Shown: piece by piece, positions 1 through 64,000 of the stretch
Layout of the letters: every line of letters begins with the position of its first letter
Position numbering within the stretch: position 1 is the stretch's first letter
NCBI GenBank assembly: GCA_964385105.1
Contig: CAYLMU010000002.1
Span: 250,583 to 314,582, forward strand
Reading direction: 5' to 3'
Origin: an uncultured Candidatus Saccharibacteria bacterium
GTDB lineage: Bacteria; Patescibacteriota; WWE3; UBA101185; UBA10185
Length of the DNA: 64,000 bases
Translations under genes and position numbers: made by a program
The notes under the pieces: generated by a model
Told to the model about the DNA's origin: nothing
Seen by the model: only the letters and a program-made list of their open reading frames with translations
Databases searched by the model: none

Positions 1-40
1 TTGGTTAAGGATAAATGAGCAGACTACTCAGCAAGATGTT

Positions 41-277
41 TTGGCTATGTGGGATGATGTAGAGAAAGCAAAGGAGGTACTAAGAACTGATTGGGTGTAT
101 CCCAAGATTAGCGAAAGGGATTTAGAGATATACCTAAGAAATGAATTTGGAGATGAGAAATATGAGCAGATTGTTATGGATGAGAACTTTATTGCCAAAT
201 ATGACGATTTGGATAATGTGCAACTAACCAGAATAAAGTATGAAACAAATGAAAAACTTAAAAAATACCCTAAATAA
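41..277 (+). CDS. hypothetical protein (78 aa) in integrated element
   Basis: ORF only; no recognizable motifs. Confidence 0.3.
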   Translation: MAMWDDVEKAKEVLRTDWVYPKISERDLEIYLRNEFGDEKYEQIVMDENFIAKYDDLDNVQLTRIKYETNEKLKKYPK

Positions 278-332
278 TCCCGACCATTAGTGTGATTTTT
301 CAACCTATATTAAATGTTACCGTAAAGATGTT

Positions 333-596
333 ATGGGTAACATTGATATTAACTACAAATCAACAGACCTTTACGAGTCGGCATTTTTTATTGCAGTAGG
401 ACTTGAACTATCGGACCTTGATAGAGACAAGAGTCCTAATGTTTTTATATTTTCCTCAGATGAAATAGACCTCAACGAATTGGCTCAAGATTATTGGAGT
501 TATAAGGGAGAGGTGTGCCCCAAAAAATATGCGGATGCAATAAGAAGTCTTAAAAGCACTGTGTTTGCTGGTCAGAGAAAGCCAAATAAAAACTAA
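333..596 (+). CDS. hypothetical protein (87 aa)
   Basis: ORF only; acidic, no recognizable motifs. Confidence 0.3.
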   Translation: MGNIDINYKSTDLYESAFFIAVGLELSDLDRDKSPNVFIFSSDEIDLNELAQDYWSYKGEVCPKKYADAIRSLKSTVFAGQRKPNKN

Positions 597-821
597 TTTG
601 GAGGTTCTTTACTGCTCGTTAGGTAGTAAAGAGTTTCTAAAACTCTAGAGCAGGGGCTGTGTAGTGTCTAGTCCACCGACAAGGGTCTCAACGAATAGAA
701 GGACTTTTAACTACACCCAACTCATTCATACCTGAAAGTACTGATGACCTGAGCAGCATCTCAGGAGAGGGGTAACTATCAGGGAGAATAGATTGGGGAA
801 CTGGGGTTCGGGGGGCATTTT

Positions 822-1016
822 ATGAGTCGACAAGTAACTAAAAAAAGTACATTTCAAATACGCTTAGACTTCGGATGGTGGAAAATACTGTCTCAGCTTA
901 AAACTGACTCAGGAGAGTCATTTAGGAGTCTTGTAGAGTACGCTTTGGCAGAGACATACACTGGGATTTCGAAGTCTGAGTTAGAGGTAGTTTTCAAGGA
1001 GATGAAAAATGCTTAG
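822..1016 (+). CDS. small ribbon-helix-helix-like DNA-binding protein (64 aa)
   Basis: N-terminal predicted beta-strand (STFQIRLD) followed by two helices (WWKILSQL..., SFRSLVEYALAE) as in CopG/Arc RHH fold; located just upstream of recombinase. Confidence 0.35.
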   Translation: MSRQVTKKSTFQIRLDFGWWKILSQLKTDSGESFRSLVEYALAETYTGISKSELEVVFKEMKNA

Positions 1017-1185
1017 TAAGGAAACTTTGAATGAACTAAGACTAATTCTCCTAGAGGAGTTCAATTATGAGATGAGTGACTCTGATTTAGAAAACTTTGC
1101 CAAAAGACTTATTGGGCTTTTTGAAATGTTGATGAGACTCGAGTCCGAATATAAGGTTCGAAAGGTGTCTAGCACGCCTTCTTGA
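1009..1185 (+). CDS. small hypothetical protein (58 aa), start overlaps stop of upstream RHH ORF (ATGCTTAG)
   Basis: Hand-translated ORF MLSKETLNELRLILLEEFNYEMSDSDLENFAKRLIGLFEMLMRLESEYKVRKVSSTPS; below ORF-track length cutoff; translationally coupled geometry. Confidence 0.2.
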   Translation: MLSKETLNELRLILLEEFNYEMSDSDLENFAKRLIGLFEMLMRLESEYKVRKVSSTPS

Positions 1186-1225
1186 GAACAATTTGCATTA
1201 AATTAAACTTAAAGAAAGAAATAAA

Positions 1226-2803
1226 ATGAAAAATAAAAAAGCAGTATTATTTATTAGAGTATCAACGAAAGAACAAGCCGATGAGGGTAGTAGTCTTGAT
1301 GCTCAAAAAAGATTATTAAAAGATTATTCCGATAGAAAGAACTTAATCAAAAGTAAGATGGTTGAGGTATCAGAAAGTGCTAGAGGTAAGCAGGAAAGAA
1401 AAGCATTTAATGAATTGATAGAATACTTATACAGCCATCCAGATGTAAAAGATTTGATTTGCGAGAAGGTAGATAGGATTACTCGAAACTTCAAGGATGC
1501 AATCAAACTAAACGACTGGTTGGATGCTGATGAGGAGCGAAGGATTCACTTTGTTAAACAAAGTTTGATAATCCATAAAAACTCAACATCAAATGACAAG
1601 TTCCAATGGGACATTTACTTAGTTATGGCAAGACAATATAGTAACAACCTATCAGAGGAATCCAAGAAGGGTTTATATGAGCGTGCTACTCAGGGTTATT
1701 ATCCAGGAAATCAAAAGCGTGGTTACAAAACAATTGGAGAAGTCGGTAGGAAATCTTGGGTCATTGATGAGGATACAAAGGAACACAGGTCCATTAAAAA
1801 AGCATTTGAACTTTATGATACGGGTAACTTTACCTTAAGAACACTTTCATTAGAAATGGGAGAAAGAGGTTGGAAAGATTCCAAAGGTAAAAACATTTCA
1901 ACAAGTACTCTGCATAAACTTTTAAGTGACTGCTTTTATTGTGGTGAATTTACATTTGGTGGAAACCACTATCCTGATGGCAAACACGAGGCACTTATCT
2001 CACCAGAATTGTTTTATAGGGTTCAAGATAGACTAAACAGAAAAAACAAAGCGGGTAAGTTTAAGAAACATAGCTTTATTTTTGGCGGAGGGTTACTACA
2101 ATGTGGCGAATGTGGGCGAACAATTACTGCCGAGGAACAGAAAAAACACCACTACTATCATTGCACAAGGCACGAAACCGATTGTACACAAACAGAGTAT
2201 GTAAGAGAGGAACTAATAGAAAAACTTCTTACAACATTACTAGAGGGACTAAATGTTAGGAATAGTAAATTAAGTGAATGGATTAAGAAAGCTATCAAAG
2301 AAAATCACAAAGAGGAAGTCGAATACCACACAAGCACCATAACGCACCTAGATGCCGAATATAAGCGTGTACAAGACCGTCTAGATACTGCCTACGATGA
2401 TAAAGTAGATGGATTGATTAGCAAGGAACAGTATGAATCTGCAAGAGACAGGTATGAGAAACAATTGAAAGAAATTGTGGAGGCTAAAGCCAAACATACC
2501 GATTCCAATATAGATTATCTAAGGTTTGGAATGAACATTTTCGAATTGTCTCAAAAAGCAGCACAATTATACGAAAAGAAAGCTACACAAGATGATAAAA
2601 GACAACTACTTAGTTTTATATTTTCGAACCTAGAATTGAAAGATGGAAACATTGTACCTACCTATCATAATGGGTTTCAATTGGTTGCCAATCGGGCTAA
2701 AAGTGGTAATTGGCTGGGGGACAGGGATTCGAACCCCAATTTTCGGGACCAAAACCCGACGTGCTACCCTTACACCATCCCCCATCATCTTAAACCATGG
2801 TAA
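1226..2803 (+). CDS. large serine recombinase (resolvase/invertase N-domain + recombinase domain + zinc-ribbon)
   Basis: N-terminal AVLFIRVSTKEQ...SLDAQ with catalytic Ser context; DRITR motif; central recombinase domain; Cys cluster CGECGRT...HHYYHC; 3' 95 nt run antisense through tRNA-Gln. Confidence 0.85.
   Translation: MKNKKAVLFIRVSTKEQADEGSSLDAQKRLLKDYSDRKNLIKSKMVEVSESARGKQERKAFNELIEYLYSHPDVKDLICEKVDRITRNFKDAIKLNDWLDADEERRIHFVKQSLIIHKNSTSNDKFQWDIYLVMARQYSNNLSEESKKGLYERATQGYYPGNQKRGYKTIGEVGRKSWVIDEDTKEHRSIKKAFELYDTGNFTLRTLSLEMGERGWKDSKGKNISTSTLHKLLSDCFYCGEFTFGGNHYPDGKHEALISPELFYRVQDRLNRKNKAGKFKKHSFIFGGGLLQCGECGRTITAEEQKKHHYYHCTRHETDCTQTEYVREELIEKLLTTLLEGLNVRNSKLSEWIKKAIKENHKEEVEYHTSTITHLDAEYKRVQDRLDTAYDDKVDGLISKEQYESARDRYEKQLKEIVEAKAKHTDSNIDYLRFGMNIFELSQKAAQLYEKKATQDDKRQLLSFIFSNLELKDGNIVPTYHNGFQLVANRAKSGNWLGDRDSNPNFRDQNPTCYPYTIPHHLKPW
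2710..2783 (-). tRNA. tRNA-Gln (anticodon TTG)
   Basis: Manual fold of reverse complement: U1-A72 acceptor TGGGGGA/TCCCCCA, discriminator G, CCA encoded, anticodon loop TTTTGGT, T-loop TTCGAAT; resembles E. coli tRNA-Gln architecture. Confidence 0.85.
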
Positions 2804-2841
2804 ATTATAGCAGAGTATATCAGTTTTATTAAAAGAAGTTT

Positions 2842-2888
2842 AAAAAAAATCCCTGAGCCTTTTCAAATTTACTTGAATTGGCTCAGGG
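2842..2888 (-). terminator. Rho-independent terminator for membrane-protein gene 2905-3315
   Basis: Perfect 9-bp stem ccctgagcc/ggctcaggg followed on the minus strand by T8 tract. Confidence 0.5.
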
Positions 2889-2904
2889 CTTGATATCCAA
2901 TAAA

Positions 2905-3315
2905 CTATATGTGATCAGTAACTGCATTAAGCAATACGAAATAAAGCATTGCTATTACAGTTGACACTGCAGTTACTGGCAAATAGTAATGCCAACTTAG
3001 CACTTCCTCTAGGGAGGAGACACCGAGATAATCGCTGTAAAGTGCACTACCACCCACAAAAAATATCAGTGTTAGAGCGATAAAATGCAACACAGTTTTG
3101 TCAGTAAAACCACGTATAGACAAAACCACAGCAAGCGATAATAAGCCCATATAGCAGGATAGCATCAAAACATCAGTTACTACGTAAAATGCTGGTGCAA
3201 AAGCGGTGTACGCCACTTTAAATAGCACAGGAGTAACTATACTGTACAGCACTCCGTACAGCACTGCCGTCACTGCAACAACAACTACTCGCCGGGGTAA
3301 TCTTTTTGAAATCAT
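2905..3315 (-). CDS. small integral membrane protein (4 predicted TM segments), function unknown
   Basis: Hydrophobic segments throughout 136 aa. Confidence 0.4.
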   Translation of the reverse strand: MISKRLPRRVVVVAVTAVLYGVLYSIVTPVLFKVAYTAFAPAFYVVTDVLMLSCYMGLLSLAVVLSIRGFTDKTVLHFIALTLIFFVGGSALYSDYLGVSSLEEVLSWHYYLPVTAVSTVIAMLYFVLLNAVTDHI

Positions 3316-3445
3316 CCAAGTCCTCTCCTTTATTTAACGATATCGTACTGTATTATATCACATACTATAGGTTCAAATCACGTGTATTTTAAATAAGAAC
3401 CTTATATGTAACTAAACTAGACTTAGCATATTTTCGCATTTTCTT

Positions 3446-3454
3446 CGTGTTATA
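3446..3454 (+). promoter_or_regulatory. extended -10 element (TGTTATAAT) 9 nt upstream of ATG, possible leaderless transcript
   Basis: Sequence tgttataat at 3446-3454, ATG at 3464. Confidence 0.25.
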
Positions 3455-3463
3455 ATTCAGTTC

Positions 3464-4546
3464 ATGAAAACAGGAATTGCCAACTTACCATTACACGGCG
3501 GACAGGCTCCACCTTGGCTTTTTAAAAAAATGACAGACCTGTCACGTGAAATAACCATTTATATCGTAGAAAACTACGGTTCTGATGAATTTTTAAATAG
3601 AGTTTCAAACCCAATCTGGTTTCAATCCTTAGGAAGTGTTTTAGGTTTTGACTGGCATAGCAGTGGACTCACAACTACCACTACCGCAGCTTTAAAAGAA
3701 GGAATAGAAGGAATGGAACACGAGCTTGGTATTTATATTTGCGGCGGAAAAGGAAAAACTGCAGTTAACACACCAAAAGAAATAGCAAATCATGCACCGC
3801 AAAATACAAATGCCTTAATTAAAGCTTCAAAATTAAGTGCAAAAGTAGACAATACGGCACTACAAGACGGATATAATTTATATCACCATGCTTTTTTCTT
3901 TAATAACAAAGGTAAATGGGCTGTTGTTCAACAGGGAATGAACGAACAAACAAAATATGCCCGAAGGTACCATTGGCTTTCTGATAACGTTAAGAGTTTT
4001 GTAGAAGAACCGCATGACGCTGTAGTGGGAGTAAAAGAAAAAAATACGCTAAACTTAGTCCACAAGAAAAGTAAAAAGTCACGAAAATCAATTGTTGAAG
4101 TTGCACAAGAAAACCCTGACAACACATTAAAGTTATGGAACAAAATAGTTGAACTCAACCTTCCTGCCAGACATGAAATTAAAGTTTCAGACTTACAGCC
4201 ACGCTTTTTAAAAAAAGTGCTTGTTCATACTTATGAAAATAAAACAAGTGATTTTGAAGACTTACTGGGAGTTGACGGTTTAGGCCCTAAAACTTTGCGC
4301 GCACTCACACTATTAGCTGAAGTAGCAACAGGAGCTCAGCCCTCATTTGAAGATCCGGTACAATATTCATTCGCCCATGGAGGAAAAGATGGTATCCCCT
4401 ACCCTGTTGACCGCAGAAACTATGACCATTCTATAAATTTTATGAAAAATGTAATTAATGGTGCAAAAATAGGTGTTAATGACAAAAGTGATGCATTAAA
4501 ACAATTGTACTTTTTTGAACAGGATGCAATTAGCACGACTAACTAG
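3464..4546 (+). CDS. DUF763-like protein (conserved archaeal/bacterial protein of unknown function)
   Basis: N-terminus MKTGIANLPLHGGQAPPWLF and internal GVDGLGPKTLRALTLLAEV resemble my recollection of DUF763 family; cannot verify without search. Confidence 0.4.
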   Translation: MKTGIANLPLHGGQAPPWLFKKMTDLSREITIYIVENYGSDEFLNRVSNPIWFQSLGSVLGFDWHSSGLTTTTTAALKEGIEGMEHELGIYICGGKGKTAVNTPKEIANHAPQNTNALIKASKLSAKVDNTALQDGYNLYHHAFFFNNKGKWAVVQQGMNEQTKYARRYHWLSDNVKSFVEEPHDAVVGVKEKNTLNLVHKKSKKSRKSIVEVAQENPDNTLKLWNKIVELNLPARHEIKVSDLQPRFLKKVLVHTYENKTSDFEDLLGVDGLGPKTLRALTLLAEVATGAQPSFEDPVQYSFAHGGKDGIPYPVDRRNYDHSINFMKNVINGAKIGVNDKSDALKQLYFFEQDAISTTN

Positions 4547-4560
4547 TACAATAACAAGGC

Positions 4561-5265
4561 ATGTTAATAAAACCTTCAAAGCAGCAGGCTACGCTAAAAT
4601 CAAAAAAATGGATAAGCTCTAAAGTTTTAGAAGTGACCTTTATCCCAAATTCAAAATTTAAATTTTTGCCCGGGCATTTTATAAATTTGAATATTCCGGA
4701 GGTTGCATATAGATCTTATTCAATTAGCTCAGACCCAAAAAACAAAAATGAGTTTCAAATTATTGTGTCTGCAAAACATAAAGGGCCTGGTGCCAATTAT
4801 CTTCGAAATTTAGAATCTGGTGAAACAGTAAATTTTATAGGTCCTTCGGGAAAATTTTTGTTTTCAAGCCAAAAGTCAAAAAACATTGTATTTCTTGCAA
4901 CAGGAACAGGAATTGCCCCTTTTCTTACTATGCTATATAACCTTAAACACACTAAAGCTAAATCCAAAATACATTTATACTGGGGTCTTAGAGACGAATC
5001 CGAAATTTTTTACATTGAACTACTAAATAACTTTAAAACAACTTTAAATTTTGATTATACAATTTGTCTTTCTAAACCAAGCAAAAAATGGCAAGAGCAT
5101 ACCGGAAGAATTACAAATCATTATGAGGTGTCATATCCTCGCACTGTGCATGTTTATTTATGCGGAAATCCAAGCATGGTTGATGAACTATTGCCAAAAC
5201 TTATAGACCAAGGCGTTAAACCTGAAAATATTTTTTATGAAAAATTCACACATTCAGAAAACTAA
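4561..5265 (+). CDS. FAD/NAD(P)-binding oxidoreductase, ferredoxin-NADP reductase-like
   Basis: RxYS FAD-binding motif (AYRSYSISS), G-rich NAD-binding motif LATGTGIAPF, typical FNR-like size and order. Confidence 0.65.
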   Translation: MLIKPSKQQATLKSKKWISSKVLEVTFIPNSKFKFLPGHFINLNIPEVAYRSYSISSDPKNKNEFQIIVSAKHKGPGANYLRNLESGETVNFIGPSGKFLFSSQKSKNIVFLATGTGIAPFLTMLYNLKHTKAKSKIHLYWGLRDESEIFYIELLNNFKTTLNFDYTICLSKPSKKWQEHTGRITNHYEVSYPRTVHVYLCGNPSMVDELLPKLIDQGVKPENIFYEKFTHSEN

Positions 5266-5335
5266 GTTTAGTGTTAAATAATGCTCATTAAATTAATGCT
5301 AAATACCGGGTACTATGTTAAAATATGTAAGCTTA

Positions 5336-5412
5336 GGGCGATTAGCTCAGCTGGTTAGAGCACTCGGCTTACATCCGAGAGGTCGTAGGTTCGAACCCTA
5401 CATCGCCCACCA
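5336..5412 (+). tRNA. tRNA-Val (anticodon TAC)
   Basis: Acceptor GGGCGAT/ATCGCCC, D-arm GCTCAGCTGGTTAGAGC, anticodon loop CTTACAT, T-loop TTCGAAC, CCA encoded. Confidence 0.9.
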
Positions 5413-5417
5413 GTACC

Positions 5418-6302
5418 ATGAAAAAAATTACAGCCATCTCATCACTTCTTGGAATAACTTTAGCCTTAATCGTTCTCAATACAGCTATACAAAAATATAA
5501 AATATTGCAAAAGCCTCCTGAAAGTGGCGATGAGCAAATCACTTATGTAAAATCTAATTTTCAGCCATTTTATCAACCAGAAGAAATTACTCAATCAAAC
5601 ATTATAAATTCTCAAAATATTAGAGGTGAATATGGCTTATATATTAAAAATCTAGTCACAGATGAATTACACGAGTACAACGCAGACAAAAGTTTTTATG
5701 GAGCTTCCCTTTATAAAATTCCAGTGTTTGTTGGTGTAATGAAAGCAGTCGAAGAAGGTGCTATTACTTTAAATACTGTCATTGAATACAAAGAACAGGA
5801 TTTTAATGAAGGAACCGGGATAATTTATCATAGCGGTTATGGCACAAAGTACACGGTTGAGGAACTTTTAAGCTTACTCATGAAACATTCCGATAACACG
5901 GCTCAAGCCATGCTTATTCGCTCAATCCCATCAAAATATATGACACAAGACATTTATCCTAATGACTTAAACTTAGGCAATTTTATAAATCAAAATCAGG
6001 TAACTCCGCGTGAGGTTGGCAATTTGCTCGAACAAATATATGAACATACCATACTAAATAAAGATGATTCTAAATTGCTCTTAAAATTTATGAGTGAAAC
6101 AGAATTTGACGATAGAATAAACAGCGGCCTTGATGATTCAAGGCTTTTCTCGCATAAAATCGGTAACTGGGGAGAAAGCGGTACATGGCATGATTGCGGC
6201 ATAATTTTATACCCTGAGCCTATTGTTGTGTGTTTAATGAGTGAAAATACAACTTTTGAAGACTTTTTAAATGTAAGCTCACAAATAGGCTCTCAACTGT
6301 AA
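5418..6302 (+). CDS. class A beta-lactamase-related serine hydrolase (secreted)
   Basis: Signal/anchor N-terminus; SxxK motif (SLYK), SDN motif (HSDNTAQ), K(T/I)G-like motif HKIGNWGE. Confidence 0.6.
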   Translation: MKKITAISSLLGITLALIVLNTAIQKYKILQKPPESGDEQITYVKSNFQPFYQPEEITQSNIINSQNIRGEYGLYIKNLVTDELHEYNADKSFYGASLYKIPVFVGVMKAVEEGAITLNTVIEYKEQDFNEGTGIIYHSGYGTKYTVEELLSLLMKHSDNTAQAMLIRSIPSKYMTQDIYPNDLNLGNFINQNQVTPREVGNLLEQIYEHTILNKDDSKLLLKFMSETEFDDRINSGLDDSRLFSHKIGNWGESGTWHDCGIILYPEPIVVCLMSENTTFEDFLNVSSQIGSQL

Positions 6303-6304
6303 AC

Positions 6305-6673
6305 TTATTTTTTAGAATGAAGAGAAATACGATTTCCTTCTGAATCCATAAATGTTGCCATATAACCGATTTCCTCCGACACGAGTGTTTTTGAAATTAC
6401 AATTGAACCACCTGCTTCTTCAACTTTTTCAAGTATAGTATTTAAGTCTTCGTCAACATGAAAATATATCAAAACACCATCTGAACTTGGAGAATACCAC
6501 TCTCCGGCAACAAGAGCACCTGACATAACATATTCTTCTGTTGGAAACCAAGCCATTTCAGTTTCACCTGTTTTAATTTTTTTAAACTCATAGCCAAAAA
6601 TTTGTGAATAAAATTTCATGGCTCTATCTAACTTAATAACGGGAATTTCAAACCAACTGAGCATATTTTTCAT
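6305..6673 (-). CDS. VOC family protein (glyoxalase/bleomycin-resistance fold)
   Basis: 122 aa; pattern WFEIPV...GALVAGEW...YFHVDD typical of glyoxalase-like domain proteins. Confidence 0.55.
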   Translation of the reverse strand: MKNMLSWFEIPVIKLDRAMKFYSQIFGYEFKKIKTGETEMAWFPTEEYVMSGALVAGEWYSPSSDGVLIYFHVDEDLNTILEKVEEAGGSIVISKTLVSEEIGYMATFMDSEGNRISLHSKK

Positions 6674-7029
6674 AGTTGCTCCTTAAATTTTATAGACAAA
6701 GAATTAACACAATGTCTGGTATTTTTTGGCGTGAAGCGCTCACCCTCAAAAACATGACCTAAATGACCGCCGCAGTTTGAACAAATTATTTCTGTTCTTA
6801 TGCCATCATCATCCAAAATACGCTTTACCGAACCTTCAAAATTGTCATCAAAACTTGGCCATCCGCACCCTGATTTAAATTTAGCTTCAGAAGTAAATAA
6901 TGGCTGATTACATTGCCTGCACACATATATCCCCTTTTTATAAAAACTGTCGTATTCACCCGTAAATGGTGGTTCTGTTGCTTTACCCTTGATAACACGC
7001 TCTTCTTCAGGTGTTAATTTGTTGTACAT
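6670..7029 (-). CDS. msrB: peptide-methionine (R)-S-oxide reductase MsrB
   Basis: Two CxxC pairs (CRQCNQPLF, CSNCGGHLGHVF), GCGWPSF and RHCVNS signature motifs. Confidence 0.9.
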   Translation of the reverse strand: MYNKLTPEEERVIKGKATEPPFTGEYDSFYKKGIYVCRQCNQPLFTSEAKFKSGCGWPSFDDNFEGSVKRILDDDGIRTEIICSNCGGHLGHVFEGERFTPKNTRHCVNSLSIKFKEQL

Positions 7030-7056
7030 GACAATATATTACATTAATATATTACT

Positions 7057-8067
7057 GTGGCAAATGACACGTTAAACGTAAAAAAAGTTGGAATAATATA
7101 CAGCGATGTTAAGCGGGAGTATTTTCCTACCGAAGAGCAATATATTACCGAAAAAGATGCAGCTGAAGAAGCCAAACTTATAGCAAAAGAAATTGAGAAA
7201 CTTGGTATCGAAGTTGAGCTTTACCCCGGCAATGAAGATTTAGCCGAAAAAATTAAAAAAACCAAACCTGAAATGGTATTTAATCTTGTGGATTCAGTAA
7301 AAGGCAATGAGTATCTAACCTCAACAATCCCTGGAATTTTGGATATTATAGATATTCCGTATACAGGAGCAGGATTGTTGGGACTGGCACTTTGCTACAA
7401 CAAATTTTTAACCAGAAAATTACTCAGAAATGCAGGAATTCCGGTTGCAAATTTTCAACTTTTTAATACGGCATCCGACTCGCTTGATACTGAGTTAAGA
7501 TTTCCTCTTATTTCAAAATTAAACGAAATTCATGGCGCTGTTGAAATGACACAAGACGCTGTTTCAGAAAACGAAAAACATTTGCGTGAACGCATAAAGT
7601 ACCTAATATCTACTTATAACCAACCTGTCCTAGTCGAGGAATTTATTGCAGGACGTGAAATCACCGTTTTAATTTTAGAAGGTACGCATACAAAAACGTA
7701 TATGGCTGAAAAGGTATTTAACAAACCTGATGAAAAATATGTTTTTGCAACATTTGACGACCAATGGGGTGAATTTACTGCCGACAAATCTACCTGGCCT
7801 TATGTTTACCAAAAATTTGATGATGAAAAACTCAAAGATTTTTCTAAGAAGGCTTTTGAACTGACTCGAATGGCTGATTATGGAAAATTTGACGTAAGAC
7901 TTGATATTTCAGGAAGATTTTATTTCATAGACTCAAACGCCAATCCGGCATTTGGACCAAAAACCTTAAGCACTGCCGTAGGCCTCATAATTGAAGAACT
8001 CTACGGCGTGCCTTTTGCTGAGATTTTAACCAGACTCATTAGGAATACACTTTATTCAAACGAGTAA
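7057..8067 (+). CDS. ATP-grasp family protein, D-alanine--D-alanine ligase-like
   Basis: N-terminal Ddl-like pre-ATP-grasp region, C-terminal ATP-grasp core (FDVRLDISGRFYFIDSNANP); N-terminus diverges from canonical Ddl so specific activity uncertain. Confidence 0.5.
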   Translation: MANDTLNVKKVGIIYSDVKREYFPTEEQYITEKDAAEEAKLIAKEIEKLGIEVELYPGNEDLAEKIKKTKPEMVFNLVDSVKGNEYLTSTIPGILDIIDIPYTGAGLLGLALCYNKFLTRKLLRNAGIPVANFQLFNTASDSLDTELRFPLISKLNEIHGAVEMTQDAVSENEKHLRERIKYLISTYNQPVLVEEFIAGREITVLILEGTHTKTYMAEKVFNKPDEKYVFATFDDQWGEFTADKSTWPYVYQKFDDEKLKDFSKKAFELTRMADYGKFDVRLDISGRFYFIDSNANPAFGPKTLSTAVGLIIEELYGVPFAEILTRLIRNTLYSNE

Positions 8068-8081
8068 TCCGTTAGCAGTAC

Positions 8082-8624
8082 TTATTTCTCAAGCTTTTTC
8101 TCAAGCCCATCTGCTAATGCCCTAATTTCACTTACAGGCATTTGACTTAAGTGTCCGTATCCATTTTCCACAACCATTTTTGTTATCCTATGACCAATAT
8201 TTTGTGAAGTCGGATGCAATTTAGCAGTTATTGCATACAACCTTTTTATTTCTTTAACGGCACTGTCTTCTTTTGGCTGTGCAAGCAGTGTGTTTCTTAC
8301 TTTAGTCATTTCTTCTCTGCTTGGTCTTTTACCTTTAGGTGCATAACCTGCATTTGCCAAAGCTCTACCAATAGCAGATGTCTCACAGTTTTCAAGATGG
8401 CTGGTTGCGTTAACAACTCCCCCATGTCCTCGGGTTTCTTCGGCATAACCCGTAGCCCATGGTTTTTCTTCATCAAAATTTCTAAACAGGTAGGCTTTGA
8501 ATACCACCCTGTCGTCGTTATACTCCACCATTTCGGTTATAACTCTACCTTCTTTATACTGCTTGTGAAATTTTATAAGACGCTCTTCGACCGGTTCGTA
8601 ATCTTGTAGATTAAATTTAGTCAT
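8082..8624 (-). CDS. ERF-family-like single-strand annealing protein (phage-type recombinase), tentative
   Basis: Block VVFKAYLF...ATGYAEE...ATSHLENCETSAIGRALANAGY loosely aligns with P22 Erf core (YYVKATATI...ASAIAREEE...GATSSYARKYCLNGLFGI). Confidence 0.3.
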   Translation of the reverse strand: MTKFNLQDYEPVEERLIKFHKQYKEGRVITEMVEYNDDRVVFKAYLFRNFDEEKPWATGYAEETRGHGGVVNATSHLENCETSAIGRALANAGYAPKGKRPSREEMTKVRNTLLAQPKEDSAVKEIKRLYAITAKLHPTSQNIGHRITKMVVENGYGHLSQMPVSEIRALADGLEKKLEK

Positions 8625-8762
8625 GTTACCTCTACTTTCTAATTTTATTACTGTATTTTACTAATTCGGGTCTTTTTCGGGTATGATTATATCATATATT
8701 ATGAAATGTCAAAATGGTTAATATGTTGTCATATAAGCATTTTTAAAAGAATGTAAACAGTT

Positions 8763-10031
8763 TTATTCCCTAATTACAACCTCAGCCACGCCATTCTCTT
8801 CTAACACATCAATCTCCTTATATTCAGGCAACACTGCGCTTCTAAACCACAATTTTTCGTTATTTATAGTGTATAAAACATGAGGAAGCTCATTATCAAG
8901 CTCTGTAAAAGTTTGTGATGCAATATTATATGTGTAAAACCTGGAATCCCCTAAATATAGATAAAGTGATGAATCGGTTTTTTCAACAATCCTCGGGGAC
9001 GTCTCTATTTCAAACGTTTGTAACTCAGCCAGTCTTTTTCCAAATAAGTCATAAACAACATAAGAATAAATATTTTCCAAACGACCGGGATTTTCTTCAT
9101 CAAACCTGATTCTATTGTTATATCCAAGCAAAGATTCGTTATTTATAAAAGCAGTTGCAAATTCACCTCCGGCAGCATATCCATTTTCAAAAGTTGAGAC
9201 TTTTCTTCCCGATTCAATGTCTAAAATAAATTGTGTGCTACCCTCAAGACATCCTTTAGTAATTAATAAAAGTTTTGAGTTTGGGCTTATATCGTCAACG
9301 TAATGGCTTGCACATAAATCATTATATCTAACCAAAAAAAAGTCTTTTATTTCTTGGCTTTCAAGTGTATAAACTCTTATACCATTTGAAGTAATTATTA
9401 ACTGCTTGTCATCAGGAGTAAACGATAAATCACGGAGTTGCATTTCAGTATTAACATTACTTATTCGATAAGCAAGTTTTGTTTCATCTGTTACAAAATC
9501 TTTAATGTAAACAGCATTTCCCCGCTTATTAACAAATAATTCATCTATGCCGGGCATAAAATCACTTTCAAGAATTGAATATGCAATTTTTGTTTTATCA
9601 TTACTTATTGCAAAATACAAAATATCCTCATCTGCCGACAATATAGTTGATATTTTACCGTCATCAACATTTAACATATATATATCGCCATTTTTAATGT
9701 AATAAAAAACTTTGTCTTTATTTAGCATTAACAAAGCTCTGGCATAAGCAGCACAAAATTTGTTCTCACAGGATTTATCAAATTTTTCTATAGGTAAGTC
9801 AACCTTTGCATTTTTTTCTACTGAATATGATGTTATTGGTGCAGCAGCAGTAATTTCAGAAGTATTAATTTCTTTGTTGCTGACATATCTTGAGTAAGCC
9901 ATTGAGATTAAAACTCCGGCTATTACTGCAATTAATAATGTTACACGGGCAATTCCTCGGTTAGTCACTGTTTTATTGTAACGGTAGTGCGTGGTTTTTA
10001 AAAGGTTTTTAAATGAATTCTGCCACAACAA
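8763..10031 (-). CDS. membrane-anchored beta-propeller (TolB/WD40-like) protein
   Basis: N-terminal TM anchor; repeated beta-strand-rich ~40-aa units with YxxxxDG-like turns; last gene of sortase operon. Confidence 0.4.
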   Translation of the reverse strand: MLWQNSFKNLLKTTHYRYNKTVTNRGIARVTLLIAVIAGVLISMAYSRYVSNKEINTSEITAAAPITSYSVEKNAKVDLPIEKFDKSCENKFCAAYARALLMLNKDKVFYYIKNGDIYMLNVDDGKISTILSADEDILYFAISNDKTKIAYSILESDFMPGIDELFVNKRGNAVYIKDFVTDETKLAYRISNVNTEMQLRDLSFTPDDKQLIITSNGIRVYTLESQEIKDFFLVRYNDLCASHYVDDISPNSKLLLITKGCLEGSTQFILDIESGRKVSTFENGYAAGGEFATAFINNESLLGYNNRIRFDEENPGRLENIYSYVVYDLFGKRLAELQTFEIETSPRIVEKTDSSLYLYLGDSRFYTYNIASQTFTELDNELPHVLYTINNEKLWFRSAVLPEYKEIDVLEENGVAEVVIRE

Positions 10032-10545
10032 CCAAACGCTTAGAGTCCATAAAACCGGTGCAAGTGTATAAAGTCAAAATCTTTCCCTCTCTGTCATTTA
10101 AAATGTGCGTCTGGTCGGGGGTTACAACAAATTTATCTTTTATAATAAATTTTCGTATATCTCCGTTAGAAAGCTTAATTGATATTTCATCCCCATTTTT
10201 AATATCATTCAAATTTTTAAGTAAATTTGGCCAATTGTGTCCATAAAAAACACTATTTCCTTCATCACCTGGCAAAACGGTGTCTTTTAAATAGGCTATA
10301 CCATCAGATGTAACCTCCCACTCATGGTTTGTAATCGATGTCTGAATTACCGGTAGACTGACATTTATAGCAGGAATTTCAATGGATACAGGCATAATTT
10401 CACTTGAAACCGTTGTGCCGGTATTAAAATTATAGTAAGAAAATTTTATTTGTCTGTTACGCTGATTAATTAAGTAAAGTGTATATGAAAAACTCAACAG
10501 TGAAGTCACACTCAAAATCACTGTTAAGATTCTTATCTTGTTCAT
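10009..10545 (-). CDS. sortase family transpeptidase (class E-like)
   Basis: N-terminal TM anchor, conserved His region (FYGHNWPNL), TLxTC catalytic motif (LTLYTCTG), downstream conserved Arg. Confidence 0.7.
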   Translation of the reverse strand: MNKIRILTVILSVTSLLSFSYTLYLINQRNRQIKFSYYNFNTGTTVSSEIMPVSIEIPAINVSLPVIQTSITNHEWEVTSDGIAYLKDTVLPGDEGNSVFYGHNWPNLLKNLNDIKNGDEISIKLSNGDIRKFIIKDKFVVTPDQTHILNDREGKILTLYTCTGFMDSKRLVVVAEFI

Positions 10546-11168
10546 TTTCGGCTTTTTAGTTTTAGAATTGCAGCTGAAAGCCCTGATACCATAGCAATAG
10601 CCCCTGATGCATATATTAAAGCTGCATCACCTGTTGAAGCTAAGCCTAAAGTGCCACCTCTAACAGTAGATATAGCTCTTGCTAAAATTTCACCATCATC
10701 GTCGTCATCATCTTTTTTAGTGCTTGTACCTCCGGTACCACCTGTTTCACAACTTAAAGTTAAGTTAAACGCCATAAACGGGTCTCGGCTTAAACCCCAT
10801 ACCGAACCGTCGGGAATGTAAATCCATCCCTGGTCTGTTAAATATTCAATTGCATCAATACTTAAACTTGAAACTTTCCACCAGTTAGTCTGAATTCCTC
10901 TTCCATTAGGTGCACAAAAACATTGAACAACTGTTGTGTCAGATAAGGTGTAAACTGTATCTCTTCCTGTGTAAACCCGTGTGTCACCGGGAATTCCATG
11001 AGTACCTTCGCTATAGCTTACTTTTATTGTTCCTTGTGGATTATTACATGTAGGAAATGTGGGTATTACAAAATCATCATTAACTGATTGTGCAAATGAA
11101 GTATTTTGTGACAATAAAGCACAAATTACTATAAAAAGTATTAGATTAATATATTTCCTGCTTTTCAT
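10542..11168 (-). CDS. sortase-anchored surface protein with LAxTG-type sorting signal (LASTG)
   Basis: Signal peptide (MKSRKYINLILFIVICALLSQNTSFAQS); poly-Asp linker; C-terminal LASTG + hydrophobic segment + KSRK tail. Confidence 0.65.
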   Translation of the reverse strand: MKSRKYINLILFIVICALLSQNTSFAQSVNDDFVIPTFPTCNNPQGTIKVSYSEGTHGIPGDTRVYTGRDTVYTLSDTTVVQCFCAPNGRGIQTNWWKVSSLSIDAIEYLTDQGWIYIPDGSVWGLSRDPFMAFNLTLSCETGGTGGTSTKKDDDDDDGEILARAISTVRGGTLGLASTGDAALIYASGAIAMVSGLSAAILKLKSRK

Positions 11169-11233
11169 AAATACTGTTCGGGCAGGAATTTAATGGCTGG
11201 ATTGTATCATACTATAATACAAATTACAACAAT

Positions 11234-12499
11234 TTAATTAATAATCTCAAAAAATAATTTTTGTACTTTAAACAGCACATTTTCATTCTTTTTATTCAAA
11301 ACTACTTTGTACGATTTTTCATCATCACTAAGTAAATACACTTTTCCATAGTATCCGGGTGCTTCAATGTATGCTGATTGGTTATCGTTAAAAATCGGTA
11401 TACGCACTGTATTTGTGCCATTTACATAATTTTTATCAAGTGTTCTAACTGTAACGTCTTTTATTGGATGGTTTATTTTATTGTATGCGGCTAATTCTAC
11501 AAATTCAGGACTGTAGTAATTTTTAATTACTTCAACTGCGGGTTTTGGCGTACCGTCATCATTCCAGATTTTTGTTGAACCACCGTAACTTACCCAATAA
11601 TTCATTCCAACAAATTTTGGGTTTTCTACAAGAAGAGAAATCGCTTCATTGAGCCACTCAGCCTGCTCCTCGTCAGTCATACGCCCATGAATATCAGGTA
11701 CAGGCGCTCCAAATTCACCTAACACAACTTCTCCACCACTTCTTTCACCAATTTTTATAATATCATCGGCCAGTTTTTGAGGGCTTTCAACATAATGGTC
11801 AACTACTACAATTCCCCCCAAAGCTGTAGTAGTTTGCTTATTCATAATTAACTGAGCAACATCCCCATTCATTGAGAAGTAGTTTGATTTAACATCAACA
11901 CCTATTGAGTCAAATGCTTGAGAAGTTACCGCATACTCATCTATTAAGAATTCACGGTAATCTTCAACATCTCCTGTAAATCTTGGGTCACCGGGGCCGC
12001 CGTTTTCACACTCTGGGCATGATGAAAAAATATCGCCATCTCTAAATAAATGTTTATTTTGTAAAATAAATTCTTTTGTTTTGCTTAAATGTTCTTCACG
12101 GGTAATTGGGCTATAATCAAACCATTCTTCCCACCCTGCAAAATTTCCTCTAAACCAAACATTTAGTCCATGCTTTCTTGCACTGTTAACCCATTTTTCC
12201 AAAAAAGGAATAAATTCCTCATCATAAGGCGTTCCTACTGCAACGTGTGTTGCACCGGTTTGAGCAATATTTTTTACATGTTCATCAATTATTAAATCAA
12301 ATTCACTGTTTGATTTTTTTTCACGCGCTAAATCTCGCGAATATTTCATTGTGTCGATTGACTGAATCTCCCAGATTCTGTTAGTAACTTTTTCTGAATT
12401 TACAATATTTTTATGCAAAACCATTAAATTAAGGCTATATAACAAAACTAATAAAAGTAATATAAAAATGGTGTAGCGTAGATTTCTGAATACTTTCAC
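11234..12499 (-). CDS. membrane-anchored putative glycoside hydrolase (TIM-barrel, GH5/GH113-like)
   Basis: N-terminal TM; alternating beta/alpha pattern with conserved acidic residues (NVWFRGNFAGWEEW, VVLGEFGAP); first/last gene of glycosylation operon. Confidence 0.35.
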   Translation of the reverse strand: MKVFRNLRYTIFILLLLVLLYSLNLMVLHKNIVNSEKVTNRIWEIQSIDTMKYSRDLAREKKSNSEFDLIIDEHVKNIAQTGATHVAVGTPYDEEFIPFLEKWVNSARKHGLNVWFRGNFAGWEEWFDYSPITREEHLSKTKEFILQNKHLFRDGDIFSSCPECENGGPGDPRFTGDVEDYREFLIDEYAVTSQAFDSIGVDVKSNYFSMNGDVAQLIMNKQTTTALGGIVVVDHYVESPQKLADDIIKIGERSGGEVVLGEFGAPVPDIHGRMTDEEQAEWLNEAISLLVENPKFVGMNYWVSYGGSTKIWNDDGTPKPAVEVIKNYYSPEFVELAAYNKINHPIKDVTVRTLDKNYVNGTNTVRIPIFNDNQSAYIEAPGYYGKVYLLSDDEKSYKVVLNKKNENVLFKVQKLFFEIIN

Positions 12500-12508
12500 T
12501 TTTCCCTC

Positions 12509-14113
12509 CTACTTTTGCTTGCCTAAACTTGGGGTAGTGTTTAGCTGACCTATATATTCAGGCTTTAATTCGTAAATATCTGCAAATGGAAACTTCCCGA
12601 CCAGGTTGTATTTATCAATAGCACCGGATTCTTTAACACCTTTAAATGTTAAATCGTTATCATCGTGAGTTCGCATAATTATCCATCTTGCCCACCTGTC
12701 AGGTAGGGCAATTGCGCTTTCCCAATAAAGGCCTGTACCTTCATGAATAAACTTTTTCATAGGCATTCCCGACGAAAAGATTATGGCGTCATGAGATGCA
12801 GCTGAAATCAAAACAAAACCTTCTTTGTCGGCTGCATTTTCTCTAAGCCATCCGCTAACTTCAGTCACATTTTTTTGACTTGAACCTACTCTTGCATCAT
12901 CAATTGTCACAGCATCATAATTTCCAAAACCGAAAAATATAATTATAAAGATTAACCCTGCCACAACAGCTTTGAGATTTTTCATTTCATACAGCAAAAA
13001 TGTAACAAAAATGGCTATTGAGGGAGCTAACATTATTCCATAACGCACGTTAAACCAGGAAGTTCCAGATATGCCTTGAATAAAAAGTACTGAATGTCCA
13101 AGATAAAGGGCAATCACGTTAAATAAAAGTGGAGCAACCAGTGTCATAAGTGTTACTTTAATGCTTAAATTTATTCTTTTGCTAAACCAAACAGCAATTA
13201 CACCAAAAAATCCTAAAATAGCAGGAATTGTATAAGAATTGTAAAACAAAGCATATAAATACATTTTTGTGGAAAGTATTAAGTTTCCTTTTGTTGGTAA
13301 GTCCCCGGCTGCTTCAAGTTGGGTTTGCTGTGAATGAGCTGAAAACGGCCCAAATGCAAAATATAACGGGTCTTTAAAAATTAATAGATTCCAAACAAGC
13401 CATAAAAATATCCCTAAACCACCCATAGACATATATAACACTGCAGTTCCTTCAATTGCTTTAAAACCTTTTTTTCTGTATGTTTCAAAAACCACAATTA
13501 AAGTTGCAAAAAATAGCAGAAACCATCCATCATATCTTATTAAAGTCGCTAACATTATAAAAAACGAAGAACCTATTAAGTGAATCAGCCTATCGTCTTT
13601 TGTCCATAACAACAAATAAAACGCACCTGCGGTCATTGTTGCTAAAAGTAAAAGTTCAGTCATGGCGGTTGACTGCAAATATAAAACATTTAAATTTGCG
13701 GCAAACAAAAATACACCAAAAATCCTGTAATAAAACGGTATAGAAAGTTCTTTTAAAAACAAATATACTAAGACACCGGTTATAACAAAAGATGCCATCG
13801 ACTGAATTGCACCTGCTAATCCGGAATGCCACATAAAATCAGTCCAAATTGTTGGAATCATTAAAACGTGAGGCAAAGGAAGCCACACCGAACCGATTTG
13901 AGCTATTCCGGGCTTTAGACCTTCTACTACACGTCTTCCGATGTTTAAGTGAGACCTTGCATCGTTATATGCTAATCCAAGCCCATTGTCATAAAATCCA
14001 AGCCAGGCAACTATTGACGTACTCAGTAAGACTAAAACTATTAAAAACACTGCATTCTTTTCAAGATACTCGGTAATTATATTTATTTTCTTATAAGATA
14101 TAGAAATGTTCAT
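12509..14113 (-). CDS. GT-C fold glycosyltransferase (family 39/ArnT/PMT-like), polytopic membrane protein
   Basis: ~12 TM segments, N-terminal loop with conserved acidic/aromatic residues (AYNDARSHLNIGRR) typical of ArnT/PMT family. Confidence 0.5.
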   Translation of the reverse strand: MNISISYKKINIITEYLEKNAVFLIVLVLLSTSIVAWLGFYDNGLGLAYNDARSHLNIGRRVVEGLKPGIAQIGSVWLPLPHVLMIPTIWTDFMWHSGLAGAIQSMASFVITGVLVYLFLKELSIPFYYRIFGVFLFAANLNVLYLQSTAMTELLLLATMTAGAFYLLLWTKDDRLIHLIGSSFFIMLATLIRYDGWFLLFFATLIVVFETYRKKGFKAIEGTAVLYMSMGGLGIFLWLVWNLLIFKDPLYFAFGPFSAHSQQTQLEAAGDLPTKGNLILSTKMYLYALFYNSYTIPAILGFFGVIAVWFSKRINLSIKVTLMTLVAPLLFNVIALYLGHSVLFIQGISGTSWFNVRYGIMLAPSIAIFVTFLLYEMKNLKAVVAGLIFIIIFFGFGNYDAVTIDDARVGSSQKNVTEVSGWLRENAADKEGFVLISAASHDAIIFSSGMPMKKFIHEGTGLYWESAIALPDRWARWIIMRTHDDNDLTFKGVKESGAIDKYNLVGKFPFADIYELKPEYIGQLNTTPSLGKQK

Positions 14114-15702
14114 TTTATCTTCCTTTTTACATGTTCTTTACTTAAATAAGCAGAAGTCATGAGTAAAAATGAATAACCTAAAATAGCACCTGAAACACCG
14201 TAGTAATAAGTTCGGGCTTTCAAGTAGTCTGAGGCAAACTCCTTAAAAAACACTGATTTGGAATTTCCGGCCTCAATGAATTCCCAGCTTCTATCATAAG
14301 AATACCTTTCTACTCTATTTGTTAGAGCCTCAAGAGGTAAAGCCTGAACCTTGGGTGGAATAGCGTTAGTTGTCAAAGCCCCCAAAGTATTTACAAAAAC
14401 AGAATATGTAAGTAAAACAGCAAAAGCTAATACAAACACGCTGTTTTTATAATATTTCTCAATTGCAAAACCAATAAAAATGGCCATTATTGCATACATC
14501 GGTATCAAATATCTTGCACCAAATGCCCATCCGCCCCACGGGTCGCCCCACATAGAGTATAAAACAAGATTCATAATCGCTGTTCCAAACAAAAGTGAGA
14601 GATATTTATCATCTCGTTTATAAAGCACATAAATTCCAACTAAGCCCAACAACATAACCGGTGTAAATTTAATTATTCCTCTGTCTGGACTTAAAAGTAA
14701 AATGTACATACCGTTTACAATGTCACGCGGCTCAAATATTTCTAATACATATTTTTCCTGGCTTTCAGGGTTCAAATAAATATCAAGTAAGGTTTCATCT
14801 ATTTCCTCGGTTACTGCGGGTTTTCCGTCGTCACCTATAGCAGCAATACTTGGCACGGTTCCAGACAATTGAAATGGGTTTCCATAAGAATAGTAATTAA
14901 ATAACCCAAATAAAACTACCGGAGCTATAATACCTAAAAATGTTAGTAACATCGCGGGTTTGAATGATATTTCCATTTCATTTTGTAGTTTATTTGTTTT
15001 AAATAAAGTAATAAAGGAATATATTCCAACCGGTAACATTAAGAACAAATTTGGGTTATCTATTGCTACAGAAGCTGCACACAAAAACCAAACAATAAAG
15101 TAAGTGATCCATTTGTCTTTGAATCTAATTAATAAATAAATCGAGAATAATATTAAAAATGTTGAAATATGATGCTGATACAACGTTACTGCATAGGCAA
15201 ACGCCGGTGTTGCAAATAAAAATGTAAAACCTGCTAGAGTTGCAATTTTTTCGTTCAAATTAAAATACTGCAATATTTTTTTGACAAGCAAAAAGTTAAA
15301 AAACGCAAACAATGAAATTACAGCAAATGTTCCGACTTGGGAGTAACCTAATGCTTTTCCTACTATAAATCCCGGTATAACAATTACAGAGACACCCGGT
15401 GCAAATAAAGAAACATACTTATCATTCAAATAACCAAGATCCGGTGCCGTAAAACGTGCTAGTGGAATTTGAAAAAAGAAAGATTTATCTTCTATAAGTG
15501 AGTAGGTTAGCGCAAATCTGCCACGTTCCGGCGAAACCTCAAAAGGGCCGTCTCGCAACCACTCATTGCTCAACAAATCAGTTGTTGTGGGATTTCCTGT
15601 CTGACCTCTTATTGAGAGTGCCAGTACAAGGATTACAAACAATAACGATAATATTGATGCTAAGTTTGATATATTTAATAAACTTAATATTTTCTTTTTC
15701 AT
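14110..15702 (-). CDS. GT-C fold glycosyltransferase (ArnT/PMT-like), polytopic membrane protein
   Basis: Multiple TM segments; N-terminal extracytoplasmic loop; paralogous organisation to 12509-14113; start overlaps upstream stop. Confidence 0.5.
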   Translation of the reverse strand: MKKKILSLLNISNLASILSLLFVILVLALSIRGQTGNPTTTDLLSNEWLRDGPFEVSPERGRFALTYSLIEDKSFFFQIPLARFTAPDLGYLNDKYVSLFAPGVSVIVIPGFIVGKALGYSQVGTFAVISLFAFFNFLLVKKILQYFNLNEKIATLAGFTFLFATPAFAYAVTLYQHHISTFLILFSIYLLIRFKDKWITYFIVWFLCAASVAIDNPNLFLMLPVGIYSFITLFKTNKLQNEMEISFKPAMLLTFLGIIAPVVLFGLFNYYSYGNPFQLSGTVPSIAAIGDDGKPAVTEEIDETLLDIYLNPESQEKYVLEIFEPRDIVNGMYILLLSPDRGIIKFTPVMLLGLVGIYVLYKRDDKYLSLLFGTAIMNLVLYSMWGDPWGGWAFGARYLIPMYAIMAIFIGFAIEKYYKNSVFVLAFAVLLTYSVFVNTLGALTTNAIPPKVQALPLEALTNRVERYSYDRSWEFIEAGNSKSVFFKEFASDYLKARTYYYGVSGAILGYSFLLMTSAYLSKEHVKRKIK

Positions 15703-16247
15703 AATCCAAGTGAAAAATAAAAAAACTTCAATTTTTTCTTTTCACACTCTCTAAATGAGTCACCATTAGATTCCATTTTTAACTTCTCATAGGCTTGTTT
15801 GTTTTTTTTAAGAAGTTTGTATGCTCTAATATTCCTTGCGAACATTGGATTATTTGGGCTTACGAGCACAAATTGAATATCACACTTGTTTTTACTTAAT
15901 GACCACTCAATAAAATTCCTTCTACGTTTTTTCGGTAAGCCTAAAATTTTAATCAATCCGGGCAAATACTTATCAAAATCTTTTGGATTACTCACTGCAA
16001 ATAAATCAATATCTCTTTGACCTGCAATTTTAAGGGCCGCAGAGCCAAAGAAATGAATTTTTAATTTCGGGTATAGCTTATGAATCCTGCTAATGAGCTT
16101 ATTTCCTAATTCGGTTACTTTCGGGTCATAAGGCTTTATTTTTACGTATTTATCACTAGGATAAGTATACAAATACAAATATTGCTTTGGCCCTTTTAAG
16201 AACATAAGCAATTCGATATAAATTGTATTTAAAACTTTATCAGTCAT
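15699..16247 (-). CDS. GrpB-family nucleotidyltransferase-fold protein
   Basis: YDPKV...HFFGSAALKIAGQRDIDLFAV matches GrpB core (YDPxW ... GSTxVPGLxAKPxIDI); start chosen at MTDKV immediately after upstream stop instead of overlapping longer ORF. Confidence 0.45.
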   Translation of the reverse strand: MTDKVLNTIYIELLMFLKGPKQYLYLYTYPSDKYVKIKPYDPKVTELGNKLISRIHKLYPKLKIHFFGSAALKIAGQRDIDLFAVSNPKDFDKYLPGLIKILGLPKKRRRNFIEWSLSKNKCDIQFVLVSPNNPMFARNIRAYKLLKKNKQAYEKLKMESNGDSFRECEKKKLKFFYFSLGL

Positions 16248-16248
16248 G

Positions 16249-17001
16249 CTATTTGTAAAAATACACTTCTTGTTTTGAGGGCGGGATTTGTTTAAATATT
16301 GCATCAAACTGTGACTCATACATTTTCATTAAATGAAGCTTTTTGTTCCAATCTGGCAAAACCTCTTCAGATTTATAATCCGAAACTTTAGCTTGTGAGT
16401 TAACCGAATATGGAAAATCTTCCCAGAAAATGCTTTCGGTTTTCAATGTCTTAATAGCCTCATTTACAACTATATGGTCTATATGATTGCCTATTCCGAT
16501 AGGCGCAAAGATTGTATCAAATTGATAAGTATTCGTCAAAAACCCTATTCTGTCGGCTATAATTTCTATAAGCAGTTTGTCTTTTTTATGTATATTGCCT
16601 TTGATTATATGTAGTCTATAGGTCGGATAAAGTGAATTGATTTCAGGCAATATTTTACCAAGTTCGTAAAGAAAACCTGATGACTGTTTTTGTCTCCACA
16701 AAGCTTCTATAAAACCCAAATTAATAATATTACATCCCATATTTGTTAACACCTTTCGGTCTTCTTCAGTTCGAGCTTTGTATAACTCACCAGCAATTTC
16801 ATAACCACATTGCTTTAAATAAGCTTTTGCTGACAAAGTGTTATATTTATGAGGAGTTTGAGTAAAAACATTTATTATTGTAACTTTACATCCGCCTTCA
16901 ACTAATTTATTAATTAACCCTCCAGCTGAAAAAACTGCATCATCAAAATGAGGGGATACAAAGGCACAGTGACTTTTATTTTTTATTAATTCATTAAGCA
17001 T
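16249..17001 (-). CDS. PIG-L/LmbE family N-acetylglucosaminyl deacetylase
   Basis: VSPHFDDAVFSAGG and GNHIDH zinc-binding motifs. Confidence 0.75.
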   Translation of the reverse strand: MLNELIKNKSHCAFVSPHFDDAVFSAGGLINKLVEGGCKVTIINVFTQTPHKYNTLSAKAYLKQCGYEIAGELYKARTEEDRKVLTNMGCNIINLGFIEALWRQKQSSGFLYELGKILPEINSLYPTYRLHIIKGNIHKKDKLLIEIIADRIGFLTNTYQFDTIFAPIGIGNHIDHIVVNEAIKTLKTESIFWEDFPYSVNSQAKVSDYKSEEVLPDWNKKLHLMKMYESQFDAIFKQIPPSKQEVYFYK

Positions 17002-18106
17002 TTGCTAAAATTCCTTTTATAAATTTTGTGTATGACTTGGCAATTGCATCCCACGTAAACATTTGCGCGTATCTATTGCCTTCAATTTCAAGAAATTCCG
17101 CATATTTTCTGTTTTTTATAATATTAGATACTGCTTCTGAGAACCCATTTATATCAAAAGGAGATACTTTTACAGCAGTATTTTGTGGTATCCAAGATAA
17201 ACCTTCTATGTCAAAACAAACTATTGGCAACTTATGAGCCATGGCTTCGAGTGCCACCATAGAAAAGGTCTCAAAGCGTGAAGTAATTGCCATACATTGT
17301 GATTCACACAATAACTGTTCTTTTTGCTTTCCTGAAACACGTCCTATTAATTCAACATTATTTTGTAATTTATTTTTTTTGATGAGGTACTTCAGTTTTT
17401 TAATTTCATCACTATGCCCGTCACCGGCAATAATTAGTTTATATGAACTATTTCCATCTTCTACAAACTTTTTGAATGCTTTTATTAACAAGTCCAGTCC
17501 CTTTTGATTAACCTCGATTCGACCCAAATAAAGAATCTGATTTTCTTTTTTTGATTTATTTGAAACTATTTTTTCAATTCCGTTGCTTATTATTTGTATA
17601 TCACATGCAGGATTTATTGATTTGAGCTTTTTTTGCATGTATTCACTAGTGGTGACAATTATTTTATAGTGTTTTAAGCCCAATTTTTCAACTAAATGAA
17701 ATGGAAGCTTGTATTTTCTTTTCATATCTTCTGCTGCAAGCATGTGTACCACACCAACTACCGGTTTTTTAGTGACTGATGGCAAAAAAGCAGTTGTGAA
17801 AGGCGGAGAGAAGCTTTCCATCCATATGTCATATTTTTTTAATTTGCAATGAATTGGCAAAGTTAACTGAAACAGCAATAAACCAAGTCGGGGGGTTATT
17901 AACCTGTGTCCAACCCTTTGATATAAAACTCCATCAATAATCTCAACAGACACACCTGAATGGTTCCAGGTTAAAATTTTTAAATCATATTTTTCATTTA
18001 GTCGTTTAGCCAATTCATGTACAGCAATTGCTCCGCCTCCGCCATAATACGGGTTTTTTATATCATCATATGTTGAAATTAATAGTTTTTTCTTTTTTTT
18101 GTTCAT
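16994..18106 (-). CDS. glycosyltransferase family 4 (GT-B)
   Basis: N-terminal GGGGA donor-binding loop, C-terminal EGFGMV-like motif FSMVALEAMAHKLPIVCFDIEGL. Confidence 0.75.
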   Translation of the reverse strand: MNKKKKKLLISTYDDIKNPYYGGGGAIAVHELAKRLNEKYDLKILTWNHSGVSVEIIDGVLYQRVGHRLITPRLGLLLFQLTLPIHCKLKKYDIWMESFSPPFTTAFLPSVTKKPVVGVVHMLAAEDMKRKYKLPFHLVEKLGLKHYKIIVTTSEYMQKKLKSINPACDIQIISNGIEKIVSNKSKKENQILYLGRIEVNQKGLDLLIKAFKKFVEDGNSSYKLIIAGDGHSDEIKKLKYLIKKNKLQNNVELIGRVSGKQKEQLLCESQCMAITSRFETFSMVALEAMAHKLPIVCFDIEGLSWIPQNTAVKVSPFDINGFSEAVSNIIKNRKYAEFLEIEGNRYAQMFTWDAIAKSYTKFIKGILANA

Positions 18107-19014
18107 ATAATCCTAAATAGAAAGGTGATATATTGTTTTGCTTTACCTTGAATTCTGTTTGAACCAAGTGACATATCAAATAAAACACTGTAATACAAGA
18201 AAAATTTGTATTCATCACGATTTTTGGTGTCACTTAATGTTTCAGACAAAAATAAAGCCATTTCAAGTTCATAATCTTTCTCCCACATGCTATAAAACGT
18301 ATTTGCAAAGTCATGAGCTTTAATTGAAATGCAAAATAGCTGAAGGTCTATAATTGATAATTTATTGCCGCTTTTTATGATATTTGATGTATTTAAGTCT
18401 TTATGTACAAATCCATAATCTGTTGTTTTTATAACCTTAGGTGCATGCAGCATCATTTTTAAAAATGATTTCATAATTGGGGCAAACTCAAAAGGATTTT
18501 TCACTACAGCAAGTAAGGCCATAAATGGTGCAAGTAATACAAACTGCTCAACATAACGTTTTTTAAAAACTTCTAATATATAAGCATCATCTTCTTTTGC
18601 AAATTCATATAGTTTATTCAAATAGGTAAAACTCTGCTGAATTGATTTTATCTTCACTTTTATAGGAAGCTGTCTTAAAGTATCACCATTCACTCTTTCT
18701 AATAAGATAAGAAAAATATCTTTGTCTTCGTATGTTAGAAAATGTTTGGGAAATGAAACGTTTGAGTTTTTTATATTTTTGCTTAATTTTAATAAGGCTT
18801 TGTATGCCAGGTCTTCGTTTCTTAGCTCATTAAGCTTATTTTCGTTTAGCTTTTCACACATTTTTGCTATATATTCGTTACCTTCACAGTCAACATATAT
18901 TGCAAAATCATATTTACATTTAATAAGTGCCAGTTGTTCCTGAAGTTGAAAGCTTTCTTCAAGTGTCAGCGGGAAATTATTTGATATTTGTGTTGAATAG
19001 CTTACAAGACTCAT
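18103..19014 (-). CDS. protein kinase-like/aminoglycoside phosphotransferase-fold protein (putative sugar or small-molecule kinase)
   Basis: HKDLNTSNII (HxDxxxxN catalytic loop) and IDLQ (metal-binding D) motifs. Confidence 0.45.
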   Translation of the reverse strand: MSLVSYSTQISNNFPLTLEESFQLQEQLALIKCKYDFAIYVDCEGNEYIAKMCEKLNENKLNELRNEDLAYKALLKLSKNIKNSNVSFPKHFLTYEDKDIFLILLERVNGDTLRQLPIKVKIKSIQQSFTYLNKLYEFAKEDDAYILEVFKKRYVEQFVLLAPFMALLAVVKNPFEFAPIMKSFLKMMLHAPKVIKTTDYGFVHKDLNTSNIIKSGNKLSIIDLQLFCISIKAHDFANTFYSMWEKDYELEMALFLSETLSDTKNRDEYKFFLYYSVLFDMSLGSNRIQGKAKQYITFLFRII

Positions 19015-19016
19015 CT

Positions 19017-22000
19017 TTACTCAGTGCTTTTAACTAAATTGAAACGAAATCTTGGTTGAACAACGGCTTTTTTTGCTTCTTTTATTTCAATATAGGTCTG
19101 AATACATTCGGCAAAGTTATTTGAAATCCTATTCCAGTCAAAGTTTTCAGCCCAACTTAATGAATTTTTTTCATACTTAGCTCTTAATTCATCATCAATA
19201 AGTATTTTTTTGATAGCCTTAGAAAATGCTTTACTATTTCCAACTTCTACAGTAATACCGGTATATTTGTTTTTTACCGAATCAACCAACCCTGGAACTC
19301 GTGAAGCAACAACCGGTGTACCACATGCGTTTGCTTCCAGAACCGAAATGCCCCATCCTTCCATTGTTGATGGTTGTACAAAGACCCAAGCGCTCGATAA
19401 AAGTTTAATCTTTTCATCATCACTCACCCTACCTAAAAATTTCACGTTATTTTCAAGGTTTAACTCCTTTACCAATACTTCAAGGCGTTTTCTGCTCTCA
19501 CCAAAACCTGCAATCTTAACCTCTATATACGGCATAGTTTTTGCAAGATTTCGTGTGGCATATATTAGTGTTTCAAGTGATTTATATGGTTTTAAACGCC
19601 CTAAGTATAAAATTGACGGATTGACTGTTTTTGGACCGGGTTTTAAGTCGTTTAAGTCAACTCCAGGACTCATAATAATAATGTTGGAGTTTCTACCAAA
19701 TCCAATTCGTTCCATATCACTTTTGGATGAATTGGAAACTGTAACCATTTGAACATTTCTGTATACAAATGGCATAATTTTTGATTCTAATTGCTTGGCT
19801 ATAAACGCAACAGGCCATGAAGTAATGGGTAATTTTAGCTGTTTAAAAATTATTTCACTGTGAACATGGTGAACAAGACCAATAACCGGAGTTCGGGTAT
19901 AAAGTGGTGCAAAAAACGGAACTCCGTTTTCACTGTCAATTATAATGTCGTATTTGCTTCTAAACTTAAAAATGTAGTAGAAAAATGCCCAAATATAAAC
20001 TGTATAAAAACCGCCCCGTCTAACTACGTTAACTCCTTCTACTTGCTCGTTTCTTGTGTTTTTTCCGTCATTGCCGCAAAAAAGTGTTACATCATGACCA
20101 TCTTTAACCCATCTCTTTGCTAACTCATGAACATATACTTCAGCACCGCCTGCCCATACATGTTTTGTATCACGCCAATTCAAAATTAAAATGTTTAGCT
20201 TTCCGTCAGCTTTATAATCTACGTGTGCATATGCCGGTTGTGAATATTTTGGTAGCAAATCCAAAATGTCATGAGAAACTTCAATGAATTTTTCTTTAAA
20301 AGTGTGAAGTATTGCAACAGCAACCAAAAAGAATGCACCGCTTAAGATCATGACATTAACAACATGTGAAATATTTGCATGAAAAACATATAAACCAACA
20401 CTTTGCACTATAACAGTGAGAATCCCCGGAATTGCAAAAATATATTCTCTTCTTGCGTGATAATAAGTTACTACAGCATAAGCAACAGAAAAGAACATCA
20501 TAGCAAACGAAAATCTTATTAAATAAGGCAATATGGGCAATGCTTTTTCACCAAATAAAATCGGTATAGTTATGCTTCCTGCCAAACCTACTATAATAAA
20601 GGCAACAAAAGTTGAACTTACAATTGCAAGTAAAATCTTTTTAAATGCTACAGAAGTTTTTGAACCTGCACCTGCATCTTTGCTGACTATAGGAATAATA
20701 AATTGAGCAAACATGCTTCCAATCATATATACCATACGTCCAACAAGAATTAACAAGGCATACTGACCTGCCTCAATAGCACTTAAATAATGCTTTACAA
20801 AAATCAAGTCAAGACTCAAAAATGTCACAGCTGATAATTTGGTTAAAACGGCTGTTGTAAAAAATTTCTTTGATAATTTAAGATTTTCAGGTTTTTCAGG
20901 TTCTTGCTCTGTACGCGGTAACGCGGACCTAGCAATTCTTGCAGCTATTACCCATCCAACAACCATGGATACCAAAATTGAAATCGGTAAAGCTGTATAA
21001 ACCCACTCGCCCATATTAAATTGAACAAAAACAACAGAAAAAGCTAATTTAACGAATGCGCTAATTACAACCAAAAGTGCTAAAGCATAAAATTTGTGGC
21101 TTCCTTCCAAAAAACCAGTGTTTACTGCCTGAATGAGCAAAAGAGTCCACATTGGTGCAAATACAATAAACGGTACTAAAGTGTGTGAATTAAAAAATGT
21201 TGAAAGAAGAGGTATTGATGCTATCCATCCCGCAACTAGAATCAATGAGATTTTGGTTAATTTGTTTCTATATGTGTACCAAATCTCACTTCTTAACGAA
21301 TTATACTTTCCAAATAAAAATGCCGTGTTATTAGAAATTGTTTGAGCAACTCCCGCGGCTGGTATTTGAGCTATAAACATAAAACTACTCAATAATGCAA
21401 TAAGACCAAATCCTTCTTCGCTCAGTGTTCTCCCAAGGTAAGCGCTTGTTAAAAAGTTTAAAACGTTGGCAACCATTGTTGCTGCAATAAGCGCTAAACC
21501 GGCTGAAACGGTTGTATCATATAAGTTTTTGATTGTTGCTGTAGATATAGCCGGTTTTACAGTCGGCAAAGAGACACGCGGAAACGCCAGTGTTGGCCTT
21601 GATATAAATGCAAGTTTTCGGCTTTTTTTTGTAATGTTAAGATGCAGCCCATGATGTGTTTTTTCCCAGTGGTGAGGTTTAAATATTAATTGCCAAAAAG
21701 CCATTACTGCTGCTATACTCATTAAAAACCAGTAAAAAGGCACAAAAAATACAAATTTAATAAGGTTATACTTTTCGCGTTTAGCCAGCCCAATCATGTA
21801 GTTGTAGATATACAAAAAGTTTCCAAATACGAGTGAAAACGCTGCCATATAAAACACAAGTGATGGAAACAAAGCTTCAATCGTCTCACCTACATATTCG
21901 TTGAATACAAAGTATGAAATTGTTGCAAGCCATAAAATCGGGTTAATTAAAATAAAGCTAATTCTTAATCCAATTATTAATTGAAAGATTAAAGCATGAA

Positions 22001-23774
22001 TACCTTGTTTTCTTAAAAATGCAAGCGGGTCTCGCATATGAACAAGATAAGTTTGCATATAACCCTTTAACCATCTAGATCTTTGTCTTATCCAGTTTTT
22101 GACATTACTATTTGCTTCTTCTAAAGTTGTTGAATCAATAATTGCGGTCTTGTAGCCTTCTTTAAATAACCTGGCGCCCAAATCACAATCTTCAGTAACA
22201 TTAAACGGATCCCATCCATGAAGGTCTTTTAAGTATTGAGCTTTAAAGTGATTGCTTGTACCTCCTAACGGAATTGTTGTTTCAATACTCTGCAAACCCG
22301 GCAAAATGATATCAAACCACAAAGTATATTCGGCAGTAAACATTCTTGTTAATAAGTTGTGGTGGGGATTATAATAATTTAGCTTTGCCTGAACACAAAT
22401 AATATCCTCAGGAAGATTTTTAAATGCTAAATAAGCTTTTTTAAGCTGTAAAGAATCGGGCATGTCTTCGGCATCATAAATAACCACATATTCACCTGAG
22501 GCCATTTTTAATCCATAATTGCATGCTTTTGGTTTAGTTTTTGGCATAGAATGCGGAACAACGACGGTTTTGAAATATTCAGGCAAATTAAGCTTTTCGG
22601 CGGCTTTAACTGTCACATCATCGTCTTCTTCGAGTAATAACAGAACTTCAAGTTTATCTTTTGGCCAGTCTAGGGCACTAATTGCCTCAACAAAATTTTT
22701 TAAAACCGCATCTTCTTTATATAAGGGACATAAAATTGTATATATGGGCAAATTTTCATCTGATAAGCTATTTAATTCATCGGTATTTGGCTGAATTTCA
22801 GGCGGGTGGCTTAAACTCTTTAAAATTAGATAAATATTGAACAATACGTCCAAAAAGTAAATTGCACTCAATATTGCTAAAATCCAGATTAAAGTTTTAA
22901 AAGGATAAAATATTAAACTAGCTATAAACAAGACGATAACTGCAGAAATTAAGAATTTTTGATCTCTTTTTAGTGTGTATAAAGCGGATTTATAATGTGG
23001 AAGATTTGTATGAGTTTTATAATGCTTTCCTTTGTACACTGTGCTATGAGAATCTGTATCGTTGTGAGCTATGTGAAAAACCCGTCTTACTGTAAGTTTA
23101 GTTTTAATTGCAGCTATAGCTAATGCCCAGGCTGTTTTTGCAAAATTTATATTAGACGACCCGTTAACTCTTAAAACATAGTCAATGTCAACCCCGCCTA
23201 TTTTGTAGCCCAATTCTTTTGCTGTATGAAGTAATGTAACATCGAGTGTCCATGGTGTTACATGCTCAACATTCATATGATTTGCAATTTCTCGCTTGAA
23301 AACTTTTAACCCAGATTGAGTATCACAGTTAAGTCCCAATAAAAATTTTCCAAAAATTAATTTGTTTAATCTTGAACCTGCTTTTCTTACAAAAGTACTT
23401 GAATAAGTTCGTCTGTTTGCAACAACAACCCCTAAATTATCGATATATGCTTTTTTCAACATTTCAGGCAGTACCTCAGGAGGATATTGAAGATCCCCGT
23501 CTATAAATGCGACATATTCTGTTATGGCTAATTGCAAACCTTCAATAATAGAATAGCCCTTACCTTGTATACCTTTTTTTGTATGAATTTTTATAGGAAA
23601 TTCTTTTGAAAGATTAGTTAATATTTTTACAGTGGCATCTTTTGAATTATCATCAACAAAAATCAGCGTAAAATCAATATTTGCAACATCCATTGCACCT
23701 GATAGGCGATTCACTAATTCATTCAAGTTTTTCTCTTCATTATAAACCGGTATAATAATATCTAGAGCTTTCAT
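19017..23774 (-). CDS. 1585-aa multidomain glycosylation protein: GT2 (DPM1-like) + processive GT2 synthase (QxxRW) + Wzx/MOP-like flippase domain + GT4
   Basis: N-term IIIPVYNEE...FVDDNSKD (GT2); second GT2 with YDAEDMPD, VTEDCD, QRSRW motifs; ~12 TM region with Wzx-like pattern (LLILVGRMVYMIGSMF); C-term GT4 with EGWGISVLEANACGTPVVAS; uninterrupted 4.7-kb ORF in AT-rich DNA. Confidence 0.8.
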   Translation of the reverse strand: MKALDIIIPVYNEEKNLNELVNRLSGAMDVANIDFTLIFVDDNSKDATVKILTNLSKEFPIKIHTKKGIQGKGYSIIEGLQLAITEYVAFIDGDLQYPPEVLPEMLKKAYIDNLGVVVANRRTYSSTFVRKAGSRLNKLIFGKFLLGLNCDTQSGLKVFKREIANHMNVEHVTPWTLDVTLLHTAKELGYKIGGVDIDYVLRVNGSSNINFAKTAWALAIAAIKTKLTVRRVFHIAHNDTDSHSTVYKGKHYKTHTNLPHYKSALYTLKRDQKFLISAVIVLFIASLIFYPFKTLIWILAILSAIYFLDVLFNIYLILKSLSHPPEIQPNTDELNSLSDENLPIYTILCPLYKEDAVLKNFVEAISALDWPKDKLEVLLLLEEDDDVTVKAAEKLNLPEYFKTVVVPHSMPKTKPKACNYGLKMASGEYVVIYDAEDMPDSLQLKKAYLAFKNLPEDIICVQAKLNYYNPHHNLLTRMFTAEYTLWFDIILPGLQSIETTIPLGGTSNHFKAQYLKDLHGWDPFNVTEDCDLGARLFKEGYKTAIIDSTTLEEANSNVKNWIRQRSRWLKGYMQTYLVHMRDPLAFLRKQGIHALIFQLIIGLRISFILINPILWLATISYFVFNEYVGETIEALFPSLVFYMAAFSLVFGNFLYIYNYMIGLAKREKYNLIKFVFFVPFYWFLMSIAAVMAFWQLIFKPHHWEKTHHGLHLNITKKSRKLAFISRPTLAFPRVSLPTVKPAISTATIKNLYDTTVSAGLALIAATMVANVLNFLTSAYLGRTLSEEGFGLIALLSSFMFIAQIPAAGVAQTISNNTAFLFGKYNSLRSEIWYTYRNKLTKISLILVAGWIASIPLLSTFFNSHTLVPFIVFAPMWTLLLIQAVNTGFLEGSHKFYALALLVVISAFVKLAFSVVFVQFNMGEWVYTALPISILVSMVVGWVIAARIARSALPRTEQEPEKPENLKLSKKFFTTAVLTKLSAVTFLSLDLIFVKHYLSAIEAGQYALLILVGRMVYMIGSMFAQFIIPIVSKDAGAGSKTSVAFKKILLAIVSSTFVAFIIVGLAGSITIPILFGEKALPILPYLIRFSFAMMFFSVAYAVVTYYHARREYIFAIPGILTVIVQSVGLYVFHANISHVVNVMILSGAFFLVAVAILHTFKEKFIEVSHDILDLLPKYSQPAYAHVDYKADGKLNILILNWRDTKHVWAGGAEVYVHELAKRWVKDGHDVTLFCGNDGKNTRNEQVEGVNVVRRGGFYTVYIWAFFYYIFKFRSKYDIIIDSENGVPFFAPLYTRTPVIGLVHHVHSEIIFKQLKLPITSWPVAFIAKQLESKIMPFVYRNVQMVTVSNSSKSDMERIGFGRNSNIIIMSPGVDLNDLKPGPKTVNPSILYLGRLKPYKSLETLIYATRNLAKTMPYIEVKIAGFGESRKRLEVLVKELNLENNVKFLGRVSDDEKIKLLSSAWVFVQPSTMEGWGISVLEANACGTPVVASRVPGLVDSVKNKYTGITVEVGNSKAFSKAIKKILIDDELRAKYEKNSLSWAENFDWNRISNNFAECIQTYIEIKEAKKAVVQPRFRFNLVKSTE

Positions 23775-23963
23775 TTTTATTTGGTTTGGGCATAAAAAAA
23801 TTACATACGAAAATATGTAATTTTGACGAGCAGGATTATATACTATTGGCAGGAATCTAAATAGTTATAGGATTATATAATATTTATTTGGTTAAAGCAA
23901 CCGTAGGTATTTTGCGGTATTTTACATGGCAGGATTGATAGTTATAAGTTATGTAATTTATCG

Positions 23964-24533
23964 TCATATTTTTAGTGTTATGTTTCCGATTTTTACCGGA
24001 AACTTAATAAAATTTGTCAAATAAAGCCCTACCGGATATATAATACCCCACGCAAGAAGAGTTTGTGGTATTTCATTAAATAAACCTTTTTTGCCAACAC
24101 CGTACCTCATAACCTCTTCAGGTAACGGAATCAAAAATTTCCATAGCCAGCCTGTTGCAATTATAAAAGTTGATGTTGCTAACAATACTAACATTGGCCT
24201 TGCTATTATGGCTATTGAAGGAGCAGTTCTAAATATGAAAAATTTAGTTATGAGACTAACTGTAAAAAAATACCATATCTGAGGTGATTGTGTGGATTTA
24301 ATAAATGAATATACAAAAACCATAAAGAACAAGAACAAAGCAAACTTATCTTTAATCGGCTTATTTTTATAATCCTCTATGGCCATGGTCGATATTATAG
24401 AAAAAATTTCAAACACAAGAAGCATTACACCGGTATCATAAATAAACTCAATGCTTCTTTCGGGATACAACAGAGCATAAACAAAGGGTACTGCAAGGAG
24501 TAAATTGCTTAGTTCAGAGATGTGACGTGACAT
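23964..24533 (-). CDS. polytopic membrane protein, unknown function
   Basis: 5-6 hydrophobic segments in 189 aa. Confidence 0.35.
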   Translation of the reverse strand: MSRHISELSNLLLAVPFVYALLYPERSIEFIYDTGVMLLVFEIFSIISTMAIEDYKNKPIKDKFALFLFFMVFVYSFIKSTQSPQIWYFFTVSLITKFFIFRTAPSIAIIARPMLVLLATSTFIIATGWLWKFLIPLPEEVMRYGVGKKGLFNEIPQTLLAWGIIYPVGLYLTNFIKFPVKIGNITLKI

Positions 24534-24682
24534 TATTTTAGTATATCAGGTTATCAAATAGATTTTATTAGTTCAAATTGTTGTATTAATTTTTTAGGTG
24601 TGCTTGTTTTTAAGTCATAAAAAACCTTAAGACGCCCTTTTTGGAATCTGTCATCTGCCGCAAAACGACGGAGTGCGAAATT

Positions 24683-27076
24683 CTAATGGTCAGAATAAAC
24701 GTAATCAAACACTGCACGGGCAACTGTCTCTAGACTTTTTGCACTGCATTTATCAAGCGTATCTTCAGTGGTATGAAACGGTGGGTACTCAAAATCAATC
24801 AACAGAAAACTCGGCACACCTGCTTGATTAAGCGGCGTATGGTCGTCATTTATACTCTGCTTTACTTCGTCTCGGAAAACTCCACTATCTACTTTTTGAG
24901 CAATAGACCAGAATGAATCAACTTGTGATTTAGCATTTTGAACCGACGATTGTTCTTTATAAATTCTCAAATCTTTGTCACATACCATGTCAAGTACAAG
25001 CGCTGTTATTGGCTTATTGTTACCGTAAATTTCGTTTAAATGCTCGGAAAAATATGTAGAGCCAAGAGGCCTCCAATTACTGTAATCACTGCCTTGATTG
25101 ATATCTCCCTCTTCGCCGTCAAAGAACACCAAATCAACACCAACATTTGGTATTACATGAGAACTGCCCAATATCCGCGCGAGTTCCACGAGAACGGCCA
25201 CACCCGACGCCGAATCATTGGCTCCTGGCGTGGGTTGGTCATTTTTACTCCAATCTTTATCCGCAAATTTCTTGCTGTCGTAGTGAGTCGCCAAAATGAT
25301 GCGACGTTCTTGTGTTGGTTGTAAACGTCCAATAATATTCGTTAATTGGTATGTGTTGCCGTCCGTTGCTTTGTAATCCCAAGATTGAGTTTTGACTTCG
25401 TGGGTTTGTTCTTGCATTTCGGCAATCAAAAACTCCTGAACATTTTCGTGCCCCGTCGAACCCATATAACGCGGGCCATAACGTAATTGCTGGTCTATGA
25501 CTGCTAGCATCTCGTTGCCGTCAATAAATGGTTTTCTACTGACGGTTCGCCGGAGAACTTCGGCCGTGAGGTATTCAACGGGGGAATAATTATCAGTCAA
25601 AACGGGATATGGTGACAAGTCAAATCGCTGAAGATTGATAATTTTTGTTGGTAGCGAGCTAATGATTGGGTTTTCATTTTGCAAAATTAAGGGAGCGTTA
25701 AAATCCACTTTCTTGTCGCTGTTATAACCGACAAAAATTATATTTTGCGAATTTGTTTTTTTCGGAGTCTCGATCGCAAAAAAATAACTGTTGGGAAAAA
25801 TGCTCTGGAATGTTTTTATTTCCGCAAAAATAAGGGACGGCTGTTGCCGTGATAAATCTCCAATAAGATTGGCGACAAATACGCCGTCGTCAGACAACTT
25901 CTCCTTTGCAACAACAAAAAATTCCCGCGTTGTGAAATGAGCAGGAATTGAAAAAAGGGAGTAATAAACATCACTGAATATCAAATCATATTTCTTTTCG
26001 GAATCGCGAAGGAAACGGCGACCATCCTCTGTGTAATTATGCAAATTCGGATTGTCTTCAACTTTAAAATATTGTTTAGCTAAATCAAACAACGAAGGTT
26101 CAATCTCTGATACATCAATAGTCGCATTCGGCAATTCGGCAAGTAGTGCTTTTGGTATTGAATATGCGCCGCCACCTATAATGAGGGCATTTTTAACATC
26201 AGGATTAAAAATTTTGTAGAGCGAATAGTATTTTGTGTATCCATAGACTAAATCGGTCGGGTCATCCGTATCAAGAAACATTGCTCCGGAGGCACTCCTG
26301 TCTTGCTGAAAAATTCTTATTGGTCTACTTCCTTGCGTGCTGTCATAGATTGTAATTTTTTCATAAACCCCATCCTTGCTGTATAAAGCCTTTCCTTTAA
26401 TCTGTTGAACAGTAAAAGAAGCGACGCCAACAAAAATCAAAATAGCGAATGCTGATTTTATAAGTCTTTTTTTGTCAAAACCGAAAACAATAAGAGGAAT
26501 AAAGCCGAGTAGGAATAGAACAACACCTGTTGATATGAAAATATAATCTATGCCGAAATTTGGTATCAAGACGAAGCCGGCAAGCAGACTACCAATAATG
26601 CTTCCAAGTGTGGACCAAAAAAATATTTTTCCTGAAACACTGCCAACGCCCTGACCTGGTTCCTGAATGCTTTGTAGTTTTATCGCATAAGGCGACAAAG
26701 TACCAAGTAGTATAGCGGGCACGAGGAACAAAAGAGCAGAAGAAATGAGCGGGCCGCTGACGAGTGAAAAACTCAAGCTTAAAATCGGCAGTAATAGTAT
26801 GCCTAAAAAATGAATAACGACAACCACCAAACCGCTCACAAGAATAATTCCAAAAAACCACCGCATGGTCGGATGCTTATCGGCAAACTTCCCGCCCGCA
26901 TAATAACCAACACTTAAAGCCGCAAGTATGACACTGATTACGCTCGAAACAGTAAAAATTGTGTTGCCAAAATGTGGCGAAAGAACCCGAACAGCAACAA
27001 TCTCAATTATCAAGACACAAGCCCCGGTGATAAAAACGGAAATGGGAAGTAAATTTTGCTTTACAAATTGGTTCAT
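24683..27076 (-). CDS. tri-domain fusion: N-terminal polytopic membrane domain + spermidine-synthase-like (class I MTase fold) domain + C-terminal M28 zinc peptidase domain
   Basis: 8 TM N-term; ALIIGGGAYSIP...DVSEIEP nucleotide-binding fold like spermine/spermidine synthase; M28 motifs HYDS, GANDSASG, FFDGEEGD, HTTEDT. Confidence 0.65.
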   Translation of the reverse strand: MNQFVKQNLLPISVFITGACVLIIEIVAVRVLSPHFGNTIFTVSSVISVILAALSVGYYAGGKFADKHPTMRWFFGIILVSGLVVVVIHFLGILLLPILSLSFSLVSGPLISSALLFLVPAILLGTLSPYAIKLQSIQEPGQGVGSVSGKIFFWSTLGSIIGSLLAGFVLIPNFGIDYIFISTGVVLFLLGFIPLIVFGFDKKRLIKSAFAILIFVGVASFTVQQIKGKALYSKDGVYEKITIYDSTQGSRPIRIFQQDRSASGAMFLDTDDPTDLVYGYTKYYSLYKIFNPDVKNALIIGGGAYSIPKALLAELPNATIDVSEIEPSLFDLAKQYFKVEDNPNLHNYTEDGRRFLRDSEKKYDLIFSDVYYSLFSIPAHFTTREFFVVAKEKLSDDGVFVANLIGDLSRQQPSLIFAEIKTFQSIFPNSYFFAIETPKKTNSQNIIFVGYNSDKKVDFNAPLILQNENPIISSLPTKIINLQRFDLSPYPVLTDNYSPVEYLTAEVLRRTVSRKPFIDGNEMLAVIDQQLRYGPRYMGSTGHENVQEFLIAEMQEQTHEVKTQSWDYKATDGNTYQLTNIIGRLQPTQERRIILATHYDSKKFADKDWSKNDQPTPGANDSASGVAVLVELARILGSSHVIPNVGVDLVFFDGEEGDINQGSDYSNWRPLGSTYFSEHLNEIYGNNKPITALVLDMVCDKDLRIYKEQSSVQNAKSQVDSFWSIAQKVDSGVFRDEVKQSINDDHTPLNQAGVPSFLLIDFEYPPFHTTEDTLDKCSAKSLETVARAVFDYVYSDH

Positions 27077-27176
27077 ATATCTTGATGTTATTGTAGCAAT
27101 TCCAAGAGATTTCTCAATCTACATTCTGCCGATTTTTGAGCGATGACGGCTCTTAAAAAGCTGAAAAGTTTTGTGA

Positions 27177-27252
27177 TGGTGGGGAGGGTGGGAATCGAAC
27201 CCACATAGCCGGTTTTTCAGACCGGTGCCGTGACCGCCTTGGCTACCGCCCC
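27177..27252 (-). tRNA. tRNA-Phe (anticodon GAA)
   Basis: Anticodon loop CTGAAAA, T-arm GTGGG-TTCGATT-CCCAC, CCA encoded; acceptor has one C5:T68 mismatch and a 3-bp D stem. Confidence 0.8.
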
Positions 27253-27356
27253 TTATTTAACTACACCACAACCCAACTAAATATTAGCACAAAAAAGCTA
27301 AACTACGCTCTAAAAGCTATGTAATATTATCATATTTTTCTATTTAAATTGGTAAT

Positions 27357-28538
27357 TTAAAAACGTAGCAATGCTGCAATCTTATACTCATTGTCTAAGT
27401 CGTCAAACTCACCGTTTTCTATAGAAAAAACTCTTCCACCATTGGCTAAAGTATGAATAATACTAAAATTTACCAAATTGGTTAAGTTTTCATTCGTGAT
27501 TCCATTAATCACACCTTCTTTAATTTTAACGTTATTGTTTTGTTCATCATATCTGCCAAAAACAGTAAACTCTTTATCAACAAATAGTGTGTCAATACGC
27601 TGTTGAAATGCATTAGTTACTATTTCAGGTACATTTGCTATAGCCAAATTAGTGCCTAAAGCATCTTTAAACCTATTTACGTGTTTGAGTCTATTATCAT
27701 GATATTCGTCAAGAACTTTATTCCAAATTCGATCTTTTATGTTTTCTATATTAAGTAAATCAGGATTTTTGCTTATGAGCCTGTTGTATACATTAGGGTA
27801 TTCGGTAACCTCTTTAAACATTGCATAATTAGGAGCATCAGTTACTAAAATTAAGGGAAGCTCTTTGTTTTTAAATACTTCATTTAGGTCATCATCAATT
27901 TTATTTATAAAACGCCTTAAGTTTTCTTTTTTGGCATCATCATAAGCACCATGCCCATGATAAATGGATCCTCCTGATGAACCTGGCCCAACAGCTTTAC
28001 TCGAAGTATGTTGGATACTTTTCTCTGGGTCATCCATCCACAACGCTTCATCTATATTTTTTGCAACATTGCTTGTGTCAAGCTCTTCAAGATACCTGTT
28101 TGTACCTTTGAATGCCTTTACTCTTTTCTGGCTTAACAATAGTACATAATACTCAAGGTCAAGCTCCAAAAAAGGAACTAAAGGTTTAATATTAAATTTC
28201 TCACTAACATACACTAATTCTTTAAATTCAGTGGGTAATATAAAGTATTCAAAACTTTTTTCGGATGCAAAAATAGCCAGGCCTTCCTGCATGGAGTACC
28301 AAAAAGTTTCATCTGTACGCACTTCTTCCAAAAAGTCATTTAGTCTATTAATAATTTTTTCGTTTGTAAGTGACATTTGTGACTCGTTAACAAGGTTTTT
28401 TAGTCTGATTTTGGATTTTTCGTTTTCTTGCCAGACTCTATAAGTTTTCATATATAAAGATAATTTTTCTCCTTGGGATCTATTAGTTATTAGGTCTATA
28501 ACTTTAGTGCGAATACTGGGTTGATGAAGCAGTTTCAT
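27357..28538 (-). CDS. eRF1/Pelota-like domain protein (bacterial archaeo-eukaryotic release factor-like, baeRF), tentative
   Basis: C-terminal ...ANGGRVFSIENGEF...KIAALLRF resembles eRF1/Dom34 domain-3 terminus (GG...AILRY); Gly-rich central loop VGPGSSGGSIYHGHG; no GGQ. Confidence 0.35.
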   Translation of the reverse strand: MKLLHQPSIRTKVIDLITNRSQGEKLSLYMKTYRVWQENEKSKIRLKNLVNESQMSLTNEKIINRLNDFLEEVRTDETFWYSMQEGLAIFASEKSFEYFILPTEFKELVYVSEKFNIKPLVPFLELDLEYYVLLLSQKRVKAFKGTNRYLEELDTSNVAKNIDEALWMDDPEKSIQHTSSKAVGPGSSGGSIYHGHGAYDDAKKENLRRFINKIDDDLNEVFKNKELPLILVTDAPNYAMFKEVTEYPNVYNRLISKNPDLLNIENIKDRIWNKVLDEYHDNRLKHVNRFKDALGTNLAIANVPEIVTNAFQQRIDTLFVDKEFTVFGRYDEQNNNVKIKEGVINGITNENLTNLVNFSIIHTLANGGRVFSIENGEFDDLDNEYKIAALLRF

Positions 28539-28965
28539 GGTTTTATTTTATTTATGTAGTTTTTGCAAATTATTTAAAGAAAGTAAAGAACAGGTAAGAA
28601 AAGGGAGAAGCCTTGCTGCCGGGTAGGAAACAGCAAAGCTTTTAGTTTACCTAAGAGGTAATTTTATAATTTCATTCAGCATAACATTGGCAAAATAAAG
28701 CGGTTTAACTAATTCGGCCAATGTAGCTTAAACTCTCGTAAGCGTAACTTGCAAGTAGAATGTCCTCTAGTTGCTCATGAAAAAATACTTTCTACTTGCT
28801 TCTCCCTTTTATTTTTTTGGCAGTTTGAGCAGGTTAGAAAGCTGTTAGCCCCAATTGGGGAGTCTAACACCACGATTATACAGTATTTGTAAATATATTT
28901 CATTTTATGAGTAAAAAATTATACAATCTTGTTAAAGTTTAACCAAAAAGTGGAAATAAGGAGAG

Positions 28966-29673
28966 ATGATGAGTATATTAATAGCTTTGGTATTATTTGT
29001 GCTCAGTATCATTGTACATGAACTTGGACATTATTTTGCGGCATTGCGTCAAAAGGTAGATGTACAAACGTTTTCCTTGGGTGTCGATCCTAGGTTGATT
29101 AAATTATTTACGAAAAAGGGTACTGATTTTGTAATAAGACTTATTCCTTTAGGTGCTAGTGTGGAAACCGTTGAACCGATTGCAAATGTTGACCGACGAA
29201 AGAGATGGAAAATAATAATAGCCGGACCTTTAGCAAATGCAGTATTTGGCGGATTGTTTTTATTTTTATATGTAGTACCGGTTGATTTTAATTTTAGCGA
29301 CATTCCGGCTTTATTTGTATTCTTTTTCGTTTGTCAGATGGTGAGTATAGTTGCAATGTTTGTTTTTATTCCGTTGAATCTGGCAGCACTTATAGGGGTG
29401 TTTGGATTTGCCGATTTTTCAGGATCCGTTGGAATAACAAACACAATTGCCTCATCAAACAATGAATGGATGGGCATATTTTGGTTCGTTAACATAGCAT
29501 TAGCATCATTCAATTTGTTGCCGATAGTACCACTTGATGGAGGTTTATTACTGCAAGCACTAAGTGAAAGGTATAAGACAACAAGACTTACTGGTGTTAT
29601 AAATTGGTTAAAGCAATACTTATCATTTTACTGCTACATGCAGTGTTGCGTTCGTGTTATAACGACATTGTGA
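28966..29673 (+). CDS. M50 family site-2 protease (membrane zinc metalloprotease)
   Basis: HELGHY zinc-binding motif in TM1, NLLPIVPLDGG motif, polytopic. Confidence 0.8.
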   Translation: MMSILIALVLFVLSIIVHELGHYFAALRQKVDVQTFSLGVDPRLIKLFTKKGTDFVIRLIPLGASVETVEPIANVDRRKRWKIIIAGPLANAVFGGLFLFLYVVPVDFNFSDIPALFVFFFVCQMVSIVAMFVFIPLNLAALIGVFGFADFSGSVGITNTIASSNNEWMGIFWFVNIALASFNLLPIVPLDGGLLLQALSERYKTTRLTGVINWLKQYLSFYCYMQCCVRVITTL

Positions 29674-29707
29674 ATCTCATTGGATAGTGTCACTTAAACC
29701 GGGGAGA

Positions 29708-29732
29708 ACTATTTCTCTTCGGTTTTTTTATT
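29708..29732 (+). terminator. Rho-independent terminator of M50 protease gene
   Basis: 9-bp stem CCGGGGAGA/TCTCTTCGG (two G-U pairs), 6-nt loop, T7 tract, abuts tRNA-Gly 3' end. Confidence 0.5.
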
Positions 29733-29735
29733 GTT

Positions 29736-29809
29736 TGGAGCGGGTGAAGGGAATCGAACCCTCGTATCTACGTTGGCAACGTAACGCTCTACCATTGAGC
29801 TACACCCGC
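29736..29809 (-). tRNA. tRNA-Gly (anticodon GCC)
   Basis: Acceptor GCGGGTG/CACCCGC, discriminator T, anticodon loop TTGCCAA, T-loop TTCGATT, CCA encoded. Confidence 0.9.
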
Positions 29810-30474
29810 ATTTCCTCATACATAAGTCTAATCCACTCTTTTATCTTTACGTTCATTTCAGTACTTGAAAAATAAATATTACACATCCCATAGCGTACTT
29901 TTGTTTTTGCTGTGTAAGTACGACTCTTAAGTACTTGTGTCTTAATAAACTGTTCTTTTGGTATTTTAACTTTTTTAGACCAATAATCAAGTGCTACTTC
30001 TTCACTTATATCAGGATAGATAAATAGAGCGCATCTTATTTTGTTAGATGATATCTTTAATACATTTTTATAGAATAAAGAAGTCAATTCCAAGAGACCT
30101 GGATCAGAATTAACAAGTTGAACAGTGCCTTTTCCACTTTTTCTACCCTCTCCCCAATAGAGTGCTAGTCCTATAAAAAAAAGAGGATGCCTTTTTAAAA
30201 TATCATATTCCTTTCTGGCTTCTTTTATATAAATCAAATGTCTTTTTTTTGATACTTCTCTGTTTGTATGAGCCACATGTATTATATGTTTGTAATTTAT
30301 TTTATTGGACGATTGACTTAATTTAAGCTTTAAATCGTTAGAAATACTATCACCAGCAAACCAGTATGAAAGAGTGGATTTAGAAACGCCCAGTTCTTTT
30401 TGAATTTGATTAAAACTCATACCTTTATACCTTAACACCTGGGCACTTTTATACAAGTCAATATCATGCGGCAT
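29800..30474 (-). CDS. HTH-domain protein of unknown function
   Basis: N-terminal helix-turn-helix (GMSFNQIQKELGVSKSTLSYW); remainder unassigned; C-terminal 10 nt overlap tRNA-Gly 5' end. Confidence 0.35.
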   Translation of the reverse strand: MPHDIDLYKSAQVLRYKGMSFNQIQKELGVSKSTLSYWFAGDSISNDLKLKLSQSSNKINYKHIIHVAHTNREVSKKRHLIYIKEARKEYDILKRHPLFFIGLALYWGEGRKSGKGTVQLVNSDPGLLELTSLFYKNVLKISSNKIRCALFIYPDISEEVALDYWSKKVKIPKEQFIKTQVLKSRTYTAKTKVRYGMCNIYFSSTEMNVKIKEWIRLMYEEMRV

Positions 30475-30517
30475 GTGTTAATTATAATATAAATTGCAGT
30501 ATTTTTATATATTAAAT

Positions 30518-32245
30518 TCACCAGCTTCTACCGCCGCCTCCGCCACCTCCACCTCCTGAAAACCCACCGGAAGATCCGCTGGAGAACCCTGAGGAACTTC
30601 TTGTGGTAGTTCTCACAGCACTTGATGCAGCAGAATTTAACCCGTTAGTAACCCTTCCAACTGCAAAAGTATTATTTGCACTTGTATACCAGTCAGGGTT
30701 TACTATATTTAACCCTTCAAATCTCTTATACCACACATCTTCTACCCCAAAAGCTGTTGCATATGGTAATAACTTTTCAAAAAACATTTGTTTATCAGCT
30801 TGAAAATCAAGTTTCTCGTCTTGGGAAATTAGAAAATTTTTGAGTGACATTGCTTCTGAATATTTCTCAATTCCCAAAGGCGTGAATCCTTTATATCTTT
30901 TTGCAATTAAAGCCAAGGCAATTGCCAATAAAAAGTTAAATGTTGATAATCCTAATATTGCCAGAAATATGATTAAGTTTTTATTTCTCAATAAGGATTT
31001 GTTGTATAAACCTTTATTTTCGAGTTTAGCAGGAAGTGATTTTTTAATTGAAGTTATTGTATTTCCAAAACTTGTTGAATTTTGCAACTCAGTCATGTCT
31101 ATTATATTCTTTTCTTCTTCTGATTGACCTAAAATCATTTTCTTCAAACTACCTTGATTTATTTTTCCTGACTTTTGCATGCTGTTTATTAATAGTTTAT
31201 GGTCTTTGCTCAAACCTGAAGTGTCTTTATCACTTACTGTAAATGAAACTTTATTTTTTTCGTCTACATTTATTTTTATGTACCCTTCCCGCGCGAGAGA
31301 TACAATTTGTGCTGTAATGTGTTCATTTTTAGCGGTATTATCCACTAGGTATGCTGTTTCCTCCGGAGTAAATGGAGTTAAATCGTTATTTTTTGGAGGA
31401 TCAAACCAGGCAGTTAATATTTTTGCATTTTTATTAACATAGTTTCGATCACGTAAATAAATTATAAATAAGACAATTGGCAATACCAGAAAATATAAAA
31501 ATCCTAAAATCAAAAGACCTATTATCAAAACCGGGTGTATAGGATAATATTTCTCAGGCTCAAGTTCAGCTACAACACCAGGTGGAAAACTAACAGACAC
31601 TGTTAATCCTTCAAAAGGCATAAGATTTTCAGAAAAAATAAATAATGAGTTTTCAATGTCTGAGCTTTCGGTTAATACTGTACAGTTACTTTCAGAACTT
31701 GAATATGCCCCGGAATAACACACTGCACTTGCATAAACAACATTTATTTCCTTAGGAAACTGAATAAATGTTCGAGCCTGTTCTATGGGTACATTCCAGT
31801 CATTACCGGTTACATTCCAATAAAGTTCGTCATGGTCGGAAAAATAAGTTAAAGCACCACTAACTTTATATTCAATTGCATATAACATTGAACCTGTAAC
31901 TGTTATATTCGGGTCGCCTATTTTTATATTTAATTCACCATTAGACTCATCAACAGAGTATTTAACTTCCTCACCTGCTTCGTTCAAGACTCGTAACACA
32001 TCTAAATCCATTTTAAGTTTTTCACCATCCGTGTTTGTTTTGATTAAGGGGATTGTTCTAATAATTCCATGTCGCTGCTGCGTACCAAAGTCATACTTAA
32101 TTAGTTCTTGTACATTGATTGTTCCATCTAAATTGATAGTAATATTAGACTGAAAAAACTCAATTTTTTCTGAAGATTGTGCAAAAGCTCCATTACAAAA
32201 AAATAAGGATAAAAATGTAATCAGTAAATAAATCAGCTTTCTCAC
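30518..32245 (-). CDS. DUF2207-like membrane protein with C-terminal poly-Gly tail
   Basis: Signal peptide, large extracytoplasmic N-domain, TM pair, cytoplasmic segment, terminal GFSGGGGGGGGGRSW. Confidence 0.5.
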   Translation of the reverse strand: MRKLIYLLITFLSLFFCNGAFAQSSEKIEFFQSNITINLDGTINVQELIKYDFGTQQRHGIIRTIPLIKTNTDGEKLKMDLDVLRVLNEAGEEVKYSVDESNGELNIKIGDPNITVTGSMLYAIEYKVSGALTYFSDHDELYWNVTGNDWNVPIEQARTFIQFPKEINVVYASAVCYSGAYSSSESNCTVLTESSDIENSLFIFSENLMPFEGLTVSVSFPPGVVAELEPEKYYPIHPVLIIGLLILGFLYFLVLPIVLFIIYLRDRNYVNKNAKILTAWFDPPKNNDLTPFTPEETAYLVDNTAKNEHITAQIVSLAREGYIKINVDEKNKVSFTVSDKDTSGLSKDHKLLINSMQKSGKINQGSLKKMILGQSEEEKNIIDMTELQNSTSFGNTITSIKKSLPAKLENKGLYNKSLLRNKNLIIFLAILGLSTFNFLLAIALALIAKRYKGFTPLGIEKYSEAMSLKNFLISQDEKLDFQADKQMFFEKLLPYATAFGVEDVWYKRFEGLNIVNPDWYTSANNTFAVGRVTNGLNSAASSAVRTTTRSSSGFSSGSSGGFSGGGGGGGGGRSW

Positions 32246-32452
32246 GTCTTAATAATACACTTTTTGGCTTTATTAGTGGATAAGGTAAATATACTTCAAA
32301 ATAATTTATTGTGGAGAGGCATCATCTCTATTTGGCCAACCCCATCCGTAAATTTTTGCTTTAAACCAGTAGTGTTCAGGATTGTCTTTAATGTAGTTAA
32401 GGTATTTTTTAATCATAAGAACCCTTGAAATCGTAAGTGTCTGTCTTCATAA

Positions 32453-32538
32453 TGGTGGGCAAGACAGGAGTCGAACCTGCACAGGGAAACCCCCACAACG
32501 ACCTCAACGTTGCGCGTATACCATTCCGCCACTTGCCC
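32453..32538 (-). tRNA. tRNA-Leu (anticodon GAG)
   Basis: Type II tRNA with long variable arm; acceptor GGGCAAG/CTTGCCC, anticodon loop TTGAGGT, T-loop TTCGACT, CCA encoded. Confidence 0.9.
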
Positions 32539-32560
32539 TTAGATTGCGGTACAACAAGCA

Positions 32561-33244
32561 TTATACACCAATATTTGAGTTAATAAACCACAATAACAAT
32601 AAAGACGTAGTATTTAAAAATATGTGCAAAAGAATATTTATGTATAAAGATCCGCTTTTATAAAATATGTAGCACAATACTAAACTCAACACAAAAATCG
32701 GTAAAAAAGCAGTTACAAAAAAATGCATAAACGCAAAAATTAGCGAACTAAAAACAGCTGCTATTTTGAATCCCCAAAATTTATTTAAAGATGAAAATAA
32801 AAACCCTCTAAAAAAGATTTCTTCTGTTACCGGAATGATTAAACTTCCTAAAACAACAAATAACCCCGGGTTAGAAAGCTGATCCATTATTTTCATAAAC
32901 TCATAACCTTGAACCGGTAAATCTGGTACAAAAAAGGTAACTAACATTCCATATACAACATTGAATATGTATGAAAGTAAAAACAAACCACATCCTATAT
33001 CCAGATGTCGCTCCGAAAATTTTTTGAACCCAAAGTCCTTTAAATTACCTTTTCTTAACTTTACAAAAATGAACAGCGCAATTAACACTACAACAAAATT
33101 AAACAAAACGGTCACAGCAAGACTGACTCCAACAGACTCTATGTTTAAAAAAGAAAATGCTAGAGACAGGCAAACCCACACCAAACAACACAATAGTGCA
33201 ATATATACATCAGATTTTATCCAAGGTGTATTTTGAATATTCAT
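32561..33244 (-). CDS. CPBP family intramembrane metalloprotease (CAAX protease/Abi fold)
   Basis: EEIFFRGFLF (EExxxR), FAFMHF (FxxxH), HIFLN motifs; start trimmed to MNIQ so CDS does not overlap tRNA-Leu(CAG). Confidence 0.75.
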   Translation of the reverse strand: MNIQNTPWIKSDVYIALLCCLVWVCLSLAFSFLNIESVGVSLAVTVLFNFVVVLIALFIFVKLRKGNLKDFGFKKFSERHLDIGCGLFLLSYIFNVVYGMLVTFFVPDLPVQGYEFMKIMDQLSNPGLFVVLGSLIIPVTEEIFFRGFLFSSLNKFWGFKIAAVFSSLIFAFMHFFVTAFLPIFVLSLVLCYIFYKSGSLYINILLHIFLNTTSLLLLWFINSNIGV

Positions 33245-33262
33245 AACATCTGTTAAATTACT

Positions 33263-33349
33263 TGGTGCCAGAGGTGGGAGTCGAACCCACACTTCCTTGC
33301 GGAAACAGCCTCCTGAAGACTGCGAGTCTGCCAATTCCTCCACTCTGGC
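33263..33349 (-). tRNA. tRNA-Leu (anticodon CAG)
   Basis: Type II tRNA; acceptor GCCAGAG/CTCTGGC, anticodon loop TTCAGGA, long variable arm, T-loop TTCGACT, CCA encoded. Confidence 0.9.
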
Positions 33350-33375
33350 ATGTCACATTAGTCAATTGCTAAGTA

Positions 33376-34089
33376 CTAATTTAAACGACTTCCCGTAATT
33401 GTAAAGTTAATAATCACTTCATCTCCAGCCGTAAATACATTCGCCAAAGACGGAGGCGTGATTCCAAAGTCACTCATTAATACAGTTGTTTCACCTTTTG
33501 CATTAAACTCATTGTCTGTTAAAACACCCGTTACATTAAACACTACTTGTTTTTCTACCCCGTTAATTGTCAAACTGCCGGGAATTTGTAGATCAAAATT
33601 GTTGCCTGGAGTAATGCTAACGTTAGCCTTATCGACTATAAAAGTAGCTAGGGTGTCGGTAAACAATTGCAAAACATCTTCATCCCTTTTTTCACTATCC
33701 GTTTTCATCTTTGACAAATCAACAAAAGCTCCAACATAAAGCGTCTTTTCAAATGGTGAGTACCATCCTCCTCCGCTAACCGCTTCGGTTACACCTACTA
33801 CAGCTTCTTCGTGATTTAGCAACATTTTTTTTGCAGTATAACTGACGGTAGAACCCCCGGTAAAGACATACATCATTGCATCAACGGGTTTATCCATTTC
33901 ACGGATATTGTTTTGAAAATCATTTTGGGCTGTAACTGTAGGTGTACTAGACACGGTTTCGGTAAAATTGTTTTGTTTATCAGTGTTTACATTAATATTT
34001 GAAATGTTATTTGACTTAAAAATTGCACCTGAAACCAAAATAATAAGCGTAATTATTACTACAAAGGGCACTGCTTTTTTAACCATATG
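33376..34089 (-). CDS. YceI-like family protein (membrane-anchored, periplasmic/extracellular)
   Basis: N-terminal TM anchor; beta-rich domain; C-terminal GETTVLMSDFGI...GDEVIINFTITGSR resembles YceI C-terminus; start placed at MVKKAVPF. Confidence 0.45.
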   Translation of the reverse strand, partial: HMVKKAVPFVVIITLIILVSGAIFKSNNISNINVNTDKQNNFTETVSSTPTVTAQNDFQNNIREMDKPVDAMMYVFTGGSTVSYTAKKMLLNHEEAVVGVTEAVSGGGWYSPFEKTLYVGAFVDLSKMKTDSEKRDEDVLQLFTDTLATFIVDKANVSITPGNNFDLQIPGSLTINGVEKQVVFNVTGVLTDNEFNAKGETTVLMSDFGITPPSLANVFTAGDEVIINFTITGSRLN

Positions 34090-34152
34090 TTTATTATATA
34101 GCAAAATATAGAGCGAATCAGCCGTGGGCATTTAGCCGATTCGCTCCATAAA

Positions 34153-34470
34153 CTATACAATGTCACCTTGCAGATCATCAAAAGAAATTACATCGATTGC
34201 ACCAAGTTTTACTTTTGCATCACTGCCGGTATCACCTGAAAAATACCCAAAAAAGTAAACCGTTGTTCCTACCGGGTATAATTTCTGGTCATTTTCAACA
34301 TAATAAAAGTGTACTTCAACAACTTCATCGCCTATACCTTCGGTAATTACCCGCAGTGTTTCAGAGCGTATACGATAAGCAGGCTCAACACTAACAACTT
34401 CTCCATACTTTGGTCCAATAGGAGTATTGTTTTTCTCGGCTTCTTCTAAATCACTCAATGCAACTTTCAC
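34153..34470 (-). CDS. hypothetical protein (105 aa)
   Basis: ORF only. Confidence 0.3.
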   Translation of the reverse strand: MKVALSDLEEAEKNNTPIGPKYGEVVSVEPAYRIRSETLRVITEGIGDEVVEVHFYYVENDQKLYPVGTTVYFFGYFSGDTGSDAKVKLGAIDVISFDDLQGDIV

Positions 34471-34556
34471 CTGTCACCTCTTTTTTGGTTTTTGGGTTTT
34501 AGGAAATGTTCGGGCAATTTTAATTATACAACTATTTATAAAAATCTCACGTTCAT

Positions 34557-34631
34557 TGGTGGGGGCGCTGGGATTCGAACCCAGGGCCTACCGGTTAAGA
34601 GCCGGTTGCTCTACCGCTGAGCTACACCCCC
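34557..34631 (-). tRNA. tRNA-Lys (anticodon CTT)
   Basis: Acceptor GGGGGTG/CGCCCCC, anticodon loop CTCTTAA, T-loop TTCGAAT, CCA encoded. Confidence 0.9.
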
Positions 34632-34700
34632 ATAACCGTGTCATTATACAAAAAAAGGTACCCCTACTGCAAAGACGCATATACTAGGGGTACCTACTTT

Positions 34701-35096
34701 CTATGAATAGCTCTTAAGATCAATAATAGTTACCTGTGCATTGAGAACCCTTAACACTTGTTCCAAAATTTTATTGTGACAGCCCTGAGTTAGTGCTTCT
34801 AAGCTTTGACACCCAAAACGAATGCATCTTGTATCTGGATGTGCAATTTGTTTTTTTTGTCTGTCGCTAAGTTGTGTACAACCATCTAGTATGACAACTC
34901 CGGCTGATACAGGGTGTCTAAATAATATTTGGCCGATTTCTTTTGGTTTTAATGCCGATAACAAATATGCATAATCATCCTTACCACGTTTTAAAAACCA
35001 ATAAGCTCGCAACCCACATCTGTAAACTGGCCCCTCGACTTGTACACCTCTTATGTTTAACATTTTTCTCCCTTTTATACCTAAAATAAAATCCAT
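34701..35096 (-). CDS. hypothetical protein (131 aa), Cys/His-containing, elevated GC
   Basis: ORF with HPDTRC..GC..GCH residues; ~40% GC vs ~30% surroundings; translationally coupled to upstream 86-aa ORF. Confidence 0.3.
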   Translation of the reverse strand: MDFILGIKGRKMLNIRGVQVEGPVYRCGLRAYWFLKRGKDDYAYLLSALKPKEIGQILFRHPVSAGVVILDGCTQLSDRQKKQIAHPDTRCIRFGCQSLEALTQGCHNKILEQVLRVLNAQVTIIDLKSYS

Positions 35097-35356
35097 TATG
35101 CCACTATCTGATTACGATAATATCTACCGAAAAGTTCATACCCAATAAATCTTGATCGAACTGACTTTCCTTCGATACTATCTACTTGAAAATAGAGTGT
35201 GATAGGGTCTCCGCTACATACTGCAGTAAGAACCGGCACTTCTATGGATAAGCCACACCTGAGATCCAGTCTTTTTTTGTCATCAACTCTGTCGACTCTT
35301 CTTACCCAAGTATCAACAACACACCTTTTGCCACCTTCAATAAATCCCGTACTCAT
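35096..35356 (-). CDS. hypothetical protein (86 aa)
   Basis: ORF only; first gene of two-gene cassette between tRNA-Arg and tRNA-Lys. Confidence 0.3.
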   Translation of the reverse strand: MSTGFIEGGKRCVVDTWVRRVDRVDDKKRLDLRCGLSIEVPVLTAVCSGDPITLYFQVDSIEGKSVRSRFIGYELFGRYYRNQIVA

Positions 35357-35435
35357 TTCTCCCCCTTAATTTATGTTTAAAACGTTTATTTTAGTTTAAA
35401 TATAATAGAAACAATGTCAATAATGTATAAGTTAA

Positions 35436-35511
35436 TGGCGCCTCCGGAGAGATTTGAACTCCCAGCCTTCCGGTTCGAAGCCGGACGCTCTATCCATTGA
35501 GCTACGGAGGC
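35436..35511 (-). tRNA. tRNA-Arg (anticodon TCG)
   Basis: Acceptor GCCTCCG/CGGAGGC, discriminator G, anticodon loop CTTCGAA, T-loop TTCAAAT, CCA encoded. Confidence 0.9.
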
Positions 35512-35560
35512 AAGTTTTGCCTAAGGCAACACACATTATACACCAAAAAATGCTATCATA

Positions 35561-36121
35561 ATGAGTACAATGAACTTGCCTAACTTTAAAAAAATTCGAA
35601 TCATCCTGGCAATCATCACAATATTTTTATCGGCTACCGGTTTTTTGTACGCAAGGTCTGTACTTAGTGAGGATATTATTGAGGTTGAAGACAAAGAAGC
35701 CCCAAAAGATGCCGACGACATTAAACCGGTTAGAGTTACTTTAATTGTAAAAACACTTCAGAACGAACAATCTTACCAGCGCAGGATGCAAAATAACAAC
35801 ACTGTCTCTGATTTATTAAGAGAAATTCGTGAAACAGAAGATTTTACTTTTGAGCGCATAGCTTATACTTATGGCACTGAGCTTGATTATATTAATGGAG
35901 TTAAAACACCTGACGGTTATAGCTGGAGAATGTATATGACTGCCGATATAGAAAAAATCAATGAAACTTTCGAAGACCTTAACTTATCACCAGAAGAAAC
36001 AGATGTTTTAAGTTTAGCTCAACAAAGTAGAGTAGATATTACATACAAAATAGATAACACTCCGCTAGTTGGTGGTGCAGTTTATGAGCTTATACTTGAA
36101 CCTTCTTCACAAAATAATTAG
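35561..36121 (+). CDS. membrane-anchored secreted protein, unknown function (possibly DUF4430-like)
   Basis: N-terminal TM anchor; acidic mature domain; weak resemblance to DUF4430 (INGVKTPDGYSWRMYM). Confidence 0.3.
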   Translation: MSTMNLPNFKKIRIILAIITIFLSATGFLYARSVLSEDIIEVEDKEAPKDADDIKPVRVTLIVKTLQNEQSYQRRMQNNNTVSDLLREIRETEDFTFERIAYTYGTELDYINGVKTPDGYSWRMYMTADIEKINETFEDLNLSPEETDVLSLAQQSRVDITYKIDNTPLVGGAVYELILEPSSQNN

Positions 36122-36128
36122 TACTCAC

Positions 36129-37310
36129 TTATTCATATCTTAACGCTTCAATCGGATCAAGTTTACTTGCTTTAACTGCCGGGTATGTGCCAAAAGCTAC
36201 CCCCACAACAACAGAAAATCCAAATGCAACAATAACACCCCAAAGAGGTATTTCTGCACGTACATAACTTTGTAAAGCTTGTGTGGTAAGCCATCCAAAA
36301 ATGAGCCCAATCATTCCGCCAAATACACTTATTAAAACGGATTCAAACATAAATTGTAAAGCAATATTTTTTGACGTTGCACCAACAGCTTTCCTTAGCC
36401 CAATTTCTTTTATTCGCTCGGTAACCGAAACAAGCATTATATTCATAATTCCGATTCCGCCAACTAAAAGTGAAATTCCGGCAATTGCACCAAGACCCGC
36501 AGTTAAAGCCCCTAAAATCTGTTGAATTGAACTCAAAAGGTCTTCCTGAGACAGTACACTAAAATCATCGTCGTCCAAATCTCGCATTAAACTTGCTTCA
36601 ATTTGCTTCATTGTAATGTCTATATTGTTCACGTCTCTTGCTTTTATAATAATGCTAGAAAATTTATCAAGTTGTGAGGTTTCTGCAAGTGCAGTATAAG
36701 GAACCAATACTGATTCATCAAAATCACGTCCTTTTTTTTCTTGTACTCCAATAACGGTATATGAATCATCACCAATCTTTATTTTTTTACCAATTGCGGT
36801 TTGATTTGCAAATAGTTCACTTCTTATACTCTCACCTATTATTGCCACCTTATTTTTTGACCTAACGTCAACTCTAGTAAAATACTTCCCTTCGCTTAAA
36901 CCAACGTTAAAAATTTTATCAATTGATTCATTTACTCCCATTACCGAACCTGCAAAGCTTTTATTTCTGTAAAAAATTGTTTCACCTGCCGTGTATTGCG
37001 GCGTAACGTATTCAACATACTCTTTTGAAAATGTATTTATTAAGTCAATATGCTCTTCATCAAGCTTGTTTTTTGAAAACGATTCTGCCGGGTCACGGCT
37101 AAAGTCTGCACGACCTGGTACGACAAAAATTAAATTTGACCCTATTGCGTTAAACTGGTCTGTTATATAGTTTCTTATTCCCTGACCAATTGATACAAGC
37201 GATGTAACGGCAAAAACACCAATTATTACACCAAGCATTGTTAAAAATGTTCTGGCTTTATTTGCCCCCAACTGTCTTAAAGATGTTTTAAAAGTTTCAT
37301 TTATGTTCAT
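36129..37310 (-). CDS. ABC transporter permease, FtsX/MacB family
   Basis: N-terminal TM, large periplasmic domain, C-terminal 3-TM FtsX-like bundle. Confidence 0.8.
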   Translation of the reverse strand: MNINETFKTSLRQLGANKARTFLTMLGVIIGVFAVTSLVSIGQGIRNYITDQFNAIGSNLIFVVPGRADFSRDPAESFSKNKLDEEHIDLINTFSKEYVEYVTPQYTAGETIFYRNKSFAGSVMGVNESIDKIFNVGLSEGKYFTRVDVRSKNKVAIIGESIRSELFANQTAIGKKIKIGDDSYTVIGVQEKKGRDFDESVLVPYTALAETSQLDKFSSIIIKARDVNNIDITMKQIEASLMRDLDDDDFSVLSQEDLLSSIQQILGALTAGLGAIAGISLLVGGIGIMNIMLVSVTERIKEIGLRKAVGATSKNIALQFMFESVLISVFGGMIGLIFGWLTTQALQSYVRAEIPLWGVIVAFGFSVVVGVAFGTYPAVKASKLDPIEALRYE

Positions 37311-37975
37311 ACAAGTTTTCCATCACGAATTTCAAATTTTTTTTCGGTAATATTTGCCAAATCATCATCATGGGTAACAATGACTATTGTTTTTCCCTCT
37401 TTATTAAGTCTTTTAAATAAATCAATTATTTCATTTCCAGTTTTGGTGTCTAAGTTTCCGGTTGGCTCATCGGCAAGAATTATTGAAGGTTCATTTACTA
37501 AGGCACGTGCAATTGCGACTCTTTGCTTTTGTCCTCCTGAAAGCTCGTTTGATTTATTATTTATTCTTTCACTAAGCTCAACTGTATCCAGCATTTTTTT
37601 TGCTTTGTTTTTCCATTGTTCACGGGGTATTTTGCTGTATTGTAAAGGTAATAAAACGTTTTCCAAAGCAGTGGCTCTTGATAATAAATTAAACGATTGA
37701 AAAACAAACCCTATTTCACTATTTCGTATTTTTGCTAATCTTTTATCGTTAAGCTTTTGTGTTTCTTCACCATTTAACACAATTTTTCCAGACGTCGGCG
37801 TATCCAGAAGCCCAATCATATGCATCAGTGTAGATTTGCCCGAACCTGATTTACCTACAATCGAAACAAATTCACCTTCATGAATAACAAGCGAAACATC
37901 ATTTACGGCGATGATCTGGCTTTGTCCTACTTTGTAGGTTTTTGTAACGTTTACAACCTCAAGAATCTTTTTCAT
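37307..37975 (-). CDS. ABC transporter ATP-binding protein (MacB/LolD-like)
   Basis: Walker A GKSGSGKST, signature LSGGQKQRVAIARAL, Walker B ILADEPTGNLD, H-loop. Confidence 0.9.
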   Translation of the reverse strand: MKKILEVVNVTKTYKVGQSQIIAVNDVSLVIHEGEFVSIVGKSGSGKSTLMHMIGLLDTPTSGKIVLNGEETQKLNDKRLAKIRNSEIGFVFQSFNLLSRATALENVLLPLQYSKIPREQWKNKAKKMLDTVELSERINNKSNELSGGQKQRVAIARALVNEPSIILADEPTGNLDTKTGNEIIDLFKRLNKEGKTIVIVTHDDDLANITEKKFEIRDGKLV

Positions 37976-37977
37976 AG

Positions 37978-39096
37978 TTAATTATTGAATCTTATGTTAG
38001 ATCCGTCTTCAATTTGTGTGTCTTGCACAGGTACAATTATGGTGTCTTGTGAAATGTCAGTTAAAATTTGCGTATACAAATCACCCGATAAGCCTGTTTC
38101 AACATATTTCTTTTTTGCTATATTACCATCAGCCACCCAAATATAACTTCCGTCATTATCTTCAAAAACTTTATCAAAAAGTAATGCATTTGTTTCATTT
38201 GTAGTTTGTTCAATTGTTATTGTTCCGTCTCCGGTCATACCTAACAGTACAGGCACTTCTGCATTATGGTTAAGTTTAACTTTAATTAAAAAATTGCTTG
38301 TACCGTCGGTTCCGGCATATGAGGGTAGTTCCAGTAATTCTCCCTGAACTTCTATGTCTTCAAATGAATCTAAGTAAACATTAACTTTTTGACCGGCACG
38401 AAGTACTCCATAATCTTCCTGGTCTATTGTCATTTCAAAAACCAGATTATTTAAATCAGCAAGGGTTATTACCGCCAAACCCGGAGAAGCCGATTCACCT
38501 ACTTCAAAATGTGTGTCTATTACAGTCCCCGAAAACGGTGCAGTTATGTTTAAACTTGTGATTGTTCCCAGACTTGCCTGATAATTAGCTTCTGCGCGAC
38601 TTATAGCTTCGTTCAAAGCCCTTAACTGTATTTCATAGGCTGTTTGTCCGCCAATTGTATCTTTGTCACTTTTATCTTTATATTGTTCTTCAAATAGCTC
38701 TTTTTCCCTTTTTGCAATATCTCTAGCATCTTTTGCTGCTTGTGCGTTTTGGAATGTAGGGTATCCGTAAAGTTGTGCCATTAACTTTCCTTCATTTACC
38801 AACTCGCCCTCTTTTACATAAATTGCATTAATTCGACCTCCACTTGGAAACGACAATTGAGCCTGCCTTAAAGACTTTACCTCACCACTTCCAGATACAG
38901 TTTTTTTAACAGAAACATTTTCTACTTCAACACGTTCAACTAACACGGTCTCACTCATTTGCGAGAATGCTCTAAATGCAAATACACCTAAAACCGCAAC
39001 CAGCAATATTATTATGAATTTTACTTTCTTAAACCGTTGTAACATTTTGTTATTACCTGTAAAATGGCTATAAGTTCTTAATATATCATAAAGCAT
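37978..39096 (-). CDS. efflux periplasmic adaptor subunit (HlyD/MacA-like membrane fusion protein)
   Basis: N-terminal TM anchor, coiled-coil hairpin region, beta-barrel/lipoyl-like domains. Confidence 0.6.
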   Translation of the reverse strand: MLYDILRTYSHFTGNNKMLQRFKKVKFIIILLVAVLGVFAFRAFSQMSETVLVERVEVENVSVKKTVSGSGEVKSLRQAQLSFPSGGRINAIYVKEGELVNEGKLMAQLYGYPTFQNAQAAKDARDIAKREKELFEEQYKDKSDKDTIGGQTAYEIQLRALNEAISRAEANYQASLGTITSLNITAPFSGTVIDTHFEVGESASPGLAVITLADLNNLVFEMTIDQEDYGVLRAGQKVNVYLDSFEDIEVQGELLELPSYAGTDGTSNFLIKVKLNHNAEVPVLLGMTGDGTITIEQTTNETNALLFDKVFEDNDGSYIWVADGNIAKKKYVETGLSGDLYTQILTDISQDTIIVPVQDTQIEDGSNIRFNN

Positions 39097-39478
39097 GAAA
39101 AAAGTATTAACTAGCCATCATCCAAAAAGACACATAAAAAGTTTTAAATATGCGGTAAATGGATTGTTTTATGCAATGTTAAATGAAGCAAATTTTAGAG
39201 TTCAAATGATTGTTACGGCTATAGCTTTTATTTTAGGCTTATACTTTAACATTTCAAATATGGAATGGGCCTTAATTGTTGTTTCATCATCTTTTCTACT
39301 CTCAGCCGAAATGCTAAACACAGTTGTTGAGGAGTTTATGGATCATTTAATGCCCGAACAAAATGATATTGTTAAGGTTATAAAAGACTTATCTGCAGGT
39401 TTTGTTTTAACTTCAGCTGTAAGTATGGGTGCGGTTTTAATGCTGATATTTGCAAATAGACTTTCTACTTTACTTTAG
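39095..39478 (+). CDS. dgkA: diacylglycerol kinase family (DgkA/undecaprenol kinase)
   Basis: EMLNTVVEEFMD and KDLSAG motifs, 3 TM, 127 aa. Confidence 0.8.
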   Translation: MKKVLTSHHPKRHIKSFKYAVNGLFYAMLNEANFRVQMIVTAIAFILGLYFNISNMEWALIVVSSSFLLSAEMLNTVVEEFMDHLMPEQNDIVKVIKDLSAGFVLTSAVSMGAVLMLIFANRLSTLL

Positions 39479-39483
39479 ATTAT

Positions 39484-41205
39484 TTAATATCCTAATGCTT
39501 TAATTTCTGAAAGCGACCCTTGTGGCATGTAATAAATGTTTGCTGCAGGAACTCTATTTGATGCATCACATTTGCTATTTTTACCGATTCCGGCACAGGT
39601 TCTATAAATTACTTTTACAGGGTTATACCTGTTAAGCCAATATTCGGCTTTTTCTTGCGTAATGCGGGCTGAGAAGCTTTGAGGGTCATGAATAAAAATG
39701 TAGTAACCTGCGTCGTCAATATCTCTTTTATACGGTATATAATGACGCGATATTGAATCCCTCTCATTAGTTGAATAGAACTCAATTTTAGACACATCCG
39801 GGATTTCACATGGATTGTTTAGCTGACATGGAAATTCAGTATTTTCAGTAGTTATAAAACTTGAAATTTCTTCCCAGCCCCTATTATATGGAAATCCAAA
39901 AATGCTTAAATGGTAAATTTGGCTTGGCCGGGGAAGTACCCAAATTAAAAATTCTTTATTAGACCACGGATACTCTTCAACATGATCAACAAAAATAAAA
40001 AATGCCTGCGCATACATAAATAAAAATACAATAAGTATTCCAAAGTACGCAATATATTGCGCGATTGCTTTATTATTAAAAAATCTAACACTAAAAGCAG
40101 TTAAAATTTCTTCAATAAATAAAATGCCAAAGGCAAGAATAATTGATAAAGGTAATAAATATGTATAAATGTGTGTTCCGGGAATACTTACTATGACTTC
40201 TAAAAAAATAAATGGAATAAAAAACCACAAAAACAATGCTGCAAACTTAAAAAAATCTCTTACCAAAAAGGGAAGTAGTAAGTATTTAATTTTTGTATTA
40301 AACAATTTTGAAACAGGAAGCAGACCAAGATTTTTATATGCAATTTTAATTACGCCAAAAATAAACAAAAGAGTATAAATATGTATTACATAAATAGGTT
40401 GATACACTGAGAATAAGTACCGTGAATTTGAAATCTTACCGCCGGTACCAACAAGTCTTCCTTGCCAATAACTTTGAGTACCTGCATCAATGTTAAAAAT
40501 AAATGGAATATAAAAAAGTGCCAAAAGTACAAAAAAAACTATTCCGGCACCAAAAGCATGTTTAATGTTTAATAAAGATTTTCGTTTAATAAGTGCTCTA
40601 AAGTCCAAAAGTTGATTCTTAAGCCATAATAACAATAAAAACAATACAAAAGGAAAAATAAAAACCCCGTCATAATGAGATAAAATCGATAACCCCCACA
40701 TAATAAATCCTAAATATATTCCTTTTATACTCCATTTTTTTTGTACAGCTGCCAAACTAAAAAAATAAAGGGCGAGAACCATAAATAAAATTACAAAAGA
40801 CTGATACTGAACAATTCGCGAAAATGCAATAAAAAACCCGTTAACAATAATAAAAAAAGTAGAATAATAAGCTGCTTTTTTATTAAAGTGCATGCACAAA
40901 AATTTATAAAAAAAGTAAACTGCCAGAGTTCCGGCAATTGCAAAAGGCAGTCTTACAAAAAACTCATTTGAATATGTTGGATCAAAAATTTTTAGTATGT
41001 AAGTTATTAAAAATTGAACAGGACCTTTTCTTTGTGTTAATAAAAAATCGCTAATACTCTGACCGGAATCGGGTAAAAACAATGCTTTAATTTCATCTCC
41101 CTGATAGTCGGAATATCCAAGGTGCACGAATCGCAGTACACCTGCTAACACTAATAAACTTATTGAATCAAGGTTTTGTTTAATCTTAAGAGCTATATTA
41201 TCCAT
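39484..41205 (-). CDS. GT-C fold glycosyltransferase (ArnT/PMT-like) with C-terminal extracytoplasmic Cys-containing domain
   Basis: ~11 TM; first loop with conserved DE/aromatic residues; paralog of genes in 12509-15702. Confidence 0.5.
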   Translation of the reverse strand: MDNIALKIKQNLDSISLLVLAGVLRFVHLGYSDYQGDEIKALFLPDSGQSISDFLLTQRKGPVQFLITYILKIFDPTYSNEFFVRLPFAIAGTLAVYFFYKFLCMHFNKKAAYYSTFFIIVNGFFIAFSRIVQYQSFVILFMVLALYFFSLAAVQKKWSIKGIYLGFIMWGLSILSHYDGVFIFPFVLFLLLLWLKNQLLDFRALIKRKSLLNIKHAFGAGIVFFVLLALFYIPFIFNIDAGTQSYWQGRLVGTGGKISNSRYLFSVYQPIYVIHIYTLLFIFGVIKIAYKNLGLLPVSKLFNTKIKYLLLPFLVRDFFKFAALFLWFFIPFIFLEVIVSIPGTHIYTYLLPLSIILAFGILFIEEILTAFSVRFFNNKAIAQYIAYFGILIVFLFMYAQAFFIFVDHVEEYPWSNKEFLIWVLPRPSQIYHLSIFGFPYNRGWEEISSFITTENTEFPCQLNNPCEIPDVSKIEFYSTNERDSISRHYIPYKRDIDDAGYYIFIHDPQSFSARITQEKAEYWLNRYNPVKVIYRTCAGIGKNSKCDASNRVPAANIYYMPQGSLSEIKALGY

Positions 41206-43255
41206 AAACTACAAGCTCATTCATGGCTCGTGTAACAGCTACAAAAGCTTTCTTTGCTTCTGCGAAATTATTTATGTTATCTAAATTCAAACCTAAAACA
41301 TAAACTTTTGCAAATTCTAAACCTTTACAATCTTCAAATTTAGATAAATAAACCCCTTTTGGAATGTACGAAATGCGGGTATCAGTTTGCAAAGTTATTA
41401 ATTTTTCATCAGAAATTTTTCCGCTTCTTTGAAAATTATTAAAAATGAAACTTAGTGCATCAAAATAATTATGAGAAAAACAAACAATACCAATACTTTT
41501 ATTTAAATTTTCTATATCTTTTGCTAATTCGGATTCTATGTCAGCTATAACGTCGTTAAACTCGTGTACGTGCTTTATTATTGGCTCCGGGCCAACACGA
41601 TCAATCGATTTAGGCAAATATTGGTCAGTATAAGGAATTAATATGTTGTTAGCAAAATCAATAATAGGCTTTGTGCTTCTGTAGTTTGTGTCAAGCTCAA
41701 AAGTTTGCGCATTATTTGCTTCCTTAACAACAGATGAAATTTCATCCCACGTCGTTAATCCTTCGTCGGAGAAACTTTGGTTTAAATCACCTAAAATACA
41801 AAACCTGCCATTTAATACAATTTTTGATAAAACTAAATATTCCAATACACTAATATCCTGACCTTCATCAATTATGCAATACTGATATTTTTGCGTTTTT
41901 TTGATTCCATATAATTGAGAGTGAAAATAAACCGCAATTAATGCCTCTAAATACCCAAGTGACTTTGTAGTATCTGTTCCCCACTTTGAATATAACTTTT
42001 TAATTTCCTGGGCTGTAACATCCTGTCTAAGTTTTTGAAGTCGCGAAATAAATTTTCTTAAATTTTTAATATTATCCTGAAAAATCCAGCTTTTAAGCGA
42101 CTTTGGATTATCTTTGAGTTTTTCGGATTGAAAGCCAAGTTCTTCTTTGAGGTCAAATATTAACTCATCAATATTTTCAACCACAGATTGAGAGTAATCA
42201 TACACATAGCTACCTAAGCTTCCAAAAGTCTCGTCTTCAAGCAGTAATTCAATCTTTTCCTCATATTTTTGATGAATTTCATCAACATCTTTCTCAAGCT
42301 CTTTTACTTTTTTTAAATCAAAATTGGAAAGATTACCGTTTACATCAAGGTCAATACTAAGCTTCATATCTTCACGAAATATAATATTTACCACTAACTC
42401 ACGAATTGTTTTGTAATTAACGTCAAATATTCCAAGTTTTGGAAACAGTGTTGCCAAGTAACCTACCAATACCCCATTTTTGGCAATCAAAATAGATCTT
42501 TCGGGTTGGATTAAATTTGAGTAGTTAAAAAATATGTGCGATAGTTTATGTATTGCAACAGTGCTCTTTCCGCTACCTACTGAACCCTGAACTATACAAA
42601 TTTGCCTGGGATCTGCTTCAATAATATCAAGTTGAGACTCCTGAATTGTTTCAACAATATCTTCAAGTATTCCGCCGGTTCTTTGACCAATTTTTTCTGC
42701 AATTAAACTATCTTCATCAAATTGAATATCATTATTGTAATATTTCAATAATTCACCATTATCTATTTCGAAGGTTCGCTTAAGTAGTAAGTCTTTTATA
42801 AATGTTCCATCGGGTGCAGTGTACTCAACATTTTTTTGCGGATATCTATAGCGGTAATAAAGTGATGCTACTTTTGATCTCCAATCTATTATTATCGGAG
42901 CATTTTCTTCGGTATAGCCAAATTTACCAATATATAATTTTTCACTATTTGTTTTTCCAGGGTCTGTAATATCGAGCCGGGCAAAATAAGGTTCTTTTTG
43001 CGAATGTTCTAGTTCCTCAAGCCTTTTAACTTTATCTTTTACATTAAAAGCTTCATTTTTTTCATGAAGCTGTTGTACAAACATCATAAAGTCTGCCCCA
43101 CTCGTCTCAGGATTATTGCGCAGCTCCTCAAGGTGAGAAAGATTACTCACACCAAGTTGATCCATAGCCTCAATTAAAGCATCTCTTGCATCCTTTACTT
43201 TTTCAATTACTCTTTCTAAATGAGTTTTTTCTTCATTCAATACTTGTTTATCCAT
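41198..43255 (-). CDS. helD: UvrD-family helicase, HelD (helicase IV)-like
   Basis: N-terminal HelD-type segment (LYIGKFGYT...IIIDWRSKVASLYY), Walker A GSVGSGKST, IIDEGQD, C-terminal VTRAMNELVVYG. Confidence 0.7.
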   Translation of the reverse strand: MDKQVLNEEKTHLERVIEKVKDARDALIEAMDQLGVSNLSHLEELRNNPETSGADFMMFVQQLHEKNEAFNVKDKVKRLEELEHSQKEPYFARLDITDPGKTNSEKLYIGKFGYTEENAPIIIDWRSKVASLYYRYRYPQKNVEYTAPDGTFIKDLLLKRTFEIDNGELLKYYNNDIQFDEDSLIAEKIGQRTGGILEDIVETIQESQLDIIEADPRQICIVQGSVGSGKSTVAIHKLSHIFFNYSNLIQPERSILIAKNGVLVGYLATLFPKLGIFDVNYKTIRELVVNIIFREDMKLSIDLDVNGNLSNFDLKKVKELEKDVDEIHQKYEEKIELLLEDETFGSLGSYVYDYSQSVVENIDELIFDLKEELGFQSEKLKDNPKSLKSWIFQDNIKNLRKFISRLQKLRQDVTAQEIKKLYSKWGTDTTKSLGYLEALIAVYFHSQLYGIKKTQKYQYCIIDEGQDISVLEYLVLSKIVLNGRFCILGDLNQSFSDEGLTTWDEISSVVKEANNAQTFELDTNYRSTKPIIDFANNILIPYTDQYLPKSIDRVGPEPIIKHVHEFNDVIADIESELAKDIENLNKSIGIVCFSHNYFDALSFIFNNFQRSGKISDEKLITLQTDTRISYIPKGVYLSKFEDCKGLEFAKVYVLGLNLDNINNFAEAKKAFVAVTRAMNELVVYG

Positions 43256-43946
43256 TAAAATCCTCTTTTGCTACCAAAATAACAAATTCTCCCCTAAATT
43301 TTTCGTCGGTTAATTTTACTACTAAATCATTTACATTGCCATAATAGTCCTTTTCATAAATTTTAGTCATTTCTTTTATCACACAAACAATTCTGTTGCC
43401 AAGTACTTCATTTATTTTGGTTAAAGTTTTTAATATTCTGTGAGGTGATTCGTATATAACTAAAGTCGCATCCAATTCCCCATATTGTTTAATAACCTCC
43501 TTAGCCTGACTTTCTTTTCTTGGAAGAAATCCTACAAATGTAAATTTATCGGTAGGTAGCCCTGAAACACTTAAAGCAGATACAACTGCCGATGGTCCGG
43601 GTATTGGAATTACTTTAAAACCGCTTTTTTTCACTTCTTGTACAAGTTTAAATCCCGGATCTGAAATAAGAGGTGTACCACTGTCTGAGGTTAAAGCAAC
43701 TGAATTTCCCAAACTCAAAAATTCAATAATCCTCGGAATCATTTTATTTCGATTTTCGTCTCGGTAGGTGAAAGGCTGCTTACTAATTTGCAAATGATCT
43801 AAAAGTTTCTTTGATTCTCGCGGGCTTTCTGATATTACATAATCCGCATTTTTCAGAACATCAATTGCCCTTATTGTAATGTCTTTTAAATTGCCGATTG
43901 GTGTGGCAACTATATATAAAGCCGACGACTCAAGTTGCACTTGCAA
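43248..43946 (-). CDS. rsmI: 16S rRNA (cytidine1402-2'-O)-methyltransferase RsmI
   Basis: Tetrapyrrole-methylase fold; LYIVATPIGNLKDITIRAIDVL...ISESPRESKKLL typical RsmI N-terminus. Confidence 0.85.
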   Translation of the reverse strand: MQVQLESSALYIVATPIGNLKDITIRAIDVLKNADYVISESPRESKKLLDHLQISKQPFTYRDENRNKMIPRIIEFLSLGNSVALTSDSGTPLISDPGFKLVQEVKKSGFKVIPIPGPSAVVSALSVSGLPTDKFTFVGFLPRKESQAKEVIKQYGELDATLVIYESPHRILKTLTKINEVLGNRIVCVIKEMTKIYEKDYYGNVNDLVVKLTDEKFRGEFVILVAKEDFNG

Positions 43947-43967
43947 ATTATATCAAATCGGCACTTT

Positions 43968-44954
43968 TTATTTTATTTGTGCCTGTTCTCTAGCCTGTTT
44001 CTCATCCAAATGCTCTACATGAGTGTTGGCATGTGAGCCTCCTGCTGCTTGTGCAATATTTTCTCCATCTCTATCACCATACGGGTAAATAATCACCATA
44101 GAACTTTCTTCTTTGCTCATTTCGCTTAAAATCTGCAATTCTCTTAATCTCATGCCGTATTTGCTTTGTTCCAAAAGTGCACTGGCTTGTTCTATTTTTT
44201 CGGCAACAGCAATTTCGGCTTCGGCTTGAACTTTTTTAGCCTCGGCGGCTCTTTGTTCTCTAGCTATTACCGCCAACTCATCAACAAGAGATGCCGGTGT
44301 ATCAATATCTGTAATTCTAACAGCTCTTACATCAACACCATAAATTGCAGCTTCATGGTCAATTTGCATTTTTAGATTATCTGCAATTTGGTCTCTTTCG
44401 CTAAGTAGACTCTTTAAATCCATGCTACCGATTGTATTTTTTAATGCTTCAGTTGAAAGCCAGATAACTGATGAATGATAATTTTGTACATCCATTGTTG
44501 CTTTTCTTGGATCTTCAACCTTAAATTCCACTGCTGCTGTAACTTTTGTTGGAACATTATCTTTTGTAAGTGTGGCTGTTGCCTCAACCTGCTGAGTAAC
44601 GATTCTCATATCTATAATGTCTGCGACTGAATAAATAAACGGGGGAATAATAAAGAACCCGGCTCCCCTAACGCTTTCATACTTACCCAAACGCAAAATT
44701 ACCATGGTTTGCCATTCGGGCAATATATAAAACATTTTTGACAAAAATGATGCTACCCACAAAGAAAATAAAAATGCCGGCAAACCAATCGGGAGTGCTG
44801 AGCCTGTAGAACTTGTTGAAACCAGGCTTAACGGCAAAATAATTACAATAAACAAAACAATAAAACTAATCACAAAAGCAAGCATTCTTATAAAACTTTG
44901 TACTGAACCGGTATTGCCATGCGAACCGACTCTGTAATTTTGGTATGGATTCAT
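43968..44954 (-). CDS. SPFH/band-7 domain membrane protein (stomatin/HflK-like)
   Basis: N-terminal TM, SPFH core, C-terminal coiled coil rich in AEAE repeats. Confidence 0.75.
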   Translation of the reverse strand: MNPYQNYRVGSHGNTGSVQSFIRMLAFVISFIVLFIVIILPLSLVSTSSTGSALPIGLPAFLFSLWVASFLSKMFYILPEWQTMVILRLGKYESVRGAGFFIIPPFIYSVADIIDMRIVTQQVEATATLTKDNVPTKVTAAVEFKVEDPRKATMDVQNYHSSVIWLSTEALKNTIGSMDLKSLLSERDQIADNLKMQIDHEAAIYGVDVRAVRITDIDTPASLVDELAVIAREQRAAEAKKVQAEAEIAVAEKIEQASALLEQSKYGMRLRELQILSEMSKEESSMVIIYPYGDRDGENIAQAAGGSHANTHVEHLDEKQAREQAQIK

Positions 44955-45589
44955 TATTGTATCCCTCTAGAAATAATTACTTGAATTTGATTTTTAGTTT
45001 CTTCCATAGTTTGTTTGCTGGTATTTAAATCTCCTTTTGCATCATCGCAGTTATCTTCAAAAAATTCATTTCCGTTGCAAAGAATTTCAATTCTGCTCTC
45101 GGCGGTTTTTTTATTGCGGTTGGCTTGTTGGTACTTTGAATTTAGCATCACTAAATTACTATAATCGCTAAAACTGTAGCAGTAATTACTTTGAAAACCT
45201 TCTATTTCTACTAAGTACCTAATACATTCATCTTGCCTTAAATTTACTTTGTTGTTGTACAAAGTGGTATCCGGAGTGACATAAATGGATGATGTAGATT
45301 CGGAGGTATGTGATTTATTTTTTTCGACTGTTTCTTCAACAGTGACTTTTGGTAGTTCTTGCGGTTTCTGGTAAGCACCTTGCGAAAATCCATCTAAAAA
45401 CTCTTCCAAACGGGTGCGGGTTAACCCTTCTCTTTCTTCGGTAAGATACTTAAATGATAACAAGCTTCCTGCTGTAACCAGCACAAATAACATAATAATC
45501 ACACCTGTTATAGCTAAGATAATCTTTTTATCACTTTTATGCTCAACTTCAATAGCGTCTGATTGCTCAGTTAAGACCTGATTTTCCAT
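44954..45589 (-). CDS. membrane-anchored hypothetical protein
   Basis: Single N-terminal TM; start overlaps stop of SPFH gene. Confidence 0.3.
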   Translation of the reverse strand: MENQVLTEQSDAIEVEHKSDKKIILAITGVIIMLFVLVTAGSLLSFKYLTEEREGLTRTRLEEFLDGFSQGAYQKPQELPKVTVEETVEKNKSHTSESTSSIYVTPDTTLYNNKVNLRQDECIRYLVEIEGFQSNYCYSFSDYSNLVMLNSKYQQANRNKKTAESRIEILCNGNEFFEDNCDDAKGDLNTSKQTMEETKNQIQVIISRGIQ

Positions 45590-45628
45590 TAATTTAATTA
45601 TTCAATAATTTGGGAAAGAGTACAAGAA

Positions 45629-45808
45629 CTACTTAAGCTTTTGAACTTCTTTGTGTAGCGTATGGCGTCTTAAACGTGGATTATACTTCATTAATTCAAT
45701 CTTTTCGGGAGTATTCATAACATTTTTTTCACTAACATAAGCTCGCATACCGGTTTCGGTGCATTCAAGTGCTATTAATCTTCGGTTTTTCTTTTTTCCT
45801 TTTGCCAT
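45629..45808 (-). CDS. rpmG: 50S ribosomal protein L33
   Basis: [54 protein letters not shown] aligns with bacterial L33; start moved to MAKG (ORF-track start 45847 adds a non-conserved leader). Confidence 0.8.
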
Positions 45809-46097
45809 AACAGGGTATATAATACAAAAAATCCATGAGCAAGGCAAGAAAAAGGAGTGATTAAGTATGCTCGCAATAATTCACTTGAGTGATACTGTAA
45901 TATATATATCCGCTGTCGGTGGTATATTTTTGATTGGTTTTTTCTTATTACTGTTGTTGATCCGAATTTACGAGGAACTTAGTAAGCTTATGCAAAAAAC
46001 CCACCTTGAGGCTAAGAAAGAATGATAAGTTAACTCTACCAGGAAAGTACAGCGTCATCTACATAGAGCTGTACTTTCCTGTTATAATTCAAAACAC

Positions 46098-48512
46098 ATG
46101 TCACAACAAAAACCTGAATATAATCACAAAAAAATAGAGAATAACTGGAAAGAGTATTGGTTTGAAAACAACATTTATAAAGCTGAAGATTTTTCCGAAA
46201 AACCTAAAAAATATATTTTGGCGGAGCTTCCTTACCCTTCGGGAGAGTATCTGCACGTTGGGCATATGATGAGATATACCGTTCCAGAAATTTATTCTAG
46301 ATTTTTAAGAATGCAAGGATTTAATGTTTTATTCCCAATGGGATGGGATTCATTTGGATTACCGGCAGAAACTTATGCAATAAAAAATAATATTACTCCA
46401 CAAGAAGCAATTGAAACTGCAACAAAAAACTATGTTAAAGCCATGCAAGATATGGGTTACGCAATTGATTGGGATCGTGAGCTAAACACGGCTGACCCAC
46501 ATTACTATAAATGGACACAGTGGATGTTTATAAAATTATGGGAAAAAGGGTTAGCTAAACAAAAAGAAATGCCTGTGTGGTGGTGTAAAGAGTTAGGAGT
46601 TTTAGCTGACGAAGAAGTTCTCCCAGACCCCGATGGTCCTACCGGAAAAAAATCAGAACGTGATGGTTATCCGGTTGAGAAAAAACTTTTCAAACAATGG
46701 GTGCTTGATATTCCGGCCTATGCTGATAGATTGCTAGAAGACCTTGAAATTGTTGACTATAACGAATCAGTAAAACAAGGACAAATCAACTGGATCGGTA
46801 AAAAAGAAGGTGCAAACATTAATTTTGAAGTTGCTGGTGAGACTATTGATGTTTTTACTACAAGACCTGATACTATTTTTGGAGTAACTTTTTTGGCAAT
46901 CTCTCCCGAAAACCCGTTAACTCAAGCTTTGGCGCAAAAAGCCCATAACACTGAAGAAGTATTGGAATACATAAACAAGGCAAAAGAATTAACTGATATA
47001 GAGCGACAAACCAAAGACAAAACAGGTGTATTACTAAACGGTGTAACTGCAAAACATCCCTTTGATGAGTTTGAACAAGAAATTCCTATTTTTGTTGCAG
47101 ATTATATTTTGGCTGACTATGGCACAGGTTCGATAATGGGTGTTCCTGCCCATGATGAGAGAGACGGTGAGTTTGCAAAAAAATACAATTTAAACTCAAT
47201 ACCTGTTATAACCGAAGAAAATAAAATAATAAACTCACACCAATATAACGGCATGCAGGCGGAGGATTTTAAAAAAGCCGTAATAGAACGTTTGGAAACA
47301 GAAAATAAAGGCAAAAAAGCTTTTAACTATAAAATCAGAGAACAAATATTTTCAAGACAAAGATACTGGGGAGAGCCGATTCCGTTAATTTATAAACAAA
47401 ACGGTGAAATTGAAAAGGTTTCCGAAAGCAATTTACCGGTTGAATTGCCGGTAATGAAAGACTTTATATCAGAAGATGGTGAAAGTCCGTTGGCAAAGAA
47501 TGAAGAATGGGTAAATACCATTGACAGTGAAGGAAACCCGGCAAAACGTGAACATGACACTATGCCTACATGGGCAGGGTCAAACTGGTACTACATTAGA
47601 TATATTGACCCAAAGAATAAAGATAAATTTGCAGATATAGAAAAATTAAGATACTGGATGCCTGTTGATAAATATTTTGGGGATGCAGGCCATACTACAG
47701 CACATTTAATTTACTCACGATTTTGGTATAAGTTTTTATATGATCAAGGGTTTGTTCCCCATCCTGAACCTTTTAAATGGCGAATGAGCGGAGGATTATT
47801 ACTAGGCCAGGATAATAGAAAGATGTCAAAGTCACGGCCAAAATTTGTGGTTAACCCCAAAGACGTAATTGAAAATTATGGAGCCGACGCGGTTAGAACT
47901 TATTTAGCATTTATTGGACCTTATGAAGAAACTTATCCTTGGAATGAAAACGGCTTAAAAGCTTGTTACAAGCTTATGAAAAATATTTATGCTCTAAAAC
48001 AAAAAGTTACAAAGTCAGAAAATAGCAAAAATTTGGATACTGAGAAAAACCTTCATAAATTAATAAAAAACACGACACAAATGATGGAAGATTTAAAAAT
48101 GAATACAGCTGTTAGTGAAATTATGATTTTTGTTAATCATTTGAAAGATGTTGATTCAATTGACGAAAACACCTGGAGTGATTTCTTAAAAGTTTTGGCA
48201 CCTTTTGCCCCATTTGTTACTGAAGAACTATGGCAAGAAATAAGTGGCCGCAATGAATGGTCAGATTTAAATAGTATTCATTTACAACAATGGCCTGAAT
48301 ACAACGAACATCTAGCTTTGGATGATGTTATTGAACTTCCGGTTCAGATTAATGGAAAATTACGTACTGCATTAAGCGTAAATAGAGATATCTCTGAAGA
48401 AGAACTAAAACAAATGATAAAAACTAATGAAAAAATAAATGACGTTATTGCCAATCGTGAAATTAAGAAGTTTATTTATGTTAAAAACCGTGTTGTAAAC
48501 CTTGTAGTTTAA
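46098..48512 (+). CDS. leuS: leucine--tRNA ligase
   Basis: HIGH motif (LHVGHMM), KMSKS (RKMSKSRP), CP1 editing domain, 804 aa. Confidence 0.95.
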   Translation: MSQQKPEYNHKKIENNWKEYWFENNIYKAEDFSEKPKKYILAELPYPSGEYLHVGHMMRYTVPEIYSRFLRMQGFNVLFPMGWDSFGLPAETYAIKNNITPQEAIETATKNYVKAMQDMGYAIDWDRELNTADPHYYKWTQWMFIKLWEKGLAKQKEMPVWWCKELGVLADEEVLPDPDGPTGKKSERDGYPVEKKLFKQWVLDIPAYADRLLEDLEIVDYNESVKQGQINWIGKKEGANINFEVAGETIDVFTTRPDTIFGVTFLAISPENPLTQALAQKAHNTEEVLEYINKAKELTDIERQTKDKTGVLLNGVTAKHPFDEFEQEIPIFVADYILADYGTGSIMGVPAHDERDGEFAKKYNLNSIPVITEENKIINSHQYNGMQAEDFKKAVIERLETENKGKKAFNYKIREQIFSRQRYWGEPIPLIYKQNGEIEKVSESNLPVELPVMKDFISEDGESPLAKNEEWVNTIDSEGNPAKREHDTMPTWAGSNWYYIRYIDPKNKDKFADIEKLRYWMPVDKYFGDAGHTTAHLIYSRFWYKFLYDQGFVPHPEPFKWRMSGGLLLGQDNRKMSKSRPKFVVNPKDVIENYGADAVRTYLAFIGPYEETYPWNENGLKACYKLMKNIYALKQKVTKSENSKNLDTEKNLHKLIKNTTQMMEDLKMNTAVSEIMIFVNHLKDVDSIDENTWSDFLKVLAPFAPFVTEELWQEISGRNEWSDLNSIHLQQWPEYNEHLALDDVIELPVQINGKLRTALSVNRDISEEELKQMIKTNEKINDVIANREIKKFIYVKNRVVNLVV

Positions 48513-49102
48513 TTTTGTGTAGATACCTCGGTTTCGAAAGCACTTTGCAGTAAAGTTGATTTAGAAAAGTTTTGAATAGCCCCCGAAATCACCATTGCAA
48601 GCACGCCCGTTAATATAATAAAAGATATAATTCCGGGAATAAAACTGCTGGTTTTTACGACTTTGGTATTAAATAACTCATCGTGCCAAGCCAGATTCTC
48701 ATCGCTTTTTAAAGCCATAAAGTATCCTAAACCTAAAAATCCTGCCGAAAAGGAGTATCCTGCTAAAATCCGGTACATGGCAGTTTTTTTATCAAGGTGA
48801 TTGTTGGTATTTTGGTCTAAAATTTTGAGCCCGCAAAGCAGTTTACCTATTGTACCGCCAAATTTTTCGTAAAAATATACAGAGTAAATAAAATGAATAA
48901 TTGTTCCTACAAAAAATAATAATAAAATAACCGTAATTAAGTTAATAATCGGCTTAAACGGGTCAACAGAACTGACCATAGATCCTGAAATGAAATAAAC
49001 CGGCACTGCCCAAAATAATAAAAAGATTACCGCATCAATTAATTGTGCTAACGCTCTTCTTGCAAATCCTGCATTAATAAAACCGGTATTATTGTTGTTC
49101 AT
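48509..49102 (-). CDS. RDD family membrane protein
   Basis: N-terminal RRALAQLIDAVIF + 3 TM architecture. Confidence 0.5.
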   Translation of the reverse strand: MNNNNTGFINAGFARRALAQLIDAVIFLLFWAVPVYFISGSMVSSVDPFKPIINLITVILLLFFVGTIIHFIYSVYFYEKFGGTIGKLLCGLKILDQNTNNHLDKKTAMYRILAGYSFSAGFLGLGYFMALKSDENLAWHDELFNTKVVKTSSFIPGIISFIILTGVLAMVISGAIQNFSKSTLLQSAFETEVSTQN

Positions 49103-50129
49103 TTATTTCTCCTTCTTTTTGTGTAGCTATATTAAAAAACATACTCCAGGCAAAATTTGCATAAGTTGTGAAGTATGCACCTAAAGCATACATTCCAATC
49201 AGAAATGCAAAAAATAAAGGCACACCTATTACTACACTAAAAATAATTAATGCGGCTCCAATTGCTTCATCGCTAAAAGATACCGTTCCTAACAACCCAA
49301 AAACCCCCAAAATTAAGAATCCAAAGACTACAAAAAATACAATCCCTGAGATTAAACAACTTGCACAACTCAAGACTATTGCATCAATAAAGTTTTTCTT
49401 GAATACTCTAAATCCGTTTAATAATGCAGGTTTAAATCCAAGTTTATGAATTGCTATAAACCTTGCAGCAAACAGTTCTGAATAGAGTAGTGAAATTATA
49501 AGAACAAGAAACGGCAAAATCAGTAATAATAACAGTATTGTTGAAATTATATATTGTTCCATCGAAAAAAGTATCGAAAAAGGAATTATAATTACCAAGG
49601 ATGCTGCAAGCCTAATAAGTGTTAAATATACTTGAAGTTTAATAAGCTCACGATTTGAAATACGTCCATAAGTACCAAGCTTTTTTAAATTATATGCCCT
49701 ATTAGCAATAGCATCATCAACACCACTAAGCATTGCCCCCAAGGCCCAGTTTCTTATAAAAAGCGTAACAAATATAAAAAAACCTAAATAAAAGATTAAT
49801 CCAACACTAACTAAAACAAAATTAGGCCGTGATTGAGCCATGAGCTGTTTAAAATAATCCGTATCATACATAGGCGCCATACCGACAGAATCCATACTTT
49901 GTGTAATATTCTCTACGCTGTCCCCCAAAACATTGCTCATAGTGTAATCGGTAAAATTAAGTTCTGTGGGGTTTAAAGTTTGCTCTGAATTCTTGTCATC
50001 AAATAAATTTCTGTTGCTAAGGCTGTTAAAGTTTAACGAAGCTGTACCAATCATTAATGCAAACACCCAAAGTATTTTGTGTTGCCAGGCCAGTTTTAAA
50101 GAACGGCTAATAATATATGAAATATCCAC
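49089..50129 (-). CDS. polytopic membrane protein, unknown function
   Basis: 7+ hydrophobic segments. Confidence 0.35.
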   Translation of the reverse strand: MDISYIISRSLKLAWQHKILWVFALMIGTASLNFNSLSNRNLFDDKNSEQTLNPTELNFTDYTMSNVLGDSVENITQSMDSVGMAPMYDTDYFKQLMAQSRPNFVLVSVGLIFYLGFFIFVTLFIRNWALGAMLSGVDDAIANRAYNLKKLGTYGRISNRELIKLQVYLTLIRLAASLVIIIPFSILFSMEQYIISTILLLLLILPFLVLIISLLYSELFAARFIAIHKLGFKPALLNGFRVFKKNFIDAIVLSCASCLISGIVFFVVFGFLILGVFGLLGTVSFSDEAIGAALIIFSVVIGVPLFFAFLIGMYALGAYFTTYANFAWSMFFNIATQKEGEINEQQ

Positions 50130-50171
50130 AAATTAATTGTAATGAATTATTTGTATAGAAGTCAATTTATC

Positions 50172-51194
50172 TTACTTCCCGCTCAACAAATCATTTAACG
50201 GGATATTATTTATTGTAATATTAACGTTATTTATTTGTGGAAATTGCAACGCAACACTTTTGAGCTGTTCTTCAACGCGCGGGTTATCACAGGTTCCTCC
50301 TAAAACTAAACTGCCCGATAACTGAACATTTGCAGTATCATCAAGCACTGTTACACTTTGAACATTCAAACTAGACTGATACAAGGCATTGTAATATCCC
50401 TCGGCGCCATATTGTTGAGTATCAATTTCTAAAAGTTGCGAATATAGCGAGGCAACTTGTACATCAAGCGGAGCGCTTTGATCAAGTTCGGCAGGTACAC
50501 TAACTAAGCTGTCATTACACCCTATTTGCCGACCAATTCTTCCGTTATCCTCAATTGCGACCATATAAATATTATTAAGCAAAGTTATATTTTTGGAGTT
50601 TAATTCTAAGGTTTCTAGCATTTCATTAACTAATTCATTAAAACCCTGCATTTCAGGATCCGCAGTTGTGTTTATTATATGTAGATAAGCCCCCTCATTC
50701 ATAAACGGTAAGAGTATATGTTGTTGTGTGCCAATCCCTTCAACAGTATAAGTAATTCCTTCAATGCTGTTTATTGTAATTGACGAAGGTTCTTCTACTA
50801 TAGTCTCAATAGGTGCTTCAGATGTTTTTTCATTGGCAACCTCAGCTAATGTACGACCCTGGAGTGCTTCAGGTCTTATAACAAGGCTAATTCCGTCATA
50901 AAATTCAGTATTAGGTTCTTGTGTTGGTCCTTCTATGAATAGTTGAGCATATCCGTCCGGAGTAATGCGTGTATTTACATCATCGGGATGATATATCTTA
51001 AATCCCATACCCTCAGGCTCATATAAATTCCAACCTTCAGGTATGTCATTTGCATTTTCATCTCCGGGAGTTACAACATCGTTACCATTGTTATTAGTGG
51101 GAACATCGCTATTACGTATAACAAACAAAATAATCCCAAGCATAGCCAAAACAATTATTAATGCACCTATAATTCCGACAATTCTTTTTTTCAT
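50172..51194 (-). CDS. membrane-anchored protein with GerMN-like C-terminal domain
   Basis: N-terminal TM; C-terminal GSLVLGGTCDNPRVEEQL pattern similar to GerMN domain. Confidence 0.35.
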   Translation of the reverse strand: MKKRIVGIIGALIIVLAMLGIILFVIRNSDVPTNNNGNDVVTPGDENANDIPEGWNLYEPEGMGFKIYHPDDVNTRITPDGYAQLFIEGPTQEPNTEFYDGISLVIRPEALQGRTLAEVANEKTSEAPIETIVEEPSSITINSIEGITYTVEGIGTQQHILLPFMNEGAYLHIINTTADPEMQGFNELVNEMLETLELNSKNITLLNNIYMVAIEDNGRIGRQIGCNDSLVSVPAELDQSAPLDVQVASLYSQLLEIDTQQYGAEGYYNALYQSSLNVQSVTVLDDTANVQLSGSLVLGGTCDNPRVEEQLKSVALQFPQINNVNITINNIPLNDLLSGK

Positions 51195-51270
51195 GAGAGT
51201 ATTATATATGTAAAATGTTAATTAACCAGTAATTTAATGTAAATGATTTGTGAGCTTCACTAAAAAAATT

Positions 51271-51308
51271 GGACGTATCGCAGTTAATTCGTTGAATACG
51301 ATACGTCC
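51271..51308 (-). terminator. Rho-independent terminator (minus strand)
   Basis: Perfect 10-bp stem ggacgtatcg/cgatacgtcc, 18-nt loop, followed on minus strand by AATTTTTTT. Confidence 0.5.
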
Positions 51309-51357
51309 TAAGATTCGCTCCCCTATTTTTTTAGGGTTTTACTTCACCTACTTTTTT

Positions 51358-51516
51358 ATTGCCCTTGTTCTTGTTCTTGTTCTAGTCGTGCTTGTCTAGC
51401 TGCGGCAGCAGCTTCGCTTTCGGCAGTCCGCTTATCTTTGAGTTTCTTGTGCTTTTCTCTATCCTCTTGATTTCGTTTCTGATTAATTTGACGTTTTCGC
51501 TTTCTACCCACAGACA
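51358..51516 (-). CDS. small highly basic/charged protein (52 aa)
   Basis: Hand-translated MSVGRKRKRQINQKRNQEDREKHKKLKDKRTAESEAAAAARQARLEQEQEQGQ; own terminator downstream. Confidence 0.25.
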
Positions 51517-51745
51517 TACTGAACACTCCTTTGAAAACTCAACAATAAAATAGGTGTAAGAATTAGTATAACCTAAAATAGAGAAAGGGCAAATATATAG
51601 ACAAATAGCAATTTAAATGATAATATAATTTTGGCTCTGTAGAAGTTGAGAAATTTTTTATTAGTAAGAAGAAATTCCCTACTCTTAGAGATTTAAGTAA
51701 GTATGTTTTTTATATTAAGAATAAATCGAAGGGTGGTGAATTTAC

Positions 51746-52042
51746 TTGACTAAGTTATACGTAGGAAACTTACCCTATTCATATACTGAAGATAACCTTA
51801 GGACACTCTTTGCTGATTATGGCAACGTTAATAGTGCTACTATTATCATTGACAGAAACAGCGGAAGAAGTAAAGGATTCGGATTTGTTGAGTTGGAAGA
51901 TAGTTCTGCTGCAGAAACTGCTATTTCTGAATTAAATGGTAAAGACGTTGACGGAAGAAATATTGTAGTTAATGAAGCAAGACCTATGACCGACAGACCT
52001 CGAAGAAACTTTGATAACAACAGAGGTGGATACAACAGATAA
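51746..52042 (+). CDS. RRM-domain RNA-binding protein (TTG start)
   Basis: RNP-2 LYVGNL and RNP-1 KGFGFVE motifs; Gly/Arg-rich tail; GGTGG RBS 7 nt upstream of TTG. Confidence 0.85.
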   Translation: MTKLYVGNLPYSYTEDNLRTLFADYGNVNSATIIIDRNSGRSKGFGFVELEDSSAAETAISELNGKDVDGRNIVVNEARPMTDRPRRNFDNNRGGYNR

Positions 52043-52064
52043 TAAATAGGTTAATTTAAATTAG

Positions 52065-52092
52065 AAAGCCGGGGTTTAACCTCGGCTTTTTT
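52065..52092. terminator. bidirectional Rho-independent terminator between convergent genes
   Basis: Stem gccgggg/cctcggc with TTTTTT tract on plus strand and A-tract (T on minus) upstream. Confidence 0.45.
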
Positions 52093-52696
52093 ATGAGGAT
52101 TGTTCTTGCAGCAAGTTTTCAGTTTCCTCGCTATTTGTGTTATTTTCAGTGTTTTCAACTTCATTTAATGTAGTGTCTTCTTCGGTCACCTCCGGACTAT
52201 TGTTATTCTGCAACTCATTTTTTTGCGACTCATTTTTTTGCGGTTCTTCTTCTATAGAAAGCTCCCAAAGCTCTGTCCACTTTGAACATTTGCCGCTTTT
52301 CGTACATGATTTTACCCTCCACCAGACATCCTTATTTGAAAAATCTGTGATTTTGACATTATTTTTATTTAGCTTTCCTGACTTATGCATGATTTTCTTC
52401 ATATCTTTATCTTGGTATGATTCGTAATAATAAAAAACCTCCTCCCGACCTTCGCACGGTGAATTAACTGTCTTCCACTCAAAGTCTGGTTTTTCTTTCC
52501 ACTTTGATTTATTTGTGGATAGTTTGTTCTTCGGAGATTTTAACTGTGGTTGTTCCGGCTCAACAATACATCCGAACTCAATTTTATTTTCAGTTATAGT
52601 TACATCAGATTTGTAAAATGCACTTGTAATATTAACAAGTGTAAAACTGCCAACCAAAGCAACTATAAATATTCTTGATAAAGTTTTCAAATTCAT
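52091..52696 (-). CDS. secreted Cys-rich protein, last gene of SipW/TasA-like operon
   Basis: Signal peptide; 8 Cys in mature region; acidic C-terminus. Confidence 0.35.
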   Translation of the reverse strand: MNLKTLSRIFIVALVGSFTLVNITSAFYKSDVTITENKIEFGCIVEPEQPQLKSPKNKLSTNKSKWKEKPDFEWKTVNSPCEGREEVFYYYESYQDKDMKKIMHKSGKLNKNNVKITDFSNKDVWWRVKSCTKSGKCSKWTELWELSIEEEPQKNESQKNELQNNNSPEVTEEDTTLNEVENTENNTNSEETENLLQEQSS

Positions 52697-53256
52697 ATTG
52701 CTGTTTCTAATATAGATTCCTTCTTTTTACGTCTCCTTTCGATTATCTTTTTTAACTCATTTCTAATACTGATAATTTCACTATAAACTATGAGTGTCGA
52801 TGGAATAATTATAAGTGCAATTAAACCTAGCTGGGTTCTTGCAAAAACCACGGGATAACCCAATAAAGGCACACTAAATAAAACTTTACCTACAATCCGA
52901 TCTGCACTAATTAATTCTCCGTCAGGAGCATCATTAGCGTCCCCTTTTGTTCTAAACATCATTTCTCCGTCTTCACGTATTATTTCAAAAACTCTGTGAG
53001 TTGTAGTAGAAGCAGGATTGTCTAAGTTCGGGTCTGAATCCATTGTAAAGGTTATCACATCGCCTGCACTGTATACATCAACAGCTTTAACTGCAACTAT
53101 GCTGCCGGTTTTAATTGCAGGCTCCATAGAACCACTTTGAACAGTGTATAATTTATAACCTCCCGGTATGTCTAATATCGATGCAGCAACAACGCCTGCT
53201 GTAATAACTAGTAACAAGATTATGAAAATGTATAAAATATTAATAATGCTTTTCAT
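52693..53256 (-). CDS. sipW: signal peptidase I, archaeal/ER type (SipW-like)
   Basis: N-terminal TM, SGSMEP catalytic Ser motif, conserved His (TTHRV), GDAND motif, C-terminal TM anchor. Confidence 0.7.
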   Translation of the reverse strand: MKSIINILYIFIILLLVITAGVVAASILDIPGGYKLYTVQSGSMEPAIKTGSIVAVKAVDVYSAGDVITFTMDSDPNLDNPASTTTHRVFEIIREDGEMMFRTKGDANDAPDGELISADRIVGKVLFSVPLLGYPVVFARTQLGLIALIIIPSTLIVYSEIISIRNELKKIIERRRKKKESILETAI

Positions 53257-53326
53257 ACCTGCTCCTTGCTAATTGATATCTTAATAGCCCTCGCAAGTAC
53301 ACTTACAAGGGCTTTAAAACATCAAG

Positions 53327-53905
53327 TTAATTACTTCTTGCCTCTATAACAAAATCCCATGTTAATTCTGAACCCATCAAAGATCCTTGATCTGAACCAC
53401 TTTCGGGTAAGTACACGGTGTACCGCATATCCTGTGTGCTCCCAACAATCAATTCACTCCAATGCCCGGCAAACAAATCAACATCTATTAAATCCTCTAA
53501 CTTACCTTCATAAACGGTATGCTCCATTGCACCACTAAGTCTTCCTACTTCTATTCTAATCATTACTTTCTGCCATAACCCGGATCCATTGTCGTTTGCA
53601 TTTTCAACATTAAGCACTAAGCTTTTTGCGTCAACAGAACTTGGTCCTGCGAACCAGGGAGGGCCATAGTTTTGTAGTGCATATACCGGTGATACCGATC
53701 CGTCCTCGAATCCATCAACCGGAACAACTCCTGTGAATGTTGCACCAACTACAGTTGGCTCACCATTAACTCGTAATTCCAGTGCACCGGTTGATAGTGT
53801 ATTACCGGTGATTGTAGCTGTATCTGAGAAATATGCTCTGGTAGCACCAATACTTGATGCTGTCATCAGTGTAATTACTACTAGACTTAATATTATTTTT
53901 TTCAT
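53327..53905 (-). CDS. TasA/camelysin-like secreted protein with SipW-cognate class signal peptide
   Basis: N-terminus MKKIILSLVVITLMTASSIGATRAYFSDTATITGNTLSTGALEL matches SipW-cognate signal class (G-T-x-A-Y-F-S/T-D-T-x...N-x-F/L-x-x-G-x-L-x-L). Confidence 0.65.
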   Translation of the reverse strand: MKKIILSLVVITLMTASSIGATRAYFSDTATITGNTLSTGALELRVNGEPTVVGATFTGVVPVDGFEDGSVSPVYALQNYGPPWFAGPSSVDAKSLVLNVENANDNGSGLWQKVMIRIEVGRLSGAMEHTVYEGKLEDLIDVDLFAGHWSELIVGSTQDMRYTVYLPESGSDQGSLMGSELTWDFVIEARSN

Positions 53906-53949
53906 TTCTTCTCACCTCCCACCAGATTAATTTTATACAAATTCCTTAA

Positions 53950-54744
53950 TTAAGGAAGTGTTGCTTCTTGCTTTGCAATTTGAGCATTCATCCAACTTGT
54001 GTGATTAGATCCGGGTCCACTGAGTCTTGGCTGAGAACTAAACAATGCATCCAATGCACCAGAGTCAACCTGTGTTGCATGAACAGTGTATGATAAATCT
54101 AGTGATTTACCCATATAGGTGTTGTCAGCATCCGGATGCATAGCTAGCTTAAATGTAAATCGGTACTTAAAGTCGTCATTAGCTAACAACGATCCCATTT
54201 GAACACCTCCACCTGCTCCCATTGCATTAGCATTGTTCCAAGAATTAAGAGAGACTACTTGAAACGGTGTTGAGTTATTGGCAAGAGTTTGGTAATAGGA
54301 GTTCCATGAATGACCGTTAAGTCCTGACACATTACCTGTACCATTAAGAATAAACTGATCAGTACCAGTAGGTTCCCAATTTCCATTTGGCACAAGAAAT
54401 TCGGTTTTTGCTTCTTTGATATATATAGCATCACCAAGCGCTGCATCACCGGTTAAAGTAAAGTAAGCAACCCACCCAAGGTCAATATTTCCATCATTAA
54501 CTATTTCCACAGTAAAATCTGGGGTTTCTTCACCCGGCTCCAAAACCATATCTGGAAGCGTCCAAGTAAAGGTTTCTTCTGAAACTTCTTCTGTGCTACC
54601 GTTCACACTAACCGTAAATGAACCGGTTGATAAGGTTCTTACATCTCCCAATACTGCAGTGTCGGTTAAATATGCTCGGGTTGCACTAAATATAAGCCCT
54701 GAAGCACCAATTAACAAAGCAAAACTTAATAATAGTCTTTTCAT
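53950..54744 (-). CDS. TasA/camelysin-like secreted protein with SipW-cognate class signal peptide (larger paralog)
   Basis: N-terminus MKRLLLSFALLIGASGLIFSATRAYLTDTAVLGDVRTLSTGSFTV; beta-rich mature domain. Confidence 0.65.
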   Translation of the reverse strand: MKRLLLSFALLIGASGLIFSATRAYLTDTAVLGDVRTLSTGSFTVSVNGSTEEVSEETFTWTLPDMVLEPGEETPDFTVEIVNDGNIDLGWVAYFTLTGDAALGDAIYIKEAKTEFLVPNGNWEPTGTDQFILNGTGNVSGLNGHSWNSYYQTLANNSTPFQVVSLNSWNNANAMGAGGGVQMGSLLANDDFKYRFTFKLAMHPDADNTYMGKSLDLSYTVHATQVDSGALDALFSSQPRLSGPGSNHTSWMNAQIAKQEATLP

Positions 54745-55044
54745 TATTTTTCACCCCCTTTAGTCAAAAACAAGTACAAAAAAGCCAGCTTTTTAAAGAC
54801 TGGCATTAGTTTTTGTATATTAATTTTGTATTATTCTTCATAATTTGAATTAAGAATCCTAGTACGTAAACTGTGTTTCCGGAAAGAAAATACTCGATAG
54901 TCTAATACTATGAGATTGGTTACTACTTGTCAAATAGTCATAGATTTTAGAATTATTGATAAACCAACTAAATTAATTGTTTCATAGATCACAGATTTTA
55001 ATATTTCTTCGTCGTTATAATAAATTATTTCTGAGTAGTAATAT

Positions 55045-55568
55045 TTAAATTATAAATGTAGATTGAATTCCATAATGATCCGATATATAAACTTCTTTAT
55101 CCTTATAATGCACCGGCTGCGAAAAAACTGTTTCCTGTTTTATTAATGAATTCTTAAAACCCTTAAATAGTGTGTAATCATATCTTTTGTCACTTTTAAT
55201 CCATCTACGAGCAAGTGAACTTACGGTTGGATTATGCATATCAAATGTGATAGCGTCTTTTTCATATAATGGGTCATACAAATCTCCTCTGTGTCCTCAT
55301 GCCTCCATGTCTTGTCTTTTGTATTTAACGAATTTACTGTCTACCGGGGTATTATAATAAATTCTGAAGAACTTGTAATCCTATAGTTCATGGCACTTAC
55401 ATTGGTGTATTCGAACTGAGAGTTACATACTAAAAGTTTTGACATAAAAAAAAGACCATGCTTCTCTCGGGATTTCTCCTTTGATTGCATGGTCAAACTA
55501 AACCTAACAAACAAAACAAAGTCTAAGACACTGCTACAAGTTGCAACAACAGAGTGCCTTTCTAACAA
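55045..55568 (-). pseudogene. degraded endonuclease/exonuclease/phosphatase (EEP) family gene remnant
   Basis: C-terminal fragment 55045-55281 ends ...VYISDHYGIQSTFII (SDHxPV-type EEP terminus); upstream fragment MSKLLVCNSQFEY in another frame interrupted by stops. Confidence 0.35.
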
Positions 55569-55584
55569 AACTAACAGGATTGGT

Positions 55585-56211
55585 TTATATCATGCACCAA
55601 TCTGCTTCAGAGTCCTCGCCAAGGTAATCGATACAAGACTGCCGGAATGCCTGACGACGAAGCGTTTTCTCCCTTTCAATCAGTTCTTGCATCAACCACT
55701 TTTCGAAGCGGCTCAGAGTAGCCAAACCTTTGTCCCTGGAGATTAATCGATCAATGTCAGATACATAGCCAGAAAGGTACCCTACTTCTGTATGGAGCAG
55801 GCGAAGATACAACTTGCTGCCGTACTTGGTACCAGCGATCACAACGAGGAAGAAGTCTTTTATACCCATTTCGAGCACACCACGAAAGGTTCTATCGGAC
55901 TCCTTTTTCACGATCTTGATCAACTCGACAACGACAATTTGCAAGACACTCAAAAGAACCTTCAGTTTCGGAGGGGTTTCTACCGAATTCTTCTGGTATT
56001 TTCCAAGCGCTTGCAGTACCCGGGAATCTTCCTCAAGGGAATCCAACAACAGGTCGAAAGCTACATCGGCCTCCGAGGAACTTCCATCGTGATGCAACGC
56101 GACTAGTCTTCTGAGGATTTCAACCTCATTAGGATCTAGACCATAAATGGCTACTACACTATCAAACACTTTCTGGTTCATCACAACCTCCCTAATATAT
56201 ATAGTGTGCAA
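55585..56211 (-). CDS. hypothetical protein (208 aa), GC-rich island
   Basis: ORF in compositionally atypical DNA. Confidence 0.35.
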   Translation of the reverse strand: MHTIYIREVVMNQKVFDSVVAIYGLDPNEVEILRRLVALHHDGSSSEADVAFDLLLDSLEEDSRVLQALGKYQKNSVETPPKLKVLLSVLQIVVVELIKIVKKESDRTFRGVLEMGIKDFFLVVIAGTKYGSKLYLRLLHTEVGYLSGYVSDIDRLISRDKGLATLSRFEKWLMQELIEREKTLRRQAFRQSCIDYLGEDSEADWCMI

Positions 56212-56370
56212 CTCCCATAATTATAGTAGAAATATGGGCACCGGTCAACCTATAGTTTTGGAGTCTCTTACGGTGTGTTGATCGAACTTAAAGAAATTTA
56301 GTTGAGTTGATGAAATGAAAAAGCCCAGAGATTTCACCCAATAAACGGTGTGCTCCAGGCTTTATACAAA

Positions 56371-56871
56371 TCAAGGATTGAAGTAAGCATCCCAAAACTC
56401 AGGATCATTTATCTGCTCTTCCCACCCCTCTAAACAATCGCACAAACCCATGTCTTTAAGGCACAGTTCACACTTTCCATAGTTTTCATCTCTGTCATAG
56501 GCCAAAGACCAAGGATGGTTTGCGGTATCTCTAAAGAGGTACCTAGTTAACCATTCTCTAACTTCCGGAGTAGAGTCGAACTTATCGCCTTTATTATAAA
56601 CTGTTTCTCGAGCGCCATCGAAATCGCCTAGCAAAAGCTGATGAGCAATATCTCTCGCAACCTGACTACCTCTTCCACTGTTAAGCGGCCCTTGCAGCTT
56701 ATGAAGCTCCTTAGACAGAAACCTCGGTGTAAGTTCAATCCAAAACCGCAAGTTTTCTTGTTCATGTATAAGTCCTATGCTGTGAAGAGCTGATTCCAAA
56801 TCTGGGCCTTCAATCTCTTCAATCTCTCCACTACGCCAAGTAAGCCGATATATAGGCATCACTTCCTCCAA
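56371..56871 (-). CDS. hypothetical protein (166 aa), GC-rich island
   Basis: ORF; C-terminal Cys cluster CELCLKDMGLCDC. Confidence 0.35.
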   Translation of the reverse strand: MEEVMPIYRLTWRSGEIEEIEGPDLESALHSIGLIHEQENLRFWIELTPRFLSKELHKLQGPLNSGRGSQVARDIAHQLLLGDFDGARETVYNKGDKFDSTPEVREWLTRYLFRDTANHPWSLAYDRDENYGKCELCLKDMGLCDCLEGWEEQINDPEFWDAYFNP

Positions 56872-56879
56872 AATTACAG

Positions 56880-57170
56880 CTAAAGTCGATAAACAGGATA
56901 AGATCCGGTGCGAATAGCGTATGCAACTTCAGGATCACTCGGATCAACAGGTGTGGCTATCACAGTGTCGACCACAAGTGCACGACACTTCCCACAGTCC
57001 CATTTTCTACCACCCAACTCATCTGTTGGAAGAACATCATTACTTCCACACGCTACATGGGTGAATACCACATAAATATGGTTGTAAACGGGAGAGTCAA
57101 GAACCTTCAGTAACTTATATGCGAAATCCTTGACCAATATCCTAACACGCCATTTAAGTAACTCTAGCAT
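56880..57170 (-). CDS. hypothetical protein (96 aa), possible zinc-ribbon (CGSND...CGKC)
   Basis: ORF with two Cys pairs. Confidence 0.3.
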   Translation of the reverse strand: MLELLKWRVRILVKDFAYKLLKVLDSPVYNHIYVVFTHVACGSNDVLPTDELGGRKWDCGKCRALVVDTVIATPVDPSDPEVAYAIRTGSYPVYRL

Positions 57171-57244
57171 TCCTATGCTCCTTGTTCGGTTTTTAATACG
57201 CAGTTATTATAATAAATTCTAGAGTGTTTGTAAACCTATAGTCT

Positions 57245-57320
57245 TGGGGTGACCGACGGGGATCGAACCCGTGACATCCGCCTCCACAGGGCGGCGTTCT
57301 ACCGCTGAACTACGGCCACC
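57245..57320 (-). tRNA. tRNA-His (anticodon GTG) with genomically encoded G-1
   Basis: Extra 5' G pairing with discriminator C73, D-stem GTTC/GAAC, anticodon loop CTGTGGA, T-loop TTCGATC, CCA encoded. Confidence 0.9.
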
Positions 57321-57413
57321 ATATCTTGCAAAAAAGCCATTTTTCAACTTAAAAAGCATTGAAATTATAACACACAGTACATTAAGCACACTTTTGTTAT
57401 AAACAAAAAAGAC

Positions 57414-58844
57414 TTAGTTTAAAATGTCCGATGTTGTACTCCAGTTTGAAAAATCCAAAAACCTATCGGTGGCTGTAAAAGTATATTTTTCACCAATCCC
57501 CCTTATTGAATCGCTGACATAAAAGTTTTTATATGGGTGATACAAAAACACTGCCGGAACCTGTTCTAAAATTACTTTTTGAAATTCATGATAGTGTACA
57601 AGTCTGTCATCATATTCTAAAGCAATTCTACCCTCTTCAAGCGCTCGATCTGCTCTAACATGTTCAAATAATGAAAGGTTTAATCCCGGATTGTATTTTT
57701 GAGTTGAGTGCCAATTAATATATCTATCAGGGTCACGGCCAATTTCTTGCCCGTAAAGTAATATTTGATAATTTCTCGGGTTCACAACTTCATCAACAAA
57801 AGTTTCAGGATTATGTTTTTGAATATTTACTTGTAGGTTTAGCTTGTCTTCCCAATATTTTCTTATTATCCTTGCTGTTTCTTCATGCTGCTTTAAATCG
57901 GGAATTGTGAGAGTTACACTTTGTCCCACATAATTTACTTTAAGATTCTCATCATGTGTATCAAAAATTAAGTTAGGGTCGGTAAACAAACTTCTGCTTA
58001 TTGGGCCTTGTACAAAAATTCCTTTATTAAAAACAATTTCGTCTACATTAATAGAATTCTTGAGATTTTCCCTAAATGCAATATCAGCCATAGCCTCGTT
58101 TTCCAAATTAAAAAATAACGAAAAGTATATTCCTTGCAATGGAAATCTATGGTTTGAAAAGTTTTCAAGGTCATCATGTACGTCATTACTCATAAACGCG
58201 TCAATTTCACCAAGTCGGACTGCTGTTACAAGCTCATCTTCATTACCGTAATACCGAAATGTCATTTTTTTTATATAATCTTCTTCATTTTCGTTTAGCA
58301 AAACTACTTCTTTAATTACCGGACCACTACGCGAGATTCTCAGCACTCTAAACGGTCCGCTTGATACAGGTGTTAAGGAATTAAACTTTTCTTCAGAGTC
58401 TGCCTGCATAACCCCAACCGTCAATAAATCCAAAAATGGCGAAAATCCGTTTGGCAAAATATATCTAACCGTTAAATCATCAACTTTGTCTGTACCTACA
58501 CCCTGAAGATCGGGATATTTGTATGAAGTATAAATTAAGTCATCGGCAGTTATTTGCCTACCATCAGACCAAAACTGATTATTTTTTATTTTAATCGTAT
58601 AAACAAGACCGTCGTCTGAAATTGCCCATGTTTCAGCCAAGTCAGGAACAAGTTTGCCATAAATATCATACTTAAAGAGTCCACGATAAATTAAATCTGA
58701 AATTGTTTTGTCATTTTGGCTTATAGCTTGATGTGGCAAAAATGAGGTTGGTTGCCCCACAACACCTTCAACATACCTTGTGGTAGGCATTAGGGCGAGC
58801 AGAAACGAAGATAGGTAAAAACCTATTCTTTGAAGTATTTCCAT
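57414..58844 (-). CDS. ABC transporter substrate-binding protein, family 5 (oligopeptide/dipeptide-binding-like), orphan
   Basis: Signal/anchor N-terminus; SBP_bac_5-like pattern (LVPDLAETW...YTIKIKNNQFWSDG); no adjacent permease/ATPase. Confidence 0.65.
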   Translation of the reverse strand: MEILQRIGFYLSSFLLALMPTTRYVEGVVGQPTSFLPHQAISQNDKTISDLIYRGLFKYDIYGKLVPDLAETWAISDDGLVYTIKIKNNQFWSDGRQITADDLIYTSYKYPDLQGVGTDKVDDLTVRYILPNGFSPFLDLLTVGVMQADSEEKFNSLTPVSSGPFRVLRISRSGPVIKEVVLLNENEEDYIKKMTFRYYGNEDELVTAVRLGEIDAFMSNDVHDDLENFSNHRFPLQGIYFSLFFNLENEAMADIAFRENLKNSINVDEIVFNKGIFVQGPISRSLFTDPNLIFDTHDENLKVNYVGQSVTLTIPDLKQHEETARIIRKYWEDKLNLQVNIQKHNPETFVDEVVNPRNYQILLYGQEIGRDPDRYINWHSTQKYNPGLNLSLFEHVRADRALEEGRIALEYDDRLVHYHEFQKVILEQVPAVFLYHPYKNFYVSDSIRGIGEKYTFTATDRFLDFSNWSTTSDILN

Positions 58845-58921
58845 ATCAGCGTTATTTTACCAAAATAGTGGCAATATGAGAAAATCCCGGCATTTTTTAC
58901 AATAACCGGGATTTGCAGAGT

Positions 58922-59359
58922 TTACCTAAGCAAATTTCTAAAAAGAAAGTAAGTGTATATACTTGCTACAAATGCTATAAAATAGAATTTGAGCATTGCT
59001 TGTACACTGTCATGGTTAACTAAAATATCGCTTCGAACATCTATTATGTTAACTAAGGCATACACAAATGCAAAAGTTAAGCCCGCGAGTAGGAGGATAA
59101 GGCTTATTGACTCTATAAATTCACCTTGTTCAGCTCCTGCGCTCAAAAAAAAGTAAACCAGACACAATACTATACCCGATCCGCACACAATGATATAAAT
59201 CAGAAACTCCTTTAGAGGATTTACAAACTCCAGATTCCCAAGATACGGGTTTAAACTGAAAAAATAGGCAGTAATTATAGACAACACAAAAGCTACTGCC
59301 AACCGTGTAAAAAACTTTCTACCAAACGTATTACCAATCGAATGAGCTTTCATTATCAA
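58922..59359 (-). CDS. small polytopic membrane protein
   Basis: 4 hydrophobic segments in 145 aa. Confidence 0.35.
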   Translation of the reverse strand: MIMKAHSIGNTFGRKFFTRLAVAFVLSIITAYFFSLNPYLGNLEFVNPLKEFLIYIIVCGSGIVLCLVYFFLSAGAEQGEFIESISLILLLAGLTFAFVYALVNIIDVRSDILVNHDSVQAMLKFYFIAFVASIYTYFLFRNLLR

Positions 59360-59497
59360 ATCCTTTTTAAGGTTCAGTTAAATTTTGGCAAATTATATCA
59401 TTTTTTTATGCGCTTTTTAGATGTGACTTGATTAATATTTGATTTATTGCAGTAAAAACTGCTAAAATAGCCTAGCCGTATTGGATTTTTGTAGTAT

Positions 59498-59572
59498 GGC
59501 CCCATCGTCTAGTGGTTAGGACATCAGGTTTTCATCCTGGTAACCGGGGTTCGATTCCCCGTGGGGTCACCA
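59498..59572 (+). tRNA. tRNA-Glu (anticodon TTC)
   Basis: Acceptor GGCCCCA/TGGGGTC, D-arm GTCTAGTGGTTAGGAC, anticodon loop TTTTCAT, T-loop TTCGATT, CCA encoded. Confidence 0.9.
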
Positions 59573-61028
59573 TAGTGGAATTTCCAACACTAACTAGTTC
59601 GTTTAGCTCTACAATACAGGATTTAACAGGAGTTGTTAAATTTCCATTCAAATATACAATTCCATCAGGAAATAGTATTTTTTGCAACTTGTGTTTTGGA
59701 ACAATATCTAACTTTTCCCATTTTTTAGTCATACCAGTTAAAAACTGTAAACTATAGTTTAGTAGCTCTTCAGTCAGTACACTTGGATGTGCATACTTTG
59801 TAGTCTCTAGGTTCAGGTCAACAAGTTCTTTTTCAAACTCTGCCAATTTACTTTTAGCTAACTTGTCGCTGTATACACCGTTTATATTCTTTTCAACTAC
59901 CTTATCCTGTAACTGTTTTATTTCAACCCTTCTTTTTTCAATTGAAAGTAACTCTTTCTCGTACTTTTTACGATGACTTTCCCAATTTAGTATAAGAGCC
60001 TCCTTAATGATGGAAATGGTCTTAGAATTGAAATTAAGTGCTTCTATGTAGGCTTTAAATATGGGTTCTACAATATTTTTATTGATGTTAATACCCCTAC
60101 AATCTGTACATCTATAATGCCCTTGATTCTTTTTAGCCCAACTTGCAGTCATATACTTACCACAATGACATCTTAATGTACCTCTTAGTGGAAAGTCAGG
60201 ATTTAGCTTTTTGTATACGGGTAGTTTCTTTTTCTTTCCATCTAATATAACCTGCACTTTGTCAAAAACCTCTGGTTTAACAATTGCTTTAAAACTACCC
60301 TTTTTATATACGCCCATACTAGGTACATCAATCCAACCCTTATATACGGGATTTCTTAGCATTTTGTGAAAGTGGGATGTTGTTAATGCTTTTCCATTCT
60401 TTTTTGTTAAGCCCCAGGACTTACCCAACTGTCTTACCTCTTCAACGGTATTGTACCTCCTGTATATACAATCAAAAACTTTTCTGATAGGTTTTTCTAA
60501 TTCAGATAATGGTTCAATGTTTGAACTACCTTTTTCTCCAACAGTTTTAAATCCATAAGGTGCTTGAAAAGTCCATCTACCTTGTTTTAGAGCTTCTATC
60601 ATTCCATTTTTACTCCTCTCGCCTCTTATCTCGTTATCTAACTGCGCAATACCCGAAAGTGTATGTTCAATAAACCTACCTAACGGATTATCTTCAATTG
60701 GTTCTGTTATAGAAATAATCTGTACTTTACATGAAGTAAAAAATGTTTTTAAGGTTGCGTAATCAAAGGAATCTCTAGATAAACGGTCAATCTTGTATAT
60801 TAGTAAAACATCAATTTTACCTTCATTAAGTTTGCAATACTTCATCATCTTTTTGAGTTGTGTTCTATCTACTGTCTTTGCACTTTCACCCTCTTCAACA
60901 AACACTTTATCAACTGAATAGCCATTATTTTTAGCATAGCTTTTACACAATCTCTCTTGGGAGGCTAAACTGTTACCTTCAAACGCTTGTTCTGTTGTGG
61001 ATACTCTACAGTATATTATGGCGTTCAT
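59532..61028 (-). CDS. large serine recombinase
   Basis: N-terminal IIYCRVSTTEQ...SLASQ (catalytic Ser), DRLSRD motif, recombinase domain, Cys cluster CHCGKY...YRCTDC; last 41 nt overlap tRNA-Glu 3' half (C-terminal GIEPR translated from T-arm). Confidence 0.85.
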   Translation of the reverse strand: MNAIIYCRVSTTEQAFEGNSLASQERLCKSYAKNNGYSVDKVFVEEGESAKTVDRTQLKKMMKYCKLNEGKIDVLLIYKIDRLSRDSFDYATLKTFFTSCKVQIISITEPIEDNPLGRFIEHTLSGIAQLDNEIRGERSKNGMIEALKQGRWTFQAPYGFKTVGEKGSSNIEPLSELEKPIRKVFDCIYRRYNTVEEVRQLGKSWGLTKKNGKALTTSHFHKMLRNPVYKGWIDVPSMGVYKKGSFKAIVKPEVFDKVQVILDGKKKKLPVYKKLNPDFPLRGTLRCHCGKYMTASWAKKNQGHYRCTDCRGININKNIVEPIFKAYIEALNFNSKTISIIKEALILNWESHRKKYEKELLSIEKRRVEIKQLQDKVVEKNINGVYSDKLAKSKLAEFEKELVDLNLETTKYAHPSVLTEELLNYSLQFLTGMTKKWEKLDIVPKHKLQKILFPDGIVYLNGNLTTPVKSCIVELNELVSVGNSTMVTPRGIEPRLPG

Positions 61029-61189
61029 TTTTTCACCTCACATTTCTCTTCCAAGTAGCATTGAAGTATAAATTGAGCAAACTCATCTACAGCTTTTGAT
61101 ACTTCTTGTATTTTATCCTCGTTTTTTAAACTTGTACTTTTTTTGATTGCCTTAGCAATCTTTTTGAGTCTTTGTGTTTCATCACTCAC
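61025..61189 (-). CDS. small ORF (54 aa, GTG start) overlapping recombinase start codon (ATGA), possible directionality factor/regulator
   Basis: Hand translation VSDETQRLKKIAKAIKKSTSLKNEDKIQEVSKAVDEFAQFILQCYLEEKCEVKK; stop TGA shares bases with recombinase ATG. Confidence 0.2.
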   Translation of the reverse strand: MSDETQRLKKIAKAIKKSTSLKNEDKIQEVSKAVDEFAQFILQCYLEEKCEVKK

Positions 61190-61287
61190 GACTAGAATCT
61201 CCTAGCCTGTTTGAGTGCCTCTCAACACAAGACTTAAAACATTTAATTACTTGCTACTATCCTGTTAGGTTGTTGCTAACTCAGATA

Positions 61288-62133
61288 TTAGACTTTTATT
61301 ACATCTTCAAATTGATAATTTACAATCTTTCCATCTCTCTTTTGAACTTTTATATTGCTAAACTCCTTCTTTTTCATAATTTCAATAATTTCATCTTCAG
61401 TCAGTTCTTCAGCACCCTTTGTATTTTCACCATATACTTTATATGTACCTTTTCCTCTCATTATTGTGACTTTTGAGTAGTCTTTGTGTCTGATAATCTT
61501 AACAATTTCTAATTGTTCTTTTGTTAGATTGACAGCTTCAAAGAACCTCTCAAAGTCTATCAAAGGCGGATATTCCTTAAATTTTTTAACTAAATCTTTG
61601 TTTGCTGATTGCTCTAATGTCTTCCGCACTACTTCATTAAAGTTTAGGTGTAAAAATCCTGTTGATTCTGGTCTAGCCCAACCCTGAAAATACAATAAAC
61701 CAACTTCATCGCAAAACATTGATTTTCCATCAGGAAATAAAAGCCAAGACACTCTTAAGCCTTGTAATACTGCGTATATTGCTACTTCACCCCATATCAG
61801 TTCGTCACTTTGGAAAAGTGTCTCATCTTTCATTCCTTCATAGTAGAAATCATTCTTTAATGTTTTGAGTTGTTCATTTTTAATACCATACTTCCTACAT
61901 TCCATTATCATCATGAGATATATAACATCTTTTAGACTGAATGTACGCCATTTACCTTCTTGTTCTTGGGTATTTACCAATACATCACTTGCATCCAAAC
62001 TTGTTATTTGTCTATAAGAAAGTGTAGTGTCTGCAACTCTAAATCTTTTACCTCTTAGAATATCTAATAATTTTGGATTTTTTCCTACTGCTCTTATTGT
62101 TGCAAATATGTAACCGTCACTAAAGTTAATCAT
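61288..62133 (-). CDS. hypothetical protein (281 aa) within integrated element
   Basis: ORF only; located between recombinase and helicase-nuclease. Confidence 0.35.
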   Translation of the reverse strand: MINFSDGYIFATIRAVGKNPKLLDILRGKRFRVADTTLSYRQITSLDASDVLVNTQEQEGKWRTFSLKDVIYLMMIMECRKYGIKNEQLKTLKNDFYYEGMKDETLFQSDELIWGEVAIYAVLQGLRVSWLLFPDGKSMFCDEVGLLYFQGWARPESTGFLHLNFNEVVRKTLEQSANKDLVKKFKEYPPLIDFERFFEAVNLTKEQLEIVKIIRHKDYSKVTIMRGKGTYKVYGENTKGAEELTEDEIIEIMKKKEFSNIKVQKRDGKIVNYQFEDVIKV

Positions 62134-62192
62134 AAAATATACCTCTATGTATACTTTATAACACTATTGAAATTATACGGTCAAGTATATTT

Positions 62193-64000
62193 TTATGTAA
62201 TCTCGTTGAATACTTTAGAGAACTCCTGTTTTGTCATTTCCTCATTGTAAAAAGGTAAACCTACAAGTGTATATTCTCTGTCGTTATAAATAATTTCAGG
62301 CTTCGCCCTATCTCCCAATTCTAAAAGAAAATCCTGTTTCCAAGAGTCTAGGCTAAAGAGCTGTTGTCCTTTAGGCTCAACAAACAATTGCAGATATAGT
62401 TTCTTGTCATCCTTTTTATTATTTAAAAACAGTACAAAATCAGGTTCAAAAACTCTTCCATCCTCAAAGTTATAAAGTTTAAAAGCATTGGCATTTCTTA
62501 CTAAGAATATCTCATCATACTTATTCTTGAGTTCTTTATAAGCGTTGTCTATAAATTTTACAAAGTATTTTTCTTCCGATGTTCCAAAGTTGTCCTTGTA
62601 CGCATACCAGTCATTGTCTAAGATATCTAGATTAAACAATGGGTCTTGTGAGTACTGCATACTTTTACCAAATTGAGCATCGCTTGTATCATCTGTTGCA
62701 ATCTTTAATACTTTATCCTCGAAGATTTCAGAAACTCCTTTGGCTTTAAACTCATAAGTGCCTATATACTCTTCATTATCTGATTCTATTTGCCCTTGTA
62801 TTTCTCTTAGAATCTCAAGTGCTATATCTAGCTTTTCATCTTGAGTCATATTCTCAATAAATCCATTAGAACCATGTATTTCAACTTCAATCTGTTCAAA
62901 GAAACTTGGCACAGAATCTAACGATTTTATATTGGGAGTATACTTTTTCAGGTTGCTTAATCTATAAAATTCATTCTTATCCATTGCTTTTCTTATAACA
63001 TTAGAACCTAATTCAAGAAGTTTTAGTGTCTTTGACTTATCGGGTGCAAGTGATTCTACCTGAGATTCAAATACGATTGTTTCTCTGGTATAACCTGTGT
63101 GTAAGTTGTACTTATAGGAAGTCTTTATGTTGTAGTCTTCAAAGCTTGATTTATTCTTGTTAAGGTTTTTCTCCTTGTTATTTAGATATAAAATTCCTGT
63201 CTTCCAAAAATCAGATTCTTTAAAACTTTTCTTTAGCGTTAGTTCTTGCTCCTCTTCGAGTTGTGCCTTTATTCCCGTTTCCTTTAACGCCTGTGTTAAT
63301 TCTGAAATGTATTTTGGATTATAAGCACTGTGATAGTAAAGTTCTTCTAGTATTCTTAAGCTATTACTTATATCCTCGTCATATTTTCTCTTGTGTTTAT
63401 CCTGTTCCGCATTTAAGGAGAATGGGTAATATCGTGCACCTCTACCAATTAGTTGAGCTTCTGACATTGTTGTTTTTCCTACTCTACCTGACCTTGCATC
63501 TCTAGTATCATACAATCTAACAATATCGAACAAATTAAGAACATCCCATCCCTCATTAAGCTTATCTACGGCAAATATGGCTCTAATTTGGTTGTTTTCA
63601 TCCTCAAGCGTATTTACTAAAACTTGTTTCTCATCACTTTCATTTTTTGAGTTCACAGATATGCATTTCTCAGGTGAAAAGTCTTCTTGAAGTTCCAATA
63701 CTAGGCTTTCCAAATCTATGTTGTTTTCTTTAAAGTAGTGAAATGCCTTAGCAAGAACACCATTATTTTTACTGGCAACTTTCTGTATATCCGTGGCTTT
63801 GATAGTTGAAACAAATTCATGAAAGGCTTCTTCAAATTCCTCAGATGCTGATATGGTTTTTGATTTAAATAATATGACTGGTTTTAGAAATACTTTCTTA
63901 TCCTGAGCTACTTTTAAACGATATTGGCTCAAAATCATGGCTTGTAAAGCTCTTGTAAGGTTGTCTGTGTCAGTTTCTAGTACCTTAACATCCTTGGAGT
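62193..64000 (-). CDS. SF2 helicase + PD-(D/E)xK nuclease protein, Type III restriction Res-subunit-like (N-terminus beyond window)
   Basis: Helicase motif VI QLIGRGARY; C-terminal nuclease-like motifs FEPDFVLF ... LFVEPKG; reading frame stays open upstream of listed Met to the window edge. Confidence 0.5.
   Translation of the reverse strand, partial: SKDVKVLETDTDNLTRALQAMILSQYRLKVAQDKKVFLKPVILFKSKTISASEEFEEAFHEFVSTIKATDIQKVASKNNGVLAKAFHYFKENNIDLESLVLELQEDFSPEKCISVNSKNESDEKQVLVNTLEDENNQIRAIFAVDKLNEGWDVLNLFDIVRLYDTRDARSGRVGKTTMSEAQLIGRGARYYPFSLNAEQDKHKRKYDEDISNSLRILEELYYHSAYNPKYISELTQALKETGIKAQLEEEQELTLKKSFKESDFWKTGILYLNNKEKNLNKNKSSFEDYNIKTSYKYNLHTGYTRETIVFESQVESLAPDKSKTLKLLELGSNVIRKAMDKNEFYRLSNLKKYTPNIKSLDSVPSFFEQIEVEIHGSNGFIENMTQDEKLDIALEILREIQGQIESDNEEYIGTYEFKAKGVSEIFEDKVLKIATDDTSDAQFGKSMQYSQDPLFNLDILDNDWYAYKDNFGTSEEKYFVKFIDNAYKELKNKYDEIFLVRNANAFKLYNFEDGRVFEPDFVLFLNNKKDDKKLYLQLFVEPKGQQLFSLDSWKQDFLLELGDRAKPEIIYNDREYTLVGLPFYNEEMTKQEFSKVFNEIT

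Follow-up and report, generated by a model that had tools for sequence, protein, structure and literature searches.

Little is understood of the cell envelope of CPR (candidate phyla radiation) bacteria, which are believed to live attached to other cells. Among the described sorting systems, SrtB–IsdC of Staphylococcus aureus and the class GN sortase are dedicated pairs with a single cognate target. The glycosylation enzyme of Actinomyces oris belongs to the LCP family. LAxTG is the motif assigned to class E sortases (PMC5148588; PMC8225981), a class marked by Tyr229 of SrtE1 in the beta3/beta4 loop, to which F92 of CpSrtD is analogous (PMC5148588). Sortases are near ubiquitous in Microgenomates (PMC6744442), and no description of what they anchor was found in the searchable literature.

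Here we analyse a locus from a 64-kb stretch of DNA, referred to as the window, which comes from a Patescibacteria (Microgenomates-type) bacterium, as judged from the names of homologs, and probably encodes a sortase with its own dedicated substrate, in a cassette tied to the assembly of envelope glycans. The pair looks dedicated at the scale of the 64-kb window and of the 12-kb loci compared with it, rather than of whole genomes. The sequence-only reading had called three genes, for a beta-propeller, a sortase and its substrate, and all three open reading frames are present on the minus strand at the coordinates given. They are listed below with the genes lying upstream of them, all coordinates referring to the window.

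8763–9968, minus strand: membrane-anchored beta-propeller, 401 aa, GTG start at 9968 (public gene call P0123)
10002–9975, minus strand: promoter-like site just before the propeller GTG (consensus scan)
10009–10545, minus strand: sortase, 178 aa (Pfam PF04203)
Sortase aa ~5–27: N-terminal membrane anchor, RILTVILSVTSLLSFSYTLYLI, a hydrophobic segment read from the translation
Sortase aa 55–176: catalytic domain
Sortase catalytic residues: His103 (nt 10237–10239), Cys162 (nt 10060–10062) and Arg170 (nt 10036–10038)
10542–11168, minus strand: sortase substrate, 208 aa (open reading frame)
Substrate aa 1–26, minus strand: Sec-type signal peptide, MKSRKYINLILFIVICALLSQNTSFA, followed by QS
Substrate aa ~31–140: globular four-cysteine core with the motifs GTHGIPG and GIQTNWW
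Substrate aa 141–175: disordered linker with poly-Asp
Substrate aa 176–180 (nt 10629–10643), minus strand: LASTG
Substrate aa 181–202: transmembrane helix, DAALIYASGAIAMVSGLSAAIL, 22 hydrophobic residues
Substrate basic tail: KLKSRK, directly after the transmembrane helix
11201–11229, minus strand: promoter-like site TTGTAA-17-TACAAT with TG (consensus scan)
11234–12499, minus strand: upstream partner, 421 aa, with an N-terminal transmembrane anchor, an extracytoplasmic domain and a C-terminal beta-sandwich
12509–14113, minus strand: upstream partner, 534 aa, polytopic membrane protein, GT-C-like paralog
14110–15702, minus strand: upstream partner, a polytopic membrane protein of 530 aa and candidate GT-C (PMT_2-like) glycosyltransferase

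The translation of the 208-aa protein contains both an N-terminal signal peptide and a tripartite sorting signal, the C-terminal layout being TLG-LASTG-DAALIYASGAIAMVSGLSAAIL-KLKSRK, in agreement with the initial description, in which LASTG, a hydrophobic helix and KSRK close a secreted protein. It is the only open reading frame of the 64-kb window to carry such a signal, and the sole match of the substrate HMM there. L-x-x-T-G occupies the same position in 117 of 120 substrate homologs, as LASTG (62), LAATG (33), LATTG (8) and other variants; a hydrophobic stretch comes after it, and then a basic tail. The family pentapeptide is LA[SATGY]TG within the wider motif [VI]LG-LAxTG-[ND], and an alignment of 75 sequences shows no variation at L176, A177, T179 and G180. 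Thus the motif, kept and aligned across homologs, is not a chance occurrence. Neither Gram_pos_anchor of Pfam nor the LPXTG models of NCBIfam match the 208-aa window protein, and Gram_pos_anchor is matched weakly by 4 of 75 relatives (best E 0.049); in our interpretation, these models are built around a proline at P3.

AlphaFold predicts the core of the substrate with a pLDDT above 90 and the linker with a pLDDT below 50. Further invariant residues are C41, H57, D70, Q82, C83, C85, Q93-T94-N95-W96, W115 and W124, together with a fourth invariant cysteine at position 140 of the 75-sequence alignment. The core, of about 110 residues, has no Pfam, NCBIfam or PDB sequence match, no Pfam domain was found on it among 290 homologs, and Foldseek returned no match in the PDB (best E 0.3) or BFVD (best E 0.18). 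The linkers are hypervariable and of low complexity among homologs, and the poly-Asp stretch, which had been singled out as a feature, is not conserved.

The sortase matches PF04203 with an E-value of 8.5e-25, and passes the cut-off of TIGR01076 (sortase_fam, 56.6 bits versus 39.35). H103, C162 and R170 are invariant across 62 sortase sequences, and the active-site motif LTLYTCTG fits TLxTC. Moreover, the sortase ATG overlaps the substrate stop codon as ATGA in the window sequence. The checks run on the sequence-only reading, a sortase HMM search (positive, 87.4 bits versus a PF04203 cut-off of 26.6) and conservation of the C-terminal motif, came out in its favour.

The pair was compared with 80 related 12-kb loci from species-level genomes, all apparently Patescibacteria/Microgenomates. 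In 73 of the 80, the next gene after the substrate gene, with the same orientation, is the sortase gene, and of the seven loci that differ three lie at the end of a contig. The proposed pairing of a TLxTC sortase with a cognate LAxTG substrate is supported. In one locus (L030) the two genes are fused in frame with a compatible membrane topology, and in three others (L043, L051 and L071) a second sortase paralog follows its own LAATG/MAGTG protein. The window itself holds one sortase and one signal-bearing protein. Within the 12-kb loci, this strict adjacency of one substrate and one sortase and the second pairs look dedicated, and they speak against the "housekeeping-type" label given earlier to the system. 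From gene adjacency we infer that the sortase is specific for LAxTG. A giant multi-glycosyltransferase gene follows the sortase directly in 10 other loci.

The propeller gene does not share this conservation. That its product is a membrane-anchored beta-propeller is agreed by AlphaFold (pLDDT 85, pTM 0.79; an N-terminal helix at residues 3–30, then 27 short strands) and Foldseek (1178 PDB matches at E<=0.001, headed by TolB, WD40 and YVTN propellers with E about 1e-9 and probability 1.00); the longest open reading frame, 422 aa, reaches 10031. A word-based search found two relatives and a full HMMER search 32, two of which weakly match the PD40 Pfam family. None of the 80 related sortase loci contains a propeller homolog. 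The sole close homolog (L081) adjoins homologs of window genes 8082, 7057, 6305, 5418 and 4561, thus being syntenic with the other flank, and has no sortase near it. The propeller was accordingly rejected as a third member of the system: it is an unrelated neighbour, outside the sortase cassette, and the earlier view of all three genes as one operon is not supported. The promoter-like site at 11201–11229 falls in the 65-nt gap ahead of the substrate gene and could, its position being the one suggestive feature, be an internal promoter for the pair; the promoter and terminator scan of the region gave site counts no higher than in shuffled sequence.

These results bear on the assignment that the motif itself invites, a class E housekeeping-type sortase in a three-gene operon, anchoring many LAxTG proteins as SrtE does in Actinobacteria. 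The signal is indeed of the class E type (PMC5148588; PMC8225981), the window contains a single sortase, and the three genes are co-directional with a gap of 40 nt between sortase and propeller. Yet the propeller is missing from the 80 loci, and the sortase and its 61 relatives all fall far below every cut-off of the NCBIfam class models, the best E-value of any class model across the 62 members being no better than about 1e-15. The class E model (NF033747) gives the sortase its lowest score of all classes (35.5 bits versus a cut-off of 160), and its best E-value among the 62 members, 1.3e-10, is again the weakest of all classes. Scores for class D (48.9 bits versus 165), SrtD (49.4 versus 140), class F (40.3 versus 166) and class GN (TIGR03784 in NCBIfam; 36.5 versus 158) are no closer to assignment, and no NCBIfam class B match was obtained for the sortase. 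No class E structure occurs among its 26 PDB matches. The spacing from the catalytic His to Cys is 59 residues in 61 of 61 members, which indicates that the class E beta6/beta7 loop insertion is absent; in S. aureus SrtA (H120–C184) the spacing is 64. In the HMMER alignment to CpSrtD (4d70) 'GHF' lies over 'AYL', so that Leu86 would fall at the position of CpSrtD F92 and SrtE1 Tyr229, an alignment that could shift by one residue; this column contains 57 Leu and 5 Trp in the 62 members, and a conserved Tyr85 stands one position earlier. We thus consider a class E housekeeping system quite unlikely: the class E label fits the signal but not the enzyme. The sortase belongs to a Patescibacteria clade outside classes A–F and GN, and this clade appears to have evolved LAxTG specificity separately from actinobacterial class E.

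Upstream of the pair, homologs of three window genes recur on the same strand. Those of the 421-aa protein (11234–12499) immediately precede the substrate gene in 56 of 70 informative loci, and those of the 534-aa and 530-aa proteins (12509–14113 and 14110–15702) precede the pair in 48 of 64 and 38 of 58, respectively. The link to glycosylation genes that had been suggested is supported by these counts. The pair lies "upstream of the glycosylation operon", as it had been put, in plus-strand coordinates only, whereas by transcription it forms the 3' end of the gene string.

The 421-aa window protein has no Pfam or PDB match. In its family of 45 members, PF11790 (Glyco_hydro_cc) finds weak matches in 9 (best E 6e-4) and CarboxypepD_reg finds matches in 21, and the invariant residues are E163/E165-N166, D234-H235 and E262. 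Because Glu165 and Glu262 are 97 residues apart and accompanied by a D-H-Y motif, in our reading the protein may be a putative clan GH-A-like glycoside hydrolase. A comparison by hhalign shows homology between the families of the two polytopic proteins (probability 94%, E 9.6e-8), and neither window protein has a Pfam match above cut-off or a PDB sequence match. The 534-aa protein, whose family is very conserved (64% mean column identity), weakly matches the NCBIfam LA_3751/3752 putative glycosyltransferase (3.9e-5, 22.7 bits versus a cut-off of 200), and one of 39 family members matches PMT (0.0037). The 530-aa protein matches LA_3751/3752 with an E-value of 3.6e-17 (62.3 bits, below the cut-off of 200), PF13231 PMT_2 is matched by 5 of 38 family members (best E 5.4e-6), and further mannosyltransferase families by one member each. 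These weak profile matches make both proteins candidate GT-C paralogs. In about 14 of 70 informative loci the upstream genes are absent beside the pair, so the glycan link is not obligatory. O-glycosylation of the linker by the adjacent GT-C enzymes was considered and dropped as the main idea; it finds no support in the Ser/Thr content of the linker, which is no different where GT-C genes are present (0.27) from where they are absent (0.30).

In the cassette that we propose, the gene string would run from two GT-C paralogs through a putative membrane-anchored glycoside hydrolase to the substrate and, at the 3' end, the sortase. The 208-aa protein would be exported by Sec, its four invariant cysteines probably forming two disulfides in the compact domain of about 110 residues, and its C-terminal helix and basic tail would retain it in the membrane. 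The co-translated membrane-anchored sortase, through His103, Cys162 and Arg170, would cut LASTG between Thr and Gly and transfer the protein to the amine of a peptidoglycan precursor, so that the domain would be displayed at the cell surface on a flexible, hypervariable linker. As the pair forms the 3' end of a conserved glycan gene string, the displayed domain most likely acts in the same extracytoplasmic glycan pathway, either by binding or organising glycans or by being itself a glycosylated protein of the wall.

Instead of peptidoglycan, the acceptor might be a product of the neighbouring GT-C enzymes, either a glycan or a lipid-linked intermediate, or the protein might simply be released from its membrane anchor. 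The conserved string of two GT-C paralogs and a GH-like protein would suit such a product, the structure of the CPR envelope is unresolved (PMC5220378), and glycosylation is coupled to sortase anchoring in the case of A. oris GspA (PMC9282373). However, characterised sortases all use an amine nucleophile, from a peptidoglycan precursor or a pilin lysine (PMC8225981), and about one locus in five has the pair but lacks the GT-C genes, which leaves this route very unlikely. Pilus or fibre assembly, in which a class C-like sortase would polymerise the 208-aa protein head-to-tail via lysine, is highly improbable: class C (NF033745) gives the highest class-model score and the best PDB match (2xwg, E 5.4e-10), Lys49 occurs in 83% of homologs, as does Lys98, and the substrate gene adjoins its sortase as in pilus loci, but the score is 54.5 bits versus a cut-off of 160, the class C lid DP[WFY] occurs in 0 of 62 members, no lysine is invariant, the core consists of one small domain that is not Ig-like and matches no pilin structure in the PDB, and a further pilin gene, for a tip or base subunit, is missing.

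We therefore retain the dedicated cassette with peptidoglycan as the probable acceptor. An extension of it, which we put forward tentatively and hold to be doubtful, is that the GIQTNWW domain is a new fold and the wall-anchored part of a Microgenomates-specific envelope glycan machine, which would also comprise two GT-C paralogs, a GH-A-like hydrolase and a private sortase of a new class whose LAxTG recognition is independent of class E. If true, this would open a first way into the building and decoration of the envelope in these ultrasmall bacteria. The locus adds a conserved cognate substrate whose domain is without known relatives, an enzyme outside the accepted sortase classes despite its "class E" LAxTG motif, and a tie between the pair and a conserved set of membrane glycosyltransferases (candidate GT-C). 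It thereby offers testable targets for the envelope biology of an uncultivated group, and possibly an orthogonal LAxTG sortase for protein ligation. The cassette remains a variation on a well-known sortase mechanism, of moderate surprise for a specialist.

Among known systems, PMT and ArnT-type GT-C enzymes (Pfam PMT, PMT_2) resemble the two polytopic upstream proteins at a weak profile level, although the window proteins stay below every Pfam cut-off and have no PDB sequence match. In the A. oris SrtA–GspA system, the biogenesis of a sortase substrate anchored to the wall depends on a link with extracytoplasmic glycosylation (PMC9282373); here the substrate and sortase genes stand in a conserved glycosyltransferase string. 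The window enzymes differ in being GT-C/PMT_2-like, and glycosylation of the window substrate is hypothetical; furthermore, SrtA has many substrates besides GspA, whose gene does not lie next to srtA, whereas the window substrate adjoins its sortase. In this last respect the locus is closer to S. aureus SrtB–IsdC and the class GN 'marine' sortase, in which one sortase stands beside one cognate target with a non-canonical signal, yet it departs from them in sortase clade (GN 36.5 versus 158 bits, no class B match), signal, substrate fold and taxon. With class E, represented by Streptomyces coelicolor SrtE1/SrtE2 with the chaplins and by Corynebacterium SrtE, it shares the pentapeptide type, Ala replacing Pro at P3 (PMC5148588), as well as a membrane-anchored His/Cys/Arg transpeptidase and a tripartite C-terminal signal. 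The window sortase differs by being without the 21-residue beta6/beta7 insertion, by the Leu aligned with the class E tyrosine and by its class E model score (35.5 versus 160), and it is a short enzyme (178 aa), from Patescibacteria instead of Actinobacteria, encoded next to one fixed substrate.

On the minus strand of the window, a secreted protein (the substrate), a sortase and a β-propeller protein are encoded by co-directional ORFs:

10542-11168 (-), substrate ORF, 208 aa
10009-10545 (-), sortase ORF, 178 aa
8763-10031 (-), propeller ORF, 422 aa, longest ORF
start GTG 9968 (-), public gene call P0123 for the propeller, 401 aa

The 208-aa protein is composed of four parts: a signal peptide, with likely cleavage after SFA, a globular region, a low-complexity linker containing DDDDDD, and a sorting tail, TLG-LASTG-DAALIYASGAIAMVSGLSAAIL-KLKSRK. 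The TGA stop of its gene overlaps the sortase ATG (ATGA), as is typical for translationally coupled genes. When all 120 window ORFs of at least 60 aa were scanned by regular expression, no second credible tripartite sorting signal came up, and HMMs built from both families retrieved one substrate and one sortase within the 64 kb. These results, together with a Pfam Sortase match (E 8.5e-25) of the 178-aa protein, confirm the sequence-only reading that a sortase stands beside a LASTG-tailed secreted protein.

The 178-aa protein also scores 56.6 bits with the general NCBIfam sortase model, above its cut-off of 39.35. All 62 aligned relatives keep His103, Cys162 and Arg170, with the catalytic cysteine inside (I/L)TLYTCTGF. 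The same reading had seen a class E style in the sorting signal; the enzyme itself falls far below the cut-off of every sortase class model tested.

Scores of the 178-aa protein with sortase class models, in bits, with cut-offs in brackets
Class C model: 54.5 (160)
SrtD model: 49.4 (140)
Class D model: 48.9 (165)
Class F model: 40.3 (166)
Class GN model: 36.5 (158)
Class E model: 35.5 (160)

Over all 62 sortase relatives the best class-model E-value is about 1e-15, and class E is the weakest model (best E 1.3e-10). The closest solved structures belong to class C and class D (2xwg, 5.4e-10; 4d70, 9.3e-10), while classes E, B and F are not represented among the matches at E <= 0.01. Kattke et al. 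(PMC5148588) described a 21-residue β6/β7 insertion in class E sortases; with a His-to-Cys spacing of 59 residues in each of 61 members compared, the present family lacks this insertion. The class E tyrosine proposed to recognise Ala at P3 corresponds to F92 of CpSrtD (PMC5148588), a position occupied by Leu86 in our HMMER alignment to CpSrtD, with a conserved Tyr85 one residue before; alignment in this loop could be off by one residue. None of the 62 members has the DP[WFY] lid motif of class C. By these sequence criteria the 178-aa enzyme is a sortase, outside class E and every other curated class.

For the substrate, 290 homologs roughly 190-220 aa long were detected, with named sources in Patescibacteria, Microgenomates, Woese-, Gottesman- and Roizmanbacteria, and none carries a Pfam domain on the core. 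The C-terminal motif is conserved, as L-x-x-T-G stands at a constant distance from the C-terminus in 117 of the best 120 homologs (LASTG 62, LAATG 33, LATTG 8, LAGTG 4, LAYTG 4, and a few others); the conserved motif is longer, [VI]LG-LAxTG-[ND]. In 63 of these 117, VLG-LAxTG is preceded at a distance of 8-18 residues by another [VI]L[GA] unit, frequently VLGAST, as also on the unrelated signal-bearing proteins described below; the sorting signal may thus have been extended in this lineage. Invariant in the core are four cysteines, His57, Asp70, Gln82, a GIQTNWW motif and two further tryptophans. AlphaFold gives this core a pLDDT above 90, with some eight strands and two short helices; pLDDT is below 50 in the linker and 84-95 in the C-terminal helix. 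Searched by sequence and by profile, Pfam, NCBIfam and PDB contained no relative of the core, and Foldseek against PDB and BFVD likewise found none. No lysine is invariant in the family (K49 and K98 each occur in 83% of homologs), which argues against a pilin-type polymerisation substrate. The linker is hypervariable and of low complexity: it is poly-Asp in the window (10644-10748), whereas homologs have poly-Ser, GDGRSD or NNTT repeats, His6, or a fibronectin-III domain inserted at this place.

Synteny was assessed by a GIQTNWW pattern scan of GTDB r232, with each species represented by one genome, which matched 105 genomes, and 80 loci among these were examined. A same-clade sortase gene directly follows the substrate gene on the same strand in 73 of the 80; three of the seven others end at a contig edge. 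In one locus (L030, 5881-7122) the two are fused in frame in a single 413-aa ORF (...LGLAATG-TM-YKKKTQRVN-MRSISKFF...sortase) of compatible membrane topology, a single case that could reflect a Rosetta-stone fusion, loss of a stop codon or misassembly. Three loci carry a second sortase paralog, each behind its own protein, unrelated to the substrate, with a tail ...QVLGAST..LAATG or MAGTG:

L043:8447-9391, signal-bearing protein before the second paralog
L051:6571-7248, signal-bearing protein before the second paralog
L071:7120-8292, signal-bearing protein before the second paralog

These arrangements suggest that, in this lineage, each sortase generally has one substrate. Many cassette-bearing genome records (L006, L009, L013, L015, L022 and others) are titled 'uncultured Gammaproteobacteria', 'Pseudomonadales' or 'Weeksellaceae', probably taxonomic mislabels, as the genes around the cassette are those of Microgenomates.

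The third gene is predicted by model and fold search to encode a membrane-anchored β-propeller, as first read, whereas its proposed membership of an operon with the pair was not supported. A propeller homolog is found in none of the 80 loci. A full HMMER search gave 32 matches, and a search of 5.8 billion proteins a single close homolog. Around this close homolog (locus L081) stand counterparts of window genes 8082, 7057, 6305, 5418 and 4561 (55-78% identity), with a YibE_F gene, not a sortase, upstream. Synteny is therefore broken between the sortase and propeller genes. A promoter-like TTTAAA-16-TACAAT (9975-10002, minus strand) ends 7 nt before the propeller GTG at 9968; this consensus match would fit a separate, nearly leaderless transcript.

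By contrast with the propeller, the genes 5' of the pair in transcription are conserved along with it:

11234-12499 (-), anchored extracytoplasmic protein, homolog upstream in 56/70 informative loci
12509-14113 (-), polytopic membrane protein, 48/64 informative loci
14110-15702 (-), polytopic membrane protein, 38/58 informative loci

The two polytopic proteins are mutually homologous (hhalign probability 94%) and weakly linked to GT-C mannosyltransferase-type families, with PMT_2 matched in 5 of 38 relatives (best 5.4e-6) and an NCBIfam LA_3751/3752 match below cut-off. The 11234-12499 protein combines an N-terminal anchor with a conserved extracytoplasmic domain. Glu165 and Glu262, at a distance of 97 residues, are among the invariant acidic positions of the protein; among 45 relatives, nine weakly match Glyco_hydro_cc and 21 have a CarboxypepD_reg-like C-terminal domain. 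Invariant residues and weak profile matches make a clan GH-A hydrolase possible. Further upstream, 19017-23774 (-) encodes a giant 1585-aa fusion of GT2, GT2, Polysacc_synt (flippase-like) and GT4 domains, a homolog of which (about 1560 aa) directly follows the sortase in 10 other loci. Between it and the GT-C genes stand four genes, poorly conserved in related loci (15699-19014, minus strand: GrpB/nucleotidyltransferase-like, PIG-L family deacetylase, GT4 glycosyltransferase, APH-like kinase). A third GT-C protein (39484-41205, minus strand) exceeds the Pfam PMT_2 and PMT cut-offs (46 and 39.7 bits). Among substrate homologs, linker Ser/Thr content does not track GT-C gene presence, and for this reason we do not claim the linker as a target of GT-C enzymes.

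Elsewhere, the window holds a baeRF (bacterial archaeo-eukaryotic release-factor-like) family gene (27357-28538, minus strand, E 1.6e-35), a 797-aa fusion of spermine/spermidine synthase-like and M28 peptidase domains (24683-27076, minus strand) and, near its ends, two large serine recombinase genes with Resolvase and Recombinase domains (1226-2803, plus strand, overlapping tRNA-Gln at 2711-2784; 59532-61028, minus strand). GC skew is negative in nearly all 2-kb bins, and the minus strand holds most genes; a strong strand composition disparity has been reported for a Microgenomates genome (PMC7143001).

By analogy with established sortase knowledge, summarised in PMC8225981, the substrate would be exported by Sec and then held back by the C-terminal helix and the basic tail; Cys162 would attack the Thr-Gly bond of LASTG, and the amine of a peptidoglycan precursor would resolve the acyl-enzyme intermediate. 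The four invariant cysteines would agree with the report of MdbA-like and VKOR disulfide machinery in CPR genomes (PMC6744442). From the tryptophan- and Gln/Asn/His/Asp-rich invariant set and the conserved glycosyltransferase neighbourhood, we infer that a glycan-related role is the most likely one.

Sortases in CPR genomes, near ubiquitous in Microgenomates, have been published (PMC6744442), and 'sortase motifs' on CPR surface proteins mentioned (PMC5220378); full-text literature searches retrieved no account of the GIQTNWW proteins, of the conserved gene string or of CPR bacteria using LAxTG. Glycosylation coupled to sortase anchoring has a precedent in SrtA-GspA of Actinomyces oris (PMC9282373). 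The sorting signal resembles that of class E systems, yet the enzyme is not a member of that class, and the system works like a dedicated sortase-substrate pair.

What the first reader, a model, noticed from the sequence alone, without database searches (positions are those of the whole stretch)
19017..23774. Single 1585-aa polypeptide fusing two GT2 domains, a Wzx-like flippase domain and a GT4 domain
This one uninterrupted ORF encodes four modules in order.
- A DPM1-like GT2 (PVYNEE...FVDDNSKD).
- A processive synthase-type GT2 with the D,D,D,QxxRW signature (YDAED, VTEDCD, QRSRW).
- A ~450-aa polytopic region resembling MOP/Wzx oligosaccharide flippases.
- A GT4 (EGWGISVLEANACGTPVV).

Initiating, polymerising, translocating and decorating activities are normally separate proteins in polysaccharide pathways. 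A covalent fusion of all four in one chain is not an architecture I recognise. It could be a self-contained polysaccharide or glycoconjugate synthase-exporter.
Basis: partly seen in the sequence, partly recalled or inferred. Interest (0 to 1): 0.75.

Follow-up and report, generated by a model that had tools for sequence, protein, structure and literature searches.

The report
Four-module envelope-glycan megasynthase of CPR bacteria
One 1585-residue membrane protein really does join two GT2 sugar-transferases, a Wzx-type lipid-sugar flippase and a GT4 transferase; it is conserved across hundreds of ultra-small (CPR/Patescibacteria) bacteria but uncharacterised, and looks like a polysaccharide synthase welded to the machinery that decorates its product outside the cell.

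Summary
Window 19017-23774 (minus strand) is one uninterrupted 1585-aa ORF with four modules. They are a DPMS/GtrB-like GT2, a BcsA/HAS-like membrane GT2 with D/DxD/ED/QRSRW, a 12-TM MOP (Polysacc_synt) flippase, and a GT4.

It is not an assembly artefact. At least 120 full-length homologues (46-56% identity) exist in Microgenomates and other CPR genomes, and the catalytic residues of all three transferases are invariant.

It is not self-contained. It heads a conserved operon with two GT-C (PMT_2-like) glycosyltransferases, a secreted protein, a sortase and a sortase substrate.

The core GT2b module occurs in many other phyla at 45-59% identity. There it is fused to c-di-GMP-binding MshEN domains. 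It sits next to a canonical three-component glycosylation set: a GT2a-like GT2, a GtrA/DPMS-TM flippase and a PMT_2 GT-C.

Best reading:
- GT2b polymerises and exports a beta-glycan.
- GT2a makes a polyprenyl-phosphate sugar.
- The MOP module, with GT4, replaces GtrA and flips it.
- The GT-C pair decorates the polymer outside the cell.

The product is unknown. No paper describing the protein was found. I rate it a new variant of known kinds, of moderate interest.

The parts
23085..23774 (-). Module 1 (aa 1-230): GT2a, a DPMS/GtrB/ArnC-like GT-A glycosyltransferase and putative polyprenyl-phosphate sugar synthase. Invariant D42, D92-x-D94, D151, Q153, R121, R202.
22968..23084 (-). aa 231-269: short beta-hairpin and linker between GT2a and the first TM helix. 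Moderately conserved.
   Evidence: AF2 secondary structure. Conservation.
22809..22967 (-). aa 270-322: TM hairpin (TM1-TM2). It belongs to the GT2b core, because stand-alone GT2b homologues start here. Invariant Y306 and D309.
   Evidence: Hydropathy. AF2 helices 270-289 and 291-322. Homologue boundaries.
22035..22808 (-). Module 2 (aa 323-580): GT2b catalytic GT-A domain of a BcsA/HAS-type membrane synthase. Invariant D385, D434-A-E-D437, PLGGTSNHF (502-510), E528-D529 and Q564-R-S-R-W568. This is the most conserved part, with 70% identity across the family.
21639..22034 (-). aa 581-712: GT2b membrane part. It comprises TM3 (592-623), a short acidic outside helix (625-634), TM4 (638-665), a hydrophobic helix 669-698 that is probably interfacial or re-entrant, and the invariant cytoplasmic motif W703-E-K-T-x-H-G709. 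Stand-alone homologues end at that motif.
   Evidence: topology. (invariance). (homologue ends).
21516..21638 (-). aa 713-753: variable, K/R-rich linker that AF2 predicts as disordered.
   Evidence: pLDDT below 50 for residues 718-752. About 12% identity and 28% gaps across the family.
20250..21515 (-). Module 3 (aa 754-1175): 12-TM MOP-superfamily (PST/Wzx-type) flippase module, N-in/C-in.
20199..20249 (-). aa 1176-1192: variable linker between MOP and GT4.
   Evidence: 10% identity, gappy. 10-residue block mean pLDDT 64-79 for model residues 431-450 = protein 1170-1189.
19020..20198 (-). Module 4 (aa 1193-1585): GT4 retaining GT-B glycosyltransferase. Invariant G1209-G-A-E1212, R1393, K1398 and E1472...E1480 (EX7E). 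The N-terminal acceptor domain is more conserved (60%) than the C-terminal domain (47%).
   Evidence: Pfam PF13439 and PF00534. PDB hits to SPS, MshA, PimA and BshA. Foldseek MshA 1.7e-16. Conservation.
18103..19014 (-). Downstream gene 1: APH/Bud32-like kinase-fold protein (303 aa). Variable accessory gene.
   Evidence: Pfam APH at 2.6e-5. Present in only some related loci.
16994..18106 (-). Downstream gene 2: stand-alone GT4 (370 aa). Frequent accessory gene.
   Evidence: Pfam. 43-55% identical homologues in L005, L011, L019, L021, L024, L026 and L030.
16249..17001 (-). Downstream gene 3: PIG-L family de-N-acetylase (250 aa). Frequent accessory gene, sometimes fused to the GT4 or to a GT2.
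   Evidence: Pfam PF02585..
15699..16319 (-). Downstream gene 4: GrpB/nucleotidyltransferase-like protein (206 aa). Weak call.
   Evidence: Pfam GrpB at 1.3e-4, below the cut-off.
14110..15702 (-). GTC1: polytopic 530-aa membrane protein. Conserved partner and putative GT-C glycosyltransferase.
   Evidence: NCBIfam NF047440 LA_3751/LA_3752 putative glycosyltransferase at 3.6e-17. Present in nearly all CPR loci. Distant paralogue of GTC2 by hhalign, 92% probability.
12509..14113 (-). GTC2: polytopic 534-aa membrane protein. It is the most conserved partner (55-68% identity in CPR) and belongs to a PMT_2-type GT-C family. Invariant D51 lies in the first outside loop.
   Evidence: 9 of 31 family members hit PMT_2 and 2 hit PMT. 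Fused to GT2b in Chloroflexota.
11234..12499 (-). sec421: membrane-anchored secreted 421-aa protein. Conserved partner and possibly a glycoside hydrolase (weak support).
   Evidence: Conserved in 18 or more loci. 3 of 18 members hit Glyco_hydro_cc and 8 of 18 hit CarboxypepD_reg. No PDB hit. No detectable similarity to the GH5 domain of L047.
10542..11168 (-). Putative sortase substrate (208 aa): signal peptide, then C-terminal LASTG, a hydrophobic segment and KSRK.
   Evidence: Sequence. Homologues lie next to the sortase in related loci.
10009..10545 (-). Sortase (178 aa).
   Evidence: Pfam PF04203 at 8.5e-25. Conserved at the cluster end in several loci.

Best explanation
The ORF encodes a genuine, functional, single-chain four-module membrane enzyme. 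It carries out the cytoplasmic-face half of a cell-envelope glycopolymer pathway in a CPR (Patescibacteria; Microgenomates/Dojkabacteria-like) bacterium.

Proposed mechanism:
1. The central GT2b module is a BcsA/hyaluronan-synthase-type inverting synthase. With its four TM helices and interface helices it polymerises a beta-linked glycan from a nucleotide sugar and extrudes it.
2. The N-terminal GT2a module (DPMS/GtrB/ArnC type) charges a polyprenyl phosphate with a sugar at the cytoplasmic face.
3. The MOP (Wzx-type) module flips that lipid-linked sugar. The GT4 module tethered to it, helped by the accessory GT4 and PIG-L genes, may first add to the lipid-linked sugar.
4. The two GT-C enzymes encoded downstream (GTC1 and GTC2, PMT_2-like) use the flipped donor outside the membrane. 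They glycosylate the emerging polymer or another envelope acceptor.

In short, it is a synthase-dependent polysaccharide synthase fused to the first two components of a 'three-component / multi-component transmembrane glycosylation system'.

Shown here:
- Module identities and folds.
- Conservation of catalytic residues.
- A topology that places all three transferase domains in the cytoplasm.
- Conservation of the fusion and of its partner genes.
- The existence of the same functions as separate neighbouring genes in other phyla.

Inferred, not shown: processivity, the lipid carrier, which product the MOP module flips, the role of GT4, and the sugar chemistry.
For: Real and functional:
- At least 120 full-length homologues with 46-56% identity and 97-100% coverage, from NCBI, JGI, ENA and Logan assemblies.
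- Full-length copies in GTDB genomes of Dojkabacteria, Woesebacteria and Amesbacteria, among others; in Daviesbacteria (L010) it is split into two ORFs within the TM hairpin.
- Catalytic motifs of all three GT modules are invariant in 57-100 sequences.
- The inter-module linkers alone are unconserved.

Folds:
- Foldseek gives MshA, BshA and PimA for GT4.

Topology: the positive-inside pattern puts GT2a, GT2b and GT4 in the cytoplasm, with a 12-TM N-in/C-in MOP module.

Partners: GTC1, GTC2 and sec421 follow the gene in nearly every CPR locus. The GTC2 family hits PMT_2 and PMT.

Rosetta-stone evidence:
- The GT2b core is fused to a GTC2-like GT-C in Chloroflexota.
- In Paenibacillus, Cohnella, Sporolactobacillus and a Chloroflexi MAG, MshEN-GT2b lies next to a GT2a-like GT2, a GtrA/DPMS-TM flippase domain (separate or fused) and a PMT_2 GT-C.
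- In a Dormibacterota MAG, one ORF combines a GT2a-like GT2, a GT-C and a GH5 domain.

The MshEN (c-di-GMP receptor) fusions of non-CPR homologues fit an exopolysaccharide synthase; MshEN is a known c-di-GMP receptor fused to glycosyltransferases (PMC5013675; NfrB, PMC8669469).

The framework of a GT-A C55-P-sugar synthase, a flippase (GtrA-type, or Wzx-type as in GacK) and a GT-C is established (PMC8035078).
Against: - No biochemical data exist for any member, and the polymer, sugars and lipid carrier are unknown.
- GT2b has only four clear TM helices plus interface helices. I could not inspect model coordinates, so a closed channel is not demonstrated.
- GT2a lacks the GtrA/DPMS TM domain that its stand-alone relatives carry.
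- MOP-GT4 is a very common stand-alone didomain: 35 of the best 150 representatives. This suggests the flippase may serve the GT4 product rather than the GT2a product.
- Many non-CPR GT2b homologues (Mucilaginibacter, Pedobacter, Nocardioides) show no BLAST-detectable GT-C or GT2a neighbour.
- The window's own GTC1 and GTC2 do not reach Pfam thresholds; the call rests on NCBIfam and on relatives.
- The hydrolase assignment of sec421 is weak.
Confidence: 0.55

Rival explanations
1. Lipid-linked oligosaccharide assembly line (Wzx-dependent logic, like archaeal Agl or bacterial Pgl pathways). GT2a starts a glycan on a polyprenyl phosphate. GT2b and GT4, plus the accessory GT4 and PIG-L, extend the same carrier non-processively. 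The MOP module flips the finished oligosaccharide. The GT-C enzymes then transfer it, or extend it, onto a protein such as the neighbouring sortase substrate, or onto the wall.
For: - All three GT sites and the flippase lie in one chain at the same membrane face.
- MOP-GT4 is a common didomain, which suggests the flippase takes the product of a GT.
- GTC2 is PMT_2-like, the family of protein O-mannosyltransferases.
- A sortase and a Ser/Thr/Gly-rich substrate are conserved at the end of the cluster.
- A Wzx-type rather than GtrA-type flippase fits an oligosaccharide cargo.
Against: - Its relatives carry c-di-GMP receptor domains typical of EPS synthases.
- In other phyla the GT2a-like gene comes with a GtrA-type flippase, which handles monosaccharide carriers.
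- No phosphoglycosyl transferase or Wzy-like gene was detected in the cluster.
Confidence: 0.2
2. Lipoglycan or glycolipid-anchor pathway analogous to mycobacterial PIM/LM/LAM or eukaryotic GPI synthesis. GT4 (PimA/PIG-A-like) glycosylates a membrane lipid and PIG-L de-N-acetylates it. The MOP module flips the glycolipid. GT2a (the DPM1/Ppm1 equivalent) supplies polyprenyl-P-sugar. The GT-C enzymes elongate the glycolipid outside, possibly as an anchor for sortase-processed proteins.
For: - The GT4 module is closest to MshA, BshA, PimA and PimB'.
- A PIG-L deacetylase and a second GT4 are frequent neighbours.
- The set DPM1-like GT2 plus GT-C plus flippase matches the logic of those pathways (textbook knowledge).
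- The GT4 N-terminal (acceptor) domain is unusually conserved.
- A sortase lies in the cluster.
Against: - This model leaves the best-conserved module, GT2b, without a role.
- PIG-L and the extra GT4 are absent from many loci, for example L003, L006, L007 and L012.
- The ancestral triad in other phyla lacks GT4, MOP and PIG-L.
- No lipid acceptor can be inferred from sequence.
Confidence: 0.12
3. The MOP bundle packs against the GT2b TM helices, in the position where BcsA has TM7-8, to form one hybrid export channel for the polymer.
For: The MOP module begins shortly after the W-E-K-T-x-H-G motif. From my own knowledge of BcsA, that position corresponds to its gating loop, which TM7-8 follow. 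GT2b alone has few TM helices.
Against: - The 41-residue connector is unconserved, gappy and mostly predicted disordered (pLDDT below 50 for 718-752).
- pTM of the residues 1-1200 model is only 0.66 although its pLDDT is 88.5.
- GT2b works without any MOP module in most lineages, and the MOP module occurs as a separate gene or is absent, as in the GT2a-GT2b-GT4 forms L026 and L029.
- In Chloroflexota the same position is occupied by a GT-C instead.
Confidence: 0.05
4. Artefact: an assembly chimera, or a read-through of several genes.
For: None found. One relative (L010) is split into two ORFs inside the TM hairpin. That looks like a frameshift in that genome, not in this one.
Against: - An identical protein is on record from an NCBI assembly (P0001).
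- At least 120 independent full-length homologues come from four data sources, with conserved order and in-frame junctions.
- Full-length copies occur on contigs up to 1.27 Mb.
Confidence: 0.01

Closest known systems
Multi-component (three-component) transmembrane glycosylation systems: GtrB/GtrA/GtrC, CsbB/GtcA/YfhO, and especially S. pyogenes GacI(+GacJ)/GacK/GacL (PMC8035078; bioRxiv 10.1101/180810)
   Same: Both have a GT-A family-2 enzyme of the polyprenyl-phosphate-sugar type (GT2a), a flippase and polytopic GT-C enzymes (GTC1, GTC2) encoded together. As with GacK, the flippase is Wzx-type rather than GtrA-type. As with GacI/GacJ, the GT-A part has no TM domain of its own and depends on another membrane element.
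   Different: - Here the GT-A and the flippase sit in one polypeptide together with a synthase-type GT2 and a GT4.
- There are two GT-C paralogues.
- The acceptor polymer appears to be made by a fused synthase, not by an ABC-transporter or LtaS pathway.
- Nothing has been shown biochemically.
Membrane-embedded processive GT2 synthases: bacterial cellulose synthase BcsA, hyaluronan synthases (CvHAS, XlHAS1), PgaC/IcaA, NfrB
   Different: - Sequence similarity is low: 19% to BcsA, 21% to NfrB, and 99 bits against the 422-bit cut-off of the PgaC_IcaA model.
- It has only about four TM helices and no PilZ domain.
- The CPR protein has no MshEN domain.
- It forms a distinct, highly conserved subfamily (PLGGTSNHF and WEKTxHG motifs) whose product is unknown. 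JGI labels some members 'XagB'.
Dolichol/polyprenyl-phosphate mannose synthases and relatives (PfDPMS 5mlz, GtrB 5ekp, ArnC)
   Same: These are the best PDB sequence and fold matches of GT2a. GT2a has a conserved DxD. Stand-alone GT2a-like neighbours of GT2b in other phyla carry the GtrA/DPMS TM domain, which is the DPMS architecture.
   Different: The CPR module has lost the GtrA/DPMS TM domain. It is anchored through the TM hairpin of GT2b. Its donor and acceptor are untested.
MOP-superfamily PST flippases (Wzx; WzxE structure 9g95)
   Different: - There is no PDB sequence-level match.
- It is covalently tethered to glycosyltransferases on both sides.
GT4 enzymes acting at the membrane or on small acceptors: MshA, BshA, PimA/PimB', PglA, with PIG-L-type deacetylase partners (MshB, BshB, PIG-L)
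   Same: GT-B fold, EX7E motif, best structural matches, and a PIG-L family gene in the same operon.
   Different: It is fused to the C-terminus of a flippase. The acceptor is unknown, and PIG-L is not universally present.

Membership tests
GT2 polyprenyl-phosphate glycosyltransferases (DPMS / GtrB / ArnC type) - module 1 | GT-A fold with a DxD metal/nucleotide-sugar site | tested here: met
   [not shown]
GT2 polyprenyl-phosphate glycosyltransferases (DPMS / GtrB / ArnC type) - module 1 | Own membrane anchor (C-terminal TM hairpin or GtrA/DPMS TM domain) with juxtamembrane helices | tested here: inconclusive
   No PF04138 hit. An amphipathic helix at 211-227 is followed by a TM hairpin at 270-322. 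That hairpin is homologous to the N-terminus of stand-alone GT2b proteins. Stand-alone GT2a-like relatives do carry PF04138.
GT2 polyprenyl-phosphate glycosyltransferases (DPMS / GtrB / ArnC type) - module 1 | Transfers a sugar to polyprenyl/dolichyl phosphate | not testable with these tools
   Needs an enzyme assay with C55-P and nucleotide sugars.
Membrane-embedded processive GT2 synthases (BcsA / HAS / chitin synthase / PgaC) - module 2 | D, DxD, (T)ED and QxxRW motifs | tested here: met
   D385, D434-A-E-D437, E528-D529 and Q564-R-S-R-W568 are all invariant.
Membrane-embedded processive GT2 synthases (BcsA / HAS / chitin synthase / PgaC) - module 2 | GT-A domain inserted between TM helices, with interface helices forming a translocation channel | tested here: inconclusive
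   [not shown]
Membrane-embedded processive GT2 synthases (BcsA / HAS / chitin synthase / PgaC) - module 2 | Processive polymer synthesis coupled to export | not testable with these tools
   Inferred from the fold and from the MshEN-fused relatives.
PgaC/IcaA poly-beta-1,6-GlcNAc synthase (TIGR03937) | Score at or above the equivalog cut-off | tested here: not met
   99.5 bits against a cut-off of 422.3. It is not a PgaC orthologue.
MOP superfamily, PST (Wzx-type) flippases - module 3 | Pfam Polysacc_synt match above the gathering score | tested here: met
   39.3-43 bits against 28.2. 7 of 25 family members match, one matches Polysacc_synt_3 and one matches MatE.
MOP superfamily, PST (Wzx-type) flippases - module 3 | 12 TM helices in two 6-TM lobes, with both termini cytoplasmic | tested here: met
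   [not shown]
MOP superfamily, PST (Wzx-type) flippases - module 3 | Translocates a polyprenyl-(pyro)phosphate-linked sugar | not testable with these tools
   Inferred from the family and from its standing where relatives have GtrA.
GT4 retaining GT-B glycosyltransferases - module 4 | Two Rossmann-like domains, an EX7E motif and a Gly-rich N-terminal loop | tested here: met
   Pfam PF13439 and PF00534. E1472 and E1480, G1209-G-A-E1212, R1393 and K1398 are invariant. Foldseek MshA E 1.7e-16, TM-score 0.81 on the target.
Multi-component transmembrane glycosylation system (PMC8035078) | GT-A C55-P-sugar synthase, flippase and GT-C encoded together | tested here: met
   GT2a and MOP lie in the ORF, with GTC1 and GTC2 downstream in nearly all CPR loci. 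The GTC2 family hits PMT_2 and PMT. The window's GTC1 and GTC2 hit NCBIfam NF047440.
Multi-component transmembrane glycosylation system (PMC8035078) | Extracytoplasmic transfer of the sugar from the lipid carrier to an envelope polymer | not testable with these tools
   Requires genetics or biochemistry.
c-di-GMP-controlled EPS synthases (MshEN/PilZ-bearing) | Presence of a c-di-GMP receptor domain | tested here: not met
   The window protein has no MshEN or PilZ hit. Non-CPR homologues do have MshEN. The CPR form has lost this control, or never had it.

The most novel reading that the evidence does not exclude
The fusion and its conserved operon build a previously unknown envelope structure specific to CPR bacteria. 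A synthase-made beta-glycan or lipoglycan would be branched outside the cell by two GT-C enzymes. It would also serve as the attachment site, or the glycosylation machinery, for the sortase-processed surface protein encoded at the end of the cluster. That would be a combined glycan-protein surface layer made by one megasynthase. More broadly, the MshEN-GT2b / GtrB-like / GtrA / GT-C set would define a new, pan-bacterial, c-di-GMP-controlled class of 'decorated synthase-dependent' exopolysaccharide systems.
Probability: 0.15. Interest if true: 0.8.

Novelty: new variant of a known kind. Interest (0 to 1): 0.55.

Why it matters
CPR/Patescibacteria make up a large share of bacterial diversity. 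They are mostly uncultured, live attached to other cells, and have almost uncharacterised envelopes. A single, highly conserved gene that unites a polysaccharide synthase, a lipid-sugar donor synthase, a flippase and a further transferase gives a concrete handle on their surface glycan. It always comes with two GT-C enzymes, and in at least nine of the related loci also with a sortase.

The fusion also acts as a Rosetta stone. It links an uncharacterised but very widespread GT2 synthase family to an extracytoplasmic glycosylation system. In Paenibacillus, Mucilaginibacter, Nocardioides and Chloroflexota that family is fused to c-di-GMP receptors. This predicts a new kind of c-di-GMP-controlled, side-chain-decorated, synthase-dependent exopolysaccharide that can be tested in culturable bacteria.

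As a one-chain, multi-activity membrane machine it is also an attractive target for cryo-EM.

Tried and rejected
- Assembly artefact: rejected, because there are 120 or more independent full-length homologues.
- PgaC/IcaA, XagB or NfrB orthology for GT2b: rejected. The PgaC model scores far below its cut-off and NfrB is only 21% identical. XagB is only a JGI label with no chemistry behind it.
- PDB sequence or profile searches for the MOP module, GTC1, GTC2 and sec421 gave nothing useful.
- Foldseek on the MOP+GT4 model was swamped by GT4 hits and said nothing about the MOP part.
- sec421 as a GH5: hhalign against the GH5 domain of L047 found no similarity. Only 3 of 18 relatives touch Glyco_hydro_cc, so the hydrolase call stays tentative.
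- The promoter/terminator scan of the operon found fewer sites than shuffled controls and was uninformative.
- The look-up of encoding contigs found no record for the window's own protein. The listing of cluster members gave no names.
- Four literature searches for the fusion, or for CPR glycosyltransferase/sortase clusters, found nothing relevant. The one promising hit (PMC11340318) used 'fused' only for cloning.
- The single-conduit idea could not be tested directly, because AF2 coordinates and PAE are not exposed and the full 1585-aa chain exceeds the 1200-aa limit.


Full report

Yes. The ORF listing shows one ATG-initiated ORF at 19017..23774 on the minus strand. It is 1585 codons long with no internal stop. 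Given the AT-rich composition (GC 0.32-0.35), the chance of 1585 stop-free codons is about 2.5e-49.

Pfam finds four blocks above the gathering thresholds:
- Glycos_transf_2 at aa 6-151.
- Glyco_tranf_2_3 / Glyco_trans_2_3 at aa 345-624.
- Polysacc_synt (MOP/PST) at aa 760-1032, 39 bits against 28.2.
- Glyco_transf_4 plus Glycos_transf_1 at aa 1209-1538.

NCBIfam places the first GT2 near PgfS and ArnC. It places the second nearest PgaC/IcaA, but far below that model's cut-off (99 against 422 bits). It places the C-terminus among MshA, BshA and EpsE-like GT4s.

**2. Is the fusion genuine?**

Yes. A search of 5.8 billion proteins returned an identical NCBI entry. It also returned at least 120 proteins of 1513-1630 aa covering 97-100% of the query at 46-56% identity. 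They come from NCBI, JGI, ENA and Logan assemblies. Where named, they are labelled Microgenomates, Amesbacteria, Curtissbacteria, Beckwithbacteria, Woesebacteria or 'Patescibacteria group'. They are annotated only as 'glycosyltransferase', 'hypothetical protein' or 'XagB'.

Alignments of 57 and of 100 sequences show the catalytic residues of all three transferases are invariant:
- GT2a: D42, D92-x-D94, D151 and Q153.
- GT2b: D385, D434-A-E-D437, PLGGTSNHF, E528-D529, Q564-R-S-R-W568 and W703-E-K-T-x-H-G709.
- GT4: GGAE 1209-1212, R1393, K1398 and E1472...E1480.

Identity differs by module:

| Region | Identity |
|---|---|
| GT2b | 70% |
| GT4 N-terminal domain | 60% |
| GT2a | 47% |
| MOP | 38% |
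| Connectors 713-753 and 1176-1192 | about 10%, gap-rich |

This is the pattern of a selected multi-domain enzyme with flexible tethers. It is not the pattern of a chimera.

**3. Structure and topology**

AF2 with 100-sequence alignments gave two models:
- Residues 740-1585: pLDDT 92, pTM 0.83.
- Residues 1-1200: pLDDT 88.5, pTM 0.66, with residues 718-752 below pLDDT 50.

PDB sequence searches agree for GT2a, GT2b and GT4. They find nothing for the MOP module.

Hydropathy, AF2 helices and the positive-inside rule give a self-consistent topology:
1. GT2a in the cytoplasm.
2. TM hairpin 270-322.
3. GT2b in the cytoplasm, with QRSRW on an interface helix.
4. TM3, an acidic outside turn, then TM4.
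5. A hydrophobic helix at 669-698 whose two flanks are both K/R-rich, so it is probably interfacial or re-entrant.
6. The cytoplasmic WEKTxHG motif and a basic linker.
7. A 12-TM N-in/C-in MOP module.
8. GT4 in the cytoplasm.

All nucleotide-sugar-dependent domains therefore face the cytoplasm, as they must.

From my own knowledge of BcsA, the WEKTxHG position resembles its FxVTxK gating loop. That comparison is an inference, not a test.

**4. Genomic context in the window**

The ORF is the first gene of an 11-gene, same-strand, tightly packed run from 23774 down to 8763:
1. The megasynthase.
2. An APH/Bud32-like kinase-fold protein.
3. A GT4.
4. A PIG-L de-N-acetylase.
5. A GrpB/nucleotidyltransferase-like protein.
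6. A 530-aa polytopic protein, GTC1.
7. A 534-aa polytopic protein, GTC2.
8. A membrane-anchored secreted 421-aa protein, sec421.
9. A 208-aa protein with a signal peptide and a C-terminal LASTG, hydrophobic segment and KSRK.
10. A sortase.
11. A secreted 422-aa protein.

GTC1 and GTC2 have no Pfam hit of their own. Both match NCBIfam NF047440, 'LA_3751/LA_3752 family putative glycosyltransferase', at 3.6e-17 and 3.9e-5.

**5. Context in relatives**

In Amesbacteria and Woesebacteria loci the giant gene again leads an operon. The middle genes vary: dTDP-sugar genes, GT2s, methyltransferase, PIG-L-GT2. The pair of membrane proteins of about 510-540 aa is constant. In Amesbacteria the secreted proteins and the sortase are constant too.

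Across 80 GTDB loci, the following homologues lie downstream of the giant gene or its split parts in nearly every CPR locus with enough flank:
- GTC1.
- GTC2 (55-68% identity).
- sec421 (44-60% identity).

The closest GTDB genome is a Dojkabacteria MAG (L005). It is 55% identical for the megasynthase and 68% for GTC2.

Of 31 GTC2-family members, 9 hit Pfam PMT_2 and 2 hit PMT. GTC1 is a distant paralogue by hhalign, at 92% probability. Both are therefore best read as GT-C glycosyltransferases of the PMT/ArnT kind. Such enzymes use polyprenyl-phosphate sugars outside the membrane (established knowledge; PMC8035078).

sec421 is only weakly hydrolase-like.

**6. How the fusion was built**

ORF and BLASTP analysis of the loci, together with a search of 1.84 billion representatives using the MOP module, show every intermediate form in CPR genomes:
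- GT2b alone (L032, L034).
- GT2b plus a separate MOP gene (L033, L035).
- GT2a-GT2b (L020, L023, L027, L045).
- GT2a-GT2b next to MOP-GT4 (L025, L031).
- GT2b next to MOP-GT4, with the N-terminus cut by the contig end (L036).
- GT2b-MOP-GT4 (L009, L011, L015, L018).
- GT2a-GT2b-GT4 without MOP (L026, L029).
- The full four-module form.

Among the best 150 MOP representatives the counts were:

| Architecture | Count |
|---|---|
| MOP alone (including fragments) | 91 |
| MOP-GT4 | 35 |
| GT2b-MOP-GT4 | 12 |
| Full four-module form | 9 |

The protein is thus a join of two recurrent units, GT2a-GT2b and MOP-GT4.

**7. The key comparative result**

The GT2b core (aa about 262-712, ending right after WEKTxHG) is found at 45-59% identity in many phyla. 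These include Chloroflexota, Actinomycetota (Nocardioides, Solirubrobacterales), Bacteroidota (Mucilaginibacter, Pedobacter), Bacillota (Paenibacillus, Cohnella, Sporolactobacillus), Aquificota, Dormibacterota and others.

There it carries N-terminal MshEN domains, up to six of them. MshEN is a high-affinity c-di-GMP receptor known to be fused to glycosyltransferases (PMC5013675). It controls the NfrB exopolysaccharide synthase (PMC8669469). NfrB itself is only 21% identical to GT2b.

In Chloroflexota, GT2b is fused at its C-terminus to a GTC2-like PMT_2 domain. Other lineages place the partner functions in neighbouring genes:
- Paenibacillus thalictri and Cohnella silvisoli: a GT2a-like GT2, a 129-140-aa GtrA/DPMS-TM protein and a PMT_2 GT-C.
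- Sporolactobacillus and a Chloroflexi MAG: the GT2a-like GT2 is fused to the GtrA/DPMS-TM domain, which is the DPMS architecture.
- A Dormibacterota MAG: one ORF joins a GT2a-like GT2, a GT-C and a GH5 domain.

So the synthase-type GT2b is ancestrally linked to a canonical three-component glycosylation set. In CPR, the GT-A component has been fused to the synthase. The GtrA-type flippase has been replaced by a Wzx-type MOP module, which brings a GT4 with it.

**8. Mechanism**

The best-supported model has four steps.
1. GT2b polymerises and extrudes a beta-linked glycan.
2. GT2a loads a polyprenyl phosphate with a sugar.
3. The MOP module flips it.
4. GTC1 and GTC2 transfer it to the polymer or another envelope acceptor outside.

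This is the logic of GacI/GacK/GacL and of the GtrABC and CsbB/GtcA/YfhO systems (PMC8035078), grafted onto a synthase-dependent polymerase.

The GT4 role is the least certain. MOP-GT4 is a stable unit, and a Wzx-type flippase typically carries oligosaccharides. I therefore infer that GT4 adds to the lipid-linked sugar before flipping, with the accessory GT4 and PIG-L where they are present.

**9. Novelty and verdict**

Each module belongs to a well-known kind, and the operon logic matches known systems. No characterised protein or paper with this architecture was found. The GT2b subfamily and its link to GT-C enzymes are also undescribed.

It is common in databases, in hundreds of CPR genomes, and only generically annotated. 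I rate it a new variant of known kinds, with interest 0.55. It is a useful Rosetta-stone fusion and a handle on the CPR envelope, not a new principle.

Noticed in passing
window 39484-41205 (-): A third GT-C glycosyltransferase (573 aa) lies 16 kb away from the cluster, next to a helicase-like gene and near an ABC/MacB-HlyD exporter set. It has clear PMT_2 (8.3e-12) and PMT (5.3e-10) hits. It is another potential consumer of the polyprenyl-P-sugar made by the GT2a module.
   Followed up: partly
window 24683-27076 (-): A 797-aa protein combines a spermine/spermidine-synthase-like domain (aa 290-459) with a C-terminal M28 peptidase domain (aa 580-792). This is an unusual pairing. It lies just upstream of the cluster and next to tRNA-Phe.
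   Followed up: no
window 27357-28538 (-): A protein of the bacterial archaeo-eukaryotic release-factor-like (baeRF) families 3, 6 and 7.
   Followed up: no
window 10542-11168 (-) and 10009-10545 (-): A small secreted protein ends in LASTG, a hydrophobic segment and KSRK. It lies directly upstream of a sortase whose start overlaps its end by 4 nt. This pair recurs at the end of the glycan cluster in at least nine related loci (L001, L010, L011, L016, L019, L021, L025, L041). That suggests a functional tie between the sortase substrate and the glycan machinery.
   Followed up: partly
L039, L040, L046, L048 (Chloroflexota / Ktedonobacteraceae), ORFs of 970-1002 aa: The GT2b core is fused C-terminally to a PMT_2-type GT-C domain, at the position where CPR proteins carry the MOP module.
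   Followed up: partly
L053:7451-11590 (Chloroflexi MAG): A 1380-aa GT2b homologue has six tandem MshEN (c-di-GMP receptor) domains N-terminal to the synthase.
   Followed up: no
L047:11281-14598 (Candidatus Nephthysia, Dormibacterota): A single 1106-aa ORF combines a GT2a-like GT2, a GTC2-like membrane region and a GH5 cellulase-family domain. It lies directly after the GT2b gene.
   Followed up: partly
L010:9968-14657 (Daviesbacteria): The megasynthase is split into two overlapping ORFs of 337 and 1243 aa. The break lies in the middle of the TM hairpin, not at a domain boundary. It is probably a frameshift or sequencing error in that MAG.
   Followed up: no
GTDB record titles of L007, L008, L016, L018, L019, L021, L023, L025-L028, L031, L034, L036, L037, L041: Many MAGs labelled 'uncultured Gammaproteobacteria', 'Bdellovibrionales' or 'Pseudomonadales' carry the typical CPR cluster with CPR-level identities. 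The organism names in these TPA assemblies look unreliable.
   Followed up: no
window 15699-16319 / 16249-17001 (-): The listed start of the GrpB-like ORF overlaps the PIG-L gene by 71 nt. The true start is probably a downstream ATG.
   Followed up: no

Follow-up and report, generated by a model that had tools for sequence, protein, structure and literature searches.

A candidate TasA-type fibre operon from a probable CPR bacterium, with genes for an ER-type signal peptidase and a TapA-like accessory protein

Background

The locus described here raises the question of whether a probable CPR bacterium encodes an extracellular fibre of the TasA type and, if so, how such a fibre would be started and what it might be used for. 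The assignment of the DNA to CPR follows from its nearest homologues. Cultivated CPR bacteria are attached to host cells, and to our knowledge type IV pili are the only structure so far tied to this attachment. In the CPR literature that we checked, TasA, SipW and signal peptidase go unmentioned. TasA homologues and a SipW-type peptidase are already known outside the Firmicutes, Patescibacteria included, and TasA (PF12389) homologues in Patescibacteria were noted in 2022 (PMC9245690). A preliminary description of this DNA had called such a module unexpected in a reduced, CPR-like genome; given those homologues, and the presence of the same module in many CPR lineages, this was an overstatement. 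The kind of system is already known. What is new, as far as we found, is that this gene layout, subunit(s)-peptidase-accessory, recurs across CPR lineages, and no description of it for CPR was found in the literature.

Results

The preliminary description had placed four co-directional, tightly spaced ORFs at 52091-54744, and all four are present there, on the minus strand of the 64-kb window (the whole stretch of DNA analysed). From upstream to downstream these are P1 (53950..54744, 264 aa), P2 (53327..53905, 192 aa), P3 (52693..53256, 187 aa) and P4 (52091..52696, 201 aa); none of the four has a source name on record. P1 and P2 are separated by 44 nt, P2 and P3 by 70 nt, the start of P4 overlaps the stop codon of P3 by 4 nt (ATGA), and Shine-Dalgarno-like purine-rich sequences are found upstream of P1, P2 and P3. 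Directly after the P4 stop codon, within the 48-nt gap that precedes a convergent RRM gene, there is a terminator-like GC-rich hairpin followed by a U-run (52055..52089, minus strand; stem AAGCCGAGG/CCCCGGCUU, then UUCUAAUUU; MFE -13 kcal/mol, z -2.6 vs shuffles). This hairpin was not reported by a simple consensus terminator scan. The spacing, the ATGA overlap, the Shine-Dalgarno-like sequences and the hairpin after P4 are best explained if the four genes form one operon. A promoter-like site (TTGACA, a 17-nt spacer and TAGTAT; 54905..54933, minus strand) lies ~160 nt upstream of P1, but this is weak evidence: a promoter scan of the region found 15 sites against 15.5 expected from shuffles, a count not above chance, so that only the position of the site is suggestive. 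Three orphan ORFs upstream of the operon gave no matches in PHROG and Pfam scans. Horizontal transfer was considered and rejected, the GC content of the operon (0.37) being unremarkable for the window.

P3 scores 112.5 bits against TIGR02228 (cut-off 51.85), the best matches among PDB sequences are SEC11C/A, and the SGSMEP, HRV and GD.N motifs are aligned with theirs. In P3 these correspond to SGSMEP at residues 41-46, H87 in THRV and D106 in GDAN (105-108), while hydrophobic segments at ~1-33 and ~132-165 form the N- and C-terminal membrane segments. By these features P3 is clearly an ER/archaeal-type signal peptidase I, as the preliminary description had proposed, with a predicted Ser-His-Asp active site rather than Ser-Lys; the catalytic role of the aligned residues is taken from the SipW and SEC11 literature (PMC10269814 for the dyad types). 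A P-type (SipS/LepB) enzyme, the outcome that had been named as contradicting this assignment, is excluded by the score of 21.4 bits against the bacterial model TIGR02227, below its cut-off of 47. Against NF046067, the Bacillus SipW equivalog, P3 scores 130.4 bits over residues 3-182, below the cut-off of 190. On these profile scores P3 is SipW-like, and no equivalog of the Bacillus SipW.

A SipW-cognate signal motif had been claimed for the 264- and 192-aa proteins. It is present in both (SATRA followed by YLTDTAVLGDVRTLSTGSFTVSV in P1, GATRA followed by YFSDTATITGNTLSTGALELRV in P2), and a degenerate copy, overlooked in the earlier reading, is found in P4 (NITSA followed by FYKSDVTITENKIEFGC). 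When a profile built on the first 49 alignment columns of the P2 family was run against every ORF of at least 50 aa in the window, it matched only P2 (E 8e-29), P1 (E 2e-7) and P4 (E 0.002), with the next best ORF at E 1.1; the motif is more than chance. The predicted cleavage sites are TRA↓YL after A24 in P1, TRA↓YF after A24 in P2 and TSA↓FY in P4. The curated model TIGR04088, which covers 34 residues of the signal and early mature region, agrees with the motif profile for P2 (19.4 bits, cut-off 19), whereas neither P1 nor P4 reaches E 1 with it.

P2 is also matched by PF12389 (Peptidase_M73) over residues 3-189 of its 192, at 23.1 bits vs a GA of 22.5; its margin over the curated thresholds of both models is <1 bit. 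Firmer placement comes from its relatives. TIGR04088 matches all 20 of the 20 P2 relatives, and hhalign aligns the P2 family with Bacillaceae TasA/CalY proteins adjoining sipW, which themselves match NF046066 and TIGR04088, at 99.3% (E 8e-21, 174 columns). The TasA equivalog model NF046066 (cut-off 450 bits) matches neither P1 nor P2, and 1 of the 20 P2 relatives at E 0.005, which indicates that P2 is a member of the TasA/CalY family and no orthologue of B. subtilis TasA. Judged by these comparisons, P2 is a TasA/CalY-family (PF12389) subunit with a SipW-type signal. Residues 25-44 (YFSDTATITGNTLSTGALEL; 53774..53833, minus strand) are the predicted N-terminal donor strand of the mature protein. 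The alignment of 20 family sequences shows no variation at Y25, F26, N35, T36 and G40, and the segment has a low pLDDT in the monomer model, which suits a strand whose pairing partner is supplied in trans. Searches of PDB sequences with P1, P2 and P4 gave chance-level matches or none.

P1 is the longer of the two candidate subunits, with a conserved C-terminal extension of ~35 aa. It scores 15.1 bits against PF12389, below GA, and has no NCBIfam match, so that the expected match to TasA, camelysin or SipW-cognate models holds for P2, which passes TIGR04088 and PF12389, and P1 alone fails both. A P1 homologue of 50% identity carries a precomputed PF12389 match, and hhalign relates the P1 family to the P2 family at 99.5% (E 2e-22). 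P1 is thus a clear paralogue of P2, tied to the family by profile-profile comparison only. Residues 25-44 of P1 (YLTDTAVLGDVRTLSTGSFT; 54613..54672, minus strand), aligned with the P2 family motif, are again the predicted mature donor strand, a role assigned because residues 28-47 of TasA form the donor strand (PMC9674648).

P1 and P2 could be secreted without ever forming fibres, serving as matrix or coat proteins in monomeric or oligomeric form, or as surface proteases of the 'camelysin' type. The Pfam family is named Peptidase_M73, a stable monomeric form of TasA exists, and a Foldseek search of the PDB with the P2 model gave no significant match, fibre structures included. However, HExxH is absent from both P1 and P2, on which ground we rejected the metalloprotease reading, and CalY itself is considered to have probably been misidentified as a protease (PMC11580942). 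Further, the most conserved parts of the P2 family are the N-terminal strand and a C-terminal D-Q-x-x-x-x-G-x-x-L-x-W motif shared with Bacillaceae TasA/CalY, and the most conserved residues of the family are reported to sit in the protomer interface (PMC10151520). We hold a role apart from fibres to be quite improbable, and P2 to be the probable major fibre subunit. Two other candidates were set aside. JGI's label 'ribosomally synthesized peptide with SipW-like signal peptide' suggests a RiPP. This was rejected, as the proteins are folded, 190-260 aa long and encoded with no modification enzyme in the vicinity; the label just mirrors TIGR04088. Sortase-assembled pili were rejected since sorting motifs and C-terminal membrane segments are both absent from P1, P2 and P4. 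A sortase and a substrate with an LASTG signal are encoded at a different site of the window (10009-11168).

The fourth protein had been labelled Cys-rich. This went too far for a protein with only four cysteines (C43, C81, C131 and C137) in 201 aa, 2.0% compared with 0.66% for long ORFs across the window. Two of them, C43 and C81, are kept by every sequence in the 40-member P4 alignment and probably form a disulfide. P4 is predicted to consist of a SipW-type signal peptide, a donor-strand-like segment at residues 27-43 (52568..52618, minus strand), in which N37 lines up with N35, invariant in the P2 family, a complete FN3-type beta-sandwich at residues 45-150 (52247..52564, minus strand) and an acidic disordered tail, with no membrane anchor. 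It lacks the nearly invariant Trp that follows Cys43 in its relatives. Homology to TapA was not detected in TIGR04087 or in PDB sequences, and of the 40 relatives one reached E 0.052. P4 nonetheless shares the TapA design of a SipW-type signal, a segment resembling the subunit strand and a complete Ig-like domain, and is better called a TapA-like accessory protein with strand and FN3 domain.

The order of subunit(s), peptidase and accessory protein is conserved in relatives: in ~20 CPR loci, the peptidase gene comes after one or two TasA-like genes and before the gene for a downstream protein, which begins with a SipW-type motif in 14 loci. A word-indexed homologue search with P4 found P4 alone, and an exhaustive HMMER search was needed to recover its family, in which 140 clusters match P4 residues 1-150. 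At least 51 of these 140 start with the signal-plus-strand motif and continue with G-C-W-x-x-P, and TIGR04088 matches 11 of 40 aligned relatives. Larger orthologues at the P4 position carry lamin-tail, Ig-like or lectin domains; among ten downstream proteins scanned for domains, eight had a lamin-tail and one a ConA-like lectin domain. In 17 protein clusters the peptidase is fused to the P4-type protein, and the cleavage motif is retained behind the second hydrophobic segment, a topology that would place the cleavage site next to the active site.

This conservation bears on whether P3 serves as no more than the general signal peptidase of a reduced genome, its position beside secreted proteins being functionally meaningless. 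The 64-kb window yielded no second signal peptidase, as such a reading would have it. However, the adjacency is conserved both in more than 20 loci of different CPR lineages and in Bacillaceae, the 17 peptidase-P4 fusions are independent, and the ATGA overlap couples the translation of P3 and P4. We regard a meaningless position as very improbable and take P3 to be probably dedicated to its neighbours. General and dedicated roles of P3 are not mutually exclusive.

The same loci bear on the role of P4, which might be an independent secreted adhesin or surface protein that shares the peptidase and signal type and donates no strand, any fibres being self-nucleating. Consistent with this, P4 falls short of both TIGR04088 and TIGR04087, its strand is degenerate in this window (31% identity to the P1/P2 strand), the N-terminal motif could be a mere recognition element for the peptidase, and BsaC of C. 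perfringens, which has a VWA domain, is without a demonstrated initiator role (PMC11580942). However, conservation runs ~17 residues past the cleavage site, through N37 and G42-C43, far beyond the needs of a peptidase, and the strand segment is of low confidence and detached from the FN3 body in the model. Strands of downstream protein and subunit also match slightly better within loci than between them (BLOSUM62 2.46 vs 2.13 per position, permutation p 0.006), a small effect over 14 loci from a permutation that ignores phylogeny. TapA is a precedent for the design (PMC10151520). An independent P4 is, in our estimate, unlikely, and strand donation by P4 is the reading that we prefer.

Discussion

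We think it probable, from the predicted features of the four proteins, that these genes are an operon that builds a donor-strand-exchange fibre of the TasA type, primed or capped by P4. P3 would cleave P1, P2 and P4 after T-x-A and before an aromatic pair (A↓YL, A↓YF and A↓FY, respectively). Substrates with an aromatic residue at the P2' position of the cleavage site are poorly cleaved by LepB and processed by SipW (PMC10269814); the poor handling of this context by Ser-Lys (LepB-type) peptidases would explain why a dedicated peptidase is encoded. Cleavage would release an N-terminal strand of ~20 residues, and P2, probably with P1, would polymerise outside the cell, the strand of each subunit entering the beta-sandwich of its neighbour as in TasA. 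Donor-strand exchange of TasA and a model for the TapA strand have been described (PMC9674648), and so has the donation of the N terminus by TapA, whose Ig fold is complete (PMC10151520). P4 would carry the same strand on a complete FN3 domain without an acceptor groove, and so, like TapA, could donate a strand to the first subunit and could not receive one. P4 would then start assembly and sit at one end of the fibre, either as a tip adhesin or as a cell-proximal anchor; the lamin-tail, Ig-like and lectin domains of larger orthologues fit an adhesive role. Attachment of an epibiotic CPR cell to a host or a surface is the likely use of such a fibre.

It is possible, although we would not call it probable, that CPR bacteria widely share a second fibre class besides type IV pili, of the TasA type and primed by a modular 'strand-plus-adhesin' protein that mediates host attachment. 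Such a protein would comprise an N-terminal donor strand, a G-C-W hinge and then FN3, lamin-tail or lectin domains, and some lineages would produce it already joined to an ER-type signal peptidase of its own, in a fusion that cleaves itself. Since the variable end protein bears adhesion-type domains, a conserved operon for a second type of fibre would be a concrete and testable candidate for binding to hosts or surfaces. Research on TasA would gain natural experiments on fibre initiation from the CPR loci: an accessory-protein family unrelated to TapA that follows the same principle, and peptidase-accessory fusions that physically link processing and priming.

The likeness to the Bacillus tapA-sipW-tasA module that was first proposed for this locus is borne out by the peptidase class, the P2 family match and the 99.3% hhalign result. 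As in B. subtilis, the gene for an ER-type signal peptidase adjoins those of its putative substrates, the PF12389 subunit has a TIGR04088-type signal and an aromatic residue just past the cleavage site, and the accessory protein combines a subunit-like N-terminal strand with a complete Ig-like fold. The two systems differ in gene order, which is subunits, peptidase, accessory here and accessory, peptidase, subunit in Bacillus, and in the presence of two subunit paralogues here. In addition, P2 is no TasA equivalog (NF046066), P3 lies below the SipW equivalog cut-off (130 vs 190), and P4, with its FN3-like body, is non-homologous to TapA by TIGR04087 and PDB sequences.

The C. perfringens sipW-bsaA-bsaB-bsaC operon has a similar set of four genes: one codes for SipW, two for TasA-like paralogues and the fourth for a secreted protein that bears an adhesion-type domain. 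Donor-strand exchange has been proposed for BsaA (PMC11580942). In contrast to the present locus, the peptidase gene comes first there, and the fourth protein has a VWA domain and no reported strand-like N terminus. BsaA also has an Asn-Glu-Lys isopeptide lock. A lock of this type was rejected for P2 and is not predicted, since the P2 family alignment has no column of fully or almost fully conserved Lys or Glu; the BsaA subfamily model TIGR04090 does not match P2 and matches 3 of its 20 relatives, weakly. The AbpA/AbpB bundling pili of Pyrobaculum have a TasA-like jelly-roll subunit with donor-strand complementation, as may also hold for P2, and a downstream TapA-like protein proposed as initiator and adhesin (PMC9245690). 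The archaeal locus, however, has no dedicated signal peptidase, and the similarity of its subunits to TasA is far weaker than that of P2. Chaperone-usher pili (Fim/Pap) likewise link their subunits through an N-terminal strand that enters an incomplete Ig-like fold, and have specialised end subunits with only one of the two interaction elements, but they are unrelated in sequence, and no chaperone, usher or outer membrane would be involved here. With a strand and no groove, P4 would be the opposite of the tip adhesin FimH.

Organization of the operon

All four genes of the operon lie on the minus strand: those for the TasA-like subunits P1 (54744..53950, 264 aa) and P2 (53905..53327, 192 aa), the signal peptidase P3 (53256..52693, 187 aa) and the accessory protein P4 (52696..52091, 201 aa). 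P1 and P2 are 44 nt apart, P2 and P3 70 nt, and the start of P4 overlaps the stop of P3 (ATGA), in agreement with the co-directional, tightly spaced arrangement of the preliminary description. P1, P2 and P3 each have a Shine-Dalgarno-like sequence upstream. A well-placed TTGACA / 17 nt / TAGTAT site is found ~160 nt upstream of P1, although such sites are not commoner here than in shuffled sequence. Directly 3' of the P4 stop codon is a GC-rich hairpin followed by a U-run. Convergent with the operon end is a gene for a 98-aa RRM-type RNA-binding protein (51746-52042, plus strand; RRM_1 in the contig annotation), and the hairpin (52055-52089) appears to be a bidirectional terminator common to both.

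The peptidase and its predicted substrates

P3 scored 112.5 bits against the archaeal/ER-type model TIGR02228 (cut-off 51.85) and just 21.4 bits against the bacterial P-type model (cut-off 47), which bears out the class proposed earlier. The score against the Bacillus SipW equivalog model was 130.4 bits, below its cut-off of 190. P3 belongs to the ER-type peptidases and is not a Bacillus SipW equivalog. Among solved structures, its sequence relatives are limited to human SEC11C and SEC11A, and the alignment spans SGSMEP (residues 41-46), the His of T-H-R-V (residue 87) and G-D-x-N (105-108); hydrophobic segments are present at both protein ends. Taken together, the alignment, motifs and model scores therefore indicate a SipW-like enzyme with a Ser-His type active site.

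The motifs on which a SipW-cognate signal class was proposed are present in the operon ORFs. A P2-family profile covering the N-terminal 49 columns was run on all ORFs of the window that are 50 aa or longer. P2 (E 8e-29), P1 (E 2e-7) and P4 (E 0.002) were its only matches, with an E of 1.1 for the next ORF. The shared N-terminal class is therefore genuine and includes P4, a point missed in the preliminary description.

P2 narrowly passed both PF12389 (23.1 bits against 22.5, residues 3-189) and the SipW-cognate model TIGR04088 (19.4 against 19), and P1 alone was below the curated models (NCBIfam, PF12389). Family evidence offsets the marginal scores of P2: TIGR04088 matched 20/20 sequences of the family, and most of the 19 relatives in a large protein collection have precomputed PF12389 matches. 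Moreover, the P2-family profile aligned over 174 columns (hhalign 99.3%, E 8e-21) with Bacillaceae TasA/CalY-like proteins encoded immediately downstream of sipW, sharing a C-terminal D-Q-x-x-x-x-G-x-x-L-x-W motif and the N-terminal strand. P2 is a PF12389 member, not a TasA equivalog. The P1- and P2-family profiles gave a 99.5% match. P1 has insertions and, in the P1-family alignment (A2), a conserved C-terminal extension of ~35 aa. This extension (residues 227-264, window 53950-54066), G-A-L-D-x-L-F...R-L-x-x-x-G-x-N-H...W...Q-x-x-K-Q, lies past the TasA-like core and is absent from P2. Neither P1 nor P2 has an HExxH motif, and the P2-family alignment has no conserved Lys or Glu to form a BsaA-type isopeptide lock.

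The fourth protein

P4 had no match in Pfam, NCBIfam or PDB sequences, and a word-indexed homologue search returned P4 alone. Searched exhaustively by HMMER, however, P4 residues 1-150 gave 140 clusters in three groups. The first (at least 51 clusters) has a signal peptide at the start, with the motif T-N-(A/S)|(Y/F)-F-(S/T)-D...N-x-F-x-x-G-C-W-x-x-P-S-x-P and the P4-type domain following in that order; the second (17 clusters) comprises fusions with a SipW-like peptidase ahead of the P4-type region; and the third (~50 clusters) comprises large surface proteins in which the P4-type domain is repeated. Among 40 aligned members of the N-terminal type, C43 and C81 are invariant, 11 matched TIGR04088, 14 have a lamin-tail domain and 13 have bacterial Ig-like domains.

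P4 itself is the minimal version of this family: its signal peptide is followed by a 17-residue strand-like segment (FYKSDVTITENKIEFGC), then by a complete FN3 domain and finally by an acidic tail. It has neither the lamin-tail domain nor the Trp that comes after the invariant Cys in relatives, and no membrane anchor or sorting signal. The earlier label "Cys-rich" was too strong for a protein with four cysteines (2.0% against a background of 0.66%).

Conservation of the module

The closest relatives of P2 are from MAGs labelled WWE3 (61% identity), Saccharibacteria, Moranbacteria, Andersenbacteria, Berkelbacteria, Shapirobacteria and "Patescibacteria group"; the Bacillaceae matches are full-length at 24-28% identity. 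Judged by these nearest homologues, the window is probably of CPR origin. Roughly 20 CPR loci have the same order, with one or two TasA-like genes, the peptidase and a downstream gene. In Bacillaceae loci the peptidase is upstream of the subunit. The SipW-type motif opens the downstream protein in 14 CPR loci, and ten such proteins were scanned, with a lamin-tail domain in eight and a ConA-like lectin domain in one. In three of these proteins the first domain is a homologue of P4.

The fusions run from the peptidase through its C-terminal membrane segment, a short basic loop and a second hydrophobic segment to the cleavage motif and FN3 domain. This topology would set the cleavage site on the external side of the membrane, beside the active site. 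The fusions thus speak for P4-type proteins as both substrates and partners of the peptidase. In a comparison over 14 loci, the 16-residue strand segment of the downstream protein was slightly closer to the subunit strand of its own locus than to those of other loci (BLOSUM62 2.46 versus 2.13 per position; permutation p 0.006, a small effect uncorrected for phylogeny).

Some contig labels deserve caution. Four MAG contigs labelled "uncultured Gammaproteobacteria" (L015, L017, L018 and L037) all carry the CPR-type module, with the downstream strand-bearing protein also present in L015, L018 and L037; L017 ends inside the peptidase gene. Since Proteobacteria have almost no TasA homologues (PMC9245690), these labels are doubtful. 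The contig labelled "Candidatus Bathyarchaeia archaeon" (L025) agrees almost completely in ORF layout with that of Brevibacillus migulae (L028), and the N-terminal sequences displayed for the two are near-identical, probably reflecting mis-binning or contamination of the archaeal MAG.

A possible mode of fibre assembly

In Bacillus, TasA polymerises by insertion of the mature N-terminal strand into the next subunit, and TapA carries a similar N-terminal sequence, for which complementation of TasA has been predicted (PMC9674648). Filaments form faster when TapA donates its N terminus, and its complete Ig fold makes a role in the filament past initiation unlikely (PMC10151520). TasA has an aromatic P2' residue and is processed by SipW, E. 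coli LepB being poor at such sites (PMC10269814).

By analogy with this homologous system, P1-P4 probably work like tapA-sipW-tasA. P3 would cut P2 and P1 after T-R-A and P4 after T-S-A, exposing Y-F, Y-L and F-Y at the mature N termini, and P2 and P1 would polymerise through donor-strand exchange. Because P4 has a strand and no groove, it would donate that strand to the first subunit and hold one fibre end, either distal, as an adhesin, or proximal, as an anchor. P4 is analogous, not homologous, to TapA. In gene content, P1-P4 come closest to the C. perfringens operon sipW-bsaA-bsaB-bsaC, which encodes a single peptidase, a pair of TasA-like paralogues and, as its fourth product, a protein that has an adhesion-type domain (PMC11580942).

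An AnnoTree survey had previously recorded TasA homologues in Patescibacteria (PMC9245690). A full-text search found nothing pairing TasA with "candidate phyla radiation" in a relevant sense, and TasA, SipW and signal peptidase are unmentioned in the CPR literature checked for these terms. As far as could be found, the conserved CPR gene order, the strand-bearing FN3/lamin-tail accessory family and the peptidase fusions are undescribed.

Other features of the window

A sortase gene (10009-10545, minus strand; PF04203, E 8.5e-25) overlaps a gene (10542-11168, minus strand) for a 208-aa secreted protein ending in a sorting signal (LASTG, hydrophobic segment, KLKSRK), and large proteins without a Pfam match flank the pair. 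In relatives' loci L003-L006, sortases and SpaA/SdrD_B-like proteins are immediately upstream of the TasA-like module; the distance in the window is 42 kb. A 1585-aa protein (19017-23774, minus strand) fuses GT2 and GT4 glycosyltransferase domains to a polysaccharide-biosynthesis (flippase-like) membrane domain; a further GT4 and a PIG-L deacetylase belong to the same cluster.

Directly upstream of the operon, a 38-nt direct repeat (84% identical; 55350-55387 and 57205-57242) flanks a 1.85-kb segment within the highest-GC part of the window (0.40), with three orphan ORFs lacking a Pfam or PHROG match (55585-56211, 56371-56871 and 56880-57170). At its 3' end, tRNA-His (57245-57319, minus strand) directly adjoins the second copy, and the arrangement resembles an att duplication left by a small element that inserted at this gene. 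Finally, a large serine recombinase/integrase (59532-61028, minus strand; Resolvase, Recombinase and Zn ribbon; phrog_95, E 2e-73) overlaps at its 3' end tRNA-Glu (59498-59572, plus strand), suggesting an integrated mobile element or its remnant.
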